Positions 1-64,000 of a stretch of DNA of 64,000 nucleotides are shown here, piece by piece. The number at the start of each line of letters is the position of its first letter. Position 1 is the stretch's first letter. Source of the stretch: Acidobacteriota bacterium. Lineage in GTDB: Bacteria > Acidobacteriota > Thermoanaerobaculia > Multivoradales > JAGPDF01. The position numbers and the translations under genes are program-made. The notes beneath the pieces were generated by a model. It did not search any database, was not told the origin of the DNA, and worked only from the letters and a program-made list of their open reading frames with translations. The stretch covers positions 15,333 to 79,332 of the forward strand of contig JACTMI010000008.1 of assembly GCA_014584695.1 (NCBI GenBank). Direction: 5' to 3'.

Positions 1-162
1 CTGGAGCTGCTGGTCGCCGGGGAGACCCTGCGGGCGAGCGCGGAGCGGTTGGGCGTCAGCTTCCACACCATCGACAACCACGTCCGCAGCATCTACTGCA
101 AGCTGCACGTCAACAGCCGCGCCCTCGCGGTGGCGAAAGCGATCCAGGAGGGACTGGTCTGA
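1..162 (+). CDS. LuxR/GerE-family transcriptional regulator, C-terminal HTH fragment (5' end outside window)
   Basis: In-frame translation from base 1 gives ...LELLVAGETLRASAERLGVSFHTIDNHVRSIYCKLHVNSRALAVAKAIQEGLV* with stop TGA at 160-162; classic GerE/LuxR HTH signature (VSxxTIxxHxxxIxxKL). Confidence 0.6.
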   Translation: MELLVAGETLRASAERLGVSFHTIDNHVRSIYCKLHVNSRALAVAKAIQEGLV

Positions 163-188
163 GCCGCAGGACAGGTCGCGACCGCGTG

Positions 189-2861
189 CTAACCGAGCGG
201 TTCGAAGCGCCCCTGGAAGAAGCGTAGCTCGGGCGGCTCGTAGGTGAAGCGCAGGCCGCGGATCGCGTCACGGCGCTGGTGGAGGCGGATGATCCCTTCC
301 GCCACGGCGCGCAGGTGGTCGTCCGAGTAGACGCGCCGCGGCAGCGTCAGCCGGACCAGCTCGAGCGCCGGCCGGTAGTTCACGCCCGCGTGGTCACGGC
401 CCTTCGAGACGTTGCCGCGCTCCATCGCCCGGACGCCGGTCTCGAGATAGAGCTCGCCCGCCAGCCGCTGCGCCGGGTACTCGTCCTGGTCGACGTGCGG
501 CAGGAAGCGCTTGGCGTCGAGGAAGACCGCGTGGCTGCCGGTCGGACGCACCACCGGCACGCCGGCCTCCTCCAGCCAGCCCGCCAGCCGCGCCGCCTGC
601 TCCACCCGCGAACGAATGTAGTGGTCGTCGACCATCTCGCGCATGCCCCGGGCCATCGCCGCGAGGTCGGCCGCGGGCAGGCCGCCATCGCGCACTCCGC
701 CTTCGTAGATGCGGATCTTGGCCTCCGCCTTGCGCGCCCAGTCGGCGTTGTTCTTGAAGGCGAGCAGACCGCCGATGTTGATCAGGTAGTCCTTCTTGCC
801 GGAGACGGTGCAGCCGTCGCCGTAGAGCATCATCTCGCGCAGGATCTCCTTGACCTTGGTGGCGTGGAAGCGCGAATCGTGCTTCTGGATCAGGTAGGCG
901 TTCTCGACCGCGCGCGTGGCGTCGAACATCACCGGAATGCCGTGAGAGCTGCAATAGGCGTAGACCTCGCGCAAGTTGTCCATCGACACCGGCTGCCCGC
1001 CCGCCATGTTGACCGAGTGCTCGAACGAGATGTAGGCGATCTGCGCCGCGCCGTGCTCGCTGACCAGGGCATCGAGCTTGGCGAGGTCGATGTTGCCCTT
1101 CCAGGGGAAATCCGAGGCGGGATCGTGGGCCTGGTCGACGATGACATCGACGAACACGCCGCCCGCCATCTCCTGGTGCACCTTGGTGGTGGTGAAGTAC
1201 ATGTTGCCTGGGACCAGCTGGCCGGGGCGGATCATCACCTCCGACAGGATCTGCTCGGCGGCGCGCCCCTGGTGAGTTGGCAGCACGTGCTCGTAGCCGT
1301 AGCAGTCGCGCACCGCGGCGGCGAGCTCGAGAAAGGCGTCGGTGGTCCCCGGGGTCGGCAGCGCGGCGTCGTAGGCGGCCCATTGGGTGGTCGACATCGC
1401 CGTGGTGCCGGAATCCGTCAGCAGATCGATCGTCACGTCGGCCGAGCGCAGCAGGAAGGTATTCCAGCCCGCCTCGCGAATGGCGCGCGCGCGCTGCTCC
1501 CGCGTCGTGCGGGCGATCGGCTCGAGGGTGTGCACGACGTAGGGGTCGCAGTCGAAGGCGAAGGCGTCGAGATCGGCGAAGAAGGAACGGAAGCGGAGCT
1601 GGTCGTGCCACTCGCCGTTGGCCTCGACTTCGAGTGGCGCCACCTTCTCGCGCTGGCGGTGGAGGGCGATCAGGGCGTCGGCCACCTGGTCGAGCTGGGT
1701 GTTGGTCATCGCCAGGCGCGGGATCTGGACCGGCAGCAGGGTGTCGCGACCGACCAGGCCCTGCGCCATCGCCCGCACGCCGGCGGTCTGGTAGAGCGCG
1801 CAGGCGAGGGCGTGCGCGGGGTGCTCACCGGCCTGGGGCAGGAACTCCGCGGCCTTGACGTAGGCCCCGTCGCAGCCGCGCTCGACCGGCACGCCCGCCG
1901 CGAGCAGGCGGGAGCTGAAGCGCTCGGTCTGGTGCATCACCCACTGCACCCCCGCCTCGTCGCACATCTCGGCCAGACCGCGCGCCAGCACCTCCATCGT
2001 GCGGCCGGCCATGCCGCCGTAGGTGTGCAGCCCCTCGAACACCACGACGTCGTTGATGAAGTGCTCGTGGTCGGCCGGGTTGTCGGTGGCGAGGAAACCG
2101 CCGGTATTGCAGCGCGGGTCCTGGGCGCCGTCCATCAGCACGACGTGGGCGGTCTTCGCGATCGCCCGCACCAGCTCGGCGATGGTGCGGTCGGCCATCC
2201 CCGGCTCGTGCCGCTGGACGAACCAGGCGTTTTCGATCACTCGCGAGACGTCGACGACCAGGCGCAACCCCGCGCGGTCCGCGAGCGCCCGCACGGCTCG
2301 CAGGTTGGCGAGGCTGAACGGATGCTGGCCGTCGGCGAACGCCTGGCAGCCGATGAACGGCGGCTTGCCCGTGCGGACGATCTCCTCGAGCCGGGCCAGG
2401 TCGAAGTTGCCGGTGAAGACGGGGGCGCCATGGTCCCGCGCGTCGAGGATCTCGATGCCGCGCGGCGCGTGGAGGTCGACGCGGCCGCGCGCGTTGGAGG
2501 GCAGGGACTGCCCCGCCTTGGCGAAGGCGCGCACCAGCAGCTTCACCGCCCCCAGCGAGTTGTGGGTCGGGCAGACGTAGGTGTGACCGAGCACGCGCGT
2601 GATCACCGCGTTCAGGGTCTCGAAGTTGCGCGCCCCGGCGTAGGCCTCGTCGCCGATCAGCTGGCCGGCGAGCTGCTCCTGGGTCATCGCGCTGGTGCCG
2701 TAGGAGACCATGTCGAAGGTCACCTGCGAGGGCGTCAGCTGGAAGACGTTGAAACGCGCCATCGAGAGGTTGCGCTTGCGTTCCTCGAGCGACGGGAACG
2801 CGATCGGACGCACGGTCTTGATCTTGTGCGGTTCGTGCAGCGGCAGAGCGAGGTTCGGCAT
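189..2861 (-). CDS. Tandem-domain beta-eliminating lyase (tyrosine phenol-lyase/tryptophanase family), 890 aa; N-terminal domain degenerate, C-terminal domain intact
   Basis: 890-aa ORF. The C-terminal half aligns end-to-end with TPL/TnaA (NTFLLRSADVTIDLLTDSGT, PTHQGRAAEQIL, GNMYFTTTKVHQE, PLP-lysine motif SGKKD, FLDAKRFLPH, RLTLPRRVY). The N-terminal half is a second copy with the lysine motif replaced by DGAQD and the substrate loop degenerate. RBS AAGGGGA lies upstream of the ATG at 2861. Confidence 0.85.
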   Translation of the reverse strand: MPNLALPLHEPHKIKTVRPIAFPSLEERKRNLSMARFNVFQLTPSQVTFDMVSYGTSAMTQEQLAGQLIGDEAYAGARNFETLNAVITRVLGHTYVCPTHNSLGAVKLLVRAFAKAGQSLPSNARGRVDLHAPRGIEILDARDHGAPVFTGNFDLARLEEIVRTGKPPFIGCQAFADGQHPFSLANLRAVRALADRAGLRLVVDVSRVIENAWFVQRHEPGMADRTIAELVRAIAKTAHVVLMDGAQDPRCNTGGFLATDNPADHEHFINDVVVFEGLHTYGGMAGRTMEVLARGLAEMCDEAGVQWVMHQTERFSSRLLAAGVPVERGCDGAYVKAAEFLPQAGEHPAHALACALYQTAGVRAMAQGLVGRDTLLPVQIPRLAMTNTQLDQVADALIALHRQREKVAPLEVEANGEWHDQLRFRSFFADLDAFAFDCDPYVVHTLEPIARTTREQRARAIREAGWNTFLLRSADVTIDLLTDSGTTAMSTTQWAAYDAALPTPGTTDAFLELAAAVRDCYGYEHVLPTHQGRAAEQILSEVMIRPGQLVPGNMYFTTTKVHQEMAGGVFVDVIVDQAHDPASDFPWKGNIDLAKLDALVSEHGAAQIAYISFEHSVNMAGGQPVSMDNLREVYAYCSSHGIPVMFDATRAVENAYLIQKHDSRFHATKVKEILREMMLYGDGCTVSGKKDYLINIGGLLAFKNNADWARKAEAKIRIYEGGVRDGGLPAADLAAMARGMREMVDDHYIRSRVEQAARLAGWLEEAGVPVVRPTGSHAVFLDAKRFLPHVDQDEYPAQRLAGELYLETGVRAMERGNVSKGRDHAGVNYRPALELVRLTLPRRVYSDDHLRAVAEGIIRLHQRRDAIRGLRFTYEPPELRFFQGRFEPLG

Positions 2862-3029
2862 GGCGGGAGCTCCCCTTCGCAGTCCCCGATAGTCTAGTAA
2901 GCCAGGACGCCGAAATTGAACCCCTCCTGCTAGGCTGTTCCCGGCATTCTCCTAAAACACTTAACTCTCACCAGCAAGAGACACAACGATCTATCGTCCA
3001 GATCCACGCCACGCCCCAGCACGCCCCCG

Positions 3030-3660
3030 CATGCCCCCGTACGCCACCTCCATGCCACTCCACGCCGCTCTGCTCCGCTCCTTCCTGACCAGACTGCGCG
3101 CCGGCGACACCGAGGTGCCTGCTGCAGCGAGAAGCAAAGGCCTTCTGTTGAAGGGGGTGGCCTCCGCCACGAACGCGGCGAGCTCGCAACGGCTGCTGCA
3201 GCGGCGACACTCCTCCCCTTCTATGGAGCTTCTGAGCGCTTCCTCCCCAGCGAGCGCTCAGCTCGGAGAGCGACCCTCCCGAGGTGCGGTGGCTCGAGCG
3301 CAGGTGGTCGAGCAGGCGAAAAGCAAAAGCGTGCTGTTGAAGGGGGTGACCTCCGTCACGAAGGCGGCGAGCTCGCAACGGCTGCCGCAACGGCGACACT
3401 CCTCCCCTTCTATGGAGCTTCTGAGCGCTTCCTCCCCAGCGAGCGCTCAGCCCGGAGAGCGACCCTCCCGAGGTGCGGTGGCTCGAGCGCAGGTGGTCGG
3501 GCAGGCGAAAAGCAAAAGCGTGCTGTTGAAGGGGGTGACCTCCGTCACGACGGCGGCGAGCTCGCAACGGCTGCTGCAGCGGCGACACTCCTCCCCTTCT
3601 ATGGAGCTTCTTCATCGCCCGGCCCACCGATCCGTCCGTGCCCGCAGCGGAGGGCTGTGA
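3030..3660. repeat. Tandem repeat locus 1: about 3.4 copies of a ~180-bp unit (same family as loci at 35994, 62526 and 50555; inverted orientation here)
   Basis: Motif ctatggagcttctgagcgcttcctcccc recurs at 3231/3411/3591 (period 180). The reverse complement matches the locus-3 unit core (agaagctccatagaagggg...gtcacccccttcaacag). A GA-rich tract (3690-3790) flanks it. Confidence 0.8.
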
Positions 3661-3790
3661 CTCACCGTTGGGCAAGAGATGAGCGATGAAGGAAAGTCAG
3701 GTGATCAGGAATGCGGGGGAGTTGGAGAGTAGGAAAGAAGGCAGGTAGGAAAGTGGGCAGGTAGGAAAGAAGGCAGGGAAGGGGGAGCTC

Positions 3791-4291
3791 ATGAGCCCGG
3801 AGTCGGCACGGCTGCTCGATGGGACGGGATGGCGGATTCTGGAGGAGCTGCAGGAGGACGGGCGGATGACGTTCACGGAGCTCGGCCGGCGGGTGGGGCT
3901 GTCGACGCCGGCGGTGGCGGAACGGGTCCGGCAGCTCGAGGCGGCCGGGATCGTGCGCGGCTTTCGCGCCGAAATCGATCTCGCCCGCGTCGGCTTGCCG
4001 GTCCTCGCGGTGGTCCGCATGAGCGTCGTGGGCGACGTGCTCGGACGAATCACCGCCGTCGCCCAGGAGCTTCCCGAAGTGCTCGAGTGCCACCGCGGCA
4101 CCGGCGCCGACTCCTTCATCATGAAGGTGGCGGTCGCCTCGGTCGAACAGCTCGAGCGCTTGATCGACCGCCTGACCCCCTTCGGCACCACCTCGACCTC
4201 GATCGTCCTCTCGTCACCGGTGCCGCGGCGGACGCTGCGGGCCACGACGCCGCCAGCTCCCGCCCACCCACCGCCTCGCCGCCGACGCTGA
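3791..4291 (+). CDS. Lrp/AsnC-family transcriptional regulator
   Basis: 166 aa; an N-terminal HTH (LDGTGWRILEELQEDGRMTFTELGRRVGLSTPAVAERVRQLEAAGIV) plus a RAM/ACT-like C-terminal domain. ATG at 3791 follows GGGGGAG. Confidence 0.85.
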   Translation: MSPESARLLDGTGWRILEELQEDGRMTFTELGRRVGLSTPAVAERVRQLEAAGIVRGFRAEIDLARVGLPVLAVVRMSVVGDVLGRITAVAQELPEVLECHRGTGADSFIMKVAVASVEQLERLIDRLTPFGTTSTSIVLSSPVPRRTLRATTPPAPAHPPPRRRR

Positions 4292-4374
4292 ACGCGACCG
4301 CTCGCCGCCGTCGCCCCGCCCCCCATCCTCCATCCCCCCTCCCCGCTCCTCGCTCCTCGATCCCCGCGTGGGGC

Positions 4375-4403
4375 TTGACAGGGGGCGGGAGCCCGCCTAT
4401 CAT
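4375..4403 (+). promoter_or_regulatory. Sigma70-type promoter TTGACA-N17-TATCAT placed 10 nt upstream of the TolC-like ATG (near-leaderless transcript)
   Basis: TTGACA at 4375-4380, a 17-nt GC-rich spacer, TATCAT at 4398-4403, and ATG at 4414. It is preceded by a ~55-nt C/T-rich tract (4315-4367). Confidence 0.5.
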
Positions 4404-4413
4404 TCATCGCTGT

Positions 4414-5775
4414 ATGGTCATATATCGACACATTGCCAGCCTGGCGGCGGCCGCGCTCGTCGGCGCCGCGACCCTCTCCGCCCAAGCCCCAGCGGCCCTT
4501 TCGCTCGCCGATGCGCTGGCGCGCGGGCGCTCCGGCGCCCGTGAGGCGGTGGCCGCCTCGGCGCGCCAGCGGGCCGCCGAGGCGCGCGCCCGCGAGGCCG
4601 CCGGCCACCGTCTGCCGCAGGTCCGGCTCTCCGAGCAGTGGATCCGTACCGACTCGCCCGCCGATGCCTTCGGGCTGTTGCTCAACCAGGAGCGCTTCTC
4701 CTTCCCCGACTTCGTCTCCGGGGATCCCAACTCCCCCGACGCGCTCGAGACCGCGATCACGCGCCTCGAAGTCGAGGTCCCGATCTGGACCGGCGGGGAG
4801 CTCTCGACTCGCATCCGGCAGGCCCGTCTCGCCGCCGAGGCGGCCGCGGAGAGCGCGGCCCGCGCCGGGGATCGCGCCGCCGTCGACGCCGCCGAATCCT
4901 GGATTCGGCTGGCCCAGGCGCGCGAGGGCGTGGCCCTGCTCGAGAAGGCTCGCGACACCGTCGCCGCCCACGTCGATCTGGCGCGCAACTACGCCGCGCA
5001 GGGGATGCTGGTCCGCTCCGAGCTGCTGCGCGCCGAAGTCGAGCTCGCGAAGCTCGACGACCTGCTTTCGGAGGCGCGCGGCAATGCGCGGGTGGCCGAG
5101 GCGAATCTCGGCTTCCGCATCGGCGAGCCGATCGATACCACCTACGCGCTCGCGCCGCTCGCCGAGCCCCCCGCGCTCACCCGCGACCGGCAGGGGTGGA
5201 TCGCCGCCACGGCCGCCCGCCGCGACCTCGCCGGGGCGCGCAAGCTGCTCGAGGCCGGCGAGCTCGAGGCCAAGGCGATCCAGGGCGGGCTGCTGCCCCG
5301 CATCGGCGTCGTCGCGCGCCACGATCTGGTCGACGACCAGCTCTTCGGCTCGCACGGCGACTCGACGACGATCGCCGCGATGGTGACCTTCGACCTGTTC
5401 GATGGCGGCAAGAAGCGCGCGGCGCTCGCCGCCGCCCGGGCCGAGGCCGAGGCCGGCCGCGCCGACGTCGAGCGCTTCGCCGAGGGAGTCCAGCTCGAGG
5501 CCAAGCACGCCTTCGAGACCGCCGCCGTCGCGCTCGAGCGTCGAGCCACCGCCGCCGCGGCGCTCGCCGCCGCGGACGAGGCGGTGCGCATCGTCGAGGA
5601 CCGCTTCCGCGCCGGCGTGGTCAAGACCACCGACCTGCTCGACGCCACCACCGCCCGCCGCGAGGCCGAGATGCGCGAGCTGGTCGCGCGCGCCGACGCC
5701 TGGCTCGCCCAGCTCCAGCTCGCGCTCGCCGCCGGCGAGCGACCCGAATCCGTGCTCGCATCCGTCCAACCGTGA
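4414..5775 (+). CDS. TolC-family outer membrane efflux protein (OMF component of the RND system)
   Basis: 453 aa starting MVIYRHIASLAAAALVGAATLSAQA (signal peptide). Two-repeat OMF architecture with conserved LSLADALARG..., RLEVEVPIWTGGEL and FDGGKKRAA segments. In frame with ORF 3829..5775. Confidence 0.85.
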   Translation: MVIYRHIASLAAAALVGAATLSAQAPAALSLADALARGRSGAREAVAASARQRAAEARAREAAGHRLPQVRLSEQWIRTDSPADAFGLLLNQERFSFPDFVSGDPNSPDALETAITRLEVEVPIWTGGELSTRIRQARLAAEAAAESAARAGDRAAVDAAESWIRLAQAREGVALLEKARDTVAAHVDLARNYAAQGMLVRSELLRAEVELAKLDDLLSEARGNARVAEANLGFRIGEPIDTTYALAPLAEPPALTRDRQGWIAATAARRDLAGARKLLEAGELEAKAIQGGLLPRIGVVARHDLVDDQLFGSHGDSTTIAAMVTFDLFDGGKKRAALAAARAEAEAGRADVERFAEGVQLEAKHAFETAAVALERRATAAAALAAADEAVRIVEDRFRAGVVKTTDLLDATTARREAEMRELVARADAWLAQLQLALAAGERPESVLASVQP

Positions 5776-5795
5776 ACCCGAGGGAGACCCATCCC

Positions 5796-6887
5796 GTGAA
5801 GATCCGCCTCGCCTTCGCCTCGCTCTCGCTCGCCGCCCTGGCGCTCGCCGCCTGCGGTGGGCGTCCGGCCGTGGTGCCCGCGACCGAACCGGCGCCCGTC
5901 TCGGCGCGCGTCGCGGTCGCCGAACGCGCCGCCACCGAGCGCCGCACCGAGCTCGCCGGCACCGTCGCGGCCGAGAGGTCGACCGCCGTCTCCTCCCGCG
6001 TCATGGCGCTCGTCACGGCCGTTCCCGTCGCGCTGGGCGACGAAGTCCGCGCCGGCCAGACGCTGGTCGCGATCGACCCCACCGCCGCCGAGGGCCAGGT
6101 CGCCCAGGCGCGCGGCGCGCTGGCGCAGGCCGAGGCCGCGCTCACTCTCGCACGGCGCAACCACGAGCGCTTCCAGGCGCTCGCCGCCACCCGGTCCGCC
6201 TCCGAGCTCGAGGTCGACCTCGCGCGCATGCAGCTCGAGCAGGCCGAAGGGGCGGTCGAGCAGGCCCGCGGCGCGGTCGCCGCGGCGAGCTCGGTGGCCC
6301 GCGAGTCGCGCGTCGTCGCGCCGTTCGCGGGGCGGGTCTCGGCGCGCCTAGTCGAGGTCGGCGATCTGGCGGCGCCCGGACGTCCGTTGGTGATGATCGA
6401 GTCGCGCGGCGGCCGGCGGCTGGTCGTGGCGGTGCCGGAGACCCTCGCCGGCGGCGCGGCCCTGGCCCCCGGCGCTCCGATCGCGGTGACTCTCGACGCC
6501 CAACCGACGCTCGGCGAGCTCGCCGGCCGCGTCGCCGAAATCTCCCCCGGTCCCGACCCGGTGACCCACGCCTACACCGTCAAGATCGACCTGCCCCTCG
6601 ACCCCGGCGTGGCGGTGCCGGCGGGCGCCGCCGGACGGGCGCACGTGCCGGCCGGCGAGCGCGCCACCGTGCGCGTCCCGCGCGAGGCGTTGATCGAGAG
6701 CGGCGGTCTCACCCTGGTCGTCGTGCGCGACGACGCGGGCAGGGCGCAGTCGCGCGTCGTCACCGTCGGTGCCGCCGCCGCCGACGGCCGCGTCGAGATC
6801 CTCTCCGGCCTCGCTGGCGGCGAGTCCGTCGCGCTCGGTCTCGCCGTGGCACCCGCCGCCGGCGCCCGCTTCGAGGTGGTGCCGTGA
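5796..6887 (+). CDS. RND efflux membrane fusion protein (periplasmic adaptor, HlyD/AcrA family), lipoprotein
   Basis: GTG start at 5796 after GAGGGAGA. Lipobox LAALALAACGG, biotinyl-lipoyl-like and beta-barrel MFP segments (GQTLVAIDP, VVAPFAGRVSARLVEVGDL). Its stop overlaps the next gene's start (GTGA). Confidence 0.85.
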   Translation: MKIRLAFASLSLAALALAACGGRPAVVPATEPAPVSARVAVAERAATERRTELAGTVAAERSTAVSSRVMALVTAVPVALGDEVRAGQTLVAIDPTAAEGQVAQARGALAQAEAALTLARRNHERFQALAATRSASELEVDLARMQLEQAEGAVEQARGAVAAASSVARESRVVAPFAGRVSARLVEVGDLAAPGRPLVMIESRGGRRLVVAVPETLAGGAALAPGAPIAVTLDAQPTLGELAGRVAEISPGPDPVTHAYTVKIDLPLDPGVAVPAGAAGRAHVPAGERATVRVPREALIESGGLTLVVVRDDAGRAQSRVVTVGAAAADGRVEILSGLAGGESVALGLAVAPAAGARFEVVP

Positions 6888-9800
6888 GCCCCGACGAATC
6901 GACGCGGCCCGGTGTCGGGAGCGGCGCGGGTCTGCCCGAGCGGACGCGACGCGAAGCGCTCCGGCTGCGCCAGACCCGCAAACCGCTCGGCTTCGCCGGC
7001 AAGGTCGCCGCCGCCTTCCTCGACTCGAAGCTGACCCCTCTTCTGGTCGTCGCGTCCCTGCTGCTCGGTGCCTTTGCGGTGCTGGTGACGCCGCGCGAGG
7101 AGGAGCCGCAGATCAAAGTGCCGATGGTCGATGTCTTCGTGCAGCTGCCCGGCGCCACCGCCGAGGAGGTCGAGCGCCGGCTGGTGACACCGCTCGAAAA
7201 GGCGCTGTTCGAGATCCCCGGCGTCGAGCACGTCTACTCGACCTCGCAGCCGTCCGGCGGCATGATCATCGTGCGCTACCTGGTCGGCACCGACCCGGAC
7301 CGCGCCGCGCTCGCCGTCCACACCAAGCTGGCGGAGAAGGCCGCCGAGCTGCCTGCCGGCGCGCCGCCGCCGTTGGTCGTGCCGCGCGGCATCGACGACG
7401 TGCCGGCGCTCGCCTACACCCTCTGGTCGGAAACGGCGACGCCGCTCGAGCTCCGGCAGGTCGCGCAAGAGCTGCGCGCCGAGCTGGTCCGCCATCCGCG
7501 GGTCGCCCAGGTCCACGTCTTGGGCGGAGTGCGGCGCGCGATCACGGTCCGCTTCGACCGCGAGCGCCTCGCCGCGCACCAGGTCTCGATCCTGCAGGTC
7601 TACCAGGCGCTCGCCGGCCTCGATTGGAAGCTGCCCGCGGGCAGCTTCGCCGCCGGCGACGTCGACACCGAGGTCGAAGTCGGCGCCCTCTTCCGCTCCG
7701 CCGACGAGGTCGCCGCCGCGGTGGTGGGCGTCTACCCGGACGGCGCCGGCGGCCGCCGCCCGGTCTACCTGCGCGACGTCGCCACCGTCGCCGACGGTCC
7801 CGACGAGCCCGCCCAATACGTCTGGATGACCGCCGGCGCCGCCGGCGCGCACAAGCGGCTGCCGGCCGGCCTCGACACCCCGGCGGTGACGCTCGCCATC
7901 GCCAAGAAGCCCGGCACCAACGCCGTCGACCTGGTCGCGGAGCTCGACGCCCTGGTGGCGCGGCTGGCGGGCCCGCTGCTGCCGGCCAACGTCGAGATCA
8001 CCAAGACCCGCGACTACGGCTTCACCGCCGACGAGAAGTCGAGCGAGCTGATGAAGCACCTCGGGCTCGCCACCCTCTCCGTGGTCTTGCTCATGGCGCT
8101 CGCCCTCGGGCGCCGCGAGGCGGTGGTGGTGCTGGTCGCCGTGCCGGTGACCCTGGCGCTGACCCTGGCCTCTTCCTACCTGTTCGGCTACACGCTCAAC
8201 CGGGTGACGTTGTTCGCGCTGATCTTCGCCATCGGCATCCTGGTCGACGACGCCATCGTTGTGGTCGAGAACATTCACCGCCACTTCCAGCTCGGCTGGA
8301 CCCACCCTCGCCACGCCACCGTCTACGCCACCGACGAGGTCGGCAACCCGACGATTCTCGCCACCTTCACGGTGATCGGCGCCCTGCTGCCGCTCGCTTT
8401 CGTCTCCGGATTGATGGGCCCCTACATGCGGCCGATCCCGATCAACGCCTCGGCGGCGATGCTCTTCTCGCTGATCGTGGCCTTCGTCGTCTCGCCGTGG
8501 CTCACCTACCGGCTGTTCCGCAAGCACGCCGAGGCGATGGCCTCGGGACAGCACGACAAGCCCGGCGCGGCGACCGAGCAGGAGGGCCGGCTCGACCGGC
8601 TCTACCAGCGGATCTTCGCGCCGTTGCTCGCCTCGCGCCTCAAGCGCTGGGCGCTGCTCGCCGGAGTCGCGATCCTGCTGGTCGCGTCGGTGATGCTCTT
8701 CCCGTTCCGCTTCGCGGCGGTCAAGATGCTGCCGCACGACAACAAGAGCGAGCTCCAGGTGGTGATCGACATGCCCGAGGGCACGACCCTCGAGCGGACC
8801 GCCGCGGTCGCCCGCGAGCTGGCGATGACCGTGCGCTCCCTGCCCGAAGTCACCGACGTCGAGACCTACGTCGGCACGTCGGCGCCGTTCAGCTTCAATG
8901 GCCTCGTGCGTCACTACTTCCTGCGCTCGGGCCCGCTGGTGGCCGACCTGCAGGTCAACCTGCTGCCCAAGCACGATCGCAAGCGCGCCAGTCACGACTT
9001 CGCCAAGCAGCTGCGGCCGCTGCTGGCGCCGATCGCCGCGCGGCACGGCGCCAACGTCAAGGTCACCGAGGTGCCGCCGGGGCCGCCCGTGCTGTCGACG
9101 CTGGTGGCCGAGGTCTACGCGCCGACTCCGGCCGAGCGCCTCTCCCTCGCCGAGCAGGTCAAGGCGATCTTCGAGAGCACGCCCGGCGTCGTCGACGTCG
9201 ACTGGTACGTCGAGGGCCCCGGTCCCAAGCTCGAGCTCGAAGTCGACCGCGAGAAGGCGGCGCGCGCCGGCGTCTCACCAGAGGTCGTCGCCCGCACGCT
9301 CCGGGTGGCGCTCGCCGGCGCCGACGCCGCCCACCTCTCGGATCCGCGCGCGCGCGAGCCGGTGCCGGTCACGCTCCGTCTCGACCGCGCCCAGCGCTCG
9401 GGCGCGGCGGAGCTGCTGGCGGTCGACGTCCACGGCGCGGATGGCCGCCTGGTGCCGCTCTCCGAGCTGGTGCGGCCGGTCGAGACGGTCCGGGCGCCGT
9501 TCGTCTACCACAAGAACCTGCGGCCCGTGACCTACGTGCTGGGTGACGTCGCCCCCACCAGGCCGGGCAGCTCCGCCGAGTCACCCGTCTACGCGATCGC
9601 CGACATGGGGGAGCGCATCGGCGCGCTGCGTGACGCCGCCGGCCGGCCGCTCGAGGTCCTCTTCTCCGGCCGCCCGGCCGACGGCACGCGCTCGGCGCTG
9701 GTCTGGGACGGCGAGTGGCAGGTGACGCACGACGTCTTCCTGGACATGGGGATCGCCTTCGCCGCCGTGCTGGTGCTGATCTACCTGCTGGTCGTCGGCT

Positions 9801-10264
9801 GGTTCCGCTCTTTCGTGACGCCGATGATCATCATGGCGCCGATCCCGCTGACGCTGATCGGCATCGTGCCGGCGCACGCCCTGGGCGGGGTCTTCTTCAC
9901 CGCCACCTCGATGATCGGCTTCATCGCGCTCGCCGGCATCATCGTGCGCAACTCGATTCTGCTGGTCGACTTCGTCAACCTCGAGCTCGAGGCCGGAGCG
10001 CCACTCGCGGAAGCCGTGACCAAGGCGGCCGCCGTCCGCTTCCGGCCGATCGCGCTCACCGCCGCGGCGCTGGTCGTGGGCGGCGTCGTCATCCTCCTCG
10101 ACCCGATCTTCCAGGGGCTCGCGGTGGCGCTCATCTCGGGCGTCGTGGTCTCGACCGCGCTCACCCTGGTGGTCATCCCGCTCCTCTACTACATGTACGT
10201 CTCGACCGTCGGCGTCGCAGCCGTCGCGCCCGCCGCCGACCGAGAATCCGGAGGTGAAGCATGA
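6884..10264 (+). CDS. RND family efflux transporter permease (AcrB/CzcA-like), about 1126 aa
   Basis: 12-TM RND topology with two large periplasmic loops. Motifs FAIGILVDDAIVVVENIHRH and NSILLVDFVN. GTG at 6884 overlaps the upstream stop; in frame with ORF 5402..10264. Confidence 0.9.
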   Translation: MSPDESTRPGVGSGAGLPERTRREALRLRQTRKPLGFAGKVAAAFLDSKLTPLLVVASLLLGAFAVLVTPREEEPQIKVPMVDVFVQLPGATAEEVERRLVTPLEKALFEIPGVEHVYSTSQPSGGMIIVRYLVGTDPDRAALAVHTKLAEKAAELPAGAPPPLVVPRGIDDVPALAYTLWSETATPLELRQVAQELRAELVRHPRVAQVHVLGGVRRAITVRFDRERLAAHQVSILQVYQALAGLDWKLPAGSFAAGDVDTEVEVGALFRSADEVAAAVVGVYPDGAGGRRPVYLRDVATVADGPDEPAQYVWMTAGAAGAHKRLPAGLDTPAVTLAIAKKPGTNAVDLVAELDALVARLAGPLLPANVEITKTRDYGFTADEKSSELMKHLGLATLSVVLLMALALGRREAVVVLVAVPVTLALTLASSYLFGYTLNRVTLFALIFAIGILVDDAIVVVENIHRHFQLGWTHPRHATVYATDEVGNPTILATFTVIGALLPLAFVSGLMGPYMRPIPINASAAMLFSLIVAFVVSPWLTYRLFRKHAEAMASGQHDKPGAATEQEGRLDRLYQRIFAPLLASRLKRWALLAGVAILLVASVMLFPFRFAAVKMLPHDNKSELQVVIDMPEGTTLERTAAVARELAMTVRSLPEVTDVETYVGTSAPFSFNGLVRHYFLRSGPLVADLQVNLLPKHDRKRASHDFAKQLRPLLAPIAARHGANVKVTEVPPGPPVLSTLVAEVYAPTPAERLSLAEQVKAIFESTPGVVDVDWYVEGPGPKLELEVDREKAARAGVSPEVVARTLRVALAGADAAHLSDPRAREPVPVTLRLDRAQRSGAAELLAVDVHGADGRLVPLSELVRPVETVRAPFVYHKNLRPVTYVLGDVAPTRPGSSAESPVYAIADMGERIGALRDAAGRPLEVLFSGRPADGTRSALVWDGEWQVTHDVFLDMGIAFAAVLVLIYLLVVGWFRSFVTPMIIMAPIPLTLIGIVPAHALGGVFFTATSMIGFIALAGIIVRNSILLVDFVNLELEAGAPLAEAVTKAAAVRFRPIALTAAALVVGGVVILLDPIFQGLAVALISGVVVSTALTLVVIPLLYYMYVSTVGVAAVAPAADRESGGEA

Positions 10265-10455
10265 ACGCCAACGTCGACACGGCCCTCCGCGGCATCGCCG
10301 GGACCTTCATCCTGGCCTCGCTCGCGCTCGGGCACTTCGTCCACCCCTACTGGTATCTGTTCACCGCCTTCGTCGGACTCAACCTGCTCCAGTCGGCTTT
10401 CACCGGCTGGTGCCCGATGATGACGATCCTGCGCAAGCTCGGCCTCAGAGGCTGA
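10261..10455 (+). CDS. DUF2892 (YgaP-like) small inner-membrane protein
   Basis: 64 aa, MNANVDTALRGIAGTFILASLALGHFVHPYWYLFTAFVGLNLLQSAFTGWCPMMTILRKLG; the conserved GWCP motif. ATGA overlap with the RND stop. Confidence 0.7.
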   Translation: MNANVDTALRGIAGTFILASLALGHFVHPYWYLFTAFVGLNLLQSAFTGWCPMMTILRKLGLRG

Positions 10456-10459
10456 TCCG

Positions 10460-10753
10460 ATGAAGCTGCTGATGATCGTCGTCGACGAGACGAAGAAGGA
10501 GCAGCTCGAGGTGGTGCTCGAGGAGGCCGGCGTCGCCGGCTACACGGAGCTCTCGCGCGCCGCCGGGTCGGGCTCGACCGGGCCGCGCCTGGGCTCGCGT
10601 GCCTTCCCACGCACCTCGGCGGTGGTCTTCACCTTCGTGCCGGACGAAGCCCTCGATCCCCTGCGCGACCGGCTGCGCAGCTTCTGCGCCGATTGTGGCG
10701 AGCGCTTGCGCATGGTCGCCTGGGACGTCGACGATCTGGGGGAGACGACATGA
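10460..10753 (+). CDS. P-II-like (GlnB/DUF190-like) small signalling protein
   Basis: 97 aa, MKLLMIVVDETKKEQLEVVLEEAGVAGYTE...; the ferredoxin-like fold signature of P-II-like proteins commonly found beside RND/heavy-metal efflux genes. Confidence 0.5.
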   Translation: MKLLMIVVDETKKEQLEVVLEEAGVAGYTELSRAAGSGSTGPRLGSRAFPRTSAVVFTFVPDEALDPLRDRLRSFCADCGERLRMVAWDVDDLGETT

Positions 10754-11121
10754 GCGACCCGGCATCGATGACGCCGACGGACGAGTTGCTGGGCCGGATC
10801 GCCGAGCGCCTGAAGGCCCTCGCCGACCCCACCCGGCTCAAGATCCTCCACTCCCTGGAGCAGGGTGAGCGCTGCGTCTCGGACATCCTCGCCGCGGTGG
10901 GCGGCAGCCAAGCCAATGTCTCCAAGCACCTGGCGCTGCTGCGCCGGACCGGGATCGTGGCGGCCCGGCGGGCGGGGACGAACGTTCTCTACCGGGTCGT
11001 CGATCCGGCGGCCTTCGAGATCTGCCGGACCGTCTGCGGCGTTCTCGAGGAGCGGGCTGACGCCGACCGGCGGATGATCCGCAGCGCCACCGGCGGCCGT
11101 CGGAGGGCGCTCGCGCGATGA
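10750..11121 (+). CDS. ArsR/SmtB-family metalloregulatory transcriptional repressor
   Basis: 123 aa; LKALADPTRLKILHSLEQGERCVSDILAAVGGSQANVSKHLALLRRTGIV is a winged HTH with a metal-binding Cys in the alpha3 region. ATGA overlap with the upstream gene. Confidence 0.85.
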   Translation: MSDPASMTPTDELLGRIAERLKALADPTRLKILHSLEQGERCVSDILAAVGGSQANVSKHLALLRRTGIVAARRAGTNVLYRVVDPAAFEICRTVCGVLEERADADRRMIRSATGGRRRALAR

Positions 11122-11207
11122 GCGACCTGCTGCTCTTCCTCGTCTTCCTGGCGGTCTGGGTGCTGCTGCAGAATTGGCTGCTGCCACGCCTGGGCGTCCC
11201 CACGTGA
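11118..11207 (+). CDS. Putative 29-aa hydrophobic micro-protein (MSDLLLFLVFLAVWVLLQNWLLPRLGVPT)
   Basis: ATG overlaps the arsR stop (ATGA). It encodes a single predicted TM helix and is too short for the ORF track. Speculative. Confidence 0.25.
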   Translation: MSDLLLFLVFLAVWVLLQNWLLPRLGVPT

Positions 11208-11299
11208 AGCGTCCCCGACCCGGCCGGGCGCCGGGTGTGCGGGCCAAGGCGGATCGAGACCTCGACGGCGCCGCCGCCGGTCGAACCGGAAGGAGAATC

Positions 11300-11698
11300 A
11301 TGCGCGACACCGGAATCGCCTACCAGACCGAAGTCGACCTGAGTTTCGAGCAGGCCGTCGCCCGCTGCCGCGAGGAGCTGGCGCGGGAGGGCTTCGGCGT
11401 GCTGACCGAGATCGACATCCGCGCCAAGCTGGCCGAGAAACTGGGCGTCGAGGTGCCGCCGAACGTCATTCTCGGCGCCTGCCACCCGCCGTCGGCCCAC
11501 CGGGCGCTCCAGGCCGTACCCGAGGTGGCCGTGCTGCTGCCCTGCAACGTCACCGTGGCGATCGAAGCCGGTCGAACCGTCGTCCGGGCGATGAACCCCG
11601 AGGGGGCGATGAAGCTGCTCGCCAACCCGGCTCTCGACGAGGTCGCCGCCACCGTCGGCGCCGCGCTGCGCCGGGTGCTCGAGCGCGTCGCCGGCTGA
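11300..11698 (+). CDS. DUF302 domain protein
   Basis: ATG at 11300 after GGAAGGAGA. MRDTGIAYQTEVDLSFEQAVARCREELAREGFGVLTEIDIRAKL... matches the DUF302 fold family. Confidence 0.75.
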   Translation: MRDTGIAYQTEVDLSFEQAVARCREELAREGFGVLTEIDIRAKLAEKLGVEVPPNVILGACHPPSAHRALQAVPEVAVLLPCNVTVAIEAGRTVVRAMNPEGAMKLLANPALDEVAATVGAALRRVLERVAG

Positions 11699-11722
11699 TC
11701 GCCGATCAGCACTCGAGCGACG

Positions 11723-12241
11723 CTAGCGCTGGACCTCGATCCACGCGCGCGGCCGGACCAGGAAGAGATAGACCCCTTTGTCCTCGACCACGGCGAAGCC
11801 GAGCCGCTCGTAGAGTCGCCGCGCTCCGGTGTTGAAGGCCTCGACGTGAATCGACACGGGGACCCGGGCGCGCTCGGCCTCGTCGAGAACGAGCCGGATC
11901 AGGCGGGTGCCGACGCCGCGGTTGCGCGCCCGCGGTAGCAGGGCGAGATCGACGATGCGGAGCTCCTCGCTTCCGAGCGACCGGTAGAGCCGGCCGACCG
12001 GCTCGCCGCCGACCTCGACGACGTCGAAGCTCGCGCTCGGGTAGTTGCGGCGGTACTCGTGGTCCTGGGCCTCGAACTGGAGGCGGAGGAATGACTCCTT
12101 CTGCGCCTCGCTCCAGGGTACCGGCGCGAGCTCTTCGACGCGGGTCGAAGCGTAGACGCGAAAGAGCAGCTCGCGGTCGCTCGGCGTCGCCGGGCGGAGG
12201 GCGAGCGCCTCCGGCTCCAGCTCCGCGGGCGGCCCGTTCAT
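11723..12241 (-). CDS. GNAT-family N-acetyltransferase
   Basis: 172 aa from the internal Met MNGPPAELEP; acetyl-CoA motif RNRGVGTRLIRLVLDEAER. Its start overlaps the stop of the upstream gene (ATGA). Confidence 0.75.
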   Translation of the reverse strand: MNGPPAELEPEALALRPATPSDRELLFRVYASTRVEELAPVPWSEAQKESFLRLQFEAQDHEYRRNYPSASFDVVEVGGEPVGRLYRSLGSEELRIVDLALLPRARNRGVGTRLIRLVLDEAERARVPVSIHVEAFNTGARRLYERLGFAVVEDKGVYLFLVRPRAWIEVQR

Positions 12242-13074
12242 CCGATCCGGCGGATGCCGACCGCGACCGACTCGAATCCGCCGGCGCGCTGGAGCAGCTC
12301 GAACATCGTGCCGCGCCAACCTTGTTCCCAGGTTCGGTCGCCGAAGGCCAGCAGGTAGACCCCTTCCTGCAGCTTCGGCCGGCCGGCGATGGCGTCCACG
12401 GTGAAGTCAGCGGCCCGGTACCGAGGCCCCTCGACGACCGGGGGCAGGGTGCCGGGGCGGCGAGGCAAGGGCAACGAGCCACCCGGGAGTCGACCGCCGC
12501 CAGCTCGCGTCTCGAGGCCGAAGTAGAGCCCGCCGTCGACCCCGGTCTCGACCACCGGGCGGACCTTCGCCGCTTGGCGCGCCTGCGGGTCCATGCGCGC
12601 GCTCCAGGCCAGGAAAGCGAGCGGCTCGGGGCCGAGCACCATCTCCGGTGGCGTGTCGGTGCCGGCGAACAGGTAACAGGTGCGGAAGCCCGCCGCGAGC
12701 TCCGAGTCCGGCACGCTCGGGAAGAAACCGTGCACGTTGACTTCGACTCGCGCCAGCGCTAGCTCCGAGCTGACCGTCAAGCGCTCGGCGGGGACGATCG
12801 AGAGCTCGAGCGACCCCGGGTCGAAGCCGGGCTGCTCCCAGGGCAGATCGAGCTCCTGGACCCAACCTTCGCTTTCCTCGATGAACCCCACCGAGAGATG
12901 GGCCGGCGTCAGCAGGTCGAGGCCGAGCGGCGACGCGATCGCCTGCTTCGCCAGGGCGGCGAAGGGGCTCGCGAACGTCGCCCCGGCTGCGATCACCGAA
13001 CCGAGGGCCAGAGCCTCGCGCCGCGACACTTCGGCTCTGTAGCGCGCCGTTCCTCCTGCCTTGCCGTCGCTCAT
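12238..13074 (-). CDS. Hypothetical exported protein with twin-arginine (Tat)-like signal
   Basis: 278 aa from MSDGKAGGTARYRAEVSRREALALGSVIAAGATFASPFAALA (SRREAL plus a hydrophobic stretch). RBS GGGGGAG upstream. No recognisable domain. Confidence 0.5.
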   Translation of the reverse strand: MSDGKAGGTARYRAEVSRREALALGSVIAAGATFASPFAALAKQAIASPLGLDLLTPAHLSVGFIEESEGWVQELDLPWEQPGFDPGSLELSIVPAERLTVSSELALARVEVNVHGFFPSVPDSELAAGFRTCYLFAGTDTPPEMVLGPEPLAFLAWSARMDPQARQAAKVRPVVETGVDGGLYFGLETRAGGGRLPGGSLPLPRRPGTLPPVVEGPRYRAADFTVDAIAGRPKLQEGVYLLAFGDRTWEQGWRGTMFELLQRAGGFESVAVGIRRIG

Positions 13075-13102
13075 GACGTACTCCCCCAACCGCGAAAACC
13101 GC

Positions 13103-13405
13103 TCAAGTGAAGATGGCCTCGTAGCGCATGGAACCGTCCCGCGGCCCGAGCGGTACCAGGAAGATCTCGAGTCGGCCGACACCCTCCGCTTCGAGAGGGA
13201 GGATCTGCTGCGGGTACCAGGGACTCATCGGGCCGTGGAAGATCAGCCGGAAGGGCTCGCGCTTCGACTGCGGATCCGTGCCGCTCGCGAGGGGCTCCGC
13301 GGCGACGAGCGCGAGCTCGACATCAGCCGGCGCCGGCCTGTCGACCCGGAAGCGCAGGCCCAACCGCCCGGAGAAGTGCTCCCGCCTCAACTCAGCGATG
13401 TCCAT
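13103..13405 (-). CDS. Hypothetical protein (about 100 aa)
   Basis: Internal Met MDIAELRREHFSGRLGL... at 13405. It sits in the same-strand gene string; no recognisable motif. Confidence 0.4.
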   Translation of the reverse strand: MDIAELRREHFSGRLGLRFRVDRPAPADVELALVAAEPLASGTDPQSKREPFRLIFHGPMSPWYPQQILPLEAEGVGRLEIFLVPLGPRDGSMRYEAIFT

Positions 13406-13537
13406 CTTGTCGGATCCTCGCGTGGCGGACTCCTCGCGCGACCCTCGCGAGAGGCTGCCCCCTGCGCCCTTCGGCCGCGCGCGCTGCAGCTCGGTTTCGT
13501 GCCGGCAGACTACCACCCCGGGACCTCGAAGCGCCTC

Positions 13538-14146
13538 TCATCGCCCGCCGTTCCCCTCCTCCTGCCGGTAGGCCTCGGGCCAGAACCCCTGCCAGTCGCA
13601 CCAATCGGCGTGGCGGGCGCGCAGCCGGGCCATCTCCTCGTCGACCTCCGCGGCGTGAGGATTCGGCCAGATGTCGTGCCAGCCGACGGTGAAACGGCGG
13701 CCGGCCGGCGGGACCCAGGAGAAGGCGTCGGCCGCCAGGATCTCGATCCGCTCGCCGTAGCGTGCCGCGAGATAGGGCGCGACCAGGCGGATGACGTCGG
13801 CGGAGAGCTCGAGAATCGTGATGCGGGAGACGCGCGCGCTCCATCGGCGCAGAACGGCCTCGGCGATCAGCCCGAGACCCAGGCCGGTGATCAAGATCTC
13901 CCCGCCGCGCGCGGCCTCCCGCAACGCGTCGCGCTGCGTCCACCATTCGTCGTAGAGGTCGGTCATGAACTGCTCGGGACCACGGCGCAAGCAGGTGTAG
14001 GTTCCAGGCCGGAACTTGAAGCAGTCTGGCCGCCGATCCGTGGCGGGCTCGTAAGCCCGGTCCGGAACGGTGACCCGCTCGATCACCCACTCCCCCGACC
14101 GGCCCGTCGGCACCTCGGACCGGATGTAGTCCGCGAGGGTCTCCAT
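13538..14146 (-). CDS. Putative class I SAM-dependent methyltransferase-like protein
   Basis: 202 aa; Rossmann G-x-G-x-G motif ILITGLGLGLIAEAVL followed by an acidic strand ILELSADV and IEILAADAF. Confidence 0.5.
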   Translation of the reverse strand: METLADYIRSEVPTGRSGEWVIERVTVPDRAYEPATDRRPDCFKFRPGTYTCLRRGPEQFMTDLYDEWWTQRDALREAARGGEILITGLGLGLIAEAVLRRWSARVSRITILELSADVIRLVAPYLAARYGERIEILAADAFSWVPPAGRRFTVGWHDIWPNPHAAEVDEEMARLRARHADWCDWQGFWPEAYRQEEGNGGR

Positions 14147-14188
14147 CGCCGAGCGCCGTGACCTCCTGCCGCTGCTCTTGCTCTCGTC

Positions 14189-14716
14189 CTAGGTCCGCGG
14201 CGGAAAGACACCCTGCAGCGCGATGCAGAAGCTCACGGTCAGGTAGGGCATCATGTTGTTGTGCGGCGCGTCGCCGCCCACCGGCGCGAGCGCCTGATCG
14301 GACATGGCCACCAGGCTCGCGTTGGCGGTGTTGAAGATGTTGTTGCCGCGGCCGAAGGGCCTCGCGACCAGGGCTCCGGCCGGCTGATTGGAGTTCGCCG
14401 CGTCGTTGGAGGCCCGCATGGTGTGGGCATGCGAAGGGATCTCCGACTCGAGCAACGTGACGGTCTCCGAGCCCCCGCTCTCCCCCAGGTCGTGCAGCGA
14501 GAGGCCCGGTCCCTGCCCCGGCTGCATCGGCGCGCGCCCCTGCAGGTCGGGCAACGCGAAGTTCGACTTGCCGTTGCCGCCGTAAGTGGTTCCGAGCAGA
14601 GAAAAGAGAGCCGTGTTCTGCGACAGTGGCAGCAGCTGCCCGTCGCAGAACGCCCAGCCCCTGGGCGCGAAGTTGAACGGAAAGATGCGGATCTCCGCGA
14701 CGAACGGGTCGGCCAT
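14189..14716 (-). CDS. Phage tail-collar domain protein (PF07484-like; 'microcystin-dependent protein' MdpB family), paralog 1
   Basis: 175 aa; MADPFVAEIRIFPFNFAPRGWAFCDGQLLPLSQNTALFSLLGTTYGGNGKSNFALPDLQGR ... EIPSHAH ... GGDAPHNNMMPYLTVSFCIALQGVFP. Strong AGGAG RBS. Confidence 0.85.
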   Translation of the reverse strand: MADPFVAEIRIFPFNFAPRGWAFCDGQLLPLSQNTALFSLLGTTYGGNGKSNFALPDLQGRAPMQPGQGPGLSLHDLGESGGSETVTLLESEIPSHAHTMRASNDAANSNQPAGALVARPFGRGNNIFNTANASLVAMSDQALAPVGGDAPHNNMMPYLTVSFCIALQGVFPPRT

Positions 14717-14724
14717 GTTCGCTC

Positions 14725-15231
14725 CTAGGGCGGCGAGGGGAAGATGCCGAACAGCGAAATGATGAAATTGACGCAGAGGTACGGCTGGAAGTTGGTGTGG
14801 GGTTGCGAGCCCCCGGTGGCCGCGATCGCCTGCGGGTTCATGTTGACCGAGCTGGTCGCGAGCGTGTTGTAGATGCTGCCGGCGAGCGAAGTGGCGAGCA
14901 CGTTGTTCTGCGGGCTGGTCGCCTGACCGGCGGCGCCGCTGGTCATCTTCGGATGCGAATGCGCTGGAACCTGATTGACCGTCAGCGTGATCTCTTCCGC
15001 GCCGCCGGTCTCGGCGAGGATGAAGCCGTTGCCTTGGTGGATCGGCAGGCGGCCCCTCAGGTCCGGAACGGCGAACGTGCTCTGGCCGTCCCCTCCGTAG
15101 GTCGTGCCGATCAGCTGGAACAGCGTCTCGTTCTCGGAGATCGGCAGCAGTTGGCCCTCACAGAGCATCCAGCCGGCGGGAGCGAAGTTCCCGCCGAACA
15201 TGCGAATCTCGCCGACATACGGTTGCGCCAT
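14725..15231 (-). CDS. Phage tail-collar domain protein, paralog 2
   Basis: 168 aa; MAQPYVGEIRMFGGNFAPAGWMLCEGQLLPISENETLFQLIGTTYGGDGQSTFAVPDLRGR ... QVPAHSH ... GGSQPHTNFQPYLCVNFIISLFGIFP. AAGGAG RBS; 8-10 bp gaps to its neighbours. Confidence 0.85.
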   Translation of the reverse strand: MAQPYVGEIRMFGGNFAPAGWMLCEGQLLPISENETLFQLIGTTYGGDGQSTFAVPDLRGRLPIHQGNGFILAETGGAEEITLTVNQVPAHSHPKMTSGAAGQATSPQNNVLATSLAGSIYNTLATSSVNMNPQAIAATGGSQPHTNFQPYLCVNFIISLFGIFPSPP

Positions 15232-15241
15232 GGCCGCTCCT

Positions 15242-15751
15242 TCAGGTCGGGCTCGGGAAGATGCCCTGGAGCGCGATCATGAAGTTGAGTGTCAGGAAGG
15301 GCTGCAAGTTGAGGTGGGCCTGCGAGCCTCCCGCGTTGAGAACCGCGCCAGAGTGGGCGGCAGCCAGGCTCGCCGGCGGACCGTAGATGCTACCGACCGC
15401 CGCCGAGGCGACCGCGAGAAAGGCGTTGGTCGGGTCGGTCGCGTTGGCGCTGGCGCCGACGCCGCTGGCGACGTGGGTGTGCAGCGGCAGCTCGGCGATC
15501 GAGAGCGTGTGCGCCTGCTCGCCAGCCCGCTCGCCGAGCGTGTGTCCCGACCCGGCGTGGATCGGAGTCCGCGCTCGCAGATCGGGCAGGGCGAAGTTGG
15601 TCTGGCCGTTGCCACCGTAGGTCGTGCCCAGCAGGGAGAAGAGCGCCTGGTTCTGGTTGATGGGCAGCAGCTGACCATTGCACTGCGCCCACCCCTGCGG
15701 CACGAAACCGAACGACGCGATCCGGATCTCGCTCAGAAACGGCTCTGCCAT
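15242..15751 (-). CDS. Phage tail-collar domain protein, paralog 3
   Basis: 169 aa; MAEPFLSEIRIASFGFVPQGWAQCNGQLLPINQNQALFSLLGTTYGGNGQTNFALPDLRAR ... ELPLHTH ... GGSQAHLNLQPFLTLNFMIALQGIFP. GGAGGAGGGGGA RBS. Confidence 0.85.
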   Translation of the reverse strand: MAEPFLSEIRIASFGFVPQGWAQCNGQLLPINQNQALFSLLGTTYGGNGQTNFALPDLRARTPIHAGSGHTLGERAGEQAHTLSIAELPLHTHVASGVGASANATDPTNAFLAVASAAVGSIYGPPASLAAAHSGAVLNAGGSQAHLNLQPFLTLNFMIALQGIFPSPT

Positions 15752-15790
15752 CTCGTTGTCCCCCTCCTCCGTCGAGTGTCGCCGACGCCG

Positions 15791-18700
15791 TCAGAACATC
15801 GGCCCGCTCGGTTGGAGGCAGGCACCCGGCACGACGTCGATCGTCGAACCGACCTCCACGTTCACGAACGGCGGACTGGTCGTCGGCGAGTTCGCGCCAC
15901 CGAGATTGCCGCGCGCTCCCAGCAGTGTCGCGCAGGCCGCCGAAGGACTTCCGACCGGGCAGGTGCCCGATCCGACCAGGTTGAAGTCGCCGGCGAACTC
16001 CTCGAGCGAGTAGCCGTCCGGGGCCCGGTTGTTCTGCAGGTCGAGGCACAGCGTTCCGCCGCCGCCGGTGGGCAGGATTCGAGACTCGAAGGTCTGGCCG
16101 GGATCGAAGCCGGCATCGTGCTCGGCGAAGAGGTCGTTGATGATCGTCAGATCGAGGACGGCGCCGTTCTGGAGGTCGGCGAGCGCGCGCAGGCCGGGTC
16201 CGCAGAAGCCGGCCGCGCCCGGACAGAGCTGACCGGCGCCGAGGTTGCAGCCGCCGCCGGCGGAGGACGGATCGGTGCTGCAGAACGCGCCCTTGATCCC
16301 GAGGTTGTTGCGGAACATGACCCGCGCGCTCACCGTGCTGTCGGCGCGCAAGAACCAGGGCGCGTTGCCCGGCGTGTCGAAGGTGTTGTCCTCGACCAGA
16401 ACATTCCAGGTGCCATTGGTCATCGCCAGAGTGAACTGGCCGACGCCGCCCGAAGCGTTGGCGATCTCGTCGAAGTAGTTGCCGTCGACGACGACGTTCC
16501 AGGTCATCGTGTCGGTCCCCAGGGAGCCGACCAGCACGCCGCCCTGCGGGAAGTCGAAGTCGCCACCGATGCCGCTCGAGTGGTCGTTGACGGTGAACTC
16601 GTTCTGTCCGATCACCACGTCGACGTTGCCGGTCGCCCCGGCGTCGCCGACCACCCGGATCGAGCCGATGGCGCAGTTGAGGAAGTCGTTGTCGAGCGCG
16701 TTGTTGACGCGGTCGCCGATGGTCACCGAGGCATTGCCGGCGCCCTGCACCGTGACGTCGATGCAGTGGCCGCCGACCGAGGAGCGCGGCCCGGAGGTGA
16801 ACTCCTTGTAGGCATGGTGGAAGTTGTTGTTGGTCGCGGTCATGGTCAAGGTGCCGCCGGTGACGAAGAAGTCGATCAGCTCGCCGCCGCGCTGGAGCGT
16901 GCTGTTGGTGACCGAGACCGGACCGCGGATGCCGAGGATGCGAACCATCCCCTCGTTGTTGGAGTCACCGACGCCCGCGACGTGGAAGCGGTTGCTGTCC
17001 TCGAACGTCACGTTGTTGAGCGTCAGGCCGTTCCACACCGTGGCCGCGCCGCCCGCCAGCGTGGCGCCGTGGATCGCGTTGTCGCTGATCCGGCGGATGA
17101 TGACACCGTCGAGCGTCAAGCCGCCGTCGACGTCCTGACCGTGGATGGCATCGTGCCCGCTGATCGTGTCGATGCCCCCGCCCATGTTGCCGAGATCCTC
17201 GAAGATCATGTGGCGCAGGGTCACCGGGCCGTCGGTGTTGTTCATCGTCATGCCGTCGGCGGTCTTGTTGTCGATCGTGCCGCCGGTGCCCGCGGAGCCG
17301 GTGCCGGTGACGTGGAACGGTCCGCTCCCGGTGTTGGCGAGGATGATCGCGGTGTTGCCGCTGGCGCCGGCCGAGTTGATCGAACGGAGCGTGACGCCGT
17401 CCGGCGTGATCGTCGTGTTGCTGAGGTTCAACACCGTCGCCGTGGTGGTGCTCAGGGCGTTGACCAGCGGCCCGGTGCTCCCCGGGTTGCACGGGCTCTC
17501 GTCGCAGATCGAGAGCCGGCCGCCGCTGGTGGCGGTGAACGCCGGGTTGGCACCCGTCGAGGCGGACAGGCCCCCGGCGAAGACGGTCGTGGACGCGGCG
17601 CCGTTGGAGTTGAGCAGGATGCCGCTGCCGGTCTCGGTGATCGCTCCGGTGAACGACACCGTGTCGCTGGTGCGCGAACTGATCGCCACCGCGCGGCCGT
17701 TGTTGTTGGTGACCGGGATTCCGAGCGTCACGTGCCCGCTGCCACCGGTGACGACGACCGCATCGCCCGAGGCCCCGGCCGGATCGCTGATCGCCCCGGA
17801 GTTGACCGAGAGCGCCGTGGCGCCGACGCCGCCGAAGGCGTTGACCAGCGACAGGCCGGTGGTGGTCGAGTTGGTGCTCTCCAGGAAACCGAGCGGCAGC
17901 GTCACCGAGGCGTTGTTGACGCTCACCGCCGGACCGCCGTTCGAATCGATCGTCGCGACGCCGGCCGGCACCACCAGGCGGAAGCCGGTACCGGCGCCGG
18001 CGTTGAGCGCACCGGTCGAAGTGACGCCGAGGCCGGTGCCGGCGTCGTTGAAGATGTCGAGATCGGTGAAGCCGAGGTCGCCGAGGACGTTGGTGAGCAG
18101 GAGGCCGTGGGTGCCGACGCCGTTGCCCGACTGACCGATCAGGGTCACCCCGCCCGCGACCTGCTGGATCGGCAGGCCGGGGACGGCGTCGAAGGTCGCG
18201 CCCGCGACCTCGATGCCCGAGCCGCCGGTGTTCCCGTGGATCACGTTGTCGTCGAAGCGGGTGATCGTGAGCGGGCCGCCGGTTCGCGTCACGTCGATGC
18301 CGCGGCTGCCGGCGGTCACCGTGTTGTCGTGAATCGCCAGAGTGAGCGCGCCGGTGCCGCCATGGTTGACGTCGACTCCCTCCTCGCCCGAGCCCCGCAC
18401 GACGTTCTCACCGATGGTCAGCGATCCCGAGCCAGCGAACGCCGGGTTGGTGGTCAGGTCGATCCCGTTCGCGGCCACGCTCGACAGGCTCAGCCCGACG
18501 ATCTCGGTCGGAATCACGTCCGTCGCCGACACCGCACTGTTGCCGGCGCCACTGCGATCGACGAGCGGGCGGCTCCCCGGTGTACCGGAATGGAGCACCG
18601 TCGGCGAGCCGTTGCCGTTGAGGCCGACCGGAATCGACAGCCCGGCGTGCTCGCCGACCAGGCGCTGGCCGCTCTTGAGCGCGATGCCGGCGTCCTGGCC

Positions 18701-21139
18701 GGTCGAGGTGCCGTCGCCGAAGAAGACGAAGATCCAGTCGTTCGCCGCCGACGCCGTCTGCGCCTCGACCAGCGTGTCGAACGGGTCGAGCGAGCGGCCG
18801 AGGCCGCCGGCCGGGGCGTTGTTGCGGACGTACCAGACCCGTTCGAAGAAGTCGATCGTCACCGTGCCCGTCACGGTCGCGAGACCGTCCGAAACGTCGT
18901 AAGTGAAGCTGTCGGGCGACGTGCGGCCGGGCGGCGACGTGTAGCTGAAGCTGCCGTCGGCGGCGACGATCACGACCGCGCCCGCCGTCGCCGCGGCGAG
19001 CGACGCCGTCAACGCCGCGGGTCCGTCCGGATCGGTGTCGTTGGCGAGCAGGTTGCCGGCGGCGTAGACATAGGGGCCGTCGCCGTCGGGGCCGGGATCG
19101 ACGAGCGCGACCCGCAACCGGGTGTTCGAAATGGTCTGGAACGACTCGCCCGTGACCACCGGCGGGTCGTTGACCGGCGTGACCGTGATCGTCGAGGTCA
19201 CCGGCAGGGAGCCGTCGATCCCATCGCTCGCGAGCCAAGTCACCGTCCGGTCGAGCGCCGATGGGGCATCGGAGTTGTTGAAGTAGGTCACGCCGCGCAG
19301 CGCCGTCTGATAGGCCGCGAGCGTGGCGTTGCCGGTCAGCGTCAGCGTGCCGGTCGCCGGCACGAAAGTCGGCGAGAGTCCCGCGCAGGGGGCACCGCAG
19401 GCCAGGATGTCCTGGCCGTTCTGGTAGTTGCCGCTGATCTGGGCGCTCGCCGAAACGAGTTGCGCGTGGTCGGCGTCGGCGACGGTGATCGTGGTGTCGA
19501 TCGGCGTCGCGGGGTCGTTCTCCGTGTAGGCGAGCGTGGCCCCGGCGGAGAGCACCGGCCGATCGTTGACCGAGACCACCTGCACGGTCGCCGTCGCCGG
19601 CGCGCTGGTCTCGACGCCGTCGCTCGCCCGGAAGGCCACCGTGCGATCGAGGGTCGACGGGTCTTCCGAGGTGTTGTGGTAGCGGACGGCCCGCAGCGCG
19701 GTCTGGTAGTTGGCGACCGTTGAGGTGCCGGAGAGCGTCAACGTGCCGGTGGCGGGCACCCAATTGCCGGTGATGCCGAGCTGGTCGACGAAAGAGAGTA
19801 CGTCCTCGCCGTTCACGTAGTTGGCGGTGATCTGTGCCGTCGCGCCGACGAGCAGCAAGCTGTCGCCGTCGGTGACGGTGAGCGCCGGGTCGATCGCGGT
19901 CGCCGGATCGTTCTCTGTGTAGACGAGGGTACCGCCGGCGATCACCACCGGGGGCAAACGGTCGATGATGACATAAGCGAACGCGGATTGCGGCCCGATC
20001 GGATTGCCCAGGGCGTCGAGCGTCGGATCGCCCGCCGTCGGCACGAGCGTGTAGGAAAAAGCGTCGGTGCCCTGGAATCCCGCGGGCGGCGTGTAGACGA
20101 AATGTCCGTCGGCGCCGACGTCGACGGTTCCGCCCTGCGCGGTCGCGGATCCGCTCACGGCGATGGCCGCCAACGGATTTCCGTCGGCGTCCGAGTCGTT
20201 GGCGAGGAGCGACGCCACCAGGGCGGCGGAGCTGTCGAGAGGCGTCGAGGTCACCGTTCGATACTGGTCGCGGCGCGCGAGCGGCGTCGTCCGCACCGAG
20301 GCCGGGACCAACTGGAGGTTCGGCTCGAGCAGGTCGGCGAGCTCGACGTCCGTCGCCGCGCCGGCGCTGTTGGCGATCGTCACCCGATAGCGGAACGTGT
20401 CTCCGGGCTCGACGCCGGCGGGTGGGAGAGGTCCACCGCCCGCGGCGAGGTCGACCTTGGCGGCCGCGATCGCCGGGGAACCGGTGGCGATCCGGTCGAG
20501 GACCAGCCCCTGCTCCGTGCCGGCGATGCGCAGCTCGATCGCGCCGACGTCGGTCAGGTCGGCCGGGCCGAGAGCGCCGGGCACCGTGACCAGCTCCGCG
20601 AACGAGATGAACAGCGAGGTCGGCGCGCCGATCGCGGGCAACACGCGGCCGGCCCGCGAAGCGTGATCGGCGTCCTGGTGAACGACCACGACCATGTGCG
20701 CTCCCGCGGTGGCTGAAGCGATCGAGAGACGGATCCCGCCGGCGGTGCCGCCATCGGTCAGGTCGACGCCGCCGAGACCGGTCGGATCGAGGGCCAACGG
20801 GTCGTTATCGCCGTCCCAGACGAGGTCGATCTCGCCCCGGGTATCGGGCGTCGTGTCGGTCACCGCGAAGCTCAGCACGCCGCCCGCCACGCCCGCCGAC
20901 ACGGGCCCCACGCCCGCGAGTCTCCGCACCACCAAGTCCCGGCTCGTGCCGAGAATGTCCGCGCCGGCGGTGACGACTGTCGACGCGCCGCCGGGGGGAT
21001 CGGTGAGCGTCGCCTGGTTGGTCGTGAGCTCGTCGATGACGACCTCGGTCCACGCCGGAGTCGCCCATCCGAGCACGGCGAGGCCGACGAGAACGCGCCA
21101 ACCGGTCTTCACCCGGGTGGCGTGAGCGCGGCCGCTCAT
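15791..21139 (-). CDS. Giant secreted exoprotein (1782 aa): signal peptide, several cadherin-like/Ig-like repeats, C-terminal right-handed parallel beta-helix region
   Basis: Signal peptide WRVLVGLAVLGWATPAWTEV. Four repeats of ~100 aa with (L/V)xYTENDPAT..., VSVNDRPV and VTPVNDPPV motifs (cadherin-like). Then many NxxI/VxG/DNxV beta-helix rungs (DNTVTAGSRGIDVT, DNVIHGNTGGSGIEV, NNNFHHAY). The start ATG is coupled (ATGA) to the upstream gene's stop. Confidence 0.8.
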   Translation of the reverse strand: MSGRAHATRVKTGWRVLVGLAVLGWATPAWTEVVIDELTTNQATLTDPPGGASTVVTAGADILGTSRDLVVRRLAGVGPVSAGVAGGVLSFAVTDTTPDTRGEIDLVWDGDNDPLALDPTGLGGVDLTDGGTAGGIRLSIASATAGAHMVVVVHQDADHASRAGRVLPAIGAPTSLFISFAELVTVPGALGPADLTDVGAIELRIAGTEQGLVLDRIATGSPAIAAAKVDLAAGGGPLPPAGVEPGDTFRYRVTIANSAGAATDVELADLLEPNLQLVPASVRTTPLARRDQYRTVTSTPLDSSAALVASLLANDSDADGNPLAAIAVSGSATAQGGTVDVGADGHFVYTPPAGFQGTDAFSYTLVPTAGDPTLDALGNPIGPQSAFAYVIIDRLPPVVIAGGTLVYTENDPATAIDPALTVTDGDSLLLVGATAQITANYVNGEDVLSFVDQLGITGNWVPATGTLTLSGTSTVANYQTALRAVRYHNTSEDPSTLDRTVAFRASDGVETSAPATATVQVVSVNDRPVLSAGATLAYTENDPATPIDTTITVADADHAQLVSASAQISGNYQNGQDILACGAPCAGLSPTFVPATGTLTLTGNATLAAYQTALRGVTYFNNSDAPSALDRTVTWLASDGIDGSLPVTSTITVTPVNDPPVVTGESFQTISNTRLRVALVDPGPDGDGPYVYAAGNLLANDTDPDGPAALTASLAAATAGAVVIVAADGSFSYTSPPGRTSPDSFTYDVSDGLATVTGTVTIDFFERVWYVRNNAPAGGLGRSLDPFDTLVEAQTASAANDWIFVFFGDGTSTGQDAGIALKSGQRLVGEHAGLSIPVGLNGNGSPTVLHSGTPGSRPLVDRSGAGNSAVSATDVIPTEIVGLSLSSVAANGIDLTTNPAFAGSGSLTIGENVVRGSGEEGVDVNHGGTGALTLAIHDNTVTAGSRGIDVTRTGGPLTITRFDDNVIHGNTGGSGIEVAGATFDAVPGLPIQQVAGGVTLIGQSGNGVGTHGLLLTNVLGDLGFTDLDIFNDAGTGLGVTSTGALNAGAGTGFRLVVPAGVATIDSNGGPAVSVNNASVTLPLGFLESTNSTTTGLSLVNAFGGVGATALSVNSGAISDPAGASGDAVVVTGGSGHVTLGIPVTNNNGRAVAISSRTSDTVSFTGAITETGSGILLNSNGAASTTVFAGGLSASTGANPAFTATSGGRLSICDESPCNPGSTGPLVNALSTTTATVLNLSNTTITPDGVTLRSINSAGASGNTAIILANTGSGPFHVTGTGSAGTGGTIDNKTADGMTMNNTDGPVTLRHMIFEDLGNMGGGIDTISGHDAIHGQDVDGGLTLDGVIIRRISDNAIHGATLAGGAATVWNGLTLNNVTFEDSNRFHVAGVGDSNNEGMVRILGIRGPVSVTNSTLQRGGELIDFFVTGGTLTMTATNNNFHHAYKEFTSGPRSSVGGHCIDVTVQGAGNASVTIGDRVNNALDNDFLNCAIGSIRVVGDAGATGNVDVVIGQNEFTVNDHSSGIGGDFDFPQGGVLVGSLGTDTMTWNVVVDGNYFDEIANASGGVGQFTLAMTNGTWNVLVEDNTFDTPGNAPWFLRADSTVSARVMFRNNLGIKGAFCSTDPSSAGGGCNLGAGQLCPGAAGFCGPGLRALADLQNGAVLDLTIINDLFAEHDAGFDPGQTFESRILPTGGGGTLCLDLQNNRAPDGYSLEEFAGDFNLVGSGTCPVGSPSAACATLLGARGNLGGANSPTTSPPFVNVEVGSTIDVVPGACLQPSGPMF

Positions 21140-21948
21140 CGACCGGCCTCCCCCTCGCCCGGGCGACGGCGCAGCCTACGCGCGGCGAGCGCGGCGAGCG
21201 CGAACGCGAGCGCTGCGGCACCGAGCGGCCCGAGCGCTGGAATCGCCTGGAGCGGCGGCGCGCCGCCGGCGGCCCGGATCATCCAGTTGCCGGGCTGGAA
21301 GGAATCGATCAGGCCGAAGTACTGGCCGGGAGCTGGCGTCAGCTGCGGCGGATCTGGCGGATCGCCCGCCCAGATCGCGAGCCACGAGCGGCCCTGCGAC
21401 AGCCCGGTGTCGATCGCCGCCGGGAAGGTCGGGGGAGTCACGCCGCTGGTGATGAAGCGCGGCACCACGCCGACCAGCAGGTCGCTACCGGCCGGTACGA
21501 AGACCGGCGGATCGATCGGATAGACCGACGGTGTCACGCCGTCGAGCGCCTGAATGGCCGCGCCGAGAGTACGCGCGAGAGCCGCGCCGTTGGCCGGGTT
21601 GCCATCCGCGTCGACGTAGATGGCGATCTGGACCGCGTCGCCGACGGCCATCTGAGGATCGGGCAGAAAGAGCACCTCGACCGCGTCGAGGTCGAAGTTG
21701 CCGGGGGGAGAGAATCGGTTGAACCAGAGGAACTGCCGTGCGTTCTGGACCGCGACACCGACCGCGCCTTCGGCGCTGCCGTCGTCGAGCGACAGCACGG
21801 TCGAGCCCACGCCGAGCGTGGTCGGCGCCTCCGCCGAGCGTGCCGCGGGCCGGAAGGTCACGTCGGCACCCGCGGCGGGAAGTGCCCCCAGCGCCAGCAG
21901 CGCGCCGAACAGTACCGCCACCCCAGTCGATCCCGAGTCCTTCTTCAT
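21136..21948 (-). CDS. Secreted protein with PEP-CTERM-like C-terminal sorting signal (270 aa)
   Basis: MKKDSGSTGVAVLFGALLALGALPAAGA signal peptide. The C-terminus ...IPALGPLGAAALAFALAALAARRLRRR is a Pro-rich motif plus a TM helix plus an Arg cluster, typical of exosortase substrates. Confidence 0.6.
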   Translation of the reverse strand: MKKDSGSTGVAVLFGALLALGALPAAGADVTFRPAARSAEAPTTLGVGSTVLSLDDGSAEGAVGVAVQNARQFLWFNRFSPPGNFDLDAVEVLFLPDPQMAVGDAVQIAIYVDADGNPANGAALARTLGAAIQALDGVTPSVYPIDPPVFVPAGSDLLVGVVPRFITSGVTPPTFPAAIDTGLSQGRSWLAIWAGDPPDPPQLTPAPGQYFGLIDSFQPGNWMIRAAGGAPPLQAIPALGPLGAAALAFALAALAARRLRRRPGEGEAGR

Positions 21949-22004
21949 CGCGCGGCGCTCCCCGTCTCCCTGCCGGCCGCCGAGACTCCCAGCCGAACCC
22001 CCGC

Positions 22005-24066
22005 TCACGGCACGCACCCCGAGCAACCACCGTTCCACCGCGAGGTGTCCCCCGTCTCGAACCCGTCGGCGAAGATCGCCCCGCCGGCCGAAAGCCGCGC
22101 GCCGTCGATGCCACCGTCGAAGCTCTGCCCCGACGCGGTGACGAAGGCAAAGCGGCAGGCGGCCGACTGCGATCCGGCCGGCGGCGTGACGGCCCGGCTC
22201 AAGCTCGACCAGAGTCCACCGGTGTCGAACAGAACCAGCGTATCGGCGACCGTCCCGAGCAAGCCCGCGCAGGCGGCGGACGAATAGAACCGACAGCGGC
22301 GCTCGAATCCGATCGGCACTCCCGGCGCGGCGGCGAGGCGGACACGGACGTCCAGCTCGTAAGCCGTGCCGGCAACAACCTCCACGCACTGGCCGAGCCC
22401 GAACAGCGTGTCGACGCCCGGCGCCAAGTTGGTGAGGAACACCGAGCCCGAGTCGTCGGCGTCGTCGGCATCCGCGCTGCTCCAAGTGACCTCCGCCGGC
22501 ACCGCCGCTTCGGGCGTCCAGCCGCCCAGGTCGCAATCGAAGTGACCGTTGGCGAAGTGGTTGTCGGGGTCGCTCCGGAAAGCACGCCGGAAGTCGCCGC
22601 CGGCGTTCGCGTCGCCGTCGCCGTCGAGCGCGTTGCCGGCGAGATCGGTCAGCTCGTCGCACAGGAAGAGCCGGTGCTGGCCTGCGGCGAGCGGCGCGGC
22701 GAGGGAGAGCGTCGCGGTGTCGGTCCCCGTGTCGTAGGTGACACTGGAGATCGACACGGCGACATCGTCCCCCGCGGCGCCGCCGCAGCCGGTGGTGGCG
22801 AAGTCGAAGTCGGGGCCGGCGGCGACGACGAGGTAGTTGGCAGGATTCGTCACGTCCGCGGCGCCCGAATCGCCCGGCGGGTCGGCCATGGGTTCGCTGA
22901 AGACGGCCCGGAAGCCGCCGATCCACGAGGTGACCGTCTCGCACTCGGTGAGCTCGCCGCCCGGGCTCGCGGGCACGGTGTCCACCTCGATCACGGTCGG
23001 CGGTGTACTGTCGAGCGTCACCGTCAAGCAGTCGCTGTTGTCGCCCGGATTCGGATCGGCACCATTGGCGCCGTCGTCGGCGACCGATGCGCAGTTGTCG
23101 ACCTCGGGCACGCCGGGCGGCAGCGGGTCGTCGAGATCGACGGCGAAAACCGCGGCGCCGCCGGCCCCACCCCCAGCGACTCCACCGACCGCGAGCGTGC
23201 AGGTCGAGCCGGCGCTGTTGTCGGGCAGGCAGGCCCAACCGGCCGTCGACGCTCCCGGGTTGAAAGTCGTGTTCGCGGGTACCGTCTCGGTGATCGCGAC
23301 GCCGGTCGCGCCCTGATTGCCGACGTTCGAGTAGTCGAGGTCGAAGGGGATCGTGTCGCCGGGGAAGGGCGTCGGACCGGCGTATCCCTTGGCGAGGGTC
23401 AGATCCGGTTGGGCGACGAGCGGCGTCGTGTCGGTCGAGCTGTTGTTGCCCGGAGTCGGGTCGGCGCCGTTCGTCCCGTCATCGGCGATCGTCGCGGTGT
23501 TCGAGATCTGAGCGACACCGGATTGTCCACCGTGACGGCGAACGTCGCCGCGCCGCCGGCTCCGCCACCCGCGAGCGCGCCGATCGCGAGCGAGCAGGCC
23601 GAGCCGGCGTTGCCGTTCGGCACGCAAACCCAGCCGGCGGTCGATGCGCCGGCGTTGAAGGTCGTGTTCGCCGGCACCGTCTCGCCGAGCACCACGCCGG
23701 TCGCGCCCTGGTTGCCGACGTTGGAGTAGGTCAAGGTGTAAGCGACCGTGGCCCCGGGCACCGTCGAGATGCCGCCGTCGCTCTTGACGATGGTCAGGTC
23801 CGGTTGGGCCCGCCGAGCGCCGGGTCGTCAGTCGGCACATCGGGGTCGTAGTTGGAACCGCTGACGTCCCCCTGGTTGCAGACCTGCGTGGCGCCGGCGA
23901 GGACCGGGTTGGCGACCGTGACCAGCCACTCGATGGTAACGGCGGCGCCGTCCTCGAGCTCGCCCAGGGGAACCGTGATCAACTGCGCCCGGCTCGCCGT
24001 GGCCGCGAGGCCCACCCAGACGAGGGCCCAGCGGAGAATTTGACGACGAATCCCGAACCGGCTCAT
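22005..24066 (-). pseudogene. DUF11 ('conserved repeat domain') surface protein with signal peptide, interrupted by two apparent frameshifts (pseudogene or sequencing/assembly error)
   Basis: Three consecutive ORFs in different frames on the same strand (24066-23794, 23761-23399, 23840-22005) together encode one protein: signal MSRFGIRRQILRWALVWVGLAATASRAQ, then three DUF11 repeats (YSNVGNQGATGV..ETVPANTTFN.GASTAGW.C), then a jelly-roll-like C-terminal domain. Frame breaks lie near 23800 and 23510. Confidence 0.6.
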
Positions 24067-24223
24067 CTGATCGTTTCCGACGCTGCCGCCTGTAAAGGAG
24101 GCTGGAGTCTACTCCCTGTCACTCTGCCTGCCTAGAGACTCGCGGCGATTGGGCTGGCCGGCGTTCCACAACTCCCGGGAGAGCGGCCCTCTCGGAACGA
24201 GTTGGGCTCGATAGACTGACCCT

Positions 24224-25045
24224 GTGCCCCCTTACCTCGCCGCCGTCTGTCAGATGACCTCGACGTCCGACGCCGAGGGCAATCTGGCGCAGGCGGAGGT
24301 GCTGATCCGGCGTGCGGCGGCGCGTGGTGCCGCGCTGGTGGCGACGCCCGAGAACGCCACCTTCCTCGGCCCGCACGGCGAGAAGGTACGACGGGCAGAG
24401 ACGCTGGACGGTCCGGCCTGTCGGGGCTTCTCGGCGCTCGCCGCCGAGCTCGGGATCCACCTGCTGCTCGGCTCGTTCGCCGAGCGTGCCGACGATCCGC
24501 GCCGCGCCGCCAACACGAGCGTGCTCTTCGGCCCCGGCGGCGAGCGGCTGGCCTGCTACCGCAAGCTCCACCTGTTCGACGTCGACGTGCCGGGCGGGGT
24601 CAACTTCCGGGAGTCCGACACCGTGGTGGCCGGCGACCAGGTGGTGACCGTCGCGACGGCGCTCGGTACCCTCGGTCTCTCCATCTGTTACGACCTCCGG
24701 TTCGGTGAGCTTTACCGGGCCCTGGTCGCCCGCGGCGCCGAGCTGCTTCTGATTCCCTCGGCCTTCACCGCGGCGACCGGCAAGGCGCACTGGGAGACGC
24801 TGGTCCGCGCGCGCGCCATCGAGTCGCAGGCGTACGTGATCGCCCCTGGACAGTGGGGCAGTCACGACGACGATGGCCTGCGAGAGAGCCACGGCCAATC
24901 GATGATCGTCGATCCGTGGGGTCAATTGCTCGCCCAGGTGCCCGACGGCACCGGAATCGCTGTCGCCGAAATCGACCTCGACCGGGTGGCGCGGGTCCGC
25001 CGCGCCATCCCTGTCGCCACCCACCGGAGGCCCCTGCCGTGCTGA
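24224..25045 (+). CDS. Carbon-nitrogen hydrolase family protein (nitrilase/omega-amidase-like)
   Basis: 273 aa; LAAVCQMTSTSDAEGNL..., catalytic E/K/C context (LGLSICYDLRFGELYRAL). GTG start. Confidence 0.85.
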   Translation: MPPYLAAVCQMTSTSDAEGNLAQAEVLIRRAAARGAALVATPENATFLGPHGEKVRRAETLDGPACRGFSALAAELGIHLLLGSFAERADDPRRAANTSVLFGPGGERLACYRKLHLFDVDVPGGVNFRESDTVVAGDQVVTVATALGTLGLSICYDLRFGELYRALVARGAELLLIPSAFTAATGKAHWETLVRARAIESQAYVIAPGQWGSHDDDGLRESHGQSMIVDPWGQLLAQVPDGTGIAVAEIDLDRVARVRRAIPVATHRRPLPC

Positions 25046-26436
25046 TCGCCCCGCTGCTAGTCACCCTCGCCCTCGCCCCCCCGCCGCACCTGCCGCACCA
25101 GGTGCCAGCCGATTCCCCAGGAGATGAGCAGGCCGACGCGGTCGCCCAAGTGCCAAGCGCACAGGTGCCAGCCGATTCCCGACGGGAGTCGGCGCCCGCG
25201 ACGATTCCCTCCCCACCCCAGGTCTCCTCGGCCGAGCAGACCTTCCAGCAGGCGCTGGCCGCGGAGCAGTCCGGGGACTGGGCTCGATACCGCGAGCTGG
25301 TCGAGCTGACAGTGGATGGGATGCCCGACCCGACGCGCCTGCTGTATCGGCTTGCCGGGGCCCGCCTGCGCGCCGGGGATCGTGACGGTGCGATCGAGGC
25401 CTTTCGACGGCAGATCGACGCCGGGATCCTGCGCGACCCGCGGCCCGACCCGGTCTTCGCGCCGCTGCTCTCGGATCCCCGATTCGCGACCGAGCTCTCC
25501 CGGTTGGACGCGCTGAGCGAGCCGCTGACCGTGTCTTCCGAGGCCTTCCGCCTGCCCGACGGTGATCTGATCGAGGGCATCGCGTTCGATCAGCAGACCG
25601 GCGCTGTCTACCTCTCGAGCGTGCGCGGCCGGAAGATCCTGCGTCGATCAAAGGAGGGCGCGATCGACACCTTCGTTCCAACCGGTGCGCAGGGCCTGCG
25701 CGGCGCACTCGGTCTCGCGGTCGATCCGGAGCGGCGGCTGCTCTGGGTGGTGTCGGTCGGCCTGCCGCACGCCGCCGAATTGCCGGCCGAGCAGCGAGGC
25801 CGGTCGAGCCTGATCGCGTTCGACTTGGAGTCGGGCGCCGTTCGCTCGCGCGTCGACGCGCCCGCGGGAGAACACCTATGGAACGACCTCGCACTGGCGA
25901 GGGACGGCACGGTCTATGCGAGCGATCCAGTCGGGAAGGCGGTCCACCGGATCCGACCGAACGGCACAGTCGAGACCGTGATCCAGGGCAACGGACTGCG
26001 CTCCCCCGGCGGCCTCGCTCTATCCGGCGGAGAAACGTTGCTCTACGTCGCCGACTGGATCGTCGGCCTGGCGGTGGTCGATCTCGCCAGCGGTGAGATC
26101 GCCTGGATGCCGCCGCCGGCCCGCTCGACCACGCTCGGGATCGACGGCCTGCTCCGCCGCGGAACCTCCCTCTACGCCATCCACAACGGCGTCACGCCGG
26201 CGCGCGTCAGCCGCTTCGATCTCTCTTCCGATGGTCGCGCCCTGGCGCGCGCCGAGACCCTCGAACGGGCGCATCCGCTCTACGACGAGCCGACCCTCGG
26301 CGTCTTGGTCGGCAATCAGCTCTGGTATGTGGCCAACAGCCACTGGCCGCGCTTCGACGACCAGGGTCAACTCCGCCAGGGGGCCACCCTCGAGCCGACC
26401 GTGGTCCTGTCCCTGCCGATCGGAACCTCGCGCTAA
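25039..26436 (+). CDS. Hypothetical secreted protein, possibly beta-propeller (SGL/NHL-like) C-terminal domain
   Basis: GTG start overlapping the upstream stop. N-terminal hydrophobic signal VLIAPLLVTLALA. No confident family assignment. Confidence 0.45.
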   Translation: MLIAPLLVTLALAPPPHLPHQVPADSPGDEQADAVAQVPSAQVPADSRRESAPATIPSPPQVSSAEQTFQQALAAEQSGDWARYRELVELTVDGMPDPTRLLYRLAGARLRAGDRDGAIEAFRRQIDAGILRDPRPDPVFAPLLSDPRFATELSRLDALSEPLTVSSEAFRLPDGDLIEGIAFDQQTGAVYLSSVRGRKILRRSKEGAIDTFVPTGAQGLRGALGLAVDPERRLLWVVSVGLPHAAELPAEQRGRSSLIAFDLESGAVRSRVDAPAGEHLWNDLALARDGTVYASDPVGKAVHRIRPNGTVETVIQGNGLRSPGGLALSGGETLLYVADWIVGLAVVDLASGEIAWMPPPARSTTLGIDGLLRRGTSLYAIHNGVTPARVSRFDLSSDGRALARAETLERAHPLYDEPTLGVLVGNQLWYVANSHWPRFDDQGQLRQGATLEPTVVLSLPIGTSR

Positions 26437-27815
26437 CCGGGTGGCGAAGTTTCAAGGTGGGTGAGAAGCGGCAGCCTCCTCGTCGTCCTCCATCGAGCCG
26501 CCAAGCAAGTGCCCAAGCAAGTGCCAGCCTCTTGGAACTTGCGTCGCGCCTCGAGGGCAGGAACTCTGGTCGGGGCCGAGCACAGGTGCGCTTGTTCCGC
26601 TACTTGCCCGCTGGCAGTCCTGCCCAGGCACCGGGCAGTGATGGGTGGGTCAGGCTACCTAGCTCCGAGTGCCCCGATCTCGCCCCGCAGGGGACGCGGC
26701 TCCTCCGGAGTCACGCCTGTGCTCACACCCGGCTCGCAAGGCTCGGCGCCGAGCGGCGCAGCGGGCCCACCACCGGGAGCTAGCTAGCCGCTCTCGCCGC
26801 CCACGCAGGCGACGAAGCGGGCCGAAGGCGGAAAGGAGCCTGGCGGGAAGAGCGACAAGGCCTCGCTCGCCCCCGCGACGCCGAGACGGAATCGCGCGGA
26901 TGCTCGCCGGAAGGCCTCGACGAAACCTTGGTAGCGCAGTCGTATCGCTCGACGCACGGCCTGCGTTGCCGCATGCACCAACGGGGCGGGCCGTTTCCTT
27001 GGCATGTCCTGCTCCAAGTGTGGATCCTGGCGAAGAAGGCGGGCCGACCCCAAGGGCTCACGGCCTGTGACCCGGATTCGCGCCGCCGTTTCGGCTTCGA
27101 CCAGAGCGACGAGGTCGGCACACCGGGCGCGATGACGCTCGGGGGGGAGATCCCGCCAGCAAGGAAGGTGGACAAGGTCGAAGGACTCGACCGCGGTGAC
27201 CTCCTCCCGACCGGACGCTCGACCACGCACCGCCAGCCGGTACTCCTTTGTCCGATCGAACCAGGTGCCGCGGACCGGACTGCCGTCCAGGAGCGCTCGG
27301 GTCGAGCTCGCTCCCGGCCAGTCTGTCGGTCGGCGAACGAGATTCTCCTTGCAGCCTTGCCGCAGAATATAGAGCAGCCGCTCGACCTGGGCAGCCTCTT
27401 CGTCGGACACGAGAACTGCTTGATACCTGCGGCCCCAGAACTTGTCCTTCCAGCGCACTTGACGGCCTACCTCGCGCGCGAGGTTGGAGTTCATGTAGTT
27501 CATGAAGGCAGCCAGCCGTTCCGCACTCGGCACCGTCACCAGCAGGTGAAAGTGATTCGAAAGGAAGCAGAAGGCATGGATCTGGACGGGATACAGGCGC
27601 ACCGCGCGGGCGAGCACGCCGCGAACGAGATCGGCGATCCGAGGCGTCGGCCTGAGCAGGCACCGCCCTTGGACCGTGCGGCATGTCACCTCGACGAGCG
27701 AATCAGGAGGTATGAAGCGGATTCGGCGACCCATGTCTCCTGAGACGAGATTCCTTCCCGTCGGCTTGCGTCAAGTGGCTGGCACCTGCAGTCCGACTTC
27801 GGGGGGGTGGCGGGG
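26437..27815. mobile_element. IS200/IS605-family-like insertion carrying a single HuH (Y1) transposase gene
   Basis: A lower-GC segment between two unrelated housekeeping genes. The transposase ORF is 26784-27734. The left arm contains a direct repeat ccaagcaagtgc x2 (about 26505-26530) and a small hairpin ctgccc-aggcacc-gggcag (about 26620-26640). Confidence 0.55.
26784..27734 (-). CDS. HuH Y1 tyrosine transposase (IS200-like / REP-associated tyrosine transposase-like, COG1943), 316 aa with a long C-terminal extension
   Basis: HuH motif LSNHFHLLV and catalytic Tyr region KFWGRRYQAVLV, typical of the Y1_Tnp (PF01797) family. Confidence 0.75.
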   Translation of the reverse strand: MGRRIRFIPPDSLVEVTCRTVQGRCLLRPTPRIADLVRGVLARAVRLYPVQIHAFCFLSNHFHLLVTVPSAERLAAFMNYMNSNLAREVGRQVRWKDKFWGRRYQAVLVSDEEAAQVERLLYILRQGCKENLVRRPTDWPGASSTRALLDGSPVRGTWFDRTKEYRLAVRGRASGREEVTAVESFDLVHLPCWRDLPPERHRARCADLVALVEAETAARIRVTGREPLGSARLLRQDPHLEQDMPRKRPAPLVHAATQAVRRAIRLRYQGFVEAFRRASARFRLGVAGASEALSLFPPGSFPPSARFVACVGGESG

Positions 27816-28970
27816 CTAGCGGCCGAGCAACCCGGCCAGCACCTCCACCCCACGCAGCGCGCGCTCGGGCTCGATCGCCGTGTAGCAGAGGCGCACGTGC
27901 GTCGGGTAGGGGCCGAAGCTGTGGCCCGGGGCGATCAGGAGGCCGCGCTCGACACACTCCTCGAGCAAGCCCGTCAAGCCGCGCTCGTCGAGCTGTGCCG
28001 CGACGTCGAAGAAGAGAAAGGTCGAACCTTCCGGGGCCGGCAGGCCGAGCCGCTCGGCCGCGCGGCGGCCTGTCTCGGCGTACTGCTCACGGGCGCTCCG
28101 GGCCCAGGCGAACCCCGGTCCGGCGAGCGCCCGCACCGCCGCGAGCTGCGCCGCCGTCGGCGTCGAGTAGAAGGTGTGGGTCGCCACCTTGCGCAGCTCG
28201 ATCATCACCTCGCGCGGCCCGACCACGTAGCCGCAGCGGTTCCCCGCCATGCCGAACGACTTCGAGAACGTCTGGGCGAGAAACGTCCGCTCCGGCGCCA
28301 GCGGCAAGGCCGGCACGTGCTCTCCCCGGTAGACCATCTGCTCGTAGACCTCGTCGGTCAGGATCCACAGCTCCTCGGTGCGCGCCCAGGCCACCAGCGC
28401 CTCGATCCAGTCGCGCGGCACCAGTCGTCCGCTCGGGTTGTTCGGCGTCGAGAGGTAGAGCGCCACGGTCCGGCCGGTCCGGCGGGCCCGCGCCGCGGCG
28501 ACCGCCTCGCTCGCCGTCGCCACCTCGCCAGCGAGCACCGGCACCGCCACCGGGCGGCCGTGAAAGGAGCGGACGATCCCCTCGATCAGTGGCCAGTACG
28601 GCGCCAGGATCAGCACCTCGTCGCCCGGCTCGAGCAGGGCGCCGGCGATCGCCCCCAGCCCGCCGGTGGCCCCGGCGGCGATCAGCACGTGCTCGCGCTC
28701 GAGCGCCAGGCCGGTCTTGGCCCGTTCGTGCTCGACCACCGCGTCGAGCAGCTCGGGCAGCCCGTGCACCGACGCATAACGGTGCATCCCGGGGTAGTCC
28801 GCGACCGAGAGGTCCTCCATCCGGCAGCCCGCCGCGGGCTCCATCCAGGTGTCCCCGACGTGCAGCGGATAGCGCTCCCCCGCCACCCGCTCCAGCCGCT
28901 CGGCGAGCGTCGAGTAGACCGATGGCGGGATCGCGCTGAGGTGGGAGGCGACGCGAGGGGGTCGGGGCAT
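27816..28970 (-). CDS. Pyridoxal-phosphate-dependent aminotransferase (class I/II)
   Basis: 384 aa from the internal Met MPRPPRVASHL. PLP-lysine motif FSKSFGMAGNRCGY; LSTPNNPSG. Confidence 0.85.
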   Translation of the reverse strand: MPRPPRVASHLSAIPPSVYSTLAERLERVAGERYPLHVGDTWMEPAAGCRMEDLSVADYPGMHRYASVHGLPELLDAVVEHERAKTGLALEREHVLIAAGATGGLGAIAGALLEPGDEVLILAPYWPLIEGIVRSFHGRPVAVPVLAGEVATASEAVAAARARRTGRTVALYLSTPNNPSGRLVPRDWIEALVAWARTEELWILTDEVYEQMVYRGEHVPALPLAPERTFLAQTFSKSFGMAGNRCGYVVGPREVMIELRKVATHTFYSTPTAAQLAAVRALAGPGFAWARSAREQYAETGRRAAERLGLPAPEGSTFLFFDVAAQLDERGLTGLLEECVERGLLIAPGHSFGPYPTHVRLCYTAIEPERALRGVEVLAGLLGR

Positions 28971-29107
28971 GGGGTCTCTCGGGATCGGTGGGTCGGTCGG
29001 GAACGGCGGGTCGCTCAGCTTCGCTCTCGCCTCGGCTTCGATCTTGCAGAAACGTTGGCACTCTAAACCACGGCGGACCCGGCCCGCTCCGGCGCCGCCG
29101 CCATAGG

Positions 29108-30817
29108 ATGACCGCCATGCCGCGACCCCGTGCCTCGCTCCCGCTGCTCGCCCTCGCTCTGCCGCTCGCCGGCCTCGCCCAGAGTCCACCCCCCAGCCAG
29201 CCGCCGACCTTCACGGAGAGGGTCGAGGTGCTGGTCCGCAATGTCGATGTCGTGGTCAGCGACCGCGACGGCAACCCCATTGTCGGGCTGACCCGCGAGG
29301 ACTTCGAGCTGCTCGAGAACGGCAAACCGGTGCCGATCGTCAACTTCGCCGCCTACCGGGAGGGGGGCGACGCCGATCTGGCGCTCGAAGGGGGAGCGGT
29401 TCCGACCGAGGCCGTGGCTGCGGAGCCAGCCAGGAGTCGGGTTCTCGCCGCCCCCCCGGCGACCTGGGTCCTCCACGTCGATCAGGCGCAGCTCGAGCCC
29501 AAACAGCGCAACGAGATCGTCAAGCAGTTGCGCCGCTTCGTCGCCACTGCCCTGCGTCCCGGCGACCGCACCATGGTCACCACCTACGACGGCATCTCGC
29601 TGCGCATCCTTTCGCAATTGACGACGGACGTCGCCGCCACCGACCAGGCCCTGGCGAAGCTCGAGAAGAGCTCCAGCATCGCCGCGACCCGCCTCGCGCG
29701 GCGCCACCAACTGCGGCTCGAAATTGTCGACCCCCAGCTCGACCTCTACCGCGCCAAAGAGGTGCTGTGGGCGATCCAGGACTACGCCGAGGCCGAAACC
29801 GTCTACAGCCGCAACGCCCTGAGTGCTTTTCACGACCTGCTCGTCATCGTCGGCGGCATCGACGGCCGGGTCAACGTCGTGAGCGGCGGCGGCGGCTTCA
29901 GCAACCAGCCAGCCGAGGAGTTCTTCCGCCTCTTCGCAGTGCGCTTCCCTGGTCTCTTCGCCCGGGAGCTCGACGCTCGCCGCACCGATCCAACGCGCAT
30001 CGAGCTCGAGACCGGCTTCGCCAAGCTGACCCGCGCCGTCAACTCGAGCCGCGTCACCATCCACACCATCTACGCCGGCAGCGAACGGGGACCGGCGGTC
30101 CACGCCGACGACGGCGGCGGATTCGAGGGCTTCACGCCCTCCGAGATCGTCACCCAGGAGGGAAGCTCCGCGCTCGCCTCCTTCGCCGCCTCGACCGGCG
30201 GCCGGTCGTTCGTCGCCGCGCCGGACCTGGCGCGACGCCTCGGCACCGCACGCAACGACGCTGTCCACTACTACTCGCTCGGCTACGAGCCGCCGCGGCT
30301 GGTCCCCGGCGAGTCGCGCCGGGTCGAGGTGCGGGTCAACCGCCCGGGCGCGCGGGTGCTCCACCGCCAGCAGCTGGCCGAAAAGAAGGCGGACGAGCTG
30401 GCCGGCGAAGCGGCGCTCTCGGCCCTGCTCGGCGAAACCGAGCCCGACCCCTTCGGCACCCGGCTGGTGGTCGGCACCGCGACCGGCAAGCGCAAGGAAC
30501 AGCGAGTACCGGTCGAGGTCCAGGTGCCTCTGACTTCGGTGACGCTGCTGCCCGAGAAGGAGCGCTATCGGGGGCAGCTGCTGTTCCAGTTCGCGCTGCG
30601 CTCCCCGGACGGCGGCTACCGGCGCCTCGAGCCGCGCCCCATCGCGCTCGAGATCCCGGCCGATCGGGTCGGCCAAGCCATGGGCCAGCACGTGACGATG
30701 AAGGTCGACATCGCGGTCGAGCCGGGTGACTACCGCCTCGCCGTCTCAGTCCTCGACGAGCTCTCGGGCGTCCACGGCACCACCAGCGCCGCCCTGGTCG
30801 CCACCGGGGGCCGCTGA
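29108..30817 (+). CDS. Secreted VWA-domain protein ('VWFA-related' family), paralog 1
   Basis: Signal peptide MTAMPRPRASLPLLALALPLAGLAQ. Conserved block VxVRNVDVVVSDRDGNPIVGLTREDFELLENGKPVPIVNFAAY then WVLHVDQAQL, HTIYAG..., YYSLGY; about 45% identical to paralog 2. Confidence 0.75.
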   Translation: MTAMPRPRASLPLLALALPLAGLAQSPPPSQPPTFTERVEVLVRNVDVVVSDRDGNPIVGLTREDFELLENGKPVPIVNFAAYREGGDADLALEGGAVPTEAVAAEPARSRVLAAPPATWVLHVDQAQLEPKQRNEIVKQLRRFVATALRPGDRTMVTTYDGISLRILSQLTTDVAATDQALAKLEKSSSIAATRLARRHQLRLEIVDPQLDLYRAKEVLWAIQDYAEAETVYSRNALSAFHDLLVIVGGIDGRVNVVSGGGGFSNQPAEEFFRLFAVRFPGLFARELDARRTDPTRIELETGFAKLTRAVNSSRVTIHTIYAGSERGPAVHADDGGGFEGFTPSEIVTQEGSSALASFAASTGGRSFVAAPDLARRLGTARNDAVHYYSLGYEPPRLVPGESRRVEVRVNRPGARVLHRQQLAEKKADELAGEAALSALLGETEPDPFGTRLVVGTATGKRKEQRVPVEVQVPLTSVTLLPEKERYRGQLLFQFALRSPDGGYRRLEPRPIALEIPADRVGQAMGQHVTMKVDIAVEPGDYRLAVSVLDELSGVHGTTSAALVATGGR

Positions 30818-30936
30818 GGCCGACGCGGAGCTTTCGTCCCTCGGGAGAGCCTTGTCGTCCCACCGGGAGCCGACCGGCCGCCGATAGCGCCGGCTCACGG
30901 CCGACGTCGGCCGCGCATCTCTCTTACAATGAGTCG

Positions 30937-32676
30937 ATGCGCACCCGGCGACTCCCCCTCACGGCTCTGACCCTTCTGGCGGTGGTCGCTTCCGGCCCGC
31001 CGGCGCCCGCCCCCGGCCAGGAGCAGGGGCTGGCCTCGTTCCTCGACCAGGTCGATGTCAGGGTGATCAACGTCGACGTCCTGGTGCTCGACGCCAAGGG
31101 GCAGCCGGTCAACGGGCTCCATCGCGAGGATTTCCAGATCCTCGAGAGCGGCCGCCCGGTCGAGCTGACCAATTTCGCCGCCTACGAAGAGGCGGCCGGC
31201 GTCGAGACGGTCGCCGGCGTCGCGACGATCGAGGGCGAGCTTGCGGCCGAGGATGCCGCGGGGCTGGCGCGGACGGCGCCGGCAGCCACCTGGATCGTCT
31301 ACGTCGACCAGGCGCAGCTCCAACCCGGTCCGCGCAACCTGGTCCTCCGCGAGGTCCTCGAGTTCCTGCGCGCCGGACTGGCGCCGGGGGACCAGGTCGT
31401 CGCCGCCACCTTCGACGGCGCGGCGCTCAAGATCCTGGCGCCGCTGTCGAGCGAACCCGCGCCCGCCCTGGCCGCGCTCGAGGCTCTGCAGAAGCAGACC
31501 GGTGTTCCCTCCGGCCGGCGCGGACGCTCGGCGCTGCTGCAGCAGGAGATTCTGCTCGTCGACCTGCAGTCGATCACCGTGCTCGAGGAAGCCGACCAGC
31601 TCCTGACCGAGATCGAGTCGGCGGGTGAAGAGGAGGCGATGAGGAGCCGCAACGCGGTCACCGCGCTACGCGACCTGCTCGGCGTCGTCGCCGGCATCGA
31701 CGGCCGCGTCGCGTTGCTGCTCGGCGGCGGCGGTTTCGACTCCGATCCGCTCGGCAACCTCTACGATCTCTGGGAGTCGAAGTTCGCCTCGCTGCTGACC
31801 CAGCTCCCCCGCCGCCCGCAGCGCCAGACGGATCCGCGCCGCAACCAGCTGGCGAGCGACTACCAGGGCCTCCTGCGGGCGATCAACAGCAGTCGCGTCA
31901 CCGTCTACACGATCTACGCCGGCGCCGGCCGCGGACCGGACGTCTCGGCGGAGGTCGGCGGCATGCCGATCATCGACGGCCCCTCGCTGTCGCTCGGGCC
32001 CAGCCCGGAAGGAGGTTCGACCCTGGCGGCGTTCGCCACCGAGACTGGCGGTCGATCCTTCGTCAGCGCGACCGATCTCTCGAAGCGCCTGGCGGCGGCG
32101 CGCCGCGATTTCTCGATCTACTACTCGCTCGGCTACCGGCCCGACCGGAGCGAGATCGGCGGCTACTACCCGGTCGAGGTCCGCGTCCGCCGCGAGGGGC
32201 TGCGGGTCGTGCACCGGCGCGGCGTATCCGAGCGGACCTCCGAGGAGGAGGCCCAGGACTCGGCCGTGGCGGCGCTGCTCGCCGCGGAGCCGCCGGCCAA
32301 CCCGCTCGGGGCCAGGATCGAGATCGGCGCCGCCGAAGCCGCCCGCCGGGGCCGGACCTCGACCGTGCCCGTCACCGTGCAAGTCCCCTTGCGTGGCACG
32401 ACGCTGCTGCCCGCGGGGACGGCGCACCAGGGCAAGCTCTCCTTCTTCTTCGCCGTCCGCTACCCCGACGGCGGCTATCGTCGCCTCGAATCGCGGCCGC
32501 TCGACTTCGACGTCCCCAACGACCGCCTGGCCGGTGCCCTCGGCCAGCACGTCTCGTACCGTGTCGACCTGCCACTCGAACCGGGCGACTATCAGCTCGG
32601 CGTCGCCGTGGTCGACCGCATCGGCGGCGTGCGCGGCTCGCTGACGGCACCGATCAGCGTGGCCCGGGAGCGATGA
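30937..32676 (+). CDS. Secreted VWA-domain protein, paralog 2
   Basis: MRTRRLPLTALTLLAVVASG signal. Same architecture as paralog 1 (DVRVINVDVLVLDAKGQPVNGLHREDFQILESGRPVELTNFAAY, YTIYAG, YYSLGY). Confidence 0.75.
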   Translation: MRTRRLPLTALTLLAVVASGPPAPAPGQEQGLASFLDQVDVRVINVDVLVLDAKGQPVNGLHREDFQILESGRPVELTNFAAYEEAAGVETVAGVATIEGELAAEDAAGLARTAPAATWIVYVDQAQLQPGPRNLVLREVLEFLRAGLAPGDQVVAATFDGAALKILAPLSSEPAPALAALEALQKQTGVPSGRRGRSALLQQEILLVDLQSITVLEEADQLLTEIESAGEEEAMRSRNAVTALRDLLGVVAGIDGRVALLLGGGGFDSDPLGNLYDLWESKFASLLTQLPRRPQRQTDPRRNQLASDYQGLLRAINSSRVTVYTIYAGAGRGPDVSAEVGGMPIIDGPSLSLGPSPEGGSTLAAFATETGGRSFVSATDLSKRLAAARRDFSIYYSLGYRPDRSEIGGYYPVEVRVRREGLRVVHRRGVSERTSEEEAQDSAVAALLAAEPPANPLGARIEIGAAEAARRGRTSTVPVTVQVPLRGTTLLPAGTAHQGKLSFFFAVRYPDGGYRRLESRPLDFDVPNDRLAGALGQHVSYRVDLPLEPGDYQLGVAVVDRIGGVRGSLTAPISVARER

Positions 32677-34721
32677 TCCGCCGATTGCGCCACCGGCAGC
32701 TCGCCGCCAGCGTCCTGATCGCCGCCGCGGCGGTCACCAGCGGCTCGGCGCTGCGCGCCCAGGCGAGTGGCATCGAAGTCCGGTCGATCGGCGGCGCCCG
32801 CCCCGAGGCCGCCGCCCTCTTGGCGCACGGCGGCAGCGGTGGACCCCTGCGCACCCAGATCGTCGCTCTGCCCGCTGGCCACGGCCGCGTGGCCGTGCCG
32901 GTCCTGGTTGGCATCGAGCTCGACGGCGAGAGCCTGCTCGCCGGTCAACCGTCGGCGCGGCTGGGCGTCGAGCTCACCCTCTACGCGGTCGGTCTGGGCG
33001 GCACGATCGGCGCCGCGATCGCCGAGGGAATCGCCGTGGATCTCGGCCGCCATGGTGGCGCGATCGAGGCCGGAGGACTGCGTTGGCTGGGCAGCCTGGA
33101 GCTCGCACCCGGCGACTGGTCGATCCGGGCGCTGGTGCGCAACCGCCAGACCGGGGCGTTCGGCCTCCGTGAGACCCGGCTGGTCCTCACCACGCCTGGC
33201 GCCGAGGCGCAGGCGACCTTCCTCGCCCCGGTCGTGGCCGCCGCCGACGAGTGGATCGAGGCGCGCTCCCCGGCGCTCGCCCCGGCGGCCGCCGGGGTCC
33301 TGACGGAGATCGGCGGCCCGCCCTCGGCGCTGCCGGTGTTGGCCCTCGACGCGCCCGCGCGACTCTGGGCCTGGATCGGCGGCGGCGAGGCGGGTCCGCT
33401 CGCGGCGCGCCTGGTCGACGGCCTCGGCCGGCCGGCGGGCGAGCCGACCTTGACCGCGCGGGCCGGCCGCCGGCTGGCGCCCGGTCTCGCCGCGACGGAG
33501 CTCGAGATGGCCGCGCCGGGGGGCCGCGCGGGCCTGCGCGATCTCATCCTGACGACGCACGATGGCGAGCTCGTCTCGCTGCCGCACCGTTGTCTCGCCC
33601 GTCCGGCCGACGAGGCCGTGGCCTGGAACGCGGTCGCGCGTGTCGCCCTGGCGCGGGCCGCCGCCGAGGAGAGTCCGGAGGCGCCGGCGCCGGTGGCGCC
33701 CCCCGCCTCCAAGGAGGACCTCGAGCGGTTCCGCACCGCCTATCGCGAGGCTTGGCGACGCTACGCGGCAGGGGACCCGGAGGGCGGCGTCGCCGCGCTC
33801 CAGGTCTTCGAGTCCGCCGCGCTCGAAGGCGATCCCAAGCGGGCCATGGGCTGGCTGGCGCAGGCCGATCGCTCGCTGCTGTCCGACATCGCCAAGAGCC
33901 GCCCCGGCGCGCTATTGCCGCTCGCGCTCTTCTACCAGGAGCTCTTCCGGGCGCATCTCGCGGCGGGCCGGATCGGCCTCGCGCGGCGCGCGGAGATGGT
34001 GACGCAATCGCTGCTCGTCGACAGCGCCAGCCGCGCGGCCACCGACGAGGAGCGCGAGATCGTCGCCTCGGCACTCGAGAGCCTCGCCGCCGACCTGCTC
34101 GACGCCCAGGCGCCGAACCGGGCCGCCGCGCTGCTCGAGCGGTCGACCTCCCTGGCGCCGAACCGGGCCGGCTCCTGGGTGGCGCTGGGGGCCCTCCACG
34201 AACGCAACCGCGAGCTCGACCCGGCCCGGCGCGCACTCGACCGCGCGCTCGCCGCCGCCCCCCGGCACCGCGAGGCCCGCCTTCGCCGCGCCCTGATCGA
34301 GGTTCGGGCCGGGTCGGCCAGGCGCGGAGTCGAGCTGCTCGACCAGCTGATCGCCGAGCCGGCCCTGGATTGGATCGCGGTCATCGCCAACCAGGAGCGG
34401 GCTCGACAGCACCTCGCGGCGGGCGACCTGACAGCGGCGGCTTCGCTGCTGGAGAATGCCGCGCGTCGCTTCCCCGCCGAGCCGTCGCTCGAGACCGCGC
34501 TCGCCTACACTCTCGATCGAGCTGGCCGGCGCGCCGAGGCGCGCGCCGCGGTCGAGCGCGCCACCCGGGCTGGTCGCAGCTTCGACATCGCGCCGCGCCA
34601 GCACTACGCGCGCTTCCCCGTGCAGGCTCTGGCCGCAGGTCGCGCCACGGTCGAGGAGCGCGGTTTCCTCGCCCGCTCCGAGTTGCTCGCCGCGCTCGGT
34701 GGCGGCGGAGGTCCGGCGTGA
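32673..34721 (+). CDS. Secreted TPR-repeat protein (682 aa)
   Basis: ATGA overlap with the upstream gene. N-terminal signal; the C-terminal ~300 aa are Ala/Leu/Arg-rich TPR-like helical repeats (ALDRALAAAPRHREARLRRALIEVRAG...). Confidence 0.6.
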   Translation: MIRRLRHRQLAASVLIAAAAVTSGSALRAQASGIEVRSIGGARPEAAALLAHGGSGGPLRTQIVALPAGHGRVAVPVLVGIELDGESLLAGQPSARLGVELTLYAVGLGGTIGAAIAEGIAVDLGRHGGAIEAGGLRWLGSLELAPGDWSIRALVRNRQTGAFGLRETRLVLTTPGAEAQATFLAPVVAAADEWIEARSPALAPAAAGVLTEIGGPPSALPVLALDAPARLWAWIGGGEAGPLAARLVDGLGRPAGEPTLTARAGRRLAPGLAATELEMAAPGGRAGLRDLILTTHDGELVSLPHRCLARPADEAVAWNAVARVALARAAAEESPEAPAPVAPPASKEDLERFRTAYREAWRRYAAGDPEGGVAALQVFESAALEGDPKRAMGWLAQADRSLLSDIAKSRPGALLPLALFYQELFRAHLAAGRIGLARRAEMVTQSLLVDSASRAATDEEREIVASALESLAADLLDAQAPNRAAALLERSTSLAPNRAGSWVALGALHERNRELDPARRALDRALAAAPRHREARLRRALIEVRAGSARRGVELLDQLIAEPALDWIAVIANQERARQHLAAGDLTAAASLLENAARRFPAEPSLETALAYTLDRAGRRAEARAAVERATRAGRSFDIAPRQHYARFPVQALAAGRATVEERGFLARSELLAALGGGGGPA

Positions 34722-35902
34722 ATCGTCCGCCGGCACGCGGCCTTCGCGTCACGGCGGCCGCCGGGTCGCTGATGGCGGCGGCGCTGCTCGCGGCGCCCGC
34801 CTTCGAGGTCGCCATCGTCGAACCGCTCGCCGGCCAAGCGGCCTTCGGCCCCACCGACTTCGCGGCCGAGGTGCGCGGCGGCGAGGCACGCTGGGTCGAG
34901 TTCTACGTCGACGGCCGCAAGGTCGGCGAGCGAACGGCGCCGCCCTACCGGATCGAGGTCGATCTCGGCGAGGAGAACCTCGAGCGCCGATTCCGCGTCG
35001 TCGCCCACGGCGAGGCCGGCGCCGTCAGCGAGGCCGAGCTGGTGCTGCCGCGGATCCGCGTCGACGACCGCATCGAGCTGCCGCTGCAGCAGCTCTACGT
35101 CACCGCGAGCCGCGCCGGCGCGCCGGCGCACGACCTGGCGCGCGGGCACTTCCGGGTCTTCGACGGCGGCGTCTCGCAGCGCCTGGTGACGTTCGAGCGC
35201 GGCGACGTGCCGCTCGCCGCCGTGCTGCTGCTCGACAGCTCGCTTTCGATGCGCGGCGCCCCGCTCGCCGCCGCATTGGCCGGCGCGCGCGCTTTCGCCG
35301 CCGGCATGGCGCCGCTCGACGAAGCGATGCTGCTGCTCTTCTCGGACCAGGTGATCCACCGCTCGGCTTTCGGCTCGGATCCGGCGACGCTCACCGGCGG
35401 CCTGACGGGGGCCGCCGCGCGCGGCGGCTCGGCGATCAACGACCACCTGTTCCTGGCGCTCAAGGAGCTCGAGCGCCGGCAGGGGCGGCGGGTCGCGATC
35501 CTGCTCTCGGACGGCATCGACGTCGACAGCTTGCTCTCCGCGCGCGAGCTCGAGCAGTCGATCGGCAGGAGCCCGGCGCTGCTCTACTGGATCCGTCCGG
35601 TCAGCAAGGCCGCCGGCCCACTCTGGCACCGCTCGGCTTGGCGCGACTTCAAGGAACACGACGCCGAGGTCAAGGCGCTCGAGCGGATGGTAGCTCGCAG
35701 TGGTGGGCGCATCGTCCCGATCGCCCGCATCGAGCAGGCCGAGGAGGCCTTCCGCGAGATCTTGGCCGAGCTGCGCAACCAGTACGTCCTCGGCTACTAC
35801 CCCAGCGTCGCCCGCCACGACGGCTCCTGGCGCCGCATCCGCATCGACCTCGCCCTCCCCGGCATCGACCTGCGCGCCCGCGAGGGCTACTACGACGACT
35901 GA
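34718..35902 (+). CDS. Secreted VWA-domain protein, short paralog 3 (394 aa)
   Basis: GTGA overlap with the upstream gene. MIDAS-like VLLLDSSLSMRG; LLSDGIDVDS; ends ...NQYVLGYYP... as in paralogs 1 and 2. Confidence 0.7.
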   Translation: MNRPPARGLRVTAAAGSLMAAALLAAPAFEVAIVEPLAGQAAFGPTDFAAEVRGGEARWVEFYVDGRKVGERTAPPYRIEVDLGEENLERRFRVVAHGEAGAVSEAELVLPRIRVDDRIELPLQQLYVTASRAGAPAHDLARGHFRVFDGGVSQRLVTFERGDVPLAAVLLLDSSLSMRGAPLAAALAGARAFAAGMAPLDEAMLLLFSDQVIHRSAFGSDPATLTGGLTGAAARGGSAINDHLFLALKELERRQGRRVAILLSDGIDVDSLLSARELEQSIGRSPALLYWIRPVSKAAGPLWHRSAWRDFKEHDAEVKALERMVARSGGRIVPIARIEQAEEAFREILAELRNQYVLGYYPSVARHDGSWRRIRIDLALPGIDLRAREGYYDD

Positions 35903-35993
35903 CCGCAACCCCAGCGGCCGCCGACGGGGATCCCGTCCGCTCGAATCAAGCAGAGAGCGAAACAGAAGAAGAAGAAAATGGAAAAGAAAGCAA

Positions 35994-36366
35994 AGCTCCA
36001 GTTAAGGGCAGGTGTAGGGAGCGATCTCGTTGAGGCGAAGCGGTTTGCCGTCCGTGAAGAAGAGAAGAGCAACAGCTCCAGTTAAGGGTAGGTGAATGGA
36101 ACGTCCTCGCTGAGCCGAAGCGGTCTGCCGTCCGTGAAGAAGAGAAAAGCAACAGCTCCAGTTAAGGGTAGGTGAGTGGAGCGTCCTCGCTGCGGCGAGG
36201 CGGATTGCCGTCCGAGAAGAAGAGAAGAGGCAACAGCTCCAGTTAAGGGTAGGTGAGTGGAGCGTCCTCGCTGCGGCGAGGCGGATTGCCGTCCGTGAAG
36301 AAGAGAAAAGGCAACAGCTCCAGTTAAGGGTAGGTGAGTGGAGCGTCCTCGCTGCGGCGAGGCGTG
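35994..36366. repeat. Tandem repeat locus 2: about 4.6 copies of an 80-81-bp unit (agctccagttaagggtaggtgagtggagcgtcctcgctgcggcgaggcggattgccgtccgtgaagaagagaaaaggcaac)
   Basis: Units start at 35994, 36074, 36154, 36235 and 36316. It shares the AGCTCCA(T/G)T(G/A)AAGGG core and the GAAGAAGAGAAAAG motif with loci 1 and 3. A period that is not a multiple of 3 argues against coding. Confidence 0.8.
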
Positions 36367-36446
36367 CGGGCGAGCCCGACGTCGTCGAATCCCCGCCGGC
36401 GCGACCGCGCGCTGACCGGGCCACAGAGCGTGCGGTCCGGCAGAGG

Positions 36447-36720
36447 CCCCCCTCCCCCTCCCCCTCCCCCTCCCCCTCCCCTTCCCCTTCCCGTTCCCCT
36501 TCGCCTGCCCCTTCTCATTCCCCATTCCGCTCCTTTTCCCACCTTTCACCGCCCCCGCTACCGCGCAGCTCAACTCAGTCAACAACGCCCCCCCTCCCAC
36601 CCCTTCTATGGAAGCCTTTTCTTTTCTCTTCTTTTCTCTTCTCCGCTCTTCTCTTCTCTTCTCTTCTCTGCGCCTCTCCTGACTCTTCTTCCACCTCCTT
36701 CCCTTACTCTCTTCTCGCTC
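36447..36720. repeat. Polypyrimidine tract of about 275 nt beginning with (CCCCCT)5(CCCCTT)2; a G-rich quadruplex-capable complement on the minus strand
   Basis: The plus strand is >90% C/T from 36447 to ~36720. It also contains an inverted partial copy of the repeat core (cccttctatggaagc = reverse complement of gcttccatagaaggg) at about 36598-36680. Confidence 0.85.
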
Positions 36721-36936
36721 CGGACTCCTAGCGTCTGCCTCGTGGCTCTATTCCGCTGCAGCGGCAGGGGTGGGGGGTGTTCGGCGAGACCAGGCGCGAC
36801 TGCGGCGGGGGGGCGGGCGGGGTCGGAAGAAAGGGCTTTCGACCCCGCAGAGGGGCGGCTCGGCCCGGCGGGCAACTCCCGGGCGAGCGCGACGTAACTA
36901 CCCTGGCCATCCACTCCAGAAGGGAGCGATCCGAAC

Positions 36937-38121
36937 ATGAGGAAGAGGAAGAGGTCCAGGTCCGCCGCGACGTCGTCCGTATTTGCAACCGGTCTCCTGT
37001 TCGCGCTGGCCGTGGCGGTCGGCGCCGCGCCGCCGGCGGGGGCTCAAGCGGTGACACTGCCGCCGTCGGGAGACAACCAGAAGGCTTCGGTCACCCAGCA
37101 CCTCGGGCTGGTCGAGGTGACCGTCGACTACTCCAGCCCGGATGTGCACGCCCCGGACGGCACCGACCGGCGGGGAAAGATCTGGGGGCAGCTCGTCCCC
37201 TTCGGCTGGCACCAGGAGGCCTTCGGCACCTGCGGCCAGATGTGCCCCTGGCGCGCCGGAGCCAACGAGAACACCGTCGTCCGCTTCAGCCACGACGTCC
37301 AGGTCGAGGGCCAGCCGCTCGCGGCCGGCGCCTACGGTCTCCACATGGTGCCGGGCGAGAATGAGTGGATCGTCATCTTCTCGAACAACTCGTCCTCGTG
37401 GGGCCACTACTTCTACAGCGAGGCCGAGGACGCCCTGCGGGTCACCGTCAAGGCGGAGAAGGCTCCCTACCGGGAGTGGCTGACCTACGAGTTCACCGAC
37501 CGCCAGATGGACAAGGCGACCCTGGCGCTGGCCTGGGAGGAGCTGGTGGTGCCGATCCGGATCGCCGTTCCGAATGCGATCGACCTCTATGCCGCGAACC
37601 TCGGGCGCGAGCTCCGCAGCGCCCCCGGCTTCGACTGGCGCGGCTGGCAGCAATCGGCGCAGATGCTCGTCGACCGCAAGGTCCGCCCCGAGCTGGCCGA
37701 GCAGTGGGCCAGCAACGCCGTGTCGCTCCAGTTCATCGGCCAGGAAAACTGGCAGACGCTGCGCACCCTGGCGGCGGCGCAGCGCGCCAACGGCAAGGAC
37801 GCGGCGGCGGAGGCGACGATGGCGCGCGCGCTCGTCCACCCGACGGCCGGACCGGTCGACATCTACCAGTACGCCCGGCCACTGATCGCCCAGGGCCAGC
37901 CCGAAAGAGCGCTCGCGGTCTTCCAGAAGGTGGCCGAGCGCTTCCCGGGCGCCTGGCCGACCGACGTCGGAATCGCCCGCGCCTACTCGGCGCTCGGCCG
38001 CTATGCCGAAGCGATCCCGCACCTCGAAGCCGCGCTCGCGATCGCGCCGGACGATCTGAACCGGAGCAACATCGAGCGGATGCTCGGCCGGTTGAAGAAG
38101 GGCGAGGACATCAACAAGTGA
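36937..38121 (+). CDS. DUF2911 domain protein with C-terminal TPR region, secreted
   Basis: Signal peptide. The family signature is YSSPDVHAPDGTDRRGKIWGQLVPFG..WRAGANENTVVRFSHDVQVEGQPLAAGAYGL. RBS AGAAGGGAG. Confidence 0.7.
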   Translation: MRKRKRSRSAATSSVFATGLLFALAVAVGAAPPAGAQAVTLPPSGDNQKASVTQHLGLVEVTVDYSSPDVHAPDGTDRRGKIWGQLVPFGWHQEAFGTCGQMCPWRAGANENTVVRFSHDVQVEGQPLAAGAYGLHMVPGENEWIVIFSNNSSSWGHYFYSEAEDALRVTVKAEKAPYREWLTYEFTDRQMDKATLALAWEELVVPIRIAVPNAIDLYAANLGRELRSAPGFDWRGWQQSAQMLVDRKVRPELAEQWASNAVSLQFIGQENWQTLRTLAAAQRANGKDAAAEATMARALVHPTAGPVDIYQYARPLIAQGQPERALAVFQKVAERFPGAWPTDVGIARAYSALGRYAEAIPHLEAALAIAPDDLNRSNIERMLGRLKKGEDINK

Positions 38122-38155
38122 CCGGGCGCGCCGGCCGCGAGGCCGGCGCCCTCCC

Positions 38156-40567
38156 TCATTCGACGACGACGCGCACCGCCCTCGAGCGGGCGCTGCTCCA
38201 GGGCACCCGCGCCTGGATGCGGTGCTCCCCCGGTACCAGCGGCCAGCGCGCCTCGTAGGGTGCCTCGACGGTCGCGAAGGGGACGCCGTCGACATACCAG
38301 ACCAGCTGCGGCACCGGCGGCTCGACCACCGCCGAGAGGCGTAGCGTGTTGCGCGGGGGCGGTGTTTCCGGGTCGAACAGCAGGCGGACGCCGGGCTCCG
38401 GCGAGACGATCTCGACCCGAGGCTCGAGCGCCGCCAAAGTTCCACCGCCCGGCTCGCGCTGGGTGCCCGCGAGCGCCGCTGGCAGGCTGGCGACGCTCTG
38501 CCGGGCCAGCCAAGCGGCGTAGCGGGGCGGCAGCTCGACATGGACCCGGCCCTCGAGCTCGCGCGCCGGCGTCGCCGCCGTGGCGGGCGCGCCGGTCCGC
38601 CGGTCGACCGCCAGCCGGAAGTGCGCCGCGCAGTCGCCGAGCGGCGCCTCGGCCGGCAGCCACTCGAGCACCACCCGGTCACACGCTGGCGTCGCCCGCC
38701 CCCCCGTGAGCGGGCAGAGCCGCTCTGGCCGGAAGCCCGTGGGCGGCGGGAAGGGCGTCGCCGCCAGCCCGTCGAGCTGGTCGCGGTGGAGGTGCTCGAT
38801 CAGGCCGCGCGCCAGGCGGGCCGCGACCCGGTAGCCGGACAGCTGCGTCATCGGCCGCTCGTCCGGATGACCGACCCAGGCCGCGACCAGGTAGCGGTCG
38901 GTCCAGGCGACCGTCCAGGCGTCGCGGTACCGCGAAGAGGTCCCGGTCTTGACCGCGACCGCGAACGGATACTCGGTGAAGCCGAGTCGTGGAAAGGTCG
39001 GCATACGCGCCTGGGGATCCGCCAGGAAGAGCGTCACCAGCCGTGCCGTCGCCGGTGAGACGAAGGGCGGCCCCGGCGCCGCCGTCTCGCCCTCGAGCCA
39101 GACCAGCGAGCGCGGGCGGCCGTCCCCCGCGAGCGCGGTGTAGGCGCCGGCCAGCCGCTCGAGCGTCACCGGCAGCGCGCCGATCGCGAGCCCCAGGCCG
39201 TAGCGCGCCGAGGGCCGTTCGTGCGCGTGCAGGCCGAGGTCGGCGAGCGCGGCGTAGAACGGCTCGAGGCCGACCCGCGCCGCCAGCGTGACCGCCGGCA
39301 CGTTGCGCGAGTTGGCGAGCGCTGCCCGCGGCAGCAGCGGGCCGAGAAAGCGGTCATCGGCATTCAGGATCCCGCCCGGCCCCGGCCCGAGGTCGTCGAG
39401 GATCGTCGCCGGGCCGATCACCCCGCGCTCGAGCGCCTGCGCGAACAGCAGCGGCTTGAGCGTCGAACCCGAGGAGCGCGGCAGGCGGAGGTAGTCGATC
39501 GCCCCGGCTCGCTCGCGGTCGAAGTAGCCGGTCGAGCCGACCGCCGCGAGCACCCGCCAGCTGCCGCGCTCGACCACGATCGCGGCCGCGTTGCCGGCGC
39601 CCCGGTCGCTCGCCTCCGCGACCGCCTGCCGGGCCGCGTCCTCGGAAAACTCCTGCAGGTCGAGGTCGAGCGTGGTGGTCAACAGATAGCTGCCCGGCCC
39701 CACCGCGTCGGCCAGTCGCCCGCGCAGCGCCAGCAGCGGGTGGAGCGCCGCCTCCGGCCGCGCCGCCCGCCAGGGGAGGCGGAGCTGCGCGATCTCCTCG
39801 CGGGCGGCGGCGAGCTCGAGCGAGGAGATCTCTCCCCGTTCGGCCAGCCGCTCGAGAATCCGGCGCCCTCGCGCGATCGCCCGCGCCCGACCGCGCGGAT
39901 CGTGAGGGTCCATCCGCGCCGGCGACTGCGGAATCGCCGCCAGAAAGGCGATCTCGGCCCACGACAGGTCCTCGACCGGTTTGTCGAGGTAGCGGCGCGC
40001 CGCGTAGCCGATGCCGTGGATCCGGTGGCCATAGGGGACGATCCGCAGGTAGTGGCGCAGCACCCCCTCCCGCCCGTGCCGCAGCGTCATCGCGACGGCG
40101 GTCGCCGCCTCGAGCAGCTTGCGCCCGTAGCCGCGCACCGCCGGCCGCTCGAGCCGCGCCACCTGCATCGCCAGGGTCGAGGCACCGGAGACCCGCCGAC
40201 CGCCGGCCGAGTTCTGCCGCAACGCGCGCAGGATCGCGAGCGGATCGACTCCGGGGTGGTGGACGAAGCGGCGGTCCTCGATCGCGATCGTCGCCGCCGC
40301 GACCCGCGCGGGGACCGCGGCGAGCGGCCAGTAGCCGAGCCGGTCCTCCCCCGGCGCCGGCAGCTCGCCGAGGAAGCGTCCGGCGCGATCCCGCACCAGC
40401 AGGGTCGGCTCCGGCGGGTCGAAGCCCGAGCGGGCCAGCGCCAGCGCGGCGAGCAGGGCGACGCCGAGGCCGGCGAGCGCGGCCAGACCGCGGGCGATCC
40501 AGCGGCCTCGCCGGGCGCCACGAAACCGGGCGACCGCCGCGCGGATGCTCCACGCGATGCCTCTCAT
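38156..40567 (-). CDS. pbpC: Penicillin-binding protein 1C (bifunctional glycosyltransferase/transpeptidase)
   Basis: 803 aa. GT51 motifs GASTLAMQVAR and RRYLDKPVEDLSWAEIAFLAAIPQSP. Transpeptidase SxxK SSGSTLKP, SRN ANSRNVP, KTG AVKTGTS. C-terminal PBP1C-type domain. Confidence 0.85.
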   Translation of the reverse strand: MRGIAWSIRAAVARFRGARRGRWIARGLAALAGLGVALLAALALARSGFDPPEPTLLVRDRAGRFLGELPAPGEDRLGYWPLAAVPARVAAATIAIEDRRFVHHPGVDPLAILRALRQNSAGGRRVSGASTLAMQVARLERPAVRGYGRKLLEAATAVAMTLRHGREGVLRHYLRIVPYGHRIHGIGYAARRYLDKPVEDLSWAEIAFLAAIPQSPARMDPHDPRGRARAIARGRRILERLAERGEISSLELAAAREEIAQLRLPWRAARPEAALHPLLALRGRLADAVGPGSYLLTTTLDLDLQEFSEDAARQAVAEASDRGAGNAAAIVVERGSWRVLAAVGSTGYFDRERAGAIDYLRLPRSSGSTLKPLLFAQALERGVIGPATILDDLGPGPGGILNADDRFLGPLLPRAALANSRNVPAVTLAARVGLEPFYAALADLGLHAHERPSARYGLGLAIGALPVTLERLAGAYTALAGDGRPRSLVWLEGETAAPGPPFVSPATARLVTLFLADPQARMPTFPRLGFTEYPFAVAVKTGTSSRYRDAWTVAWTDRYLVAAWVGHPDERPMTQLSGYRVAARLARGLIEHLHRDQLDGLAATPFPPPTGFRPERLCPLTGGRATPACDRVVLEWLPAEAPLGDCAAHFRLAVDRRTGAPATAATPARELEGRVHVELPPRYAAWLARQSVASLPAALAGTQREPGGGTLAALEPRVEIVSPEPGVRLLFDPETPPPRNTLRLSAVVEPPVPQLVWYVDGVPFATVEAPYEARWPLVPGEHRIQARVPWSSARSRAVRVVVE

Positions 40568-40663
40568 CCACGAGATCCTATGGATGGTGGCCCGCCGCAG
40601 CTACCCCGCGGGACGGTGCGGAGCCTCGCCGCCGGCGCCAGACTGCGGCTCAGGAGCGTGCCC

Positions 40664-41092
40664 ATGTCCCGGATTCCGACCATGAAGTCCGTGATGACCC
40701 CCTTCCCCTATTCGATCGGACCGGACGACGATCTGGCCGAGGCCCGGCGGCGGATGACCGAGGCGGGGATCCGGCACCTGCCGGTGCTCGCCGCGGGCGA
40801 GCCCGTGGGGGTGGTCACCCAGCGCGACGTCGAGCGGGTCGAGTCGATCCAGGCCGCGACCGGGCGAGCGGCGCCGGCGGTGCGCGAGATCTGCCGCTAC
40901 CCCGCCTACGTGGTACCGATCGACGAGCCGCTGGACAACGTGCTGCTCCACATGGCCAAGGAGCGGATCGGCTCCGCCCTGGTCGGGCGCGGCGACCGCA
41001 TCGTCGGCATCTTCACCACCACCGACGCCTGCCGCCAGTTCGCGGAGTGCCTGCGCCGGGACGAGCCCGGCTCCGGCGACGACGCCGCCTGA
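40664..41092 (+). CDS. CBS-domain pair protein
   Basis: 142 aa; two CBS motifs (HLPVLAAGEPVGVVTQRDV; IGSALVGRGDRIVGIFTTTD). RBS CAGGAG. Confidence 0.75.
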   Translation: MSRIPTMKSVMTPFPYSIGPDDDLAEARRRMTEAGIRHLPVLAAGEPVGVVTQRDVERVESIQAATGRAAPAVREICRYPAYVVPIDEPLDNVLLHMAKERIGSALVGRGDRIVGIFTTTDACRQFAECLRRDEPGSGDDAA

Positions 41093-41113
41093 GCAGCGCC
41101 GCGCCCGGCGAAA

Positions 41114-42988
41114 TCAGTAGTCGGTGAGCGCGCGTGGCTGCCACGCGGCGCGCAACGCGTTCATCACCGCCAACACGTCGATCGCCTCTTGCGCCAGGGC
41201 GCCGGCCACCGGGGTCAGCCAGCCGAGCGCGGCGAAACCCATGCCCACGATCGAGAGGGCCATCCCGCCGACCGCGCTCTGGAGCGCGATGGCGCGCATG
41301 CGGACGCCGACGTGGAGCAGCTCGTCGGCGCGCTGCAGCGAGCTGTCGAGCACCACCGCGCCGGCCGCCTCCGAGGTGACGTCGCTGTTCTGGCCGAAAG
41401 CGACCCCGACGGTCGCCGCGGCGAGAGCTGGCGCGTCGTTGATGCCATCGCCGACGAACAGCGTCGGCGCGCGGGCGGTCTCGGCCCGGACCAGGGCGAG
41501 CTTCTGCTCCGGCGACTGCGAGAAGTGGATCTCCTCGATGCCGACCGCGCCGGCCAGGTGGCGCACTTCGGACTCGCGATCGCCCGAGACCAGCAGCACC
41601 CTTTCGAAGCGGTGGCGCGGCTTCAGGTGACGGACGAAGCTCGCCCCCTCGTGGCGTGGGCGGTCGCGGAAGCGCAGCAACGCCGCCACCGCGCCGTCGA
41701 TGGCGATCACCGCCTCGAGCCCCCCCTCCGCCGGCGGCAGCGCCTCCGCCGCCGTGATCCCGGCCGCGCGCGCGCGGCTCGTCACCTCGACTCGCCGCCC
41801 GGCGACCTCGCCCTTCAGGCCCTCGCCGGGTCGCTCCGCGATGGCCGTCGCCTCGTGGATGGCGACCGATCGCCGCTCGGCCGCCGCCAGCACCGCGCCC
41901 GCCAGGGGGTGGCGCGAGTAGCGCTCGAGGCTCGCCACCAGCGCCAGCACCTCGTCCGGATCGTGGCCGCCCAGGGCCACCGTCGCGACCAGCTCCGGTT
42001 CGCCGTAGGTCAACGTCCCGGTCTTGTCGAAGATCGCCACCCGGCAGGTGCCGATCCGCTCCAGCACCACCGGATCGCGGATGATGATGCCGCGGCGCGC
42101 GGCGAGCGAGATCGAGCCGATGATCGCCACCGGGATCCCGATCAGCAGCGGACAGGGCGTGGCGACCACCAGCACCGCCAGGAAACGGACCGGCTCGCCG
42201 CTCGCCGCCCAGGCGGCGAGCGCCAAACCGACCGCGATCGGCGTGTAGACGGCGCCCAGCTGGTCGCCCAAGCGCCGCAGCCGCGGCCGGCGCTGCTCGG
42301 AATCGCGCATCACCGCCAGGATCTTGGCGTAGCGTGAGTCGACCGCCCGCGCCGTGGCGCGAACCGTGAGCGCGCTCTCACCGTTGACGGCGCCCGAGAG
42401 GACGGTCGAGCCTGGGGTCTTCGAGATCCGGTAGGGCTCGCCCGTGAGGTAGGACTCGTCCATGACGCCGTGGCCCTCCTCGACCACGCCGTCGACCGGG
42501 CAGAGCTCGTGGGGAAAGACCACCGCCAGATCGCCGACCGCGAGCTCCTCGACCGCGACGTCGACCACCCGGCCGTCGACCCGCCGGTGCGCCACCGAAG
42601 GCATCCGCTTCGCCAGCGCTTCGAGCACCGAGGAGGCGCTGCGCACCGCGTAGCTCTCCAGCGTCTGCCCGCCAGAGAGCATGAGGACGACCAACGCGCC
42701 GGCCAGGTACTCGCCGAGGACGACCGCGGTGACGATCGAGATGCCGGCCAGCAGATCCGACCCGAACTCGCGCCGGAGCGCCTGGCGAAGGAGCGTCGCG
42801 ACCAGCGGCAGGCCGCCCAGCAGCAGGATCGCGAGCAGGGGCACTTCGGCCGCCGGCCACGGCCCCAGCCGGCCGGCCGCCTCGAAGCCGAAGCGGAGGA
42901 TCAGGTGGAGCCCGATCGCGAGCAGGGCGCCCGCGGCGATCCACGCCTCGCGCGTCGCCCACCAGCGGTTCGGTCTCGGCGTCTCCAA
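41114..42988 (-). CDS. Heavy-metal-translocating P1B-type ATPase (no N-terminal HMA domain)
   Basis: 624 aa. DKTGTLT phosphorylation site, TGEP, VATPCPL transmembrane metal-binding motif, [10 protein letters not shown]. Probable TTG start. Confidence 0.85.
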
Positions 42989-43124
42989 GACGGCACCTCG
43001 CCCTTGTTGTCGCAGAGGCTACGATGGCACCGGGTCGCGGCCAGCCACCCCGCCGGGCGGCCGCCGGCCGATGGTAACCTGCTCGCGGACTCCAGCAGTT
43101 CCCGCACGAGGGAGCGAGGCGAGA

Positions 43125-43904
43125 TTGCAATACCGGGTCGGCATCGTGTTGTCGGGCGGCGGTAGCCGCGGGATCGCCCACATCGGCGTGCTGGCGGCGC
43201 TCGCGGAGCGGGGCATCGCGCCGGAATGTGTCTCCGGCACCAGTGCCGGCGCGATCGTCGGCGCGCTCTACGGGGGCGGGCTCACGCCCGACCAGATGCT
43301 CGACTTCTTCGCCGAGAAGAGCCCGTTCCGTTTCTCCAAGCTCGCCTTCGGCAAGCCCGGCGTCTTCGACACCGAGAAGATCGTCCCCGACTTCCTGGCG
43401 ACCTTCCCTGACGACTCGTTCGAAGCCCTCGGCCGCCGCCTGTTCGTCGCCGCGACCGACCTGGTGCGCGCCCGGCTCGAGATCTTCGCCTCCGGGCCCC
43501 TGGTCCGGCCCGTGATCGCCTCGTCGTCGGTGCCGGCGCTGTTTTCGCCGACGCTCGTCGACGGCCGCCCCTTCGCCGACGGCGGCATCATCGACAACTT
43601 TCCGGTCAACCCCCTGCTCGGCCTCTGCGACGTCATCCTCGGCGTCTACGCCAGCCCCATCTCCCCCGTGGCCCGTGAAGACCTCTCGAGCTCGCTCGCC
43701 ATCTCCCAACGGGCCTACGAGATCGGCGTCTATTACGCGTCGCGGCGCAACTTCCACCACTGCGACCTGGTCCTCCGCCTCGAAGGCCTGCGCCAGTTCG
43801 GCCTCTTCGACGTCAAGAAGCGCCAGGAGATCTTCGACCTCGGCTATCGCGCCACGCAGGCGCGCATGGAGGAGATCCTGCGCGTGGTCGATCCCGTCCG
43901 CTGA
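43125..43904 (+). CDS. Patatin-like phospholipase
   Basis: Oxyanion GGGSRG and nucleophile elbow GTSAG, plus catalytic DGG (FADGGIIDN). TTG start after GGGAGCGAGG; the start position is uncertain. Confidence 0.75.
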   Translation: MQYRVGIVLSGGGSRGIAHIGVLAALAERGIAPECVSGTSAGAIVGALYGGGLTPDQMLDFFAEKSPFRFSKLAFGKPGVFDTEKIVPDFLATFPDDSFEALGRRLFVAATDLVRARLEIFASGPLVRPVIASSSVPALFSPTLVDGRPFADGGIIDNFPVNPLLGLCDVILGVYASPISPVAREDLSSSLAISQRAYEIGVYYASRRNFHHCDLVLRLEGLRQFGLFDVKKRQEIFDLGYRATQARMEEILRVVDPVR

Positions 43905-44100
43905 GCCCTGGGTCGGTCCACCCCCCCCCGACCGGGACCGCGCGCCGCGAGCTGTCACTCTCGCGCGTTGGTTGACGTACTATCCGTCGTAGGAACGAAT
44001 CCAACAGCGGGCAGCGAGCAGGCCGAAGCTCGGCTCCCGGCGCGTGGCCGGGAACGAGCGGGATCTGCCCCCCGCTCGGCTCGTTCGAGGGGGACTCGCC

Positions 44101-44364
44101 ATGGGCACACTGGGGACCATTCTGACCGTAGTCGCCAGCATCGGCATGTTGATCTTCGGCATCCAGATCCTGATCCACGCCTTCAAGACCAGCATCGGCT
44201 GGGGACTCGCCAGCCTCCTCATCCCCTTCGTCATCTTCGTCTATGTGGCGAAGAACTGGGAGGGGACGAAGACGCCGTTCCTGCGCTGGCTGGCCTGCTT
44301 GCCGGTGATGGTGATCGGCTGGGCGCTCAGCTTCTGGGGTGCCTTCTCGGCCGCGGGCGGCTGA
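44101..44364 (+). CDS. Small membrane protein (2-3 TM helices, about 87 aa)
   Basis: MGTLGTILTVVASIGMLIFGIQILIHAFKTSIGWGLASLLIPFVIFVYVAKNW.... The internal ATG at 44101 is preferred over the GTG at 44044. Confidence 0.5.
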   Translation: MGTLGTILTVVASIGMLIFGIQILIHAFKTSIGWGLASLLIPFVIFVYVAKNWEGTKTPFLRWLACLPVMVIGWALSFWGAFSAAGG

Positions 44365-44435
44365 GCACGGGCTCGAGGACGGTCTCGACGTCGCCGGCGT
44401 GCGGCCGAGCACTTCGCCGCACGCCGGCATCCGTC

Positions 44436-44499
44436 TTGACGCGCTGCGTCGTACCCTATAGGTCAGTTGGTTGACGTAAGCGTCAAGTGGCGCTAGGGT
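44436..44499 (+). promoter_or_regulatory. merR-family promoter/operator: TTGACG-N17-TAGGGT with the perfect palindrome TTGACGtaagCGTCAA (44471-44486) plus an upstream imperfect half-site copy (44436-44452)
   Basis: The palindrome overlaps the -35 and spacer, 40 nt upstream of the MerR ATG. A related 13-mer gttggttgacgta also occurs at 43966-43978. Confidence 0.5.
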
Positions 44500-44527
44500 C
44501 GGTTGCCGGAGGGGATGCCGACCCGCG

Positions 44528-44953
44528 ATGGCCCACCACGCCGATCCCGACCGGCTGTTCAGCATCACCGAGCTCTCCCAGGAGCTCGGCGTCACCCCCC
44601 GCGCCATCCGCTTCTACGAAGTCAAGGGGCTGCTCGATCCCAAGCGGGCCGGCTCCACCCGCGTCTACACCCACCGGGACCGCGGCCGCCTGCAGATCAT
44701 CTTGCGCGGCAAGCGGCTCGGCTTCTCGCTCGCCCTGATCCAGAAGTACCTCGACCTCTACGACGCCGACCCGACCCGCAAGGCGCAGCTGCCCCACTTG
44801 CTCGCCGGCGCCCGGCAGCGGATCGCGGAGCTCGAAGCCCAACGCGCCGACCTCGAGCTCACCCTCGAGGAGCTGCGCGAGATCGAACAGATGACGCTCG
44901 AGGCGATGCGCCGGCTGGGCGTGCGCGAGCCGACGCGCGGCAGCGGCCCCTGA
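44528..44953 (+). CDS. MerR-family transcriptional regulator (LiuR-like; predicted regulator of the downstream fatty-acid/branched-chain acyl-CoA degradation operon)
   Basis: N-terminal HTH FSITELSQELGVTPRAIRFYEVKGLL and a C-terminal coiled-coil. Located immediately upstream of the thiolase / HAD-ECH / ACAD genes. Confidence 0.75.
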   Translation: MAHHADPDRLFSITELSQELGVTPRAIRFYEVKGLLDPKRAGSTRVYTHRDRGRLQIILRGKRLGFSLALIQKYLDLYDADPTRKAQLPHLLAGARQRIAELEAQRADLELTLEELREIEQMTLEAMRRLGVREPTRGSGP

Positions 44954-45030
44954 GGCGCTGGCGGCGACGGGCGACCGGACCAGCGCGGGGGCCGTGACGC
45001 CGCCGCACCCACGATGGAGGTGGAGACACC

Positions 45031-46167
45031 ATGAAGAACGTCGTCATCGCCGGCTACGTCCGGTCCCCGTTCACTCCCGCCAAGAAGGGCGAGCTGACCA
45101 AGGTCCGCCCCGACGACCTCGCCGCGCAGACCGTGCGCGCGCTGATCGAGCGCACCGGCGTCGCCGCCGAGGACATCGAGGACCTGCTTCTCGGCTGCGC
45201 CTTCCCCGAAGGGGAGCAGGGCTTCAACGTCGCCCGGCTGACCGCTTTCCTCGCCGGCCTGCCGGTCGGCGTCGCGGGCGCCACGATCAATCGCTTCTGC
45301 GGCTCCTCGATGCAGGCCATTCACACCGCCGCGGGAGCGATCCAGATGAACGCCGGCGAGGTCTTCGTCTGCGCCGGCGTGGAGTCGATGACCCGGGTGC
45401 CCATGGGCGGCTTCAACCCGCTGCCCAACCCGGCGCTCATGGCGAGCTACCCGCAGGCCTTCGCCGCGATGGGCGAGACCGCCGAGAATCTGGCCCGCAA
45501 GTACGGCATCTCGCGCGCCCGCCAGGAACAGTTCGCGCTCGAGTCGCAACAGAAGACCGCCGCCGCGATCGCCGCCGGTCGCCTCGACGGCGAGATCGCG
45601 CCGATCGTCTGGAAAGGGGGCACGGTCACCCGGGACGGCTGCCCACGCCCCGACACCACTCTCGAGGGCCTGGCCAACTTGAAGCTCGCCTTCGACGACA
45701 CCGGCACCGTCACCGCTGGCACCTCCTCGCCGGTCACCGACGGCGCCGCGGCGACCCTGGTCTGCTCCGAGGCTTACGCCGAGCGCAAGGGGCTCGTGCC
45801 GCTGGCGCGCATCCGCAGCTTGGCCGTCAGCGCTTGCCAACCCGAGATCATGGGCATCGGCCCGGTCGCCTCGACGCGCAAGGCGCTCGACCGCGCCGGG
45901 CTCACGCTCGACCAGATCGACCTGATCGAGCTCAACGAGGCGTTCGCCGCCCAGTCGCTCGCCTGCATCGACGAGCTGGGGCTCGACCCGGCCAAGGTCA
46001 ACCTCGACGGCGGCGCCATCGCGCTCGGCCACCCGCTGGGCGCCACCGGCGCCCGGATCACCGGCAAGGCGGCCCAGCTGCTCGCCCGCGAGGGCAAGCG
46101 CTACGCCCTCGCCACGCAGTGCATCGGCGGCGGGCAGGGCATCGCGACGATTCTCGAGGCGGTCTGA
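45031..46167 (+). CDS. Acetyl-CoA C-acyltransferase (3-ketoacyl-CoA thiolase)
   Basis: 378 aa. Active-site Cys motif INRFCGSSMQAIH; C-terminal GHPLGATGAR and CIGGGQG thiolase signatures. RBS GGAGGTGGAG. Confidence 0.9.
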   Translation: MKNVVIAGYVRSPFTPAKKGELTKVRPDDLAAQTVRALIERTGVAAEDIEDLLLGCAFPEGEQGFNVARLTAFLAGLPVGVAGATINRFCGSSMQAIHTAAGAIQMNAGEVFVCAGVESMTRVPMGGFNPLPNPALMASYPQAFAAMGETAENLARKYGISRARQEQFALESQQKTAAAIAAGRLDGEIAPIVWKGGTVTRDGCPRPDTTLEGLANLKLAFDDTGTVTAGTSSPVTDGAAATLVCSEAYAERKGLVPLARIRSLAVSACQPEIMGIGPVASTRKALDRAGLTLDQIDLIELNEAFAAQSLACIDELGLDPAKVNLDGGAIALGHPLGATGARITGKAAQLLAREGKRYALATQCIGGGQGIATILEAV

Positions 46168-46169
46168 AC

Positions 46170-48503
46170 ATGGGCGCCATCGAGAGAGTCGGCGTCCTCG
46201 GAGCCGGCGTCATGGGAGCCGGCATCGCCGCCCACGTCGCCAACGCCGGCATTCCGGTCGTGCTGCTCGACATCGTGCCCGCGGGCGCGACCGACCGGAA
46301 CGCCCTCGCCAACGGGGCGCTCGAGAAGCTCAAGAAGGCGAAACCGGCGCCGCTCATGTCGGCGTCCTTCGCCCGGCGCATCACCCCGGGAAACCTCGAG
46401 GACGACCTCGGCCTGCTCGCCGACTGCGACTGGATCGTCGAGGCGGTGGTCGAGCGCGTGGACGTCAAGCAGGCGGTCTACCGCGCCGTCGACGCCGTCC
46501 GCAAGCCGGGCTCGATCGTTTCGACCAACACTTCGACCATCCCGCTGGCCAAGCTGGTCGCGGGCACCCCCGCCGGCTTCGCCGCCGATTTCCTGGTCAC
46601 CCACTTCTTCAATCCCCCCCGCTACATGCGGCTGCTCGAGCTGGTCACCGGTCCGGCGACCCGGACGGATGCGGCCGCGGCGGTGCGCGGCTTCTGCGAT
46701 CACCGCCTGGGCAAGAGCGTGGTCGTGTGCAAGGACACGCCCGGTTTCATCGCCAACCGGATCGGCACCTTCTGGATCGAAGCGGCGACCCGCGAGGCGC
46801 TCGCGCTCGGCCTGACGGTCGAGGAGGCCGACGCGGTGGCCGGCAAACCGTTCGGCTTTCCGAAGACCGGGGTCTTCGGCCTGATGGACCTGGTCGGCAT
46901 CGACCTCGGCCCACACATCGCCGCCTCGCTGCTGGCGACGCTGCCGGCCGACGACGCCTACCGCGCGATCCACGAAGATCGCGAGCTGATCCGGAAGATG
47001 ATCGCGGCGGGGTTGACTGGCCGCAAGGGCAAGGGGGGCTTCTACCGCCTCGACATCTCGGGTGGACGGAAGGAGAAGCTGGCGATCGATCTCGCCACCG
47101 GCGAGTACCGGCCGCAGCGCGAGGCGCGGCTGGCCAGCTTGGCCGCGGCCAGGAGCGGCGGGCCCCGCGCGCTGCTCGAGCACCCGGACCGCGGCGGCCG
47201 TTATGCCTGGGCCATGCTCTCGCGGACGCTCGCCTACGCGGCGTCGCTGGTGCCGGCGATCGCCGACGAGATCGCCGCCGTCGACGAGGCGATGCGCTGC
47301 GGCTACAGCTGGGATCTCGGTCCCTTCGAGCTGCTCGACAAGATCGGTCCCGCCTGGTTCGCCGGGCGGCTCGCCGCCGAGGGGAGGCCGGTGCCGCCGC
47401 TGCTCGCCGCGGTCGGCGCGGGGAGCTTCTACCGGGTCGAGTCGGGCCGGCTCGAGCAGCTCGCGCCCGACGGGAGCTACCGCGAAGTCCGCCGCCCCGA
47501 CGGCGTCCTCCGGCTCGCCGATCTGGCGCGCGCCGGGAAGCCGGTCGCGAAGAACTCCTCGGCCAGCCTCTGGGATCTCGGCGACGGCGTCCTCTGCCTC
47601 GAGTTCCACACCAAGATGAACGCCCTCGAGGAAGGGGTGCTGCGGCAGCTGGCCAAAGCGCTCGGCCTGATCGACGGCACGCGTTTCCGCTCGCTGGTGA
47701 TCCACAACGAGGCCAGCAATTTCTCGGTCGGCGCCAACATCGGCATCGCGCTCTTCGCCGCCAACGTCGGGCTGTGGCCGGAGATCGAAGCGACGATCGC
47801 CGCCGGTCAGGAGACCTTCCGCGCCCTGAAGTACGCGCCTTTCCCGGTGGTCGGAGCGCCGGCCGGCATGGCGCTCGGTGGCGGCTGCGAGATCCTGCTC
47901 CACTGCGACGCGGTGCAGGCGCACGCCGAGACCTACATGGGTCTGGTCGAGGCGGGGGTCGGGGTGATCCCGGGCTGGGGCGGCTGCAAGGAGATGGTCA
48001 CCCGCTGGCAGACGAACCCGAAGCGCCCGGGCGGGCCGATGCCCGGCGTCGCCCAGGTCTTCGAGACCATCTCGACCGCCAAGGTCTCGACCTCGGCGGA
48101 AGAGGCTCGCGAGCTGCTCTTCCTGCGCCCGGGCGACGGCATCACCATGAACCGCGACCGCCTGCTCGCCGACGCCAAGGCCAAGGCACTCGAGCTCCTC
48201 GCCGCCGGCTACCGGCCGCCGGCGCCGGTCGAAATCTCGCTGCCCGGCCCGGCCGGGCGCGCAGCGCTCGACATGGCGGTGGCCGGCTTCCGCGCCAGCG
48301 GCGCGGCGACGCCGCACGACGTGGTGGTGGCCGGCCGGCTCGCCCGCGTCGTCACCGGCGGCGATACCGACCCGACCGAGAGCGTCACCGAGGACGACCT
48401 CTCCCGCCTCGAGCGCGAGGCCTTCCTCGAGCTCGTCCGCACGCCGGCGACGCTGGCGCGCATCGAACACATGCTGGAAACCGGCAAGCCCCTCCGGAAC
48501 TAG
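46170..48503 (+). CDS. Bifunctional 3-hydroxyacyl-CoA dehydrogenase (N-terminal) / enoyl-CoA hydratase (C-terminal) fatty-acid oxidation protein
   Basis: NAD-binding VGVLGAGVMGAGIA; 3HCDH HFFNPPRYMRLLE; the C-terminal crotonase fold (VIHNEASNFSVGANI, VVGAPAGMALGGGCEILLHCD). Confidence 0.85.
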   Translation: MGAIERVGVLGAGVMGAGIAAHVANAGIPVVLLDIVPAGATDRNALANGALEKLKKAKPAPLMSASFARRITPGNLEDDLGLLADCDWIVEAVVERVDVKQAVYRAVDAVRKPGSIVSTNTSTIPLAKLVAGTPAGFAADFLVTHFFNPPRYMRLLELVTGPATRTDAAAAVRGFCDHRLGKSVVVCKDTPGFIANRIGTFWIEAATREALALGLTVEEADAVAGKPFGFPKTGVFGLMDLVGIDLGPHIAASLLATLPADDAYRAIHEDRELIRKMIAAGLTGRKGKGGFYRLDISGGRKEKLAIDLATGEYRPQREARLASLAAARSGGPRALLEHPDRGGRYAWAMLSRTLAYAASLVPAIADEIAAVDEAMRCGYSWDLGPFELLDKIGPAWFAGRLAAEGRPVPPLLAAVGAGSFYRVESGRLEQLAPDGSYREVRRPDGVLRLADLARAGKPVAKNSSASLWDLGDGVLCLEFHTKMNALEEGVLRQLAKALGLIDGTRFRSLVIHNEASNFSVGANIGIALFAANVGLWPEIEATIAAGQETFRALKYAPFPVVGAPAGMALGGGCEILLHCDAVQAHAETYMGLVEAGVGVIPGWGGCKEMVTRWQTNPKRPGGPMPGVAQVFETISTAKVSTSAEEARELLFLRPGDGITMNRDRLLADAKAKALELLAAGYRPPAPVEISLPGPAGRAALDMAVAGFRASGAATPHDVVVAGRLARVVTGGDTDPTESVTEDDLSRLEREAFLELVRTPATLARIEHMLETGKPLRN

Positions 48504-48526
48504 ACCCGACTCGAGGAGCGACCATC

Positions 48527-50317
<1,791 letters not shown>

Positions 50318-50372
50318 CGGGCTTCGAGACCCACGCCCCTTCGCGGCGCCAGCTTCGAACTCCGCACAAAAT

Positions 50373-50418
50373 GGGGACAGGCACGTAATAAGTATTGCGT
50401 GCCTGTCCCCGTTTCTCG
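50373..50418 (+). terminator. Rho-independent terminator hairpin, potentially bidirectional
   Basis: ggggacaggcacg-taataagtattg-cgtgcctgtcccc (13-bp perfect stem) followed by gtttctcg. On the opposite strand it is preceded by attttgtg (U-rich). It lies 56 nt after the ACAD stop. Confidence 0.7.
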
Positions 50419-50554
50419 CGGAGGAAGAACCGCGAAGCGCCGGCCTCGCTGGTGCGGCTCCACTCGAGGACGCACCTGTCGCCCTCGCCTCGCCGGACAC
50501 GAGCCCGGCTTTTCCATTCTCTGGAGCTTCTTGGAGGCCGCGAGGCCGAGGCAG

Positions 50555-50600
50555 CTTCGTTTCCGCGAGGAGAAGCTCCATCGAAGGAAAGACCACTACA
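50555..50600. repeat. Solitary copy of the repeat-family core (cgaggagaagctccatcgaaggaaag) with an upstream inverted partner (ctggagcttcttgg)
   Basis: Matches the AGAAGCTCCAT(T/C)GAAGG core of loci 1-3. It lies in a ~490-bp non-coding gap between convergent genes. Confidence 0.5.
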
Positions 50601-50909
50601 GAGCATCCGCAGCGGATCACGGGAGCCCTGGCCTTGGCCGCGACCTCGGCCGCGACCGAGGCTGCGCTCGACCTCCGTTGCCACGCCGAGGCCGCCGCGC
50701 AGCGCCGCGCCACCTCTGCCACGGTGGTCACGATCTGGGCTGTTCTCTTCTAGGGCGCTTTTCTGACGTCGCCACCCCGATGCAGTTCAGCACCTGCGCG
50801 GTGACACCCCCTGGACGGAAGCGATCTCCATCCAGGGGGGAACGGCGGCCTCGCGGGCGCGGGTGTGGGGTGAGGGTGGTCGGCCGCTCTCTCGACGCGC
50901 GCGCCCGGT

Positions 50910-53291
50910 TCAGGGCTTGGGCTCTCCCGGCAGCCAGCGGATCAGGGCGGGCACGAGGACCAGGGCGGCCACCATGTTCATGACGAACAGGAAGCAGAGC
51001 AGGATGCCCATATCGGCCTGGAACTTGAGCGGCGAGATGATCCAGGTCGACACCGCCAGCCCGAGCGTGACGCCGGTGAACAGCACGCCGTTGCCGGTTA
51101 TCTCGAGCGCCTTCTGGTAGACGAGCTTGACGTCGGCGTGGGTGTGGAACAGCGAGCGGAAGCGGCTGTAGATGTAGATGCCGTAGTCGACGCCGATGCC
51201 GACCCCGAGCGCCACCACCGGCAGCGTGCCGACCTTGAGGCCGATCTCGAGGAACGCCATCAGCGCGTAGGCGAGCAGCGACACCAGCGAGAGCGGGATC
51301 AGGATGCACACCGCCGCGCGGATCGACCGGAACGTGATGATGCACAGCAGCGCCACCGCCCCGAACACCCACGCCAGCATCGGGAACTGGGCCGCGCTCA
51401 CCGCCTCGTTGGTCGCCGCCATGACGCCGACGTTGCCGGTGGCGAGCTGGAACGACACCTCCGAGTTGCCGTGCGTGGCCTCGAACCGCTTGACCTCGGC
51501 GACGATCTCGTTGATGGTGTCGGCCTTGTGATCGCGAGTGAACAGCATCACCGGCATCACGCTGCAGTCGGAGTTGAGCAGCCCGCTCGAGGTCGGCACG
51601 TAGGCCACCGACTGAGTCAGCACCGATTCGTTGCGGGAGAGCTCCCGCCACTTCAGGCTCCCCTCGTTCCAGCCCGCGCCGATGACCTTGGCGACGCCGG
51701 GCAGGTCGAGCGTCGACTGCACGCCCTCGAGGTTCGCCATCCGCCACGAGAACTCGTCGATCGTGGTCATCACGGAGTGGTCGACGCAACCCTCGGGCCG
51801 GCTCACCGAGATGACGTTCAGGATGTCGACCCCGATCGAGAAGCGCGAAGTCACGACGTCGGTGTCACGGTTGTAGCGCGACTCGGCCCGCAGCTCCGGC
51901 ACGCCGCGGTGCAGGTCGCCGATCTTGACGTCGTTGCTCTTCCACCAGCCGAAGACGAACAGCGCCAGCGCCACCAGCACGATGGCGAGCGCCGGCTTGC
52001 CGTCCGCGACCACCGAGAAGCGCCGCCACAGCCGCTCCATGTGCCGCGCGCGCCGGTGCAGCTTGTCGCGGTAATTCGCGCGGTACTTGACGAACGAGAG
52101 GATGACCGGCAGCAGGATCAGATTGGTGAGCAGGATCATCGCCACACCCAGGCTCGCCGAGACGGCGATCTCCTGGATGACGCGAATCTCGATCACCAGA
52201 ATGGTCAAGAAGCCGATCGTGTCGGTCAGGAGCGCGATGCCGCCGGGCACCAGCAGGCGCCGAAAAGCCTTTCGCGCGGCCTGCTCGGGCGTGGCGCCGT
52301 CGAAGATCTCGGAGCCGCTCGCGCTCACCATCTGCACGGCGTGGCTGACCGCGATCGCCGGCACCAGGAACGGCACCAGGATCGACATCGGGTCGATGCC
52401 GAAGCCGAGCAGCGGCAGGAGACCGAGCTGGAAGACCACCGCCACCAGCGCGCTGGTCAGCACCGCGACCGCCAGCCGCAGCGATTGGGCGTAGAGGGCG
52501 ACCAGGACGCCGGCCAGCAGCAGCGCGATGCCGAAGAACATCAGCACGCGCCGGACGCCGTCGGCGATGTCGCCCATCACCTTGGCGAAGCCGATGATGT
52601 GGACGGTCACCGCCGAGCCGGGCACGAACTCGGCGTCGAACTGCTGGCGCACCTTCTCCTCGAGCCGGGACGAGACCTGCAGCGGGTCGAGCTTCTCGCC
52701 CGTGGTCGGGTCGACCTCGAGCAGTTGGGCGCTGATGATCGCGCCGCTGAAGTCGTTGGCCACCAGCCGGCCGACGATGCCCGCCTTGAGGATGTTGCGG
52801 CGCACCGCCTCGAGCCCCTCCTCGGTGGGCTCGAAGTCGTCCGGGATGACGTTGCCGGCGGCGATGCCGTCCTCCACCACCTCCGTGTAGCGGACGTTGG
52901 GGGTGAACAGCGACTGCACACGGCTACGGTCGACACCGGGCAGGAAGAAGACCTCGTCGGTGGCCCGCTTGAGCGCGTCGAAGAACTCCGGCGTGAACAT
53001 CTCGCCGTCCTTCGCGATCAGCGCCACCAGCACCCGGTTGGCGCCGCCGAACTCCTCCTGGTACTGCAGGAAGGTCGACATGTAAGGGTGCTTGAGCGGC
53101 AGCAGCTTGGTGAAGCCGGCGTCGATGCGCAGCCGCGAGGCCGACCACCCCATGACCACGGTCGCGAGCGCGAACAGCACCAGCACCGTGGCCCGGTGGC
53201 CGAAGATCAGGCGCTCGAGGAAGACACCGAAGCTCCCGCCGTTCGGGGCGCGCTCGGAGGCCTGCTCGGGACCCGGCGTCGGACCGCTCAT
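50910..53291 (-). CDS. RND-superfamily exporter of the MMPL/HpnN-like type (793 aa)
   Basis: Two 6-TM bundles, each preceded by a large periplasmic domain. No AcrB-type motif; typical MMPL architecture. The start overlaps the upstream stop (ATGA). Confidence 0.8.
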   Translation of the reverse strand: MSGPTPGPEQASERAPNGGSFGVFLERLIFGHRATVLVLFALATVVMGWSASRLRIDAGFTKLLPLKHPYMSTFLQYQEEFGGANRVLVALIAKDGEMFTPEFFDALKRATDEVFFLPGVDRSRVQSLFTPNVRYTEVVEDGIAAGNVIPDDFEPTEEGLEAVRRNILKAGIVGRLVANDFSGAIISAQLLEVDPTTGEKLDPLQVSSRLEEKVRQQFDAEFVPGSAVTVHIIGFAKVMGDIADGVRRVLMFFGIALLLAGVLVALYAQSLRLAVAVLTSALVAVVFQLGLLPLLGFGIDPMSILVPFLVPAIAVSHAVQMVSASGSEIFDGATPEQAARKAFRRLLVPGGIALLTDTIGFLTILVIEIRVIQEIAVSASLGVAMILLTNLILLPVILSFVKYRANYRDKLHRRARHMERLWRRFSVVADGKPALAIVLVALALFVFGWWKSNDVKIGDLHRGVPELRAESRYNRDTDVVTSRFSIGVDILNVISVSRPEGCVDHSVMTTIDEFSWRMANLEGVQSTLDLPGVAKVIGAGWNEGSLKWRELSRNESVLTQSVAYVPTSSGLLNSDCSVMPVMLFTRDHKADTINEIVAEVKRFEATHGNSEVSFQLATGNVGVMAATNEAVSAAQFPMLAWVFGAVALLCIITFRSIRAAVCILIPLSLVSLLAYALMAFLEIGLKVGTLPVVALGVGIGVDYGIYIYSRFRSLFHTHADVKLVYQKALEITGNGVLFTGVTLGLAVSTWIISPLKFQADMGILLCFLFVMNMVAALVLVPALIRWLPGEPKP

Positions 53292-54262
53292 GGCTCACCT
53301 CCGATTCGCCTGACGCCGCCTTCGCCGAAGAGCATCAGCTCTCGGCCGTCGCGGCGCGCGAGCACCGCCGAGGCGCCCTTGTTGTCCGGTAGCTCCTCGC
53401 CGCGGAAGGTGCGGCCGCCGTCCGAGCTCCTCAGCACGGCACCGGCGAGGCCGACCACCGCGATGCGCCCGCCGCCGAGATCGACGGCGTCGGTGAGGGT
53501 CGCGACCGTCCCGGTCTCGACCGCCGTCCAGGTCCCGCCCCGGTCTTCCGAGCGGAACAGGTTGCCGCGCAGGCCGAAGGCGAGCAGCGCGCCGTCCTCG
53601 AGCGGCTGCATGCCGAAGAAGGAGCCGATGTAGGGGGACTCGAGGCGCCGCCAGCTCTCGCCACCGTCGCCCGAGTGGTAGAGGTTGCCCGCTTCCGCCG
53701 CCAGGTACAGATCGCTACCGACCGCCGCGACGTGGTTGAGATGGAAGTCGTCTTCTTCGATCCGGCTCTCCGCCCAGCTGTCGCCACCGTCCGCGGTGGC
53801 GAGGATCACGCCATAGGCGCCCACCGCCAAACCCCGGTTCTCGTCGGCGAACCAGACATCGAGCAGCGGCCGCTCGTTGTCGGGTTCGTGGCGGACCCGC
53901 TCCCAGGTCGTGCCGCCATCGCGCGTGCGGAGAATCGTTTCGTCGTGGCCGACCACCCAACCGAGCCGCTCGTCGTGCATCCAGACGGCGGTCAGCAGGG
54001 CGCGCGAGGGGACTCGCGCCTGGCTCCAGCTCGCGCCGTCGTCGCGCGAGAGCAGGACGTGGCCGCGCTCGCCGACCGCGACGACGAGATCGCCCCGGCG
54101 GACGGCGTCGACCAGCAGCGAGGCCGCCGCGAGGGGCGCCGGGATCGACCACTCGCCTTCGGGAATCGGCTCCTCGGCCCGGACCGGCGCGCCATCGAGC
54201 GCTCCGCCTCCGAGGGCGAGCGCCAGGGACAGGACAGGGGAAAGAGCGAGGCGGGCGCTCAT
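53288..54262 (-). CDS. BNR/Asp-box repeat beta-propeller protein (Ycf48-like photosystem II stability/assembly factor homolog), secreted
   Basis: 324 aa from MSARLALSPVLSLALALGGGA. Six SxDxGxTW-type Asp-boxes (SRDDGASWS, TRDGGTTWE, TADGGDSWA, SGDGGESWR, SEDRGGTWT, SSDGGRTFR). Confidence 0.8.
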   Translation of the reverse strand: MSARLALSPVLSLALALGGGALDGAPVRAEEPIPEGEWSIPAPLAAASLLVDAVRRGDLVVAVGERGHVLLSRDDGASWSQARVPSRALLTAVWMHDERLGWVVGHDETILRTRDGGTTWERVRHEPDNERPLLDVWFADENRGLAVGAYGVILATADGGDSWAESRIEEDDFHLNHVAAVGSDLYLAAEAGNLYHSGDGGESWRRLESPYIGSFFGMQPLEDGALLAFGLRGNLFRSEDRGGTWTAVETGTVATLTDAVDLGGGRIAVVGLAGAVLRSSDGGRTFRGEELPDNKGASAVLARRDGRELMLFGEGGVRRIGGEP

Positions 54263-54339
54263 CGGACGCGCCCGCCTCGAACGAAAGCTCCCCTCGCGGG
54301 GGGCCGGCGTCGGCCGGCCGGCCCCCGACGAGGCGCGGT

Positions 54340-55698
54340 TCAACGCACGCCCTCTCGACGCAGCGCGTCGGGGGTGTAGTCGGCTTCGGTCCGCTTGATG
54401 TTGAAGTCGTGCGGCGGGTTCTCGCTGAACAGCGCCATCACGAGGTAGCGGCCGGCCTGCAGGTCGACGTGCGACTCCGCCGAGGTCCACACCGCGGGCA
54501 CGTTGTAGAAGTTCATGACGTGACCCTCCGAGACCCGCCAGAGCTGGTCGCGGTTGTCGTACTGGTCGACCAGCAGGATGTGCCAGCTGTCCTCGTCGAC
54601 GTAGAAGGTGCGGCGCTTGTAGACGTGGCGCTCGTTCGGCTTGAGCGTCGCGTCGACCACCCAGACCCGGTGCAGCTCGTAGCGCAGCAGGTCGGGGCTC
54701 ATGTGCAGCGGGGTCAGGATGTCCTTGAACTTCACCGACGGATCCTGCAGCTTGTAGGCGTTGTAGGGGACGTAGATCTCCTGGCGGCCGACGAGCCGCC
54801 AGTCGTAGCGGTCCGGCGCGCCGTTGAACATGTCGAGCTGGTCGCTGGTGCGCATGTTGTCGGCCGCCGTGCCCGGGTTGTCGTAGGCGACCTGGGGCGC
54901 GCGCCGGACGCGGCGCTGGCCGGGGTTGTAGAGCCAGGCGTCGCGCGGCTGGGTGACCTGGTTCAGGGTCTCGTGCACCAGCAGGATGCCGCCCGCCAGC
55001 CGCGCCGGCGAGGTCACTTCCTGCTTGAACAGCGCGACGCGATTGCGCAACGCCGCTTCGGTCATCCCCGGCAAGTGGTAGAGGAGCATGGTCTCCTCGT
55101 CGAACTGCACCATGGTGTACTGGCCGCCGCGCGTCGGCGCCGCCTGGGCGACCTTGCGCAGGACGGTGTCGCCGCGGTAGCGCAGCAGATGGTTCCAAAT
55201 CACCTGCACGCCCTCGGTCGGGATCGGGAACGGGATGCCCGCGAGCGCGCCGGTGACGCCGTTGCCGCCGGGCGCGAGCTGCGCCGTGCCGGCGATGGCC
55301 TTGGTCGCGTCGTAGATGCGCTGCGGCACGGCGGCGCTGCGCCGCGTCGGGTAGATGTTCATCTTGAACGACGGATAGGTCGCGAGCATCGCCTTGTGCC
55401 CTTCGGAGAGCTTGGCGGCGTGGGCGCTCGCGTTCTTGCCGTCGATCGTGACCACGATCTTGTCGGCGGCGTAGGGGTCGACGTAGTGCTTGCCCGGCAC
55501 GTAGCCCGCGGGCGGCTGGGTGATGCCGCCCTCCCAGGCCGGGATGCTGCCGTCGGCGTTGGCGGCCTTGATGCCGCCGAGCGGCGTCAGCTCGGTGCCG
55601 AGCTTGGCGACTTCGGCGGGCGGCAGCGCGGCGAACGCGAGGCCCGCGAAGGCGAGCACCGCGGAGGAGAGGATCAGCCGGGAAACTCGGTTGCGCAT
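54340..55698 (-). CDS. DUF1329 family (LolA-like) periplasmic protein
   Basis: 452 aa with a signal peptide. A conserved family layout (…YDWRLVGRQEIYVPYNAYKL…RVWVVDATLKPNERHVYKRRTFYVDEDSW…). Confidence 0.7.
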   Translation of the reverse strand: MRNRVSRLILSSAVLAFAGLAFAALPPAEVAKLGTELTPLGGIKAANADGSIPAWEGGITQPPAGYVPGKHYVDPYAADKIVVTIDGKNASAHAAKLSEGHKAMLATYPSFKMNIYPTRRSAAVPQRIYDATKAIAGTAQLAPGGNGVTGALAGIPFPIPTEGVQVIWNHLLRYRGDTVLRKVAQAAPTRGGQYTMVQFDEETMLLYHLPGMTEAALRNRVALFKQEVTSPARLAGGILLVHETLNQVTQPRDAWLYNPGQRRVRRAPQVAYDNPGTAADNMRTSDQLDMFNGAPDRYDWRLVGRQEIYVPYNAYKLQDPSVKFKDILTPLHMSPDLLRYELHRVWVVDATLKPNERHVYKRRTFYVDEDSWHILLVDQYDNRDQLWRVSEGHVMNFYNVPAVWTSAESHVDLQAGRYLVMALFSENPPHDFNIKRTEADYTPDALRREGVR

Positions 55699-55711
55699 GG
55701 GATGTCTCTCC

Positions 55712-57547
55712 TCAGAAGGAGTACTTGACGTTGGCCGCGACGAAGTCGCGATCGTTGATCAGGTTGTACCGCCCGGCGCCCATGTACTGGGTGTAGGACA
55801 GGTCCCACTCGAGATTGATCCGGTACTGGAAACCGAAACCGATGGTCAGCGCCTTGCGGCCGTCGATGAAGTTGCCGCCCGGGCCCGGCGAGATGCCGTC
55901 GACGTCGTGCGCCCAGGAGAAGCGCGGCGACAGGTTCACCGGTCCGAAGGCGTTGTTGTAGTCGAGCCGCCCGGCGATCACGTAACCCCAAGCCGTGTCG
56001 GTCGGGAAGGCCGAAGCGGGCTCGGTGCCGGGTTGGACGCCGGCCTGCTGGTGGATCGGGTTGCCGCTGGTGTAGGTGCCGGGAGCCTCGAGGCGGAGGA
56101 CCGACTGCGCCGGCAGGTCGTGCACCTTGCTCCAGCCCGCTTCGCCGACGAGCACGAACTGGTCGGCGCCGAAGGCGCGGGCGAAGACCTTGGTCGCGGT
56201 CAGCTGCACCTGGGTGGTGTCGAAGCGGCGGTAGCCGGCGATCTCCTCGCTGAACCCGAAACCGCCCAGCTGGCCGGTCGAGGCGAGCAGGCCGCCGAGC
56301 TGGCGCAGTGGCGCGAGTTGGGGAATCGCGGGCAGCAGCCGCAACGGCGACAGCGCGGCGTAGAGCAACTCGACGTCGTCGACCTGGAGCGGCACGTCCT
56401 GGCGGTGCGATACCTCGCCCTGGAGCGCGATGCCGCTGCCGCCGAGCTGGGCATTGAAGCTCAAGCCGCAGAGCGAGATGTCCTCGGGGTACTCGAGGAA
56501 GTACTGGGCGGTGGCGGCATAGTTGCCTTGCGCCAGGATCCCGGCCGCGGTGCCGGTGCGGGCCATGATCACCGGCAAACGGCTGTTGTAGGAGAGGTAG
56601 TAGAGGCCGAACTCGGTGCCGCCGAGACCGGGCGCGAAGAGGCGGAAGGCGGCGCCGTACTGGCCGCTGTCGCCAGCCTCGCGGTTGGGACCGCGCGGGA
56701 CCGCGACGCCCACCGGATTGCCCGGGATGTTGAAGCCCACCGGAATCGAGTCCGGCGCGGCGCCGAAGCCGAGCATCACCTTGGTGGCGCCCTCGCCCGC
56801 CAGGTCGGTGGCGCTGAAGTAGCTGCCGACCGGGTCGATCTTGGTCTCCTCCCAGTCGAACTGGTAGTAGGCCTCGAACGAGGTGTTGTCGGAGGGCTTC
56901 AGCGAGACGAGGACCGCGCCGACCGGCAGCAGCGCGTCGCGCAGCTCCGAGCCGGGGACGCGCAGGGCGGAGACGTCGACCGGGTTGATGGCGTTGATGC
57001 CGCCCTGGATGAAGGTGCTTTCGCCCCAGTTGATGACCTGGCGCCCGGCGCGGATCTCGGCCGGTCGCGGGCCCAGGTTGAAGCGGTACCAGAGGAAGGC
57101 GTCGCGGATCTCGGCGCGGCTGCCGACCCGCTCCTTGGCCTCGTCGGAGAGCGGCGTGCGCGCCCGGTCCCCCTTCTCGTTCTCGTGGTCGTAGAAGGCG
57201 AAGCCGCGCACGAAGCCGCCGAAGCCCTTGTAGCTGAACTGGAACTCACTCGTCCACTTGACCGCGTTGCTGGCGATGCCGGTCTCGTAGTTCTGGTTGC
57301 CGTCGTCGCCGTTGACCGAGAAGGCCGTGCCGCCGGCGGCGCGGCCGATGATCCGTGGATCCGGGTCGTCGAGCCGGTAGAGCAGGCCGTAGGAGAGGGT
57401 GTTACCCCAGCTCCACTTGAAGTCGCCCTGCTGGCCGCCGACCGCTGCGACCGGCGCGGCACAGAGAGCGACGAGGGCGAAGAGGGCGAGGAGCGGCGCC
57501 GCGCGCCCGCGCCGCCTGAGGACTGCGTTCTGGACCGGCTCGTTCAT
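55712..57547 (-). CDS. DUF1302 family outer-membrane beta-barrel-like protein
   Basis: 611 aa from MNEPVQNAVLRRRGRAAPLLALFALVALCAAPVAA. Alternating amphipathic beta-strands; C-terminal ...AANVKYSF (a terminal aromatic typical of OMPs). Confidence 0.7.
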   Translation of the reverse strand: MNEPVQNAVLRRRGRAAPLLALFALVALCAAPVAAVGGQQGDFKWSWGNTLSYGLLYRLDDPDPRIIGRAAGGTAFSVNGDDGNQNYETGIASNAVKWTSEFQFSYKGFGGFVRGFAFYDHENEKGDRARTPLSDEAKERVGSRAEIRDAFLWYRFNLGPRPAEIRAGRQVINWGESTFIQGGINAINPVDVSALRVPGSELRDALLPVGAVLVSLKPSDNTSFEAYYQFDWEETKIDPVGSYFSATDLAGEGATKVMLGFGAAPDSIPVGFNIPGNPVGVAVPRGPNREAGDSGQYGAAFRLFAPGLGGTEFGLYYLSYNSRLPVIMARTGTAAGILAQGNYAATAQYFLEYPEDISLCGLSFNAQLGGSGIALQGEVSHRQDVPLQVDDVELLYAALSPLRLLPAIPQLAPLRQLGGLLASTGQLGGFGFSEEIAGYRRFDTTQVQLTATKVFARAFGADQFVLVGEAGWSKVHDLPAQSVLRLEAPGTYTSGNPIHQQAGVQPGTEPASAFPTDTAWGYVIAGRLDYNNAFGPVNLSPRFSWAHDVDGISPGPGGNFIDGRKALTIGFGFQYRINLEWDLSYTQYMGAGRYNLINDRDFVAANVKYSF

Positions 57548-57922
57548 GGAGACCCCCAATGCTCGGGAAGATGCGCTGGCCCTCGAGCGCGGACCAGCGG
57601 GCTGGCAGCGGAACGTAACGGCGACTTCCACGCACCGACCCCGCTTCGTCGCGGCCTCTCGAGGTCGCGGCGGCGGATCGGAAAATCGTCGTGCGCGTCG
57701 ACCGGGCTCGCGCCCGGTTCGACCCAAGCTGGAAGCTCATCCCTGGCAAGGACTCCTGTCCGGGAACCTAGCGACCCGGCTCGTCCCCTCGCGCCATCGC
57801 ATGAGGCGGGGACATCCTACCCGCAGGGGTGGCGCGACGGAAAGCAAGGTGTGACCGCCGGGTCTCCCGCCCGAGCCGGCGCCGGGCCGGGCGCGAGCCG
57901 GGTGGTGAGAAGATCGGTGGCG

Positions 57923-58774
57923 ATGCTCGGATCCGAACGACTCGCGAGCCGGCCCGCGTTGGCCCTGCTCCTACTCTGGACGAACCTCGCGGCGGCGTCG
58001 AGCGCGGCCTCGGCGGAAGAGCCACTGTCACCCGACGGCTGGCGCATCGAGCGGATCGACCGAGCCGAGGCGCTGCCGCCCGCGGGCCGCGTCGAGGTCG
58101 ACAACCCCCACGGCGACCTGCGCGTCCGCTCGGGCCCGGCCGGACGGCTGAGCGTGCACGGGGTCCGCCAGACGCGGCCGGGGGAAACCGGGCCGCGTCT
58201 CGAGATCGTCGCCGGCGGTAACGGCCTCTCCCTGCGCATCGCACCCGGGAGCGACGCGCCGCCGCCAGCCGGCGAGCCCCCCTCCCGCCTCGACCTGGCA
58301 CTCGAGGTGCCAGCCGATTCTCCGCTCAGCTTGCGGACGGTGGGCGGCCTGATCGAGGCCCGCGGCTTCGCCGCGCCGCTCCACGCCCGCAGCCGCTCGG
58401 GCGAGATCCGGCTGCGCGGCAGCGGCGCGGTCGACGTCGCCACGGAGCACGGCGCGGTCCGGGTCGCCTTCCATCCCCGCCTCGCCGACGGCCCCTCCCG
58501 CTTCGAAACGGTGAGCGGGGAGATCGAAGTCGAGCTGCCGGCGCGGGCCGCCGCCACCGCCCGGCTCGAGACCCAGGGGCGGTTGACGACCGACTTCACC
58601 CTCGCCGTCGAGCGTGTCGGGCCGCTCTCCAAACGCGCCCGGGCGACGATCGGCGGCGGCGGTCCGGAGCTCGTGCTGATCAGCCGCCTGGGCGGCCTCG
58701 CCCTGCTCGAGCGGCTGGCACCGAGCCCCGCGGCCGACGCTCGGCCGGTCGACACTCCGGCGCCGGAGCGGTAG
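57923..58774 (+). CDS. Hypothetical secreted protein with repeated beta-strand modules (DUF4097-like 'putative adhesin' pattern)
   Basis: Signal peptide. Reiterated GDLRVRSG / GEIRLRGSG / GAVRVAFH / GEIEVELP segments. In frame with ORF 55520..58774. Confidence 0.45.
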   Translation: MLGSERLASRPALALLLLWTNLAAASSAASAEEPLSPDGWRIERIDRAEALPPAGRVEVDNPHGDLRVRSGPAGRLSVHGVRQTRPGETGPRLEIVAGGNGLSLRIAPGSDAPPPAGEPPSRLDLALEVPADSPLSLRTVGGLIEARGFAAPLHARSRSGEIRLRGSGAVDVATEHGAVRVAFHPRLADGPSRFETVSGEIEVELPARAAATARLETQGRLTTDFTLAVERVGPLSKRARATIGGGGPELVLISRLGGLALLERLAPSPAADARPVDTPAPER

Positions 58775-58833
58775 GCTTCCCCCCGCATTCACGGCTCTCG
58801 GCCCCCCTTGATCCTCTACCCCAGGAGACGCTC

Positions 58834-61581
58834 ATGAAGCGAAGCAACCGCGCGCGCCCATTGGTGGCCCTCTGCGCCCTTTTCGCTTGCCTCGCCGGTG
58901 CCGGGCCGACCGCGGCCGACTCGTCCGCCGGCGGCGGTCGCGCCGCCGCGGAGGTGATCGGCGAGGAGGTGCCGGGGATCCCGGTCGACGTCGATCTGCG
59001 CGACCTGCCGGTCGAGCCGGCGTGGCGCCCGGGCGACCCGATCAAGGAGATTCCGCGCCGCGCGCGGCCGCTGGAGGGTGATCTCCAGCCGGAGCCCTGG
59101 ACCGGGGTCGACCCGCTGCTCGAGGCGCAGGAGGCGTTCTTCGGTCCCGGACCGGGGATCGTGGTCGGGCTGAACTTCAACGGCCAGGGTTTCTCGGGGG
59201 TGAATCCGCCGGACACGGTCGGCGACATCGGACCCGGCCACTACATCCAGATGATCAACGGCGGCGGCGGCACGCTGGTGACGGTTCACGACAAGTCGAC
59301 CGGCGCCGTGATCGCGGGCCCCTTCGCGCTCGACGGGCTCGGCTCGGGCAACTGCGCCGCTGGGCTCGGCGACCCGATCGTGCTCTACGACCCGCTCGCC
59401 GACCGCTGGGTGCTGTCGGAATTCTCGTCGAGCGGCAACCGTCTCTGCGTCTACGTCTCGCGCTCTCCCGACCCGGTCACCGGCGGCTGGTGCGCTTACC
59501 AGCTGACCGCGCCCGGCTTCCCCGACTATCCAAAGTACGGCGTCTGGCCCGACGCCTACTACGTCACCACCAACGAGAGCTCGCCGGCGATCTACGCCTT
59601 CGACCGCGAGAACATGATCCTCGGCACGCCGACCACCTGCGGCACGGCGCGCCCGGCGCAGCGGTTCACCGCGCCGAGCCTGCCCGGTTTCCCGTTCGAG
59701 GCACTGACCCCCGCCGACCTCGACGGCGCCACGCCGCCGCCGCCGGGCCTGCCCGGCATCGTCATGCGCCACCGCGACACCGAGGTCCACGGTCCGGCCG
59801 GCCAGCCGACGCACGACCTGCTCGAAATGTGGGCGGTCGACATCGATTGGACGACGCCGGCCAACTCCGCCCTGGTCGCCCTGCCCGCGATCCAGGTCGC
59901 CGAGTTCGACTCCGACCTGTGCGGCCTCTCCTCGTTCTCCTGTTTCCCGCAGCCGGGCACCGGCACGCAGCTCGATCCGCTGCGCGAGGTGATCATGTTC
60001 CGCCTCGCCTACCGCAACTTCGGCTCGCACGAGACGCTGGTGGGCAACTACGTCACCGACGTCGACGGCACCAACCGGGGCGGCGTGCGCTGGTTCGAGC
60101 TGCGCGACACCGGCGCCGGCTGGACGCTCGAGCAGGAGGGGACCTACTCGCCCGACGCCACCAATCGCTGGATGGGCGCCATCGCGATGGACGGCGCCGG
60201 CAACCTCATGGTCGGCTACAACGTTTCGAGCGCCAGCGTCCACCCCGGGCTCCGGTTCACCGGTCGGCTCGCCGGCGACACCGCCGGTGTGATGACCCTC
60301 GCCGAGCAGGTGCTGGTGGCCGGCACCGCCTCGAATTCCAGCAACCGCTACGGCGACTATTCGGCGATGTCGGTCGACCCGGCCGACGACTGCACCTTCT
60401 GGTTCACCGGCGAGTGGAACGGCGCCTCGAGCTGGTCGACGCGCATCGGCAGCGTCAAGTTCGACGCCTGCGGCGAGCCCGGCTTCACGCTCTCGGCGAC
60501 CCCCCCGGCCGCCGCCGTCTGCGCCGGCGCGGACGCGCTCTTCACCGTCCACGTCGGCTCGATCTCGGGCTACGACCTGCCGGTGACGCTCGCCGCGCTG
60601 GGCGCGCCGGCCGGCGCCACGGTGGGCTTCTCGGCCAACCCGCTGACGCCGCCCGACGCGACGACGATGACGGTCGGCAACACGGCCGCGATCGCCCCGG
60701 GGACGCACACGATCACGGTCCAGGGGACCGCCACCGACCTCTCGGTCGAGACCGACACGGTCGATCTGACGGTGGTCGCGACCTCGCCCGGAGCGCCGGC
60801 GCTCACCGCTCCCGCCGACGGCGCCAGCGGCGTCGCGAATCCCGCGCCGCTCGCCTGGAACGCGGTGGCGGGGGCGACGAGCTATGTCGTCGAGGTCGAC
60901 GACACGGCCGACTTCTCGAGCCCGGTTTTCACCACCACGACGGCGGCCACGTCGACGACGGCGACCGGTCTCGTGGCCGACACCCGCTACTACTGGCGGG
61001 TGACGGCCGCCAACGCCTGCGGCGCCGGCGCCTCCTCGGCGCCGTTCCGCTTCCGCACCGCGGCGCGCTACTGCCGGACGCCGAACCTGCCGATCCCGGA
61101 CGGCAACCCGACCGGTGTCACCGACCTGCTGACGGTGCCGGCGGGCGCCAACGCGATCCTCGATCTCGACGTCGAGCTGCGGGTCACCCACGGCTGGGTG
61201 GGCGACATCGCCTTCTCGCTCGAGCACCTGGGCACGACGCGGGTGATCTTCGACCGGCCCGGCGTCCCGGCGACCCAGTTCGGCTGTTCCGGAGATCACG
61301 TGGACGCCCTCTTCTCGGACGAAGCCGCCAACCCCGCCGAGACGAGCTGCAGCAACACCACCGGCCTGACCACCGGACCCTATTCGCCGGACCAGACCTT
61401 CTCGGCCTTCGACGGGACGACGCTTTCAGGCACCTGGACGATCACCGCGAGAGACCCGGAGTCGGATTTCCCCGGCACGCTCGACGAGTGGTGTCTCGTC
61501 CCGATGCTCGATCCGATGCCGTTCTGGGACGACTTCGAGACGGGCGACACGGGGCGCTGGACGTTCTCGGTCGGCGAGTGA
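58834..61581 (+). CDS. Large secreted protein: Cys-rich N-terminal domain, tandem Ig-like and fibronectin-III-like domains, C-terminal proprotein-convertase P-domain; no subtilase catalytic domain detected
   Basis: Signal MKRSNRARPLVALCALFACLAGAG. FN3-like SYVVEVDDTADFSSP...RYYWRVTAANACG. P-domain CRTPNLPIPDGNPTGVTDLLTVP...LDLDVELRVTHGWVGDIAFSLEHLGTTRVIF...GTWTITARD. No HGTH or GTSMA motifs. Confidence 0.7.
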   Translation: MKRSNRARPLVALCALFACLAGAGPTAADSSAGGGRAAAEVIGEEVPGIPVDVDLRDLPVEPAWRPGDPIKEIPRRARPLEGDLQPEPWTGVDPLLEAQEAFFGPGPGIVVGLNFNGQGFSGVNPPDTVGDIGPGHYIQMINGGGGTLVTVHDKSTGAVIAGPFALDGLGSGNCAAGLGDPIVLYDPLADRWVLSEFSSSGNRLCVYVSRSPDPVTGGWCAYQLTAPGFPDYPKYGVWPDAYYVTTNESSPAIYAFDRENMILGTPTTCGTARPAQRFTAPSLPGFPFEALTPADLDGATPPPPGLPGIVMRHRDTEVHGPAGQPTHDLLEMWAVDIDWTTPANSALVALPAIQVAEFDSDLCGLSSFSCFPQPGTGTQLDPLREVIMFRLAYRNFGSHETLVGNYVTDVDGTNRGGVRWFELRDTGAGWTLEQEGTYSPDATNRWMGAIAMDGAGNLMVGYNVSSASVHPGLRFTGRLAGDTAGVMTLAEQVLVAGTASNSSNRYGDYSAMSVDPADDCTFWFTGEWNGASSWSTRIGSVKFDACGEPGFTLSATPPAAAVCAGADALFTVHVGSISGYDLPVTLAALGAPAGATVGFSANPLTPPDATTMTVGNTAAIAPGTHTITVQGTATDLSVETDTVDLTVVATSPGAPALTAPADGASGVANPAPLAWNAVAGATSYVVEVDDTADFSSPVFTTTTAATSTTATGLVADTRYYWRVTAANACGAGASSAPFRFRTAARYCRTPNLPIPDGNPTGVTDLLTVPAGANAILDLDVELRVTHGWVGDIAFSLEHLGTTRVIFDRPGVPATQFGCSGDHVDALFSDEAANPAETSCSNTTGLTTGPYSPDQTFSAFDGTTLSGTWTITARDPESDFPGTLDEWCLVPMLDPMPFWDDFETGDTGRWTFSVGE

Positions 61582-61612
61582 CAGCCGCCATTCTCCCCCG
61601 GCGAGCGACGCG

Positions 61613-62374
61613 ATGACCGGGCGGGCCGAGGCGCCCGGCACGCGGCCCGCTCGGCCCCCGGGGGGCGAGGCGCTCCGTTGGCTGGTGGCGCCCTGGACGC
61701 TGCTGGTCTTCTTTCCCCTGGTCGTGCTGACGACGGCGTTCTGGGGGGCGGTGACGGTCCTGATCGCGCTGGTGAGCCGGCGCGCCGCCTTTCACACCGG
61801 CGAGATCTGGGCCGCCTGTCTCACCTGGGCGAGCTTCGTGCGGGTCCGCGTGCGCGGCCGCGAGCAGGCGCCGCGAGGCAGCTCCTACGTGATCGTCTGC
61901 AACCACCAGGGCTTCTACGACATCCTGGCGCTCTACGGCTTCCTGCGCCGGCAGTTCCGCTGGGTGATGAAAGCGGAGCTGCGCCGCATCCCGTTCCTGG
62001 GCTGGGGCTGCGCCGCGATCGGCCACATCTTCGTCGATCGCCGCGACCCGCAGCAGGCGATAGCCAGCCTCGAAGCGGCCAAGCCGCAACTCGAAGGCGG
62101 CGTTTCGGTCCTCTTCTTTCCCGAGGGCACGCGCAGCCGCGACGGCCGCCTGCTGCCGTTCAAGAAGGGCGCCTTCGTCATGGCCCGTCAGCTCGGCCTC
62201 CCCATCCTCCCGGTCACCCTCGTCGGCTCCGCCGGAGTCCTCCCCCGCGGCCGGCTCTTTCCCCGCCCCGGCACGATCGAGATCCACTTCCACCCGCCCA
62301 TCGACCCCGCCTCGGCTCCCAACGCCGAGCAGCTCGCCCAGCTCGCGCGAGCCGCCGTCGAGTCGGCGCTCTGA
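61613..62374 (+). CDS. plsC: 1-acyl-sn-glycerol-3-phosphate acyltransferase (lysophospholipid acyltransferase)
   Basis: HX4D motif VCNHQGFYD, FVDR, FPEGTRS, and the PlsC block IPILPV. Confidence 0.8.
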   Translation: MTGRAEAPGTRPARPPGGEALRWLVAPWTLLVFFPLVVLTTAFWGAVTVLIALVSRRAAFHTGEIWAACLTWASFVRVRVRGREQAPRGSSYVIVCNHQGFYDILALYGFLRRQFRWVMKAELRRIPFLGWGCAAIGHIFVDRRDPQQAIASLEAAKPQLEGGVSVLFFPEGTRSRDGRLLPFKKGAFVMARQLGLPILPVTLVGSAGVLPRGRLFPRPGTIEIHFHPPIDPASAPNAEQLAQLARAAVESAL

Positions 62375-62525
62375 GCGACCACTCCTCCGTGTCTCCGCTC
62401 CAGGCACACACTCTCCGGGAGTGAACCCTCGGAGCGAACCGAGAGGAGAGGACGATGGCGATCCGGATCGTGCAGCTCGGCAGTCCGCGGGCCGCGGGCC
62501 CGGCTGGTACGGCCAGGTGCGATGA

Positions 62526-63060
62526 CGGCTGCGACCGAAGAGAAAAGCTCCATTGAAGGGAGCAGTAGTCGCCGCCGATTCGAGCGTTGCGAGTTCGCCA
62601 CCGCCGTTCCTGTAGTCACCCCCCTTCAACAGAACGCCTTTCACTTCGCCTCGCCCCCATCCGGAGCTCCGTCGGAGCCGCAGATGCAACAGTTGCGACC
62701 AGGTGCGACAGCCGCGGCGACCGAAGCGAGAAGCTCCATTGAAGGGAACGTGTGTCGCCGTCGAGCCGCGCTTTGCGAGCTCGCCACCACCGTGCCTGGG
62801 GTCACCCCCATCAACAGAACGCTTTTCTCTACGACTCGCCCCCATCCAGAGCTCCGTCGGAGCCGCAAGCGCGGCTGGTGCGACCAAGTGCATCGTCCGC
62901 GGCGACGGAAGCGAAAAGCTCCATTGAAGGGAGCGGTAGTCGCCGCCGGTTCGAGCGTTGCGAGCTCGCCACCGCCATTTCAGGAGTCACCCCCTTCAAC
63001 AGAACGCTTTTCTCTGTGCCTCGTCCTCCACGCACGCTCCCGTCGGTCCAGAGGCGCCGC
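62526..63060. repeat. Tandem repeat locus 3: about 3 copies of a ~180-bp unit, each a MITE-like module with ~20-nt imperfect terminal inverted repeats (AGAAAAGCtccaTTGAAGGG ... CCCTTCAAcagaacGCTTTTCT)
   Basis: Unit starts (gaccgaag(a/c)gagaagctccattgaaggg) at about 62531, 62718 and 62895. Periods are 187 and 177, not multiples of 3. Confidence 0.8.
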
Positions 63061-63195
63061 GCGCGCTTCGACAGCTGGCGAAACCACGAGCGGCCGATGC
63101 TCGAGGCTCCGTTGATAGGCTCCAGGGCAGATCGGCTGATCGCCAGTTCGTGTCGAGTTGGGCTCCCGGTGCGGGTCCGGGGGAGAGGAGGGGCC

Positions 63196-63588
63196 ATGGC
63201 TGCCGACCGCGGCGCGCCGCAGAGTATCGACGCCTATATCGCGGGCTTCGCGCCCGAGGTGCGCGGATTGCTGGAGCAGATCCGCCGGACGATCCAGATC
63301 GCCGTCCCGGAGGCGACCGAGGCGATCAAGTACCAGATTCCGACCTTCGTCCTGCACGGCAATCTCGTCCACTTCGCGGCCTATCCGGGCCACATCGGGC
63401 TCTACCCGGCGCCGCGGGAGGCGCCGGAGTTTCGCCACGAGCTCGAAGCCTACGCGGGGGGCAAGGGAACGGTCCGCTTCCCGCTCGACCAGCCGATTCC
63501 GTTCGACCTCGTCACCCGCATCGCGCGGCACCTGGCGGCCCGGAACGTGGCGAGAGCGGCGGCGAAATCGAAGCCGAGGGCGCGATGA
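63196..63588 (+). CDS. DUF1801 (YdhG-like) domain protein
   Basis: 130 aa, MAADRGAPQSIDAYIAGFAPEVRGLLEQIRRTIQIAVPEATEAIKYQIPTFVLHGNLVHFAAYPGHIGLYP. Strong RBS GGGGGAGAGGAGGGG. Confidence 0.7.
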   Translation: MAADRGAPQSIDAYIAGFAPEVRGLLEQIRRTIQIAVPEATEAIKYQIPTFVLHGNLVHFAAYPGHIGLYPAPREAPEFRHELEAYAGGKGTVRFPLDQPIPFDLVTRIARHLAARNVARAAAKSKPRAR

Positions 63589-64000
63589 CCCTCGGGGCCG
63601 GGCCCGCATCGGAGCTCCGGACGAGACTCGCGGCGATCGGCAGCGTCCCCTACTTCGCCCGGCTCGGCGAGCCGGAGCGGCGAGCGCTGGCGGACCGGCT
63701 CGAACGCCGAGTCCACGCCAAGGGGGAGATGCTCTTTTCCGAGGGGGACACCTGCCCGGGGATCCACCTCGTCGAGTCGGGACAGCTCAAGCTCTACAAG
63801 ACCTCCGACGATGGCCGGGAGCACATGCTGCGCCTGCTCGAGCCGGGCCACCACTTCGGCGAGGCGGTCGTCTTCGCCGGCTCCGCGTACCCGGTGAGCG
63901 TGCGCGCGCTGCGAGACTCGGTCGTCCACCTGCTGCCGCGCGGGCAGGTGGAAGAGCTCTTGCGCTCGAGCCCGGCCTTCGCCCTCGAGGTCGTCCGCTA
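63585..64000 (+). CDS. Crp/Fnr-family transcriptional regulator, N-terminal cNMP-binding domain (3' end outside window)
   Basis: ATGA overlap with the upstream gene. ...FARLGEPERRALADRLERRVHAKGEMLFSEGDTCPGIHLVESGQLKLYKTSDDGREHMLRLLEPGHHFGE is the cNMP-binding beta-roll signature. Confidence 0.75.
   Translation, partial: MTLGAGPASELRTRLAAIGSVPYFARLGEPERRALADRLERRVHAKGEMLFSEGDTCPGIHLVESGQLKLYKTSDDGREHMLRLLEPGHHFGEAVVFAGSAYPVSVRALRDSVVHLLPRGQVEELLRSSPAFALEVVR

Follow-up and report, generated by a model that had tools for sequence, protein, structure and literature searches.

In T4 gp12/gp37-type fibres, receptor binding takes place in a segment inserted between two collar halves. The tips of these fibres (gp12, 1OCY/1PDI; gp37) have a two-part collar, the N-terminal ~60 aa being completed by a C-terminal strand far along the chain; the binding domain interrupts these two parts, and the tips carry an HxH metal-site motif. 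For decades, Collar proteins outside phages, such as the "microcystin-dependent protein" and RhiB, have carried annotations to which no mechanism is attached. RhiB of Rhizobium has been cited as a Collar-domain protein (PMC13133039), and COG4675 proteins turn up in soil metaproteomes (PMC5579227). In the virophage DSLV2, three consecutive PF07484 proteins co-purify as a 1:1:1 heterotrimer (PMC12724248, 2025). In the tail proteins of DSLV2 and the Aquatic Virophage 1 lineage, which are ~200 aa long, orthology follows gene position, and the collar is better conserved than the binding region; the DSLV2 trio genes adjoin capsid genes in the viral genome, and their products bind Synechococcus LPS (PMC12724248).

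The locus described here lies in a window of 64 kb, by which we mean the whole stretch of DNA that was analysed. Compared with DSLV2 by published description, it likewise has three consecutive co-oriented PF07484 genes with position-specific orthology, here designated A, B and C; unlike the DSLV2 genes, these are located on a bacterial chromosome and are linked to genes for a GNAT acetyltransferase, a DUF6916 protein and giant surface proteins. The framework of the trio, 90-93% identical across phyla, is far more conserved than that described for DSLV2, a comparison made with the publication rather than with the DSLV2 sequence itself. The HxH motif and, as far as sequence shows, what appear to be a bipartite collar and an inserted binding domain are shared with the T4 tips; however, the trio proteins start directly at the collar, without a fibre shaft, are only 168-175 aa long, and are three fixed, non-viral paralogs, whereas T4 uses one self-trimerising gene. 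The B orthologs are named COG4675 "microcystin-dependent protein" MdpB by JGI, and COG4675/MdpB proteins and RhiB resemble the trio in having a Collar domain in a cellular, non-phage setting. Unlike in the trio, rhiB is reported to be the single Collar-domain gene of rhiABCD, no Pfam-A domain having been found in RhiA or RhiC. None of the papers found gives a description of the ordered trio and its partner genes, and the name MdpB carries no mechanism.

Minor tail proteins of Microbacterium/Arthrobacter phages match at ~40% identity over 90-96% of the length, a span that takes in both the centre and the C-terminal strand; unlike the trio, they are encoded by 1-2 genes per genome, are presumed homotrimers and are virion parts. 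As a counter-point to a heterotrimer, phage proteins of this fold, which usually come from a single gene, form homotrimers. Flagellins and type IV pilins offer an analogy of pattern only, with conserved assembly termini and an exposed hypervariable middle, but they are homopolymers of unrelated fold and no homology is claimed.

The sequence-only reading of this DNA had described three tail-collar paralogs, each with an independent ribosome binding site (RBS), and was accurate on both counts (Table 1); the ORFs are co-oriented and match the coordinates given there exactly, and the sites are GGAG-type and lie 5-9 nt ahead of each ATG. The intergenic gaps in the window are 10 nt (A-B) and 8 nt (B-C), and across 74 loci each has a median of 11 nt. 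In a Pfam search, residues 7-63 of A, B and C matched PF07484 (Collar) with 93.9-102 bits, the gathering cut-off being 24 bits. A promoter/terminator scan gave nothing above shuffled expectation. No signal peptide was found in A, B or C; a surface role would therefore require some export route.

Table 1. Features of the Collar trio and its neighbours, in window positions
Feature	Position	Strand	Details
Collar paralog A, first gene	15242..15751	-	169 aa; ORF list; Pfam Collar E = 5.7e-27
Collar paralog B, second gene	14725..15231	-	168 aa; ORF list; Pfam Collar E = 1.7e-29
Collar paralog C, third gene	14189..14716	-	175 aa; ORF list; Pfam Collar E = 3.8e-28
RBS of A	15760..15770	-	GGAGGAGGGGG; read directly from sequence
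RBS of B	15237..15242	-	AAGGAG; overlaps last base of A stop codon
RBS of C	14722..14726	-	AGGAG; overlaps B stop codon
HxH of A (H91-T-H93), putative metal ligands	15473..15481	-	invariant alignment columns 95 and 97
HxH of B (H91-S-H93)	14953..14961	-	H91 and H93 invariant in 120 sequences
HxH of C (H96-A-H98)	14423..14431	-	paralog and ortholog alignments
Variable centre of A	15332..15472	-	residues 94-140; within-orthogroup column identity 0.1-0.5
Variable centre of B	14815..14952	-	residues 94-139; median ortholog identity 0.33, framework 0.93
Variable centre of C	14279..14422	-	residues 99-146
Giant 1782-aa protein	15791..21139	-	signal-peptide-like N-terminus, Big_9/cadherin-like repeats; Pfam and NCBIfam
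GNAT acetyltransferase, 172 aa	11723..12241	-	Pfam Acetyltransf_1/3
DUF6916 protein, 100 aa, small beta-barrel	13103..13405	-	Pfam E = 4e-25; AF2 pLDDT 89.5
Methyltransferase-like gene, 202 aa, directly after C	13538..14146	-	phrog_15480 E = 7e-23

Order and strand of A-B-C were kept in all 79 related genome loci, from bacteria assigned to ~8 phyla; these loci were retrieved through B, a route that genomes with A or C alone would escape. In every one of the 79, the A ortholog occupied position 1 (62-79% identity), the B ortholog position 2 and the C ortholog position 3. Proteins at the same position were 62-81% identical to their window counterparts across the 79 loci, as against an identity of 48-50% between the window paralogs. 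A, B and C are ancient fixed-order orthogroups. For B, the databases contain more than 8000 homologs, of which the best are 75-85% identical to it. The sole change of copy number among the 79 loci was a duplication of the entire trio (L013). Short stand-alone collar genes of IMG/VR relatives come in runs of 1, 3 or 6 wherever the run is internal, and two in a row were seen only at contig ends; a six-gene collar array pairs genes 1,4 / 2,5 / 3,6, and a nine-gene array has a period of 3 (1,4,7 / 2,5,8 / 3,6,9). The paralogs of some distant trios (L087, L088 and L090) are 58-80% identical and, as a counter-point, might still self-assemble.

Between the window paralogs, identity is 59-70% in the N-terminal collar and 52-66% in the C-terminal block, which agrees with the shared collar and C-terminal strand recognised earlier; it is 38-45% from the collar to the HxH and 21-30% in the centre after the HxH. 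Parts of the sequence-only reading needed correction. The variable stretch, given as ~60 aa, measures ~46-48 aa and lies wholly after the HxH, which makes the HxH part of the conserved framework, and the centres, called unalignable, do align, since the paralogs can be aligned full-length with one 5-aa insertion in C and gaps of 1-2 aa. This insertion, PGLSL, is specific to the C orthogroup and occupies alignment columns 69-73, which are conserved only in C. Across 75 ortholog triplets, conserved columns made up 96 of 122 in the framework and 1 of 47 in the centre, an unevenness far beyond chance; among orthologs, the framework is 90-93% identical and the centre ~33%. Centres both homologous and evenly diverged, the outcome that the sequence-only reading had set against itself, were found in the first respect only, as the centres are homologous and alignable but not evenly diverged. 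Centre length stays at 42-51 aa in all orthologs, and certain anchors recur, namely a Pro ~17 residues past the HxH, an aromatic residue in I-Y/F and a closing GG.

Columns that distinguish the orthogroups, defined as those at least 85% conserved inside each orthogroup yet different between A, B and C, numbered 41 in the framework and 0 in the centre. Moreover, A, B and C centre identities correlate across locus pairs (r = 0.52-0.57). The fixed A-B-C order in 79 loci, the framework identity of 90-93% and the restriction of chain-specific residues to the framework are new. Because the orthogroups are ancient and of fixed order, because their distinguishing residues lie in the framework only and because their centres diverge together, A, B and C probably constitute one obligate 1:1:1 heterotrimer with a T4-type fibre-tip fold and a composite variable tip. 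The run lengths of the collar genes, the tight coupling of the three genes with their stop/RBS overlaps and the virophage precedent point the same way. Three independent homotrimeric tips (AAA, BBB and CCC), each with its own ligand and linked only by co-regulation, are essentially what the sequence-only reading implied and would be in keeping with phages, which as a rule carry one such gene per genome and build a homotrimer from its product. Centres within one locus are, in addition, mutually unrelated, so that three specificities are conceivable; their identity is 0.243 within as well as between loci, and the paralogs of a locus thus show no concerted evolution in this region. However, paralogs defined by their ligands should differ in the centre, where no such residues are found against 41 in the framework; no single member was lost or gained in the 79 loci, the runs being of 1, 3, 6 or 9 only; and the virophage trio is experimentally a heterotrimer (PMC12724248). 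We consider separate homotrimers unlikely.

The HxH is invariant in all three paralogs and in the 75 ortholog triplets. Its presence in all three proteins had been read correctly, but its position had not, as it is held by the framework and is not central. It aligns with the LPxHxH of fibre structures 8kec, 9qgo and 9nxk, and its likeness to a metal site stands as a sequence match to the motif of the T4 gp12/gp37-type family. PDB profile matches included fibre 8kec (8e-9) and T4 gp12 (1ocy/1pdi, 1e-4), and the match to 9nxk spans nearly the full length. The fibre profile matches take in the TL..LPxHxH and C-terminal QPYL motifs, and the conserved GGxQxHxNxQP(Y/F)L..NF.I block finds its counterpart, by alignment, at the C-terminal ends of 8kec and 9nxk. 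PHROG matches were to tail-fibre families. An AF2 monomer of B, built on a 120-sequence alignment, was poor (pLDDT 49). By homology, the trio centre would correspond to the segment between the collar halves in T4 gp12/gp37-type fibres, and the layout of conserved ends and variable middle appears, at the level of sequence, to be the known tip architecture of these fibres. The earlier comparison with receptor-binding tips is thus supported by family homology as to where the binding segment lies, but three tips for three ligands is not the best reading.

Gene anatomy, homology, the pattern of conservation, the trio rule and the neighbourhood are observed, whereas the heterotrimer, its binding of metal and ligand and the geometry of its tip are what we infer; the heterotrimer could be arranged as follows. 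Each chain would contribute its first ~63 residues and its C-terminal strand to the collar, and the next ~30 residues per chain would end in the HxH, so placed that six His from three chains may hold a metal ion on the pseudo-threefold axis. Beyond it, the ~46 variable residues of each of the three chains would intertwine into one composite distal tip, which would bind a variable ligand, probably a surface glycan. Near-invariant chain-specific framework residues would decide which chain neighbours which, and the overlapping stop/RBS junctions may favour equimolar synthesis. The module travels with the GNAT, the DUF6916 beta-barrel and, as a rule, a giant surface protein with Ig/cadherin repeats.

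The centre had been proposed to be specifically fast-evolving, and in this it was confirmed: ortholog pN is 0.48-0.50 in the centre and 0.06-0.09 in the framework, a ~7-fold difference. Framework pS is saturated (0.73-0.75), with an omega of 0.04-0.05. The pooled dN/dS of the centre (Nei-Gojobori by region, per gene and pooled) was 0.11-0.5 and essentially never exceeded 1, isolated values above 1 arising only where dN was saturated and the alignment unreliable. Regional dN/dS demonstrated no positive selection on the centre and, with values below 1, offers no proof that a binding site has diversified adaptively. These ratios would suit a centre that is a weakly constrained low-complexity spacer, variable through relaxed selection and unrelated to ligand recognition, as would its composition, in which A, S, N, T, P and G are abundant and charged or aromatic residues few. 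Such a spacer seems quite improbable, however, given that centre length stays within 42-51 aa and anchor residues recur, that clear purifying selection acts on it among close relatives (omega ~0.11), that the same type of centre persists in different phyla (L056 and L068, for example, share 0.76-0.89 identity there) and that homologous fibres bind their receptor through this segment (family knowledge; PMC12724248).

Programmed hypervariation of the centre, whether by a diversity-generating retroelement, silent-cassette recombination or invertible segments, could also be envisaged, since the layout of conserved flanks and variable core resembles the targets of such systems, and the sequence-only reading had called the pattern cassette-like. 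In a mechanistic sense this did not hold up. Silent copies of the centres, a template repeat and inverted repeats on their flanks are all absent from the 64-kb window, which has no second copy of any centre, and no reverse transcriptase was found among the genes called within 10 kb of the trio; centres are also stable in close genomes (96-100% identity among L037, L048 and L065). The nearest neighbour by framework and by centre agreed in only 9 of 75 trios, a mismatch judged to be confounded because a few near-consensus sequences are the nearest framework neighbour of all, the framework tree being star-like. A test of shared derived residues indicated mostly tree-like co-inheritance with a few exceptions. 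The few locus pairs that have a common centre type without common derived framework residues speak for programmed hypervariation, which we nevertheless regard as highly improbable and as the least probable of the explanations considered. For this window it is largely refuted, the blastn (word size 7) and repeat-finder searches having recovered only the paralogous N- and C-terminal blocks (61-75% identity).

With regard to genomic context, the giant protein gene shares the strand of A, and its end lies 40 nt upstream of A; in 69 of the 79 loci a related large protein is encoded within 8 kb, almost always in the same orientation. No neighbour of the trio is more constant than the GNAT gene (64-69 of 79 loci, median distance below 1 kb), and a DUF6916 neighbour is present in 54-60 of 79. 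By comparison, the methyltransferase-like gene occurs in only 5 of 79 loci and is thus lineage-specific and outside the conserved core. Other window neighbours encode DUF302 and HTH proteins. PADLOC gave no defence match for A, B, C, the GNAT, DUF6916 or a 278-aa protein, its sole match being a weak mad2 on the methyltransferase-like gene.

As all Pfam and PHROG matches are to tail proteins and some relatives are on contigs filed as viral in IMG/VR, it has to be weighed whether these are ordinary tail-fibre genes that a prophage, a tailocin or a contractile injection system left behind or carries as cargo. However, no phage genes, be they structural, lysis or integration genes, were found among the called neighbours of the window trio; the neighbourhood is non-viral and conserved in the 79 loci, with a GNAT, DUF6916 and proteins with surface repeats as the conserved neighbours in ~8 phyla; amelioration of GC to each host is complete; and all 430 matching phage records are below 60% identity. 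A phage origin of this kind is highly improbable, and the trio module is cellular, not viral. The GC content of the trio follows that of the host flanks (r = 0.94; GC3 0.30-0.98) and, together with the saturated pS and low pN of the framework, this reflects deep constraint rather than recent transfer.

On a broader and more tentative reading, which we hold to be possible without favouring it, the trio could be the core of an undescribed and very widespread cellular recognition device, a heterotrimeric phage-fibre-derived lectin with a hypervariable tip and a docking framework, matured by the GNAT. If so, binding specificity would differ from lineage to lineage through the composite tip, and a universally conserved partner would serve as the docking site of the near-invariant framework, the linked GNAT maturing the framework, for example by N-terminal acetylation at the invariant Met-Ala start. 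Uses might include self/non-self or partner recognition, attachment via the giant surface protein, or service as a decoy for phage receptor-binding proteins. The recognition of a large Collar subfamily as an ordered, obligate-looking trio leads to a testable model of a heterotrimeric binding module, by which the heterotrimer principle, shown once in a virophage, would extend to cellular life. If confirmed, the trio would provide a natural three-chain scaffold with a replaceable tip and a new handle on surface or mutual recognition among soil and water bacteria. In Acaryochloris, an equivalent trio and an acetyltransferase have been reported to be co-regulated (PMC11633204), and a GNAT gene was also found downstream of the distant trios L084 and L089.

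The three adjacent Collar-domain genes A, B and C encode proteins that are 48-50% identical overall, align end to end with a single 5-aa insertion in C and gaps of 1-2 aa, and all start with Met-Ala-x-Pro. Pfam Collar (PF07484) matches residues 7-63 of each (94-102 bits), with further hits of all three to PHROG tail and tail-fibre families. No signal peptide was found in A, B or C, the first collar strand already occupying the N-terminus. Spacers of 10 nt (A-B) and 8 nt (B-C) lie between the genes. A GGAG-type ribosome-binding site stands before every gene, and for B and C it overlaps the upstream gene's stop codon, which favours coupled translation.

Coordinates of the three collar genes, their variable centres and two neighbours (nucleotides of the window unless residues are stated)
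Feature	Position	Strand	Remarks
Collar paralog A	15751-15242	minus	ORF, 169 aa
Collar paralog B	15231-14725	minus	ORF, 168 aa
Collar paralog C	14716-14189	minus	ORF, 175 aa
Variable centre	residues A 94-140, B 94-139, C 99-146		about 46-48 aa
GNAT acetyltransferase	11723-12241	minus	the trio's most constant neighbour, present in 64-69 of 79 loci
202-aa methyltransferase-like gene	13538-14146	minus	directly after C; phrog_15480 (7e-23); weak aminopropyltransferase-type matches

The sequence-only reading had described shared ends around a diverged middle, and this pattern is real: the window paralogs are 59-70% identical in the N-terminal collar, 38-45% between the collar and the HxH motif and 52-66% in the C-terminal block, but only 21-30% over the approximately 46 aa after HxH. 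Its boundaries and wording, however, were off. The variable segment is shorter than the 60 aa proposed (see table), and the middle, said to be unalignable, can be aligned, as its length is kept at 42-51 aa in all relatives and anchor residues recur within it in the ortholog alignment. HxH itself is invariant in the paralogs and the aligned orthologs and is part of the conserved framework (collar, collar-to-HxH stretch and C-terminal block). Conserved ends around a variable middle are, moreover, the known architecture of the T4 gp12/gp37 family and are therefore not peculiar to this locus. The collar in that family consists of the N-terminal 60 or so residues and, about 100 residues downstream, a further strand; a receptor-binding domain is inserted between the two parts, and HxH coordinates a metal ion on the trimer axis. 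Among solved structures, profile searches matched a phage long tail fibre (8kec, E 8e-9), T4 gp12 (1ocy/1pdi, E 1e-4) and a trimeric tail fibre protein (9nxk, E 1.4e-3, nearly whole length covered), with the motif order collar, '..TL....LPxHxH', a non-conserved stretch and a C-terminal 'Q/N-P-Y/F-L...F-I-I' in the structure alignments. The predicted monomer of B was poor (pLDDT 49), which might be expected of a single chain taken from an intertwined trimer but proves nothing.

Homologs of B number more than 8000 in the databases; the best 120, many named 'microcystin-dependent protein', have a full-length identity to B of 75-85%. One genome per species was scanned, which gave 79 loci, mostly from MAGs, assigned to Acidobacteriota, Pseudomonadota, Verrucomicrobiota, Chloroflexota, Bacteroidota, Planctomycetota and Actinomycetota, with one further locus in a Bacillota-labelled MAG; isolates include Mesorhizobium, Emticicia, Dyadobacter and Lacihabitans. 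A, B and C have the same order and strand in all 79 loci, with each protein 62-81% identical to its window counterpart and a median intergenic gap of 11 nt. Copy number changes only in L013, which has two complete trios (881-2444 and 8282-9845, 7.4 kb apart). These match at 100% across 1564 nt, and the 2.1-kb duplicated segments that contain them at 93.6% overall, reflecting either a recent duplication or a MAG assembly artefact. In a Saprospiraceae MAG, a trio that is normal in other respects has a 64-aa piece of a B-like collar N-terminus (L050:7731-7922) inserted between A and B, probably a decayed duplicate. In one database hit (P0002, 282 aa, 20 member sequences), a B-type protein continues into the next collar protein through 'SGGGS', a linker resembling a translated ribosome-binding-site spacer; either read-through has fused two subunits naturally or the ORF was miscalled.

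In the more distant loci from IMG/VR, short collar genes that stand alone are found singly (14 cases), in threes (9 cases) or in sixes when the run is internal; pairs appear only at contig ends. Genes 1,4,7 / 2,5,8 / 3,6,9 of a nine-gene array (L085:1-5456) are alike at 53-67% and otherwise at 34-47%, and a six-gene array (L086:2255-5531) pairs as 1,4 / 2,5 / 3,6. This strict period-3 paralogy indicates that arrays grow by whole trios.

The alignment of 75 complete trios comprised 122 framework and 47 centre columns. Conserved columns common to A, B and C numbered 55 in the framework and 1 in the centre, and variable columns 26 and 46, respectively. Columns at least 85% conserved within each orthogroup yet different between orthogroups numbered 41 and 0, so that identity as A, B or C is written only in the framework. 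In the framework, orthologs had a median identity of 0.90-0.93, compared with 0.33 in the centre, which lacks an orthogroup signature and differs as much between orthologs as between paralogs. Framework pS was saturated (0.73-0.75) and pN low (0.06-0.09), with omega, pooled over the three genes, of 0.04-0.05 at all distances; GC of the trio tracks the host flanks (r = 0.94; GC3 range 0.30-0.98). Framework identity is thus attributable to very strong purifying selection and long residence, not recent spread. Centre pN was 0.48-0.50, and pooled omega rose from 0.11-0.12 in close pairs to 0.4-0.5 in distant pairs, essentially never exceeding 1. By these sequence comparisons, the centre evolves several-fold faster, and positive selection is not demonstrated.

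No mechanism was found for the cassette-like diversification that had been proposed: in the 64-kb window, blastn with short words and a repeat finder returned no further copy of a centre, their only hits being the paralogous blocks at the N-terminus (208 nt, 65-73%) and the C-terminus (88 nt). Centre identity among A, B and C was 0.243 both within one locus and between loci. Two comparisons addressed a swapping of centres among frameworks. Nearest neighbours by framework and by centre disagreed in 66 of 75 trios, a comparison confounded by the star-like framework tree; and loci with more similar centres mostly have more shared-derived framework residues in common (Jaccard 0.08 to 0.68), with a few exceptions. 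Close relatives keep their centres (96-100% in the three Contendobacter loci). Centres of a similar type also occur across phyla, for example in Pyrinomonadaceae (L056) and Pirellulaceae (L068; 0.76-0.89), which indicates that whole trios moved horizontally at some point. A distant IMG/VR trio (L090:132-2037) is opposite to the window, with paralog centres 84-89% and frameworks only 65-76% identical, which suggests gene conversion or recent spread of one centre over all three genes.

The best explanation, which we consider probable from the sequence data, is that the A, B and C chains would assemble as one obligate heterotrimer of the gp12/gp37 tip fold, their three variable centres together making one composite tip, within a cellular surface-related gene cluster. 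This reading draws on the trio rule, which holds in every genome locus and extends to distant relatives (runs of 1, 3 and 6), on array expansion by whole trios, on chain-specific conserved residues confined to the framework, where chains meet in this fold, and on the stop/ribosome-binding-site overlaps. Divergence of the three centres is correlated across loci (r = 0.52-0.57), as would follow from a single shared surface. There is also experimental precedent in virophage DSLV2, where three consecutive PF07484 proteins, with position-specific orthology as in the window trio, co-purify 1:1:1, form 16-nm fibres and bind Synechococcus (PMC12724248). The sequence-only observation is thus partly confirmed and its interpretation partly supported: the centre is tip-like and fast-evolving, but no cassette mechanism emerged, positive selection is not demonstrated and the three genes are probably not three alternative tips.

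While the fold and the heterotrimer principle are already known, the cellular, multi-phylum, ultra-conserved ordered trio with its GNAT and DUF6916 partners has not been described before; our literature search found no description of the bacterial trio as such. Co-regulation of three adjacent 'phage tail collar' genes with a hypothetical gene and an acetyltransferase is reported in Acaryochloris marina (PMC11633204), COG4675 proteins are present in soil metaproteomes (PMC5579227), and a 2011 study flagged the Ca. Solibacter tail-collar paralogs for positive selection (PMC3174227). The 430 matching phage records are all below 60% identity and typically hold a single minor-tail-protein gene (approximately 40%).

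Gene calls on the source contig place the trio in a co-directional block of a DUF11 protein, a 270-aa protein, a 1782-aa Big_9/cadherin-repeat protein, A, B, C, the methyltransferase-like protein, DUF6916, a 278-aa protein and GNAT; no phage structural genes were among these called neighbours, and no PADLOC defence models matched A, B, C, GNAT, DUF6916 or the 278-aa protein. GNAT lies a median of less than 1 kb from the trio, mostly downstream on the same strand, and is likewise found after the distant trios L084 and L089. DUF6916 is near the trio in 54-60 of the 79 loci and a large relative of the 1782-aa repeat protein in 69, while the methyltransferase-like gene (beside the trio in only 5) and the 278-aa gene are lineage-specific. 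The nearest curated (NCBIfam) family of GNAT is RimI, an N-terminal alanine acetyltransferase, with a match far below the cut-off; together with the Met-Ala-x-Pro starts, this prompts the cheaply testable hypothesis, and nothing more, that GNAT may acetylate the N-termini of the A, B and C subunits. The giant 1782-aa surface-type protein (15791-21139, minus) carries internal repeats approximately 395 nt apart (19147-19363 and 19543-19759), and a similar pair (23117-23414 and 23512-23809) lies in ORFs upstream of it (21136-23840, minus). The 270-aa gene just upstream (21136-21948) encodes a weak IPTL-CTERM/XrtH-type sorting tail.

Follow-up and report, generated by a model that had tools for sequence, protein, structure and literature searches.

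Organization of the locus

Four co-oriented open reading frames, termed A to D here, are confirmed within the window, that is, the whole 64-kb stretch of DNA that was analysed, and are followed by a non-coding slot:

29108-30817, plus strand: gene A, 569 aa, secreted TIGR03436 protein
30937-32676, plus strand: gene B, 579 aa, paralogue of A with the same architecture
32673-34721, plus strand: gene C, 682 aa, secreted protein with two N-terminal beta-sandwiches and TPRs
34718-35902, plus strand: gene D, 394 aa, secreted protein with a Big_7 Ig domain and a TIGR03436/VWA domain
35903-36936, no strand: non-coding slot after D, with a tandem repeat and CT-rich runs (from TRF)

The start of A more likely lies at Met4 (29117), giving a protein of 566 aa; this start is used by most homologues and by the gene call of a 97%-identical strain, and AGGA is found 9 nt upstream of it. 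A and B are separated by an intergenic gap of 119 nt. The 4-nt start/stop overlaps of the preliminary description are borne out, the start of C lying over the stop of B (ATGA) and the GTG start of D, which has GGAGG upstream, lying over the stop of C (GTGA). Promoter, terminator and Rfam scans from 28.5 to 37.2 kb returned nothing above chance.

Family membership and localization

A, B and D score 142.7, 137.6 and 121.7 bits, respectively, against TIGR03436 (NCBIfam, acidobact_VWFA, 'VWFA-related Acidobacterial domain'), for which the cut-off is 81.25 bits, and the earlier assignment to a 'VWFA-related' family is thereby upheld. They are the only matches to this model in the window. The model takes in the block of beta strands at the N-terminus, the VWA core and the Y-x-L-G-Y strands at the C-terminus, and the VWA-fold region is present in these proteins. 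Homologues are almost exclusively from Acidobacteriota, the named homologues and 80 loci compared being almost all from Thermoanaerobaculia/Acidobacteriota MAGs. Few gene families of Acidobacteria, a phylum that is abundant in soil and sediment and poorly cultured, have expanded as much as TIGR03436, and large paralogous expansions belong to the established description of the model. To our knowledge, no TIGR03436 protein has a known function or partner, and a literature search on TIGR03436/VWFA-related proteins of Acidobacteria and von Willebrand proteins of Thermoanaerobaculia found no paper.

Each of the four proteins has a basic and hydrophobic signal-like segment at the N-terminus, as assessed by eye and by Kyte-Doolittle hydropathy. 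No later segment has a mean well above 1.6; the only later hydrophobic window is at residue 63 of C (1.63). Cysteine is absent from A, B and D, which rules out a lipobox in these proteins. The proposal that they are periplasmic or secreted rather than TM-anchored agrees with these observations.

D retains a complete metal site

The features of D are the following:

about 34808-34966, plus strand: Big_7 Ig domain (21.6 bits, below the 24.1 cut-off)
about 35111-35893, plus strand: TIGR03436/VWA domain (121.7 bits)
35234-35248, plus strand: intact MIDAS motif, D173-S-S175-L-S177, together with S/T238 and D265

The Pfam VWA models (PF00092, suggested earlier as a check on the cluster, and PF13519) give a divided result: D matches VWA_2 at 44.4 bits (gathering score 27) and VWA_CoxE at 29.6 bits, and neither A nor B has a match at E ≤ 0.1. 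The protein is highly conserved. With D as query, 823 homologues are found at E ≤ 1e-8, the best 120 of which have at least 49% identity, and comparison with the PDB by sequence gives no meaningful match. D173, S175, S177 and D265 never vary across 31 sequences of 49-99% identity, in which position 238 is either S or T; as read from these residues, D keeps a complete predicted metal-ion-dependent adhesion site (MIDAS). The conserved block described as N-terminal in all three VWA proteins is internal in D (residues about 123-160), where it follows the Big_7 Ig domain. A free, TPR-bound tail was considered for the C-terminal G-Y-Y-D-D of D and not adopted; this segment is probably a structural strand, as both the TIGR03436 model and the hhalign alignment extend to the last residues. 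The final residue varies among homologues (D, E, F, Y, N or H).

A and B have lost the metal site

A begins with its signal-like N-terminus and continues with beta strands, a VWA fold into which helices are inserted, strands towards the C-terminus (YYSLGY...) and an extra beta-sandwich. Two of its features are used below:

29480-29494, plus strand: degenerate MIDAS motif of A, in which D125-Q-A-Q-L replaces D-x-S-x-S
30389-30805, plus strand: C-terminal beta-sandwich of A, residues about 428-566, also found in B and similar to the first domain of C

A and B are 44% identical over their full length (E 4e-139). BLASTP finds no significant similarity of A to D; profile-profile comparison with hhalign aligns residues 53-424 of A with 129-393 of D at a probability of 99.5% (E 2e-23). 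A and B are thus true full-length paralogues and D is a distant relative, judging by sequence. In the same alignment, D125-Q-A-Q-L of A falls on DSSLS of D, and B has the same degenerate VDQAQL motif. Within 41 sequences of the A family, D stands at position 125 in 40 and S at position 127 in 11, while position 129 has L in 32 and S in a single one. The Asp position of beta4, occupied by D in only 2 of the 41, is Gly or Ser in A and B, and the MIDAS is incomplete family-wide. A and B keep the VWA fold and have lost the metal site. Marginal VWA matches (4rck at E 0.0015, and the anthrax toxin receptor) are all that the A profile finds among PDB sequences.

In the model of A, the strands of the C-terminal domain span residues 452-565. 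An HMM of this domain (A_Cdom) matches B at 32242-32661, and its profile matches 1113 representative proteins, in which the domain is nearly always C-terminal and the protein length is about 540-620 aa. Distant A-type homologues stand alone, with neither TPR protein nor D nearby (loci L003 and L006). The three proteins had been presented as paralogous VWA proteins; this needs revision, since A and B are derivatives that lack a MIDAS and carry an extra domain at the C-terminus, and D is a conserved, MIDAS-bearing protein of different architecture.

C joins beta-sandwiches to a TPR superhelix

An AlphaFold2 model of C (pLDDT 84.4, pTM 0.79) divides the protein into three parts:

32769-33197, plus strand: domain N1, first beta-sandwich, residues about 33-175 (model strands 61-172)
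33210-33608, plus strand: domain N2, second beta-sandwich, residues about 180-312 (from the model)
33705-34697, plus strand: TPR superhelix, residues about 345-675, roughly 8 repeats

The TPR region has paired helices throughout in the model, and TPR_19 (34.7 bits) and TPR_14 (25 bits) are above their Pfam cut-offs. Foldseek places the model with an 8-repeat consensus TPR (E 7.5e-8) and with TPR structures of OGT; its output is dominated by TPR superhelices and leaves the N-terminal sandwiches unclassified. Only generic TPRs are found among PDB sequences. The TPR part is common to the short TPR partners found elsewhere, with 41-43% identity to those of loci L007 and L009. Polar residues conserved among 77 TPR partners are E380, E510, E534, R538, W567, Q574, E575, R578 and R642, of which W567, Q574, E575, R578, R538 and R642 are conserved at ≥87% across the 77 sequences.

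Residues 433-562 of A align weakly with 43-169 of C by hhalign (E 5.7e-4, probability 29%), and the order of helix and strand elements in the two models matches between the C-terminal domain of A and N1 of C. An HMM of N2 (C_N2) matches only in the window and in the closest relatives (L011-L013).

Conservation of the module across related loci

In 59 of 62 independent loci, the gene immediately upstream of D encodes a TPR protein, and a 4-nt overlap of TPR stop and D start (NTGA) is kept in 65 of 77, most of the other 12 having TGATG. The presence of A-type genes is more variable, with a copy number of 0 to 3 per locus; in three loci (L016, L023 and L071) the A-type gene is downstream of D and the TPR protein is short. 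The N1 domain of C (C_N1) and an upstream A-type gene are both present in 30 and both absent in 28 of the 62 loci, with 4 discordant: C_N1 occurs in 30 of the 33 loci with an upstream A-type gene and in 1 of the 29 without (Fisher p = 7e-13, with loci that are related by phylogeny treated as independent). The conserved unit is the translationally coupled TPR-D pair, which recurs across one class of uncultured Acidobacteria (Thermoanaerobaculia), and A-type genes are an optional add-on; the four-gene order is not what is conserved. When the ORFs of 83 loci are clustered all against all, the only other recurring neighbours come from lineage-level synteny and from a common family of Ser/Thr kinase paralogues, which makes the module self-contained.

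In colinear relatives such as L011, the slot after D holds a gene for a small polytopic membrane protein. An HMM of this protein matches in L002, L007, L009, L011, L015, L017, L019-L021, L024 and L026-L027 and nowhere in the window, and tblastn detects no remnant of the gene after D. The earlier wording 'without membrane anchors' is therefore correct for this window but does not extend to the relatives, the closest colinear one included, which carry this conserved protein. At the present locus the slot contains a tandem repeat (80-81 bp, 4.7 copies, 35987-36364, by TRF), which has no other copy in the window and no structure signal (z = 0.82), and CT-rich low-complexity runs at 36448-36678.

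A predicted extracytoplasmic complex

It is proposed, at a likelihood that falls just short of even, that the cluster encodes parts of one predicted extracytoplasmic, most likely periplasmic, complex with the coupled TPR scaffold C and the MIDAS-bearing D as its core. Integrin I-domains and other VWA domains clamp an acidic residue through their metal site; D would be the ligand-binding subunit and would clamp a partner or substrate by an acidic residue in the same way, and the conserved C-terminal TPR surface of C may hold D. A and B would be non-catalytic, non-metal-binding adaptor subunits, their C-terminal beta-sandwich pairing with the homologous N-terminal sandwich of C for docking, and thereby extending or modulating the complex. 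The small polytopic membrane protein of many relatives, with its CxxC...CxxH motif, is a probable tether of the complex to the inner membrane; the gene for it is missing at this locus. Candidate roles for the complex are envelope organization, adhesion or substrate capture.

A wider and more doubtful extension of this proposal is that the TPR-VWA(MIDAS) pair forms the core of an undescribed modular periplasmic machine across Thermoanaerobaculia, to which lineages may add pseudo-VWA subunits that plug into the beta-sandwich of the TPR scaffold, a zinc-ribbon-like polytopic membrane protein, or both. This would be an integrin-like arrangement of an active subunit plus a pseudo-subunit, serving envelope organization or surface attachment and unrelated to Bat.

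The cluster represents a new operon architecture within a known, uncharacterized family. TIGR03436 has been described with neither a function nor a partner; the present comparison separates two sub-architectures, one with Big_7 and an intact-MIDAS domain and an obligate TPR partner (D), the other with a MIDAS-less domain, helical insertions and an extra C-terminal beta-sandwich (A and B). This provides three handles on the family, namely that the D sub-type and a dedicated TPR protein are nearly always co-produced, that the A/B sub-type is a metal-site-less derivative, and that A/B occur along with an extra domain in the TPR protein, each leading to a testable hypothesis on a heteromeric periplasmic complex. 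The likeness to the Bat aerotolerance operon, which is misleading, is also set aside. The value of these results is moderate, as the organisms are uncultured and nothing is mechanistically surprising for VWA and TPR proteins.

Alternative explanations and known systems

An unlikely, though not negligible, alternative is that A, B and D are secreted binding proteins or adhesins that act independently, each with an environmental ligand of its own (a polymer, mineral surface or metal), and that tandem duplication and co-transcription, not a complex, account for the cluster. The paralogous expansions of the family, the variable A-type copy number and the solitary distant A-type proteins are all consistent with this, and the matches to the model of A include matrix proteins with tandem FnIII-like domains, such as RbmA; however, the near-universal TPR/D stop/start overlap argues for stoichiometric co-production, A and B without a MIDAS are poor candidates for metal-dependent adhesion, and A-type genes that co-vary with an extra domain in C are not expected of independent proteins. 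An accessory role in cell-wall synthesis or repair alongside PBP1C, the class A penicillin-binding protein encoded nearby, would rest on analogy to the periplasmic pairing of alpha-2-macroglobulin and PBP1C known in Proteobacteria, and appears highly improbable. The PBP1C gene (Transgly, Transpeptidase and BiPBP_C domains; 38156-40567, minus strand) keeps the same position in L007, L009 and L011, but it is on the opposite strand, a DUF2911-TPR gene lies between it and D, no macroglobulin-type domains are detected in the cluster proteins, and since only about 10 of 83 loci have it nearby, it looks like lineage-level synteny. Less probable still, and effectively excluded, is a vWA-MoxR-type system for conflict or defence inside the cell: VWA proteins do occur in such systems, as in the vWA-MoxR-VMAP ternary systems, but none of the four proteins matches a PADLOC-DB family at E ≤ 0.01, all four have signal-like N-termini, and no ATPase is present among the ORFs scanned.

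The gene order had also been likened to the Bat operon, which is known from Bacteroides, Leptospira and Francisella and in which BatA/BatB VWA proteins, BatB/BatC TPR proteins and BatD occur with MoxR and DUF58. A reduced Bat (Bacteroides aerotolerance)-type system, with a periplasmic or membrane VWA and TPR complex for oxidative-stress tolerance and with MoxR and DUF58 encoded elsewhere, is improbable. The cluster proteins belong to a different curated family, TIGR03436, and match neither the N-terminal domain of BatA (PF07584) nor BatD (PF13584), which is also absent from the neighbouring ORFs scanned. Roughly 30 ORFs scanned across the 64 kb include no MoxR/AAA or DUF58 match, as had been claimed for adjacent genes, and neither is a conserved neighbour in 80 related loci. 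The proteins here are soluble and secreted, with no TM anchors on the VWA proteins, unlike the membrane-anchored Bat proteins; the TPRs are on a protein of their own, fused to beta-sandwich domains, and two of the three VWA proteins are without a MIDAS. The match to 3ibs is no better than those to TFIIH p44, CMG2, ITIH and others. With BatA, BatD, MoxR and DUF58 all missing from the ORFs scanned, membership of a Bat operon is rejected and the Bat-like arrangement reflects no real tie. Even for the Bat proteins of Leptospira, a role in aerotolerance or oxidative stress was not reproduced (PMC3557215).

Known architectures that resemble these proteins combine a VWA domain with a beta-sandwich or beta-barrel: the integrin beta I/hybrid domains, the anthrax toxin receptor ANTXR2 (VWA and Ig-like), Sec23/24 and ArnB (trunk VWA and beta-barrel) and the calcium-channel alpha2delta-1. 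Most of this group use the metal site that A and B lack, and with identities of 8-13% and whole-chain TM-scores of 0.14-0.24 the resemblance is at the level of the fold only.

Gene organization

The interval 29108-35902 is filled by four forward-strand ORFs with GC3 of the coding type (window G+C is ~70%), which confirms the four-gene cluster reported in the preliminary description.

Genes of the cluster
29108-30817, + strand: gene A, VWA-like protein, 569 aa; true start probably 29117
30937-32676, + strand: gene B, VWA-like protein, 579 aa
32673-34721, + strand: gene C, TPR protein, 682 aa
34718-35902, + strand: gene D, VWA protein, 394 aa; GTG start with GGAGG upstream

Met4 of A is the first residue in most of its homologues, and the counterpart in a 97%-identical strain was called as 566 aa. 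The spacing between A and B is 119 nt; B and C overlap by ATGA, and C and D by GTGA.

Two kinds of VWA protein

Membership of A, B and D in TIGR03436, the NCBIfam model 'VWFA-related Acidobacterial domain', had been guessed and is upheld by scores of 142.7, 137.6 and 121.7 bits, respectively (cut-off 81.25 bits). The Pfam search returned no match for A or B; VWA matches (VWA_2, VWA_CoxE) were obtained for D only, along with a Big_7 Ig domain at residues 31-83 that falls below the Pfam threshold. A and B share 44% identity end to end. Comparison of A with D by BLASTP is not significant, and profile-profile comparison of the two families aligns A 53-424 with D 129-393 (probability 99.5%, E 2e-23); D is thus related to A/B only distantly and not as a close paralogue.

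The metal-ion-dependent adhesion site (MIDAS) is preserved in the D family, where D173-x-S175-x-S177 and D265 never vary and position 238 holds either Ser or Thr (31 sequences, 49-99% identity). In the A family the first Asp, kept in 40 of 41 sequences, is the sole residue of the site retained: the second position is Ser in 11/41, the third is Leu in 32/41 and Ser in 1/41, and the beta4 Asp is found in 2/41. A and B themselves read VDQAQL at the motif and VSGGGGF in the beta4 loop. The VWA proteins of the cluster are thus of two kinds, an intact-MIDAS D and MIDAS-degenerate A/B, and the earlier view of three equivalent paralogues has to be given up.

Predicted structures of A and C

AlphaFold2, run on an alignment of 41 sequences, gave a confident model of A (pLDDT 84.5, pTM 0.82), which begins with N-terminal strands (44-84) and a disordered linker, followed by a VWA core carrying long helical insertions (192-249 and 270-313), C-terminal strands (388-424) opening with YYSLGY, a helix and a separate beta-sandwich (452-565). 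We infer that the VWA domain of A is inserted in one small sandwich built from the flanking N- and C-terminal strands; TIGR03436 covers both strand sets around the core.

In the model of C (pLDDT 84.4), beta-sandwiches at ~34-172 and 183-310 precede a disordered linker and all-helical repeats (347-674). TPR_19 and TPR_14 lie above the Pfam threshold in the C-terminal half, in Foldseek the helical region aligns with 8-repeat consensus TPR proteins and with the TPR domain of OGT, and the C-terminal TPRs carry a conserved polar patch (E534, R538, W567, Q574, E575, R578, R642). The A/B C-terminal domain (433-562) is likely, but not proven, to be homologous to the first sandwich of C, termed C-N1 (43-169 in the alignment): hhalign gives E 5.7e-4 with a probability of just 29%, and the A and C models share the same order of helix, two strands, short helix, two strands, helix and three strands. 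The profile of the A/B domain matched 1113 representative proteins, 258 of them at E<=1e-10, and as it forms the C-terminus of ~540-620-aa proteins in almost all of these matches, the A-type architecture represents a sizeable sub-family.

Export and localization

Each of the four proteins starts with a basic and then a hydrophobic segment. No clearly TM-like later segment was found in A-D by hydrophobicity (threshold 1.6), the sole later window exceeding the threshold being at C residue 63 (1.63), and cysteine is absent from A, B and D, ruling out lipoprotein anchoring. These features are most simply read as those of Sec-exported soluble proteins, in agreement with the secreted or periplasmic localization first put forward.

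The conserved unit and its possible partners

A word-indexed search found ~36 full-length A-type homologues, from Thermoanaerobaculia MAGs. C has 16 homologues and D has 823 at E<=1e-8, the best 120 of the 823 being at least 49% identical. A scan of GTDB species genomes using the D alignment gave at least 571 matching stretches; of the best 80 loci, nearly all belong to Thermoanaerobaculia or Acidobacteriota.

Gene orders in related loci, with the membrane-protein gene where listed
L001: A-C-D
L010: A-C-D
L002: A-(214 aa)-B-C-D; membrane-protein gene 11768-12412
L007: short TPR-D-(222-241 aa); membrane-protein gene 10239-10964
L009: short TPR-D-(222-241 aa); membrane-protein gene 10218-10886
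L011: A-B-C-D-TM; membrane-protein gene 10155-10796

The locus census used one HMM per domain on six-frame ORFs. Sixty-two independent loci extend at least 4.6 kb upstream, and in 59 of them a C-type TPR gene ends at the start of D. Across these 62, an upstream A-type gene and C-N1 occur together in 30 and are jointly missing from 28, with 4 loci having one but not the other (Fisher p = 7e-13, with no correction for shared ancestry). The TPR stop overlaps the D start as NTGA in 65/77 loci, most of the remainder being TGATG, and 0-3 A-type copies lie upstream of D per locus. Clustering of all neighbouring ORFs gave no further widely conserved partner. Together these patterns identify TPR-D as the conserved unit, with A/B and the N-terminal sandwich of C as a linked, optional extension.

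In many short loci D is followed by a polytopic membrane protein of 214-241 aa with the motif K-C-x-W-C-N...A-C-x-x-H, which has no match in Pfam or NCBIfam. In the closest colinear relative, L011, its gene comes after D, and in L002 it lies between A and B. This protein may be the membrane partner of the TPR-VWA module; the described lack of a membrane anchor accordingly holds for this window but not as a general property of the module. At the equivalent position in the window (35903-36936, 1035 bp), neither the gene nor a remnant was found. The stretch just downstream of D instead carries a tandem repeat with a unit of 80-81 bp (x4.7 at 91% matches; 35987-36364), and past it CT-rich low-complexity runs of CCCCTT and TTCTC (36448-36678). 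The 97.4%-identical strain (L091), also devoid of the membrane-protein gene, has a single repeat unit; repeat copy number therefore differs between strains. The unit has no further copies in the window, shows no sign of RNA structure (z = 0.82) and is without a match in Rfam.

Comparison with known systems and proposed mechanism

An envelope complex has been suggested for the Bat (Bacteroides aerotolerance) proteins (PMC3557215), and the cluster shares their VWA/MIDAS and TPR vocabulary. However, it has no BatA or BatD domains and no TM anchors, and neither MoxR nor DUF58 turned up in the scanned ORFs of the window or beside the related loci. The suggested Bat analogy is thus rejected, while the reported absence of an adjacent ATPase stands. 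Defence-system models gave no match to the cluster proteins, and at long range the structures resemble VWA-plus-beta-sandwich interaction modules (ANTXR2, Sec23/24/ArnB, alpha2delta, integrin beta), a likeness at fold level only. The cluster is a new operon-level variant inside a known, uncharacterised family.

Building on the observed architecture, MIDAS status, gene coupling and co-variation, a periplasmic hetero-complex is tentatively proposed, at somewhat under even probability. The metal site of D would bind a carboxylate of a partner or substrate, C would scaffold D through its polar patch, and A and B would be metal-site-less adaptors docked on the N-terminal sandwich of C. In L016, L023 and L071 an A-type gene lies ~1.25 kb downstream of D and the TPR partner has no N1 domain, a misfit with simple docking of A on C-N1. 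The main rival, that these are secreted binding proteins acting independently and merely co-transcribed, is considered unlikely; more distant A-type proteins are found standing alone. The hetero-complex is the preferred reading.

Neighbouring genes

Upstream of the cluster, the window and L002 both have nitrilase, SGL and aminotransferase genes. In the window, the SGL-like and aminotransferase genes are separated by a gene for an IS200-like Y1 transposase (PF01797; 26784-27734, -); it is absent at this position in syntenic L002 and present in near-identical L091, and so looks like a lineage-specific insertion. Downstream are a DUF2911-plus-TPR protein gene (36937-38121, +) and a convergent PBP1C-type penicillin-binding protein gene (Transgly, Transpeptidase, BiPBP_C; 38156-40567, -), an order kept in L009 and L011 and in only ~10/83 loci overall.

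At 14725-21139 (-) and 22005-23840 (-), a secreted 1782-aa protein containing Big_9 and cadherin-like domains precedes a tandem pair of phage-tail-collar-domain proteins (PF07484, ~183 aa each), with a DUF11 repeat protein nearby; these genes may form a surface or adhesion cluster. The DUF1302, DUF1329 (LolA-like) and MMPL/RND-type transporter genes in a row at 50910-57727 (-) are a recurring outer-membrane/periplasmic export gene set.

Follow-up and report, generated by a model that had tools for sequence, protein, structure and literature searches.

An insertion of about 963 bp between VWA and DUF2911 genes of an Acidobacteriota bacterium probably derives from a single member of a hitherto undescribed inverted-end repeat family

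The DNA analysed here (the window) is a stretch of 64,000 nucleotides from an Acidobacteriota genome, and its GC content of 0.71 agrees with the high-GC setting described in an earlier note on this sequence. The region of interest, repeat locus 2, lies where that note had placed it, between a VWA gene and a DUF2911 gene. The upstream gene encodes a VWA_2-domain protein of 394 aa (34718..35902, plus strand; Pfam VWA_2, E = 1.4e-10), is the final gene of a TPR/VWA cluster and has its stop codon at 35902; the identical 394-aa protein was also called in Logan contigs. The downstream gene starts at 36937 and encodes a DUF2911 + TPR protein, likewise of 394 aa (36937..38121, plus strand; Pfam DUF2911, E = 1.9e-39), with homologues in Thermoanaerobaculia and Ca. 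Polarisedimenticolia. Its 5' region (36866..36936, plus strand; local alignment and fold) is conserved in relatives and is predicted to fold into a hairpin, CUCC...GAAGGGAG, that covers a Shine-Dalgarno-like sequence. Comparison with syntenic relatives marks everything from the VWA stop codon to this conserved region, about 963 nt, as lineage-specific extra DNA (35903..36865, unstranded).

On its left side the extra DNA carries a purine-rich leader (35945..35994, plus strand, by direct reading) that forms the outer flank of the left end motif; it reads gaagaagaagaaaatggaaaagaaag at 35965-35990, as described earlier, and has an AT skew of +0.68, with GC down to 0.50-0.56. The tandem array has 4.7 units of 80/81 bp (~35987..36364, plus strand; TRF and repeat search), close to the 4.6 direct 80-bp units counted before, with 91% matches and a TRF score of 582-610. 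Its five copies begin at 35989, 36069, 36149, 36230 and 36311, and every unit includes both the purine run GAAGAAGAGAARAG and the end motif GCAACAGCTCCAGTTAAGGG. Over the length they have in common, units 3-5 show 98-100% identity, and units 1-2 match unit 3 at 81-89%, the range for whole 80-bp units being 78-100%. The unit ending given in the earlier note has to be corrected: the local unit ends in GCTCCAGTTAAGGG, and GCTCCATAGAAGGG is the motif of repeat locus 1.

A non-repetitive GC-rich core (36365..36446, unstranded; ~80% GC by direct reading and composition) separates the two arms and has no BLAST-level similarity elsewhere within the 64-kb window. From 36447 onward the reported (CCCCCT)5(CCCCTT)2 forms part of a degenerate CCCCYT hexamer array (36447..36528, plus strand; TRF period 6, 13.3 copies), and the long C/T-rich stretch said to follow the hexamers is indeed there. 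The right end motif is inverted (36588..36627; repeat search and motif scans), its minus strand reading GAAAAGAAAAGGCTTCCATAGAAGGGGTGGGAGGGGGGG, and the string cccttctatggaagccttttcttttctcttc is present at 36601-36631. The outer C/T tract (36615..36722, plus strand; TRF and run lengths) contains a (TTCTC)n array at 36619-36669 (TRF period 5; a period-15 row reaches 36678) and corresponds, in expanded form, to the purine leader on the left. A short GC-rich hairpin with 13-nt arms and a 6-nt loop (36817..36848, plus strand; repeat search) lies in the G-rich tail of the insertion. The two halves of the locus are modules of the same kind in convergent arrangement, each combining a purine run with an end motif and a G-rich inner flank, read on opposite strands, and the left and right ends of the outer pair agree at 23/28 positions.

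The inverted copy of the unit end that had been noticed before is present once, but it matches the family consensus described below better than the local unit, to which the best inverted match is 21 nt at 86%. Moreover, the 22 nt of the right end, CTTCTATGGAAGCCTTTTCTTT, are identical to the right end of an element in a metagenome contig (L084). The proposal that the whole ~800 bp form a large imperfect inverted repeat did not hold, as shuffles of matched composition align equally well: the top score for a local alignment between the left arm and the reverse complement of the right arm was 29, and 230/300 block shuffles, which preserve local composition, scored at least as high. The fold of the 801-nt region is also close to that of dinucleotide shuffles (z = -1.15 for RNA and -1.18 for DNA). 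Specific complementarity is confined to the end motif of ~21-28 nt, with arms 301-640 nt apart. Cruciform extrusion requires near-perfect arms and a short loop; locus 2 does not have long near-perfect arms around a short spacer, its best candidate arms being 21 nt long, 86% identical and separated by 455 nt. Because the complementarity is limited to a short end motif with distant arms, cruciform extrusion is implausible here, and one giant hairpin or cruciform is rejected on the fold z-scores and the comparison of arm alignments with shuffles.

The strand asymmetry of the locus exceeds chance, the 275-nt stretch having a purine fraction of 0.142, ~8.6 SD from the window mean, although its pyrimidine content is 85.8% and exceeds the claimed 90% only over ~85-100 nt. 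Three homopyrimidine runs (46, 30 and 24 nt) at locus 2 are the only homopurine or homopyrimidine runs of at least 18 nt in 64 kb, and the longest such run in 200 shuffles was 25. The first is uninterrupted at 36447-36492 and has mirror arms of 18 nt; the runs of 30 and 24 nt lie in the outer C/T tract, where the mirror arms are 19 nt (both scored with at most one mismatch). The minus strand of the hexamer array reads (GGGGGA)n and provides the sole strong G-quadruplex motif (G4+N1-3) of the 64 kb, at 36466-36487. The 46-nt run has the sequence features that H-DNA and a G-quadruplex would require. Of the two structures proposed earlier, H-DNA has its prerequisites at the level of sequence (pure 46- and 30-nt runs with mirror arms of 18-19 nt), whereas a cruciform is implausible. 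The most purine-skewed and the most pyrimidine-skewed tracts of the window both adjoin loci of the repeat family.

The locus had been treated as unique, but it belongs to a dispersed repeat family that has three further loci in the window, giving a density of four loci in 64 kb. The end motif of this family consists of a purine run and AAGCTCCATNGAAGGG, and recurs as inverted pairs 99-202 bp apart from core to core. Each family unit has a purine run and then the core AAGC-TYCAWNGAAGGG(G), facing an inverted copy, with variable DNA between. The 16-nt core occurs 13 times in the window with at most three mismatches, at four intergenic loci (0.21 expected), and a second end type occurs five times (0.07 expected). 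Loci 1, 2 and 3 are arrays. Locus 1 (3127..3611, minus strand; TRF and motif scans) has 2.6 units of 189 bp, each an inverted end-motif pair 60 nt apart with ~75 nt of flank, and locus 3 (62501..63015, plus strand; TRF and motif scans) has 2.8 units of 185 bp with an inverted pair at the same spacing; in both, the ends are in convergent orientation with a spacing of exactly 60 nt. Locus 4 (50455..50765, plus strand; motif scans, the start at 50455 being read by eye) consists of two adjacent degenerate elements between convergent genes. The core-to-core length is 99-202 bp in ten elements and 632 bp at locus 2, where the internal arrays account for the difference. Two observations count against placing locus 2 in this family: its tie to the other loci is limited to end motifs of ~16-28 nt, the interior being unlike theirs, and its left end motif GCTCCAGTTAAGGG is a divergent variant.

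The family is also found beyond the window. An Acidobacteria MAG (JAFNAE010000253, L005) carries three copies over 3.5 kb, and family ends occur in the high-GC metagenome contigs L084, L101, L106, L119, L122 and L090; copies of the element are seen in L119 and in the syntenic relative L132 as well as in L005, L084 and L101. The identity of the terminal inverted repeats is 25/26 in L101, 16/17 in L084 and 25/30 at locus 3, beside the 23/28 of the outer pair of locus 2. Members were sought by a scan of genome contigs with a two-part pattern, which gave one true relative (L005) and five other matches judged to be chance (two of them, from Bryobacteraceae, after inspection), and by a metagenome scan with a 16-base pattern, which gave at least about seven true members among the matches listed, most others being chance. 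True members were picked by a GC of ~0.7 and purine flanks, and a match in L051 was set aside as it lies inside a long ORF. Scanning a viral collection for the motif gave chance matches only, and blastn against plasmids gave none. Rfam showed no match at the gathering score over the whole window and only noise in relaxed scans of loci 1-3 (E >= 0.7), and a literature search for the motif returned just unrelated matches in eukaryotic papers. Candidate target-site duplications are present at 3 of ~10 elements (CCGGC at the first L005 copy, CCG in L084 and GCG in L101) and none is evident at wL3, wL4b, L119 and L132, an inconsistency that counts against mobility of the family, as does the failure to find a cognate transposase or RAYT among the 20 window ORFs scanned.

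Presence of the element differs at the orthologous VWA-DUF2911 site. The spacer is 76 nt long without an element in L130 and L131, where the conserved block abuts the VWA stop codon, 384 nt with one element in L132, and 1034 nt in the window, which thus has ~963 extra bases compared with the element-free relatives. These relatives are 73% identical in protein, a distance at which gain and loss look alike. The comparison of the DUF2911 5' region relies on local alignment, the global spacer alignment being uninformative.

The tract itself is not a mis-assembly, because independent short-read assemblies from other runs (L001, L002, L003 and L159) reproduce 36335-36937 base for base. The hexamer run is likewise the same in all independent assemblies seen, which gives no hint of phase-variable length. 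Unit number is a different matter. Locus 2 has 4.7 units in the window and 2.7 in two spanning contigs, from samples SRR21855933 and SRR18243712, at least nine others breaking at the identical units, and this difference may reflect collapse by k-mer assemblers. At locus 1, strains of 98.4-99% identity have a single element instead of 2.6 units and are 378 bp shorter, a difference to which assembler collapse of units may again contribute.

We consider it probable that locus 2 is a lineage-specific insertion of ~963 bp that arose from a single member of this family, an undescribed group of small, non-coding interspersed repeats with inverted ends (MITE-like or REP-dimer/BIME-like) in Thermoanaerobaculia-type Acidobacteriota. 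The left end with ~55 nt of interior would have been amplified in tandem to 4.7 units. As each unit holds one purine run, unequal exchange or slippage between two such runs ~80 nt apart is the likely route, and the near identity of units 3-5 suggests that the last rounds of amplification were recent. A CCCCYT hexamer would have expanded inside the element, ~60 nt in from the G-rich inner flank of the right end, and the outer pyrimidine run of the right end would have grown as (TTCTC)n. There is a precedent in REP clusters, where dimers of the repeat recur along with their flanking DNA (PMC3733652). On this account the family would be mobile, slippage would have produced the arrays, and locus 2 would need no function of its own. 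Its likely side effects are that DUF2911 is set ~1 kb apart from the VWA operon, that the DNA is prone to non-B forms, and that short-read assemblies break.

A role at the RNA level is unlikely, although several observations point towards it. The family could be co-transcribed, its paired ends forming a long hairpin, preceded by an A/G run and followed by a C/U run, that acts as terminator, attenuator or mRNA stabiliser, as proposed for REP/BIME; or the purine (ARN-like) runs and the Shine-Dalgarno-like GAAGGGAG hairpin could, as a decoy or sponge, draw off ribosomes, Hfq or similar binding proteins, with the array multiplying the sites. The end motif, with orientation read by eye, is co-directional with the flanking genes in 5/5 same-direction gene pairs (wL2, wL3, L119, L090 and L132; chance ~0.03, one-sided), a hint of transcript-level selection that would be unexpected for a purely selfish element. 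Elements begin ~50-125 nt past stop codons, and a small CUCC/GGRG hairpin with a variable loop (N) is predicted in 13/18 end motifs, weak as it is (4-6 bp, -1.4 to -12.5 kcal/mol). In three lineages the ribosome-binding region native to DUF2911 is predicted to take the same CUCC...GAAGGGAG shape, and the locus 3 unit folds better than its shuffles (minus strand z = -3.2, plus strand z = -2.0). However, the units of locus 1 show no such advantage over shuffles (z = -0.1 to -0.3), and no hairpin is kept across the five copies of the 80-nt unit of locus 2 (z = -0.95). No conserved promoter and no U-tract terminator were found, a scan of 35700-37100 giving no promoter and one terminator-like site, under the shuffle expectation. 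Intergenic regions with elements include divergent, tandem and convergent ones, and near-perfect terminal repeats such as those of L101 suit recognition at the DNA level as well as RNA pairing. It is more doubtful still that the family is a lineage-specific modular functional element, not a selfish one, in which the co-transcribed purine tract and GAAGGGAG hairpin serve as terminator/insulator or, through their multiple sites, as a decoy that captures ribosomes or an RNA chaperone, with arrays and expansions tuning its strength.

We also regard as improbable a non-B-DNA regulatory element in which (CCCCCT)n/(GGGGGA)n and (TTCTC)n would adopt H-DNA, i-motif or G-quadruplex forms under supercoiling, and would set or phase-vary DUF2911 expression or insulate it from the VWA operon. 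Locus 2 does contain an uninterrupted pyrimidine mirror repeat of 46 nt as well as the sole G4+N1-3 motif of the window, the C/T tracts lie ~220-490 nt upstream of the DUF2911 start, and quadruplex-forming G-rich simple repeats are known from other bacteria (PMC4692102). But the tracts are missing in 3/3 syntenic relatives, so the DUF2911 gene does not need them; the hexamer run has the same length in every independent assembly seen; and the complementarity between arms is low-complexity matching only. Very unlikely is the reading in which tandem units encode small peptides or form a CRISPR-like or iteron-like protein-binding array. A GTG after TAAGGGTAGG opens a 26-codon frame in units 3-4, and the locus 1 period, at 189 bp, is divisible by three; yet no ORF runs consistently through the locus 2 array, since units alternating between 80 and 81 nt do not keep the frame and unit 1 stops immediately (GTG TAG), and the open frame of locus 3 has a third-position GC of ~0.65 (hand count) against 0.85-0.95 in real genes. 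Small coding ORFs were rejected on these grounds. The locus 2 array has no unique spacers, because entire units are 91% identical and not just short repeats, which speaks against a CRISPR array, and no cas, rep or par genes lie nearby. Integron attC sites, iterons or centromeres and Tn7-like ends were rejected as well, the units being identical throughout, the elements singly dispersed and partner genes not found nearby. That locus 2 is an assembly artefact is hardly credible: short-read contigs do break within the array, nine of them ending at 36178 and two beginning at 36335, and the two spanning ones have just 2.7 units, but all except the identical-unit count, the whole C/T tract included, is matched at 100% identity in many separate sequencing runs.

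Among known repeat systems, the insertion-derived family resembles REP dimers (REPINs) and BIMEs in its short intergenic units, putative stem-loops, which form inverted pairs at fixed spacing (60 nt in loci 1 and 3) and are spread over many intergenic regions. In loci 1 and 3, end A alternates with end B 60 nt away every 185-189 bp, and like REP elements the units occur singly or in clusters where the dimer and its flanking DNA are reiterated in tandem (PMC3733652; PMC2817692). REP sequences have a conserved GTAG or CGTC tetranucleotide at one terminus (PMC3733652), whereas this family has no such head, its ends carrying a purine run instead; GTAG follows the motif in only 2/3 units of locus 3 and is missing after it at locus 1, at locus 2 and in L005. 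In addition, the amplified copies of locus 2 are direct and not alternating, and the interior of the family varies from 60 to ~190 nt. REP/BIME systems are further marked by an associated RAYT (a Y1 transposase) and by >100 copies per genome. Bacterial MITEs, such as the Correia elements of Neisseria and ERIC, are small, non-coding, intergenic and bounded by terminal inverted repeats. The family shares with them elements of 100-200 bp that are non-coding and intergenic, with multiple dispersed copies, terminal inverted repeats of ~20-26 bp (25/26 in L101), and presence or absence at orthologous sites in several related genomes. It differs in having no consistent target-site duplication, no autonomous partner among the 20 window ORFs scanned, two distinguishable end types (A and B), and purine/pyrimidine runs of variable length outside the conserved core.

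Minisatellites of the MIRU VNTR type, reportedly described from mycobacteria by Supply et al. in 1997, offer a third comparison. Here the likeness lies in tandem arrays of related sequence with 50-190-bp units at several intergenic loci, in head-to-tail intergenic units (4.7 x 80/81 bp with 91% identity at locus 2), in orientation with neighbouring genes, and in a unit number that is apparently strain-variable (1 vs 2.6 at locus 1 and 2.7 vs 4.7 at locus 2), though assembly collapse may account for the difference. The units of different loci, however, have only the end motif in common, and the family does not have overlapping small ORFs that couple flanking genes. Finally, locus 2 resembles simple repeats that form H-DNA or G-quadruplexes in its mirror-symmetric pyrimidine runs of 46 and 30 nt with (GGGGGA)n opposite, and differs in that its tracts are secondary expansions in or beside a repeat element of one lineage, known here from their sequence.

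Taken as a whole, locus 2 appears to be an undescribed but fairly ordinary kind of repetitive DNA, and it opens no long-standing question. The family was found without description in Rfam, in the literature searched by motif, and in plasmid and viral collections, and its host belongs to a poorly studied, mostly uncultured class of Acidobacteriota. Locus 2, where strand asymmetry peaks within the 64 kb and which has the one strong G-quadruplex motif there, would be a convenient natural substrate for tests of non-B DNA in a bacterium of 71% GC. Among the Logan contigs read, nine end and two start at the edges of identical units, so short-read assemblies and MAGs from this group may be broken up by the family. 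Should the differences in unit number be real, the arrays would be VNTR typing markers for an organism seen in dozens of sequencing runs.

Direct reading of positions 35500-37200, together with Tandem Repeats Finder, confirms the composite layout that the earlier note described for locus 2, which lies between the genes of a VWA_2 protein and a DUF2911+TPR protein. Beyond the stop codon of the VWA gene (35902), a purine-rich leader (35945-35994) leads into a tandem array of 4.7 copies of an 80/81-bp unit (35987-36364; 91% matches, score 582-610). The units start at 35989, 36069, 36149, 36230 and 36311 and match the reference copy of the repeat search at, in order, 81%, 89%, 100%, 98% and 78% identity, the fifth being incomplete and breaking off at about 36364. 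Directly after the array come an 82-nt core of about 80% GC, which separates the left and right arms of the locus, then (CCCCCT)5(CCCCTT)2 within a degenerate hexamer array of 13.3 copies (36448-36528), and a C/T-rich stretch followed by a (TTCTC)n array (36619-36669); the string cccttctatggaagccttttcttttctcttc occupies 36601-36631. The initial observation is thus largely right, and the inverted match to the unit end that it included exists (at best 21 nt at 86%), but the local unit carries GCTCCAGTTAAGGG and not GCTCCATAGAAGGG.

Locus 2 has relatives within the window. The motif AAGCTCCATTGAAGGG, with at most 3 mismatches, occurs 13 times against 0.21 expected, and the matches sit in four intergenic loci: locus 2, locus 1 (3127-3611; 2.6 units of 189 bp), locus 3 (62501-63015; 2.8 units of 185 bp) and locus 4 (about 50455-50765). 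In each unit of loci 1 and 3, end A (a purine run plus AAGCTCCATWGAAGGG) and end B (CCCCTTCAACAGNACGCTTTTC plus a pyrimidine run) face one another exactly 60 nt apart, and the remainder of the 185-189-bp unit is flanking DNA copied with the pair. Core-to-core length ranges from 99 to 202 bp over 10 complete elements with unrelated interiors, and the outermost ends of locus 2 lie 632 bp apart. Strains with 98.4-99% identity to the window (L156 9450-10000, L157 and L158) hold a single element at locus 1 and are shorter by exactly 378 bp (2 x 189), which suggests that unit number varies there between strains.

The surroundings of these loci have features of their own. Adjoining locus 1 is a tract (3674-3789) richer in purines than any other in the window (84% over 100 nt), with three copies of the 16-nt purine-rich unit GTAGGAAAGAAGGCAG at 3729-3777. 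Immediately after these copies come the Shine-Dalgarno sequence and then, at 3791, the start codon of an AsnC/Lrp-type regulator gene. On the opposite side, 3.6 copies of the C-rich decamer CACGCCCCCG (3009-3070) precede a minus-strand, 890-aa Beta_elim_lyase-domain gene, about 150-210 nt ahead of its start at 2861. Downstream of the AsnC-type gene, positions 4300-4403 hold a C-rich tract (CCCCATCCTCCATCCCCCCTCCCCGCTCC...) and, after it, a sigma-70-like promoter close to consensus (TTGACA at 4375-4380, 17 nt, TATCAT at 4398-4403) that precedes an outer-membrane efflux (OEP) gene. Locus 4 is flanked by two strong hairpins, GGGGACAGGCACG...CGTGCCTGTCCCC with an AT-rich loop (50370-50415), just past a stop codon at 50317, and ACCCCCTGGA...TCCAGGGGGG (50803-50850), which look like terminators of convergent genes.

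The family is also found in other organisms. A two-part pattern applied to species-representative genomes, a set from which the window's own genome is absent, gave six stretches, of which one, contig L005 of an Acidobacteria MAG, is a true relative; its three end motifs within 3.5 kb amount to a complete element, placed between convergent genes, and a tandem pair where the contig ends. The other five were judged chance (two were inspected, both from Bryobacteraceae). A 16-base pattern scan of metagenomes listed mostly chance matches, and among these matches we recognised about seven genuine members by GC near 0.7 and purine flanks (contigs L084, L090, L101, L106, L119 and L122, with L051 doubtful). 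For instance, L101 holds a 110-bp element with terminal inverted repeats identical at 25/26 positions and a perfect 21-bp core, AGAAAAAGCTCCAGAGAAGGG, and the right end found in L084 has 22 identical bases (CTTCTATGGAAGCCTTTTCTTT) in common with window positions 36604-36625. At 700-1000 of L106, one A-type end is followed by three tandem units of about 100 nt, each ending in the B-like motif CCCTTCTAGGGTCCTTTCGCC, which shows that tandem amplification of one element end also occurs in other genomes.

By its DUF2911 homologues the organism belongs to Acidobacteriota, Thermoanaerobaculia / Ca. Polarisedimenticolia, with only 73-75% protein identity to the nearest of them. The gene order TPR, VWA, DUF2911, PBP1 is kept in three syntenic contigs. 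Two of them (L130 and L131) have an element-free spacer of 76 nt from the VWA stop to the DUF2911 start; in the third (L132) the spacer is 384 nt and contains exactly one family element (GGCTCCAACAAATAGGGG ... CTTTCAACAGAGCGCCTTTC). The final 70 nt or so ahead of the DUF2911 start codon form a block conserved across all three lineages, which in L130 directly adjoins the stop codon. Judged from the short spacers and the conserved block, about 963 nt of the window (35903-36865) appear not to be ancestral to this spacer.

On balance, we regard locus 2 as probably a lineage-specific copy of an undescribed interspersed repeat, altered by tandem amplification and simple-sequence expansion. The two arms, each read on its own strand, are the same kind of module: the left arm (plus strand) runs from a purine run through the end core to a G-rich flank, and the right arm (minus strand) from a long AG run (36722 back to 36615) through the core GGCTTCCATAGAAGGGG to GTGGGAGGGGGGG, then about 60 nt of unique sequence and (GGGGAA/GGGGGA)n. 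Two purine runs spaced about 80 nt from each other may have given rise to the 80-bp array by slippage or unequal exchange, from which the one purine run (GAAGAAGAGAARAG) in each unit is expected. Units 3-5 are nearly identical and units 1-2 diverged, suggesting that amplification was stepwise and in part recent. The hexamer and pentamer arrays would have grown by ordinary simple-sequence expansion from those parts of the right arm that are G-rich and purine-rich, and the architecture is explainable without any function.

That the whole region forms a large imperfect inverted repeat, as first proposed, proves wrong. Local alignment of the left arm (35935-36400) with the reverse complement of the right arm (36401-36740) gives a best score of 29, reached in 17/300 whole-arm dinucleotide shuffles and in 230/300 shuffles within 40-nt blocks that keep the local purine bias; the aligned segment is purine run against purine run, nothing more. 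Folding of the 801-nt region is likewise close to that of shuffles (z = -1.15 as RNA, -1.18 as DNA). Cruciform extrusion requires near-perfect arms and a short loop. Specific inverted similarity at locus 2 is confined to the end motif (23/28 with gaps), with arms 301-640 nt apart, and a cruciform is therefore implausible.

The strand asymmetry reported for the locus is indeed far beyond chance, although the pyrimidine content over 275 nt is 85.8% and not above 90%. Homopurine or homopyrimidine runs of at least 18 nt occur in the window only at locus 2 (46, 30 and 24 pyrimidines), the longest run across 200 shuffles is 25 nt, and the 275-nt purine fraction (0.142) lies about 8.6 SD off the window mean. 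Mirror arms of 18-19 nt in the 46-nt run (36447-36492) and the 30-nt run (36615-36644) supply what H-DNA requires of a sequence, and at that level the potential is real. G-quadruplex motifs lie on the minus strand of 36454-36499, including one (36466-36487) with four G4+ runs joined by loops of 1-3 nt, the sole motif of this kind in the window. These tracts are missing in all relatives compared, and the hexamer run is the same in every assembled copy seen, with no sign of length variation, which argues against a conserved or phase-variable regulatory role.

Mis-assembly of the tract, raised as a possible objection, is not borne out. In a public assembly collection, whose index lists 73 blocks for the DUF2911 protein and 29 for the VWA protein, contigs of different sequencing runs match the window at 100% identity over the unique flanks and the entire C/T tract, so the tracts of locus 2 are real. 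Logan short-read contigs from many runs break precisely at two positions: nine end exactly at 36178, 30 nt into unit 3, and two begin at 36335. Both are borders of the near-identical units 3-5, where a k-mer graph would branch, and the family may therefore systematically break up assemblies of the source organism. Two contigs (L003 and L159) cross the locus with 2.7 units instead of 4.7, reflecting either polymorphism or assembler collapse.

There is a small chance that the family acts at the level of RNA or transcripts. Such a role is kept alive by the orientation of the A ends, which point with the genes in 5/5 readable same-direction gene pairs (locus 2, locus 3, L119, L090 and L132), weak evidence (about 0.03, one-sided) of some transcript-level constraint. 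A CUCC/GGRG hairpin with free loop position (N of ATNGAAGG) is predicted in 13/18 end motifs, and the units of locus 3 fold well (z = -3.2 and -2.0). Those of locus 1 do not, the 80-nt unit of locus 2 has no hairpin kept over its five copies (z = -0.95), and Rfam gave no family match. The DUF2911 gene shows the same CUCC...GAAGGGAG shape in its ribosome-binding region, and does so in three lineages that are 73% identical in protein; the small hairpin lies at 36905-36936 in the window, 3550-3580 in L130 and 3965-4000 in L132, and could sequester the Shine-Dalgarno sequence. In L132 this region closely resembles the family end motif (AAGCGCTTCCATCCGAAGGGAG). From this likeness, and from the GAAGGG(G)AG that the lyase, AsnC-type and DUF2911 genes have ahead of their start codons, it follows that the end motif contains a Shine-Dalgarno-like sequence. 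Coding was rejected: in unit 1 of locus 2 a stop directly follows the GTG (GTG TAG), periods of 80/81 nt do not keep the frame, and third-position GC of the open frame in locus 3 is about 0.65 (hand count) against 0.85-0.95 in genes. As for mobility, the 20 window ORFs scanned include no transposase, short direct repeats flank three elements (CCGGC, CCG, GCG) and not the others, and searches of viral contigs, plasmids and the literature found nothing for the family.

Compared with known repeats, the family resembles REP dimers and BIME clusters in its inverted, putatively stem-loop-forming units at fixed spacing and in pairs that are single or reiterated together with flanking DNA, as described for those clusters (PMC3733652; PMC2817692). 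Unlike them, it has no defining GTAG/CGTC head. Like MITEs, its elements are small, non-coding and dispersed, have terminal inverted repeats, and at an orthologous site are present in some genomes and absent from others, but duplications of the target site are not consistent among them and they have no known partner transposase. Its arrays also resemble MIRU-type minisatellites. We therefore file it as a new family, belonging to no named one, among the small interspersed intergenic repeats, a class already known. The family is useful for annotating and assembling genomes, and could help to type strains, in an under-studied phylum.

Follow-up and report, generated by a model that had tools for sequence, protein, structure and literature searches.

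The window analysed here, by which we mean the whole stretch of 64 kb, carries on its plus strand, in this order, genes for a patatin-like phospholipase and a small membrane protein, a hairpin, a merR gene, genes for a thiolase, a HAD/ECH protein and an ACAD, and a second hairpin. The genes and hairpins are listed below.

Ends at 43904, plus strand: patatin-like phospholipase gene.
44101–44364, plus strand: gene for a membrane protein of 87 aa, with no family match.
44393–44428, plus strand: perfect hairpin with a 13-bp stem and a 10-nt loop (inverted repeat, 100% complementary).
44528–44953, plus strand: LiuR-type MerR-family regulator, 141 aa, no cysteine.
45031–46167, plus strand: acetyl-CoA C-acyltransferase (thiolase, FadA-like; TIGR01930, 434 bits; Thiolase_N and Thiolase_C).
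46170–48503, plus strand: 3-hydroxyacyl-CoA dehydrogenase/enoyl-CoA hydratase (HAD/ECH) fusion, 777 aa (3HCDH_N, 3HCDH and ECH_1).
48527–50317, plus strand: long acyl-CoA dehydrogenase (ACAD), 596 aa (Acyl-CoA_dh_N, _M, _1 and Acyl-CoA_dh_C).
50373–50410, plus strand: hairpin GGGGACAGGCACG-N12-CGTGCCTGTCCCC with a T-rich tail (inverted 12-mers at 50374–50385 and 50398–50409).

The regulator is encoded by the first gene of the operon, and its predicted targets downstream (thiolase, HAD/ECH and ACAD) are acyl-CoA catabolic. The 777 aa fusion protein resembles the Staph-type FadB in its architecture. The hairpin at 44393–44428 probably terminates transcription of the small membrane-protein gene before the merR promoter is reached, and the hairpin at 50373–50410 is the probable terminator of the operon.

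The Pfam models MerR_1, MerR-DNA-bind and MerR (PF13411, PF09278 and PF00376) match the regulator across residues 11–118 of its 141 aa. The protein consists of a MerR-type winged helix-turn-helix followed by a dimerisation helix, and its length falls within the range of LiuR-type regulators (about 125–145 aa). In comparisons with the NCBIfam equivalogs it scored below every cut-off and gave no match to a LiuR equivalog, the scores with the MerR, CueR, ZntR, CadR and SoxR models being 29–53 bits as against cut-offs of 117–168. A search of the PDB retrieved only generic MerR, CueR and TipA relatives (E about 1e-8). The homologues are all named generically, as “MerR family”, in their source records. 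The regulator of the window lacks Cys, and the alignment of the family has no conserved Cys either; RGKRLGFSL and LYD blocks, common also to a Vibrio protein, are invariant in it. A scan for homologues, with one genome per species, yielded 55 loci, of which 11 were from Thermoanaerobaculia MAGs (79–89% identity over the best aligned segment) and about 33 from Alphaproteobacteria (51–67% identity). The high identities to the former make an origin of the window in this acidobacterial class very probable. The gene order merR-thiolase-HAD/ECH-ACAD is common to almost all of the scanned loci and is conserved in those numbered L001–L044.

The following elements of the upstream regions are referred to below; those that are palindromic or inverted repeats have no strand assigned.

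43967–43979, plus strand: upstream copy of the 13-mer GTTGGTTGACGTA, a lone left half-site located 122 bp before the ATG (44101) of the gene for the small membrane protein.
44439–44451, no strand: GC-rich 5-3-5 inverted repeat GACGC-GCT-GCGTC, the core of a “second imperfect copy” of the operator proposed earlier.
44451–44466, no strand: putative auxiliary operator O2, GTACCCTATAGGTCAG, with its centre 20 bp before that of O1.
44471–44486, no strand: putative primary operator O1, TTGACGTAAGCGTCAA, a 16-bp dyad (family consensus TTGACGTATACGTCAA).
44471–44476, plus strand: −35 hexamer TTGACG, which is also the left half-site of O1.
44494–44499, plus strand: −10 hexamer TAGGGT, following TTGACG after a 17-bp spacer.

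An earlier note on this DNA had described a perfect 6-4-6 palindrome in front of merR, and the sequence TTGACGTAAGCGTCAA at 44471–44486 is indeed such a palindrome and the single perfect match to TTGACG-N4-CGTCAA within the 64-kb window. Perfect 6-4-6 palindromes are common in this window of 71% GC content (55, as compared to 43 ± 7 in shuffled sequences, with only four of the 55 having A/T-rich arms), and the significance of O1 therefore derives from its conservation among relatives and not from its symmetry. With a symmetrised weight matrix constructed from 38 related loci, from which the window was left out, O1 was the top match of the entire 64 kb (44471, 22.3 bits), followed by the position 44451 (12.0 bits) and by a third match of 4.0 bits; no further operator sites scoring above 4 bits were found by the matrix scan of the window besides O1 and O2. 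The position orthologous to O1 is filled in all Thermoanaerobaculia loci and in many of the alphaproteobacterial loci. Upstream of merR, every Thermoanaerobaculia locus contains TTGACGTATACGTAAA, TTGACGTATAGGTAAA, TTGACGTAAACGTCAA or the perfect TTGACGTATACGTCAA, and these variants indicate that the true consensus is a 16-bp palindrome without a spacer, in which the half-site TTGACGTA is directly followed by TACGTCAA. The O1 sequence of the window differs from this consensus only in its central TAAG, the centre in the family being TATA or TAAA.

The promoter elements read by the earlier note, viz. a −35 that is itself the left half-site, a 17-bp spacer and TAGGGT as the −10, were all confirmed in the sequence, and their arrangement is conserved in relatives. 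O1 spans the −35 and the first 10 bp of the spacer, for which 17 bp is an optimal length; the −35 begins 8.5 bp before the centre of the dyad and the −10 lies 15.5 bp beyond it. A scan of the region 43850–45100 with sigma-70 and terminator consensus models found nothing, and this promoter was not called because TAGGGT matches TATAAT at only three of the six positions; in place of the consensus scan, the promoter is supported by the relatives, in which TAnnnT is conserved at a constant distance. By the E. coli consensus TAGGGT is a weak −10. In all Thermoanaerobaculia loci a TAnnnT motif (TAGGGT, TAAGGT, TAACGT, TAGCGT, TAGGTT, TAGATT or TACCCT) is found 7 nt after the palindrome (8 nt in L008), and among the relatives the distance from the −35 to the conserved TAnnnT is fixed at 17–18 bp, with TATAAT itself occurring in L040. 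In many alphaproteobacterial loci the dyad is followed after 7–8 nt by TATAAT, TATGGT or TATGCT and after another 7 nt by the ATG of merR, a distance which implies a leaderless mRNA. A scan of 43800–44600 against Rfam for leader RNAs or riboswitches gave no match.

The second-best matrix match of the window, O2, lies exactly 20 bp from O1, i.e., two helical turns upstream and on the same face of the DNA, and it has a single good half-site, the promoter-proximal one. When ±70 bp were considered, the strongest secondary site of the 38 loci lay at −20 in 21 cases, at +20 in five and at −40 in two, which for the −20 phasing corresponds to a binomial p of about 1e-33, the loci not being independent of each other. 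In three of four separately fetched loci of the same clade (L063–L065, outside the matrix set), the primary site (26–28 bits) and the −20 site (13–15 bits) are the two top matches of each locus. The −20 position scores below 0 in many Thermoanaerobaculia loci (L002–L010). Within the clade of the window the promoter-proximal half of O2, TACGTCAG, is kept and the 4-bp linker varies (TTGG, TCAC, GGTG, CTGC or TGTA). The matrix rank of this site together with the recurrent 20-bp phasing points to a second operator at 44451–44466. The earlier note had instead placed a second imperfect copy 35 bp upstream of O1 (start to start); the sequence TTGACGCGCTGCGTC is present there, at 44436–44450, but with a matrix score of −28 bits it is not a site, and for 44431, the position in phase at −40, the score is −45 bits. 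By the matrix prediction the real auxiliary site is 44451–44466 and not 44436. In L001, L063 and L065, too, short GC-rich inverted repeats, which differ in sequence, are found at this place next to O2.

In about 50 related loci from several phyla, the 16-bp palindrome heads either merR-thiolase-HAD/ECH-ACAD or fadL-fadD-merR-fadA-fadB-acd. In loci of the Acetobacteraceae type the dyad is absent before merR and is found 1.8–3.2 kb upstream, where it heads the fadL (Toluene_X family) and/or fadD (AMP-binding) genes that precede merR. The dyad thus follows the head of the operon, as expected of a real control site, and its presence at the head of fadL/fadD ties the system to the uptake and activation of long-chain fatty acids. 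A check for enrichment of the palindrome near catabolic genes, which the earlier note had suggested for the genome, was run across metagenomes, and consensus-like sites were found to be enriched beside acyl-CoA genes. The metagenome scan, in which TTGACGTANNCGTCAA was used as the query, returned 80 loci. Matches with a consensus-like centre (at least 27 bits; 24 sites with 41 flanking ORFs) were flanked by four ACAD, two AMP-binding (acyl-CoA synthetase-type), two MerR, one thiolase and one ETF-QO ORFs, and also by MaoC, SCP2 and MeaB/B12-binding proteins, whereas none of the 42 ORFs flanking the matches below 21 bits was an ACAD, AMP-binding, MerR, thiolase or ETF-QO protein. Although the picking of ORFs was crude, this contrast (10/41 vs. 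0/42; Fisher p = 0.0005) is clear.

The identification of the protein as a LiuR-type regulator heading a thiolase/HAD-ECH/ACAD operon, also made in the earlier note, is supported by these approximately 50 loci and by the motif found at a Vibrio liu cluster. The homologue from Vibrio sp. THAF191d (141 aa, 45% identity to the regulator of the window) heads genes for an ACAD, a carboxyltransferase and a methylglutaconyl-type hydratase, with divergent genes for a thiolase and methylmalonate-semialdehyde dehydrogenase (MMSDH), and this locus is the canonical liu/ivd (liuR-liuABC) arrangement. Its control region contains TTGACGTTTACGTAAG and TTTACGTTAACGTAAA, which score 22.1 and 20.2 bits, respectively, with the same matrix, and the occurrence of the same motif at the Vibrio liuR-liuABC genes indicates that the window contains a regulator and operator of the LiuR type, of a fatty-acid subtype. 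As for LiuR operators, a 16-bp palindrome with ACGT cores (TTKACGTWWACGTMAA) is found upstream of the regulator’s own gene. The apparent match to the published LiuR motif draws upon this comparison with the Vibrio locus, the sequence of the motif not being given in the papers on Shewanella, Proteobacteria, Rhodospirillum and Xanthomonas. In Azospirillum sp. B510, which is among the genomes of the published Proteobacteria regulon reconstruction, the merR-thiolase-HAD/ECH-ACAD operon (AZL_RS24805–24820) has one strong dyad of 22 bits, a second high score 6 bp away being the same site out of register. A 22-bp palindrome, TTGACGTTTACGTAAACGTCAA (26.6 bits), is found in Rubrobacter radiotolerans (Actinomycetota) upstream of merR-ACAD-AMP-binding genes, and it is followed by TACTCT at 17 bp. 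In Alphaproteobacteria, LiuR orthologues are reportedly predicted to control fatty-acid degradation. LiuR has been described as a repressor of the MerR family that acts on branched-chain amino-acid utilisation (PMC3223726), liuR itself is a regulon member in 90 genomes, and the predicted LiuR regulons include acdA/acdB/acdH and fadA/fadB/fadL (PMC5343134, supplement). An “ILV box” lies upstream of liuR in Rhodospirillum rubrum (PMC7238569), and the LiuR of P. aeruginosa is cited as the subject of an experimental study (Diaz-Perez et al., 2018). The proposal of the earlier note that the palindrome serves as the operator of the adjacent MerR-family regulator appears likely, as the three elements (regulator, operator and operon) occur together in about 50 loci of several phyla, and our reading of the sequences is that the neighbouring LiuR-type MerR-family regulator very probably binds at this palindrome.

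We consider it likely that O1 and O2 are operators at which the downstream LiuR-type regulator acts upon the promoter of an autoregulated beta-oxidation operon, and that it represses this promoter. According to this proposal, regulator dimers on O1, stabilised by the cooperative binding of a second dimer on O2, would keep region 4 of sigma-70 off the −35, and this exclusion would repress both the operon and the regulator’s own gene, an autorepression by promoter occlusion. A pathway metabolite, most plausibly an acyl-CoA, would then release the regulator when fatty acids become available. Repression, cooperativity and effector are all points that we infer from the sequences. The module of regulator, operator and operon would be either old or mobile, given that the same layout is seen in Acidobacteriota, Alphaproteobacteria and Actinomycetota. 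A more far-reaching reading, which we regard as possible but rather doubtful, is that fatty-acid-type LiuR proteins form phased arrays in which two or three dimers occupy one face of the helix at 20-bp intervals, that the regulator competes base-for-base with sigma region 4 because the strongest half-site is the −35 itself, and that the cassette has moved horizontally among Alphaproteobacteria, Acidobacteriota and Actinomycetota with its promoter intact.

Other explanations of these sequences differ in what they leave to the regulator. As TTGACG is close to the −35 consensus, its conservation would be expected from that alone, and the conserved sequence might thus be a mere strong promoter or the site of an unlinked factor, with the MerR protein regulating elsewhere. 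However, the right half (CGTCAA or CGTAAA) is a conserved mirror of the left half and yet has no promoter role, the same dyad is also found at places other than a −35 (Vibrio, Azospirillum and the O2 sites), it co-occurs with the regulator family across four phyla in which the flanking sequence has completely diverged, and where the operon has gained fadL-fadD the dyad has moved to the new operon head; this explanation is therefore highly improbable. The earlier note had envisaged activation by DNA distortion from a dyad within the spacer, as in the classic MerR switch, where the regulator is always bound to the promoter and the ligand causes untwisting or bending of the DNA that realigns the −35 and −10. 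The protein has the winged helix-turn-helix and coiled coil of MerR, its nearest solved relatives being MerR and CueR, the dyad overlaps the promoter, and members of the MerR family are typically bound in both states; they can also repress and activate from one site, and the position of the dyad alone hence does not exclude activation. However, the spacer is 17 bp here and 17–18 bp in all relatives as against 19–20 bp for distortion-dependent promoters, the dyad with its centre 8.5 bp from the start of the −35 covers this element and not the mid-spacer, and in Azospirillum the site seems instead to overlap the −10/+1 of a TTGACA-17-TACCTT promoter, a variable placement which fits occlusion. 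The three features of MerR activators, viz. the 19–20-bp spacer, a dyad centred in it and a C-terminal Cys, are all absent from this promoter and its regulator, the latter having no cysteines whatsoever. Due to the short spacers, the off-centre and variably placed dyad and the lack of a ligand-binding Cys, MerR-type activation is disfavoured, and with LiuR itself described as a repressor (PMC3223726), distortion from within the spacer is a poor fit and, as far as such sequence features tell, repression is more likely; we regard the classic switch as unlikely here.

The earlier note had also envisaged a small regulon in which the regulator, through the 13-mer GTTGGTTGACGTA, targets the small membrane-protein gene as well. 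The repeat is exact, occurring just twice in the window, at 43967–43979 (one position away from where it had been placed) and 44466–44478, where about 0.01 chance matches are expected, and two of the only three copies of the 8-mer half-site TTGACGTA in the 64 kb fall within these adjacent intergenic regions. However, what recurs is a half-site only. In the 16-mer at 43972 the left half is perfect (16.5 bits) but the right half scores −30.3 bits, giving a total of −13.8 bits and rank 356 in the window, and when extra spacings of 0–7 bp were tried the best alternative required +3 bp and was still weak (−2.9 bits), so that this copy was rejected as a canonical site. It has neither a −20 partner nor a TAnnnT at 17 bp, and the GTTGG shared by the two copies, which is no part of the operator, is not kept at other loci, a pattern that suggests a local copying of sequence rather than selection for binding. 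An origin of the pair by insertion with target-site duplication was rejected, as O2 precedes the second copy and not the first. The small membrane-protein and patatin genes adjoin merR only in near-identical contigs of the same species, whereas closer relatives (71–80% identity) have other genes upstream of merR (PGAP1-like, DoxX and proteins of unknown function). As these neighbours are species-specific, phylogenetic footprinting of the element at 43967 is impossible and its link to a regulon is unsupported. A strong hairpin also separates the small gene from the merR promoter, and with no other site in 64 kb the window offers no evidence of a regulon beyond the operon. Control of the membrane-protein gene by this regulator hence seems to us quite improbable, and the copy at 43967 is, by its sequence, probably not a functional operator.

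The switch proposed here, in which a LiuR-type repressor occludes the promoter of its own operon, is of a known kind and is found here in an acidobacterial genome. It assigns a predicted regulator, operator and promoter to a beta-oxidation operon of the Thermoanaerobaculia, a largely uncultured acidobacterial class for which we know of no experimentally defined promoters or regulons, and TTGACG-17-TAnnnT provides a useful anchor for the prediction of promoters in this class. The LiuR regulator/operator pair, which has so far come from the comparative genomics of Proteobacteria, extends with its sequence almost unchanged to at least the Acidobacteriota and Actinomycetota, and the usual second operator with its 20-bp phasing offers a testable indication that a MerR-family repressor may bind cooperatively. 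What is added is modest (a 16-bp consensus, a second operator phased at 20 bp and a distribution of the cassette that reaches past the Proteobacteria) and current understanding is not overturned. If the reading in terms of dimer arrays and a horizontally transferred cassette were true, it would represent an unusual architecture for the MerR family and a promoter-operator unit that works across phyla.

Among the known systems, GlnR and TnrA of Bacillus are MerR-family repressors that use two adjacent operators. They resemble the proposed system in being repressors of this family with neighbouring dyads on one promoter, a likeness which is an analogy only, and differ in their motif (TGTNAN7TNACA), their signal (glutamine synthetase) and their C-terminal architecture. 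Repressors of fad genes with operators overlapping promoters are also known in FadR of E. coli (GntR family), PsrA/FadP (TetR family) and FadR/YsiA of Bacillus and Thermus (TetR family), and in all of these repression is relieved by long-chain acyl-CoA or fatty acid. These proteins, which are non-orthologous replacements in the same pathway (PMC5343134), belong to protein families unrelated to that of the window regulator and have unrelated operator sequences. MerR, CueR, ZntR, SoxR and BmrR share the fold family and a dyad operator overlapping the promoter; however, their promoters have 19–20-bp spacers (20 bp for ZntR; PMC4486848) with the dyad centred in the spacer, and they sense ligands by means of a C-terminal Cys or a drug pocket, whereas the window protein has no Cys.

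The closest likeness is to LiuR. In Gamma- and Betaproteobacteria (P. aeruginosa PA2016; Shewanella and Vibrio) LiuR regulates the leucine/isovalerate (liu) and ivd genes, and like the window regulator it is a small Cys-free MerR-family protein encoded by the first gene of its operon; the 16-bp palindromic operator with ACGT cores and the RGKRLGFSL and LYD motifs are shared with the Vibrio protein. In contrast to these regulators, the targets in the window are a straight-chain beta-oxidation set (thiolase, HAD/ECH fusion and long ACAD), the operon lacks the methylcrotonyl-CoA carboxylase, HMG-CoA lyase and ivd genes of liu clusters, the host is an acidobacterium, and the operators are in tandem with 20-bp phasing. 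The alphaproteobacterial LiuR orthologues belong to another phylum, and in many of their loci the merR mRNA is apparently leaderless or the operon is extended by fadL-fadD, whereas in the window the leader is about 20 nt long and there is neither fadL nor fadD. They nevertheless share with the window the same gene order, the operator consensus and 51–67% protein identity, and many of these loci also have the dyad embedded in the −35 together with its −20 partner.

The 16-bp palindromic operator on the −35 element of the promoter of merR, the predicted LiuR-type regulator gene, is not invariant within the species. Position 44484, which is a C in the window, is a T in the same-species contigs L056 and L059-L061, and the resulting variant operator, TTGACGTAAGCGTTAA, scores 21.0 bits, as compared with 22.3 bits for the operator of the window, by the weight matrix built from 38 other loci. 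This C-to-T change stays inside the variation that the operator family tolerates. A poly-C run near 43921 also differs in length between the window and the same-species contigs.

The sequences that flank the operators show several kinds of repeats. A GC-rich short inverted repeat (stem 5–6 bp, loop 1–3 nt) directly adjoins the auxiliary operator on its 5' side. Of the five closest loci, four have such a repeat at the equivalent position, viz. the window (44439-44451), L001, L063, and L065. Its sequence is different in each of these four loci, and the changes among them have a compensatory look. This inverted repeat is out of phase with the operators. Additionally, a 13-mer is exactly duplicated at 43967-43979 and 44466-44478, where the identity reaches 5 bp (GTTGG) past the operator half-site. 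The first of these copies constitutes an orphan half-site located 5' of a species-specific gene for an 87-aa membrane protein, and the duplicate may have originated as a local sequence copy. In the Thermoanaerobaculia relatives L004, L005, L007, and L042, 13-nt tandem repeats with a GTGTCCC core (e.g., CCAACGTGTCCCG, 3–4 times) are found 5' of the merR promoter, 60–150 bp upstream of the operator; these repeats are absent in the window.

Three other features of the window are as follows.

35987-36364 (also 36448-36528 and 36619-36678): tandem repeat with a unit of 80/81 bp, 4.7 copies, 91% matches, together with the simple repeats that come after it
50373-50410: probable terminator hairpin of the beta-oxidation operon, built on GGGACAGGCACG
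50910-57727, minus strand: cluster comprising an MMPL/RND-type transporter, DUF1329 (LolA-like), and DUF1302, which faces the end of the beta-oxidation operon in convergent orientation

No operator-like site was associated with the transporter cluster. A long hairpin based on GGGACAGGCAC, similar to the probable terminator in the window, is present upstream of merR in a relative (L066/L067, about 2330-2420), and the GGGACAGGCACG/GGGACAGGCAC hairpins may represent a repeated element, either a terminator or a REP-like one, that is specific to the lineage. The tandem repeat lies in apparently non-coding DNA, for which no match was found in Rfam; the simple repeats CCCCTT (13 times) and TTCTC (10 times) come after it.

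In the alphaproteobacterial relatives L031, L037-L040, L043, L044, and L047, the merR ATG is located 7 nt past the −10 hexamer, a spacing which implies that the regulator mRNA at the operon head would be leaderless. Plasmid 1 of Rubrobacter radiotolerans (L191, 5946-5967) contains a perfect 22-bp palindrome, TTGACGTTTACGTAAACGTCAA, which consists of two 16-mers overlapping at an offset of 6 bp, and downstream of it are found merR and the genes for a 560-aa "isovaleryl-CoA dehydrogenase" and for an AMP-binding protein. This locus is the same predicted regulator/operator pair as that of the window, in the Actinomycetota.
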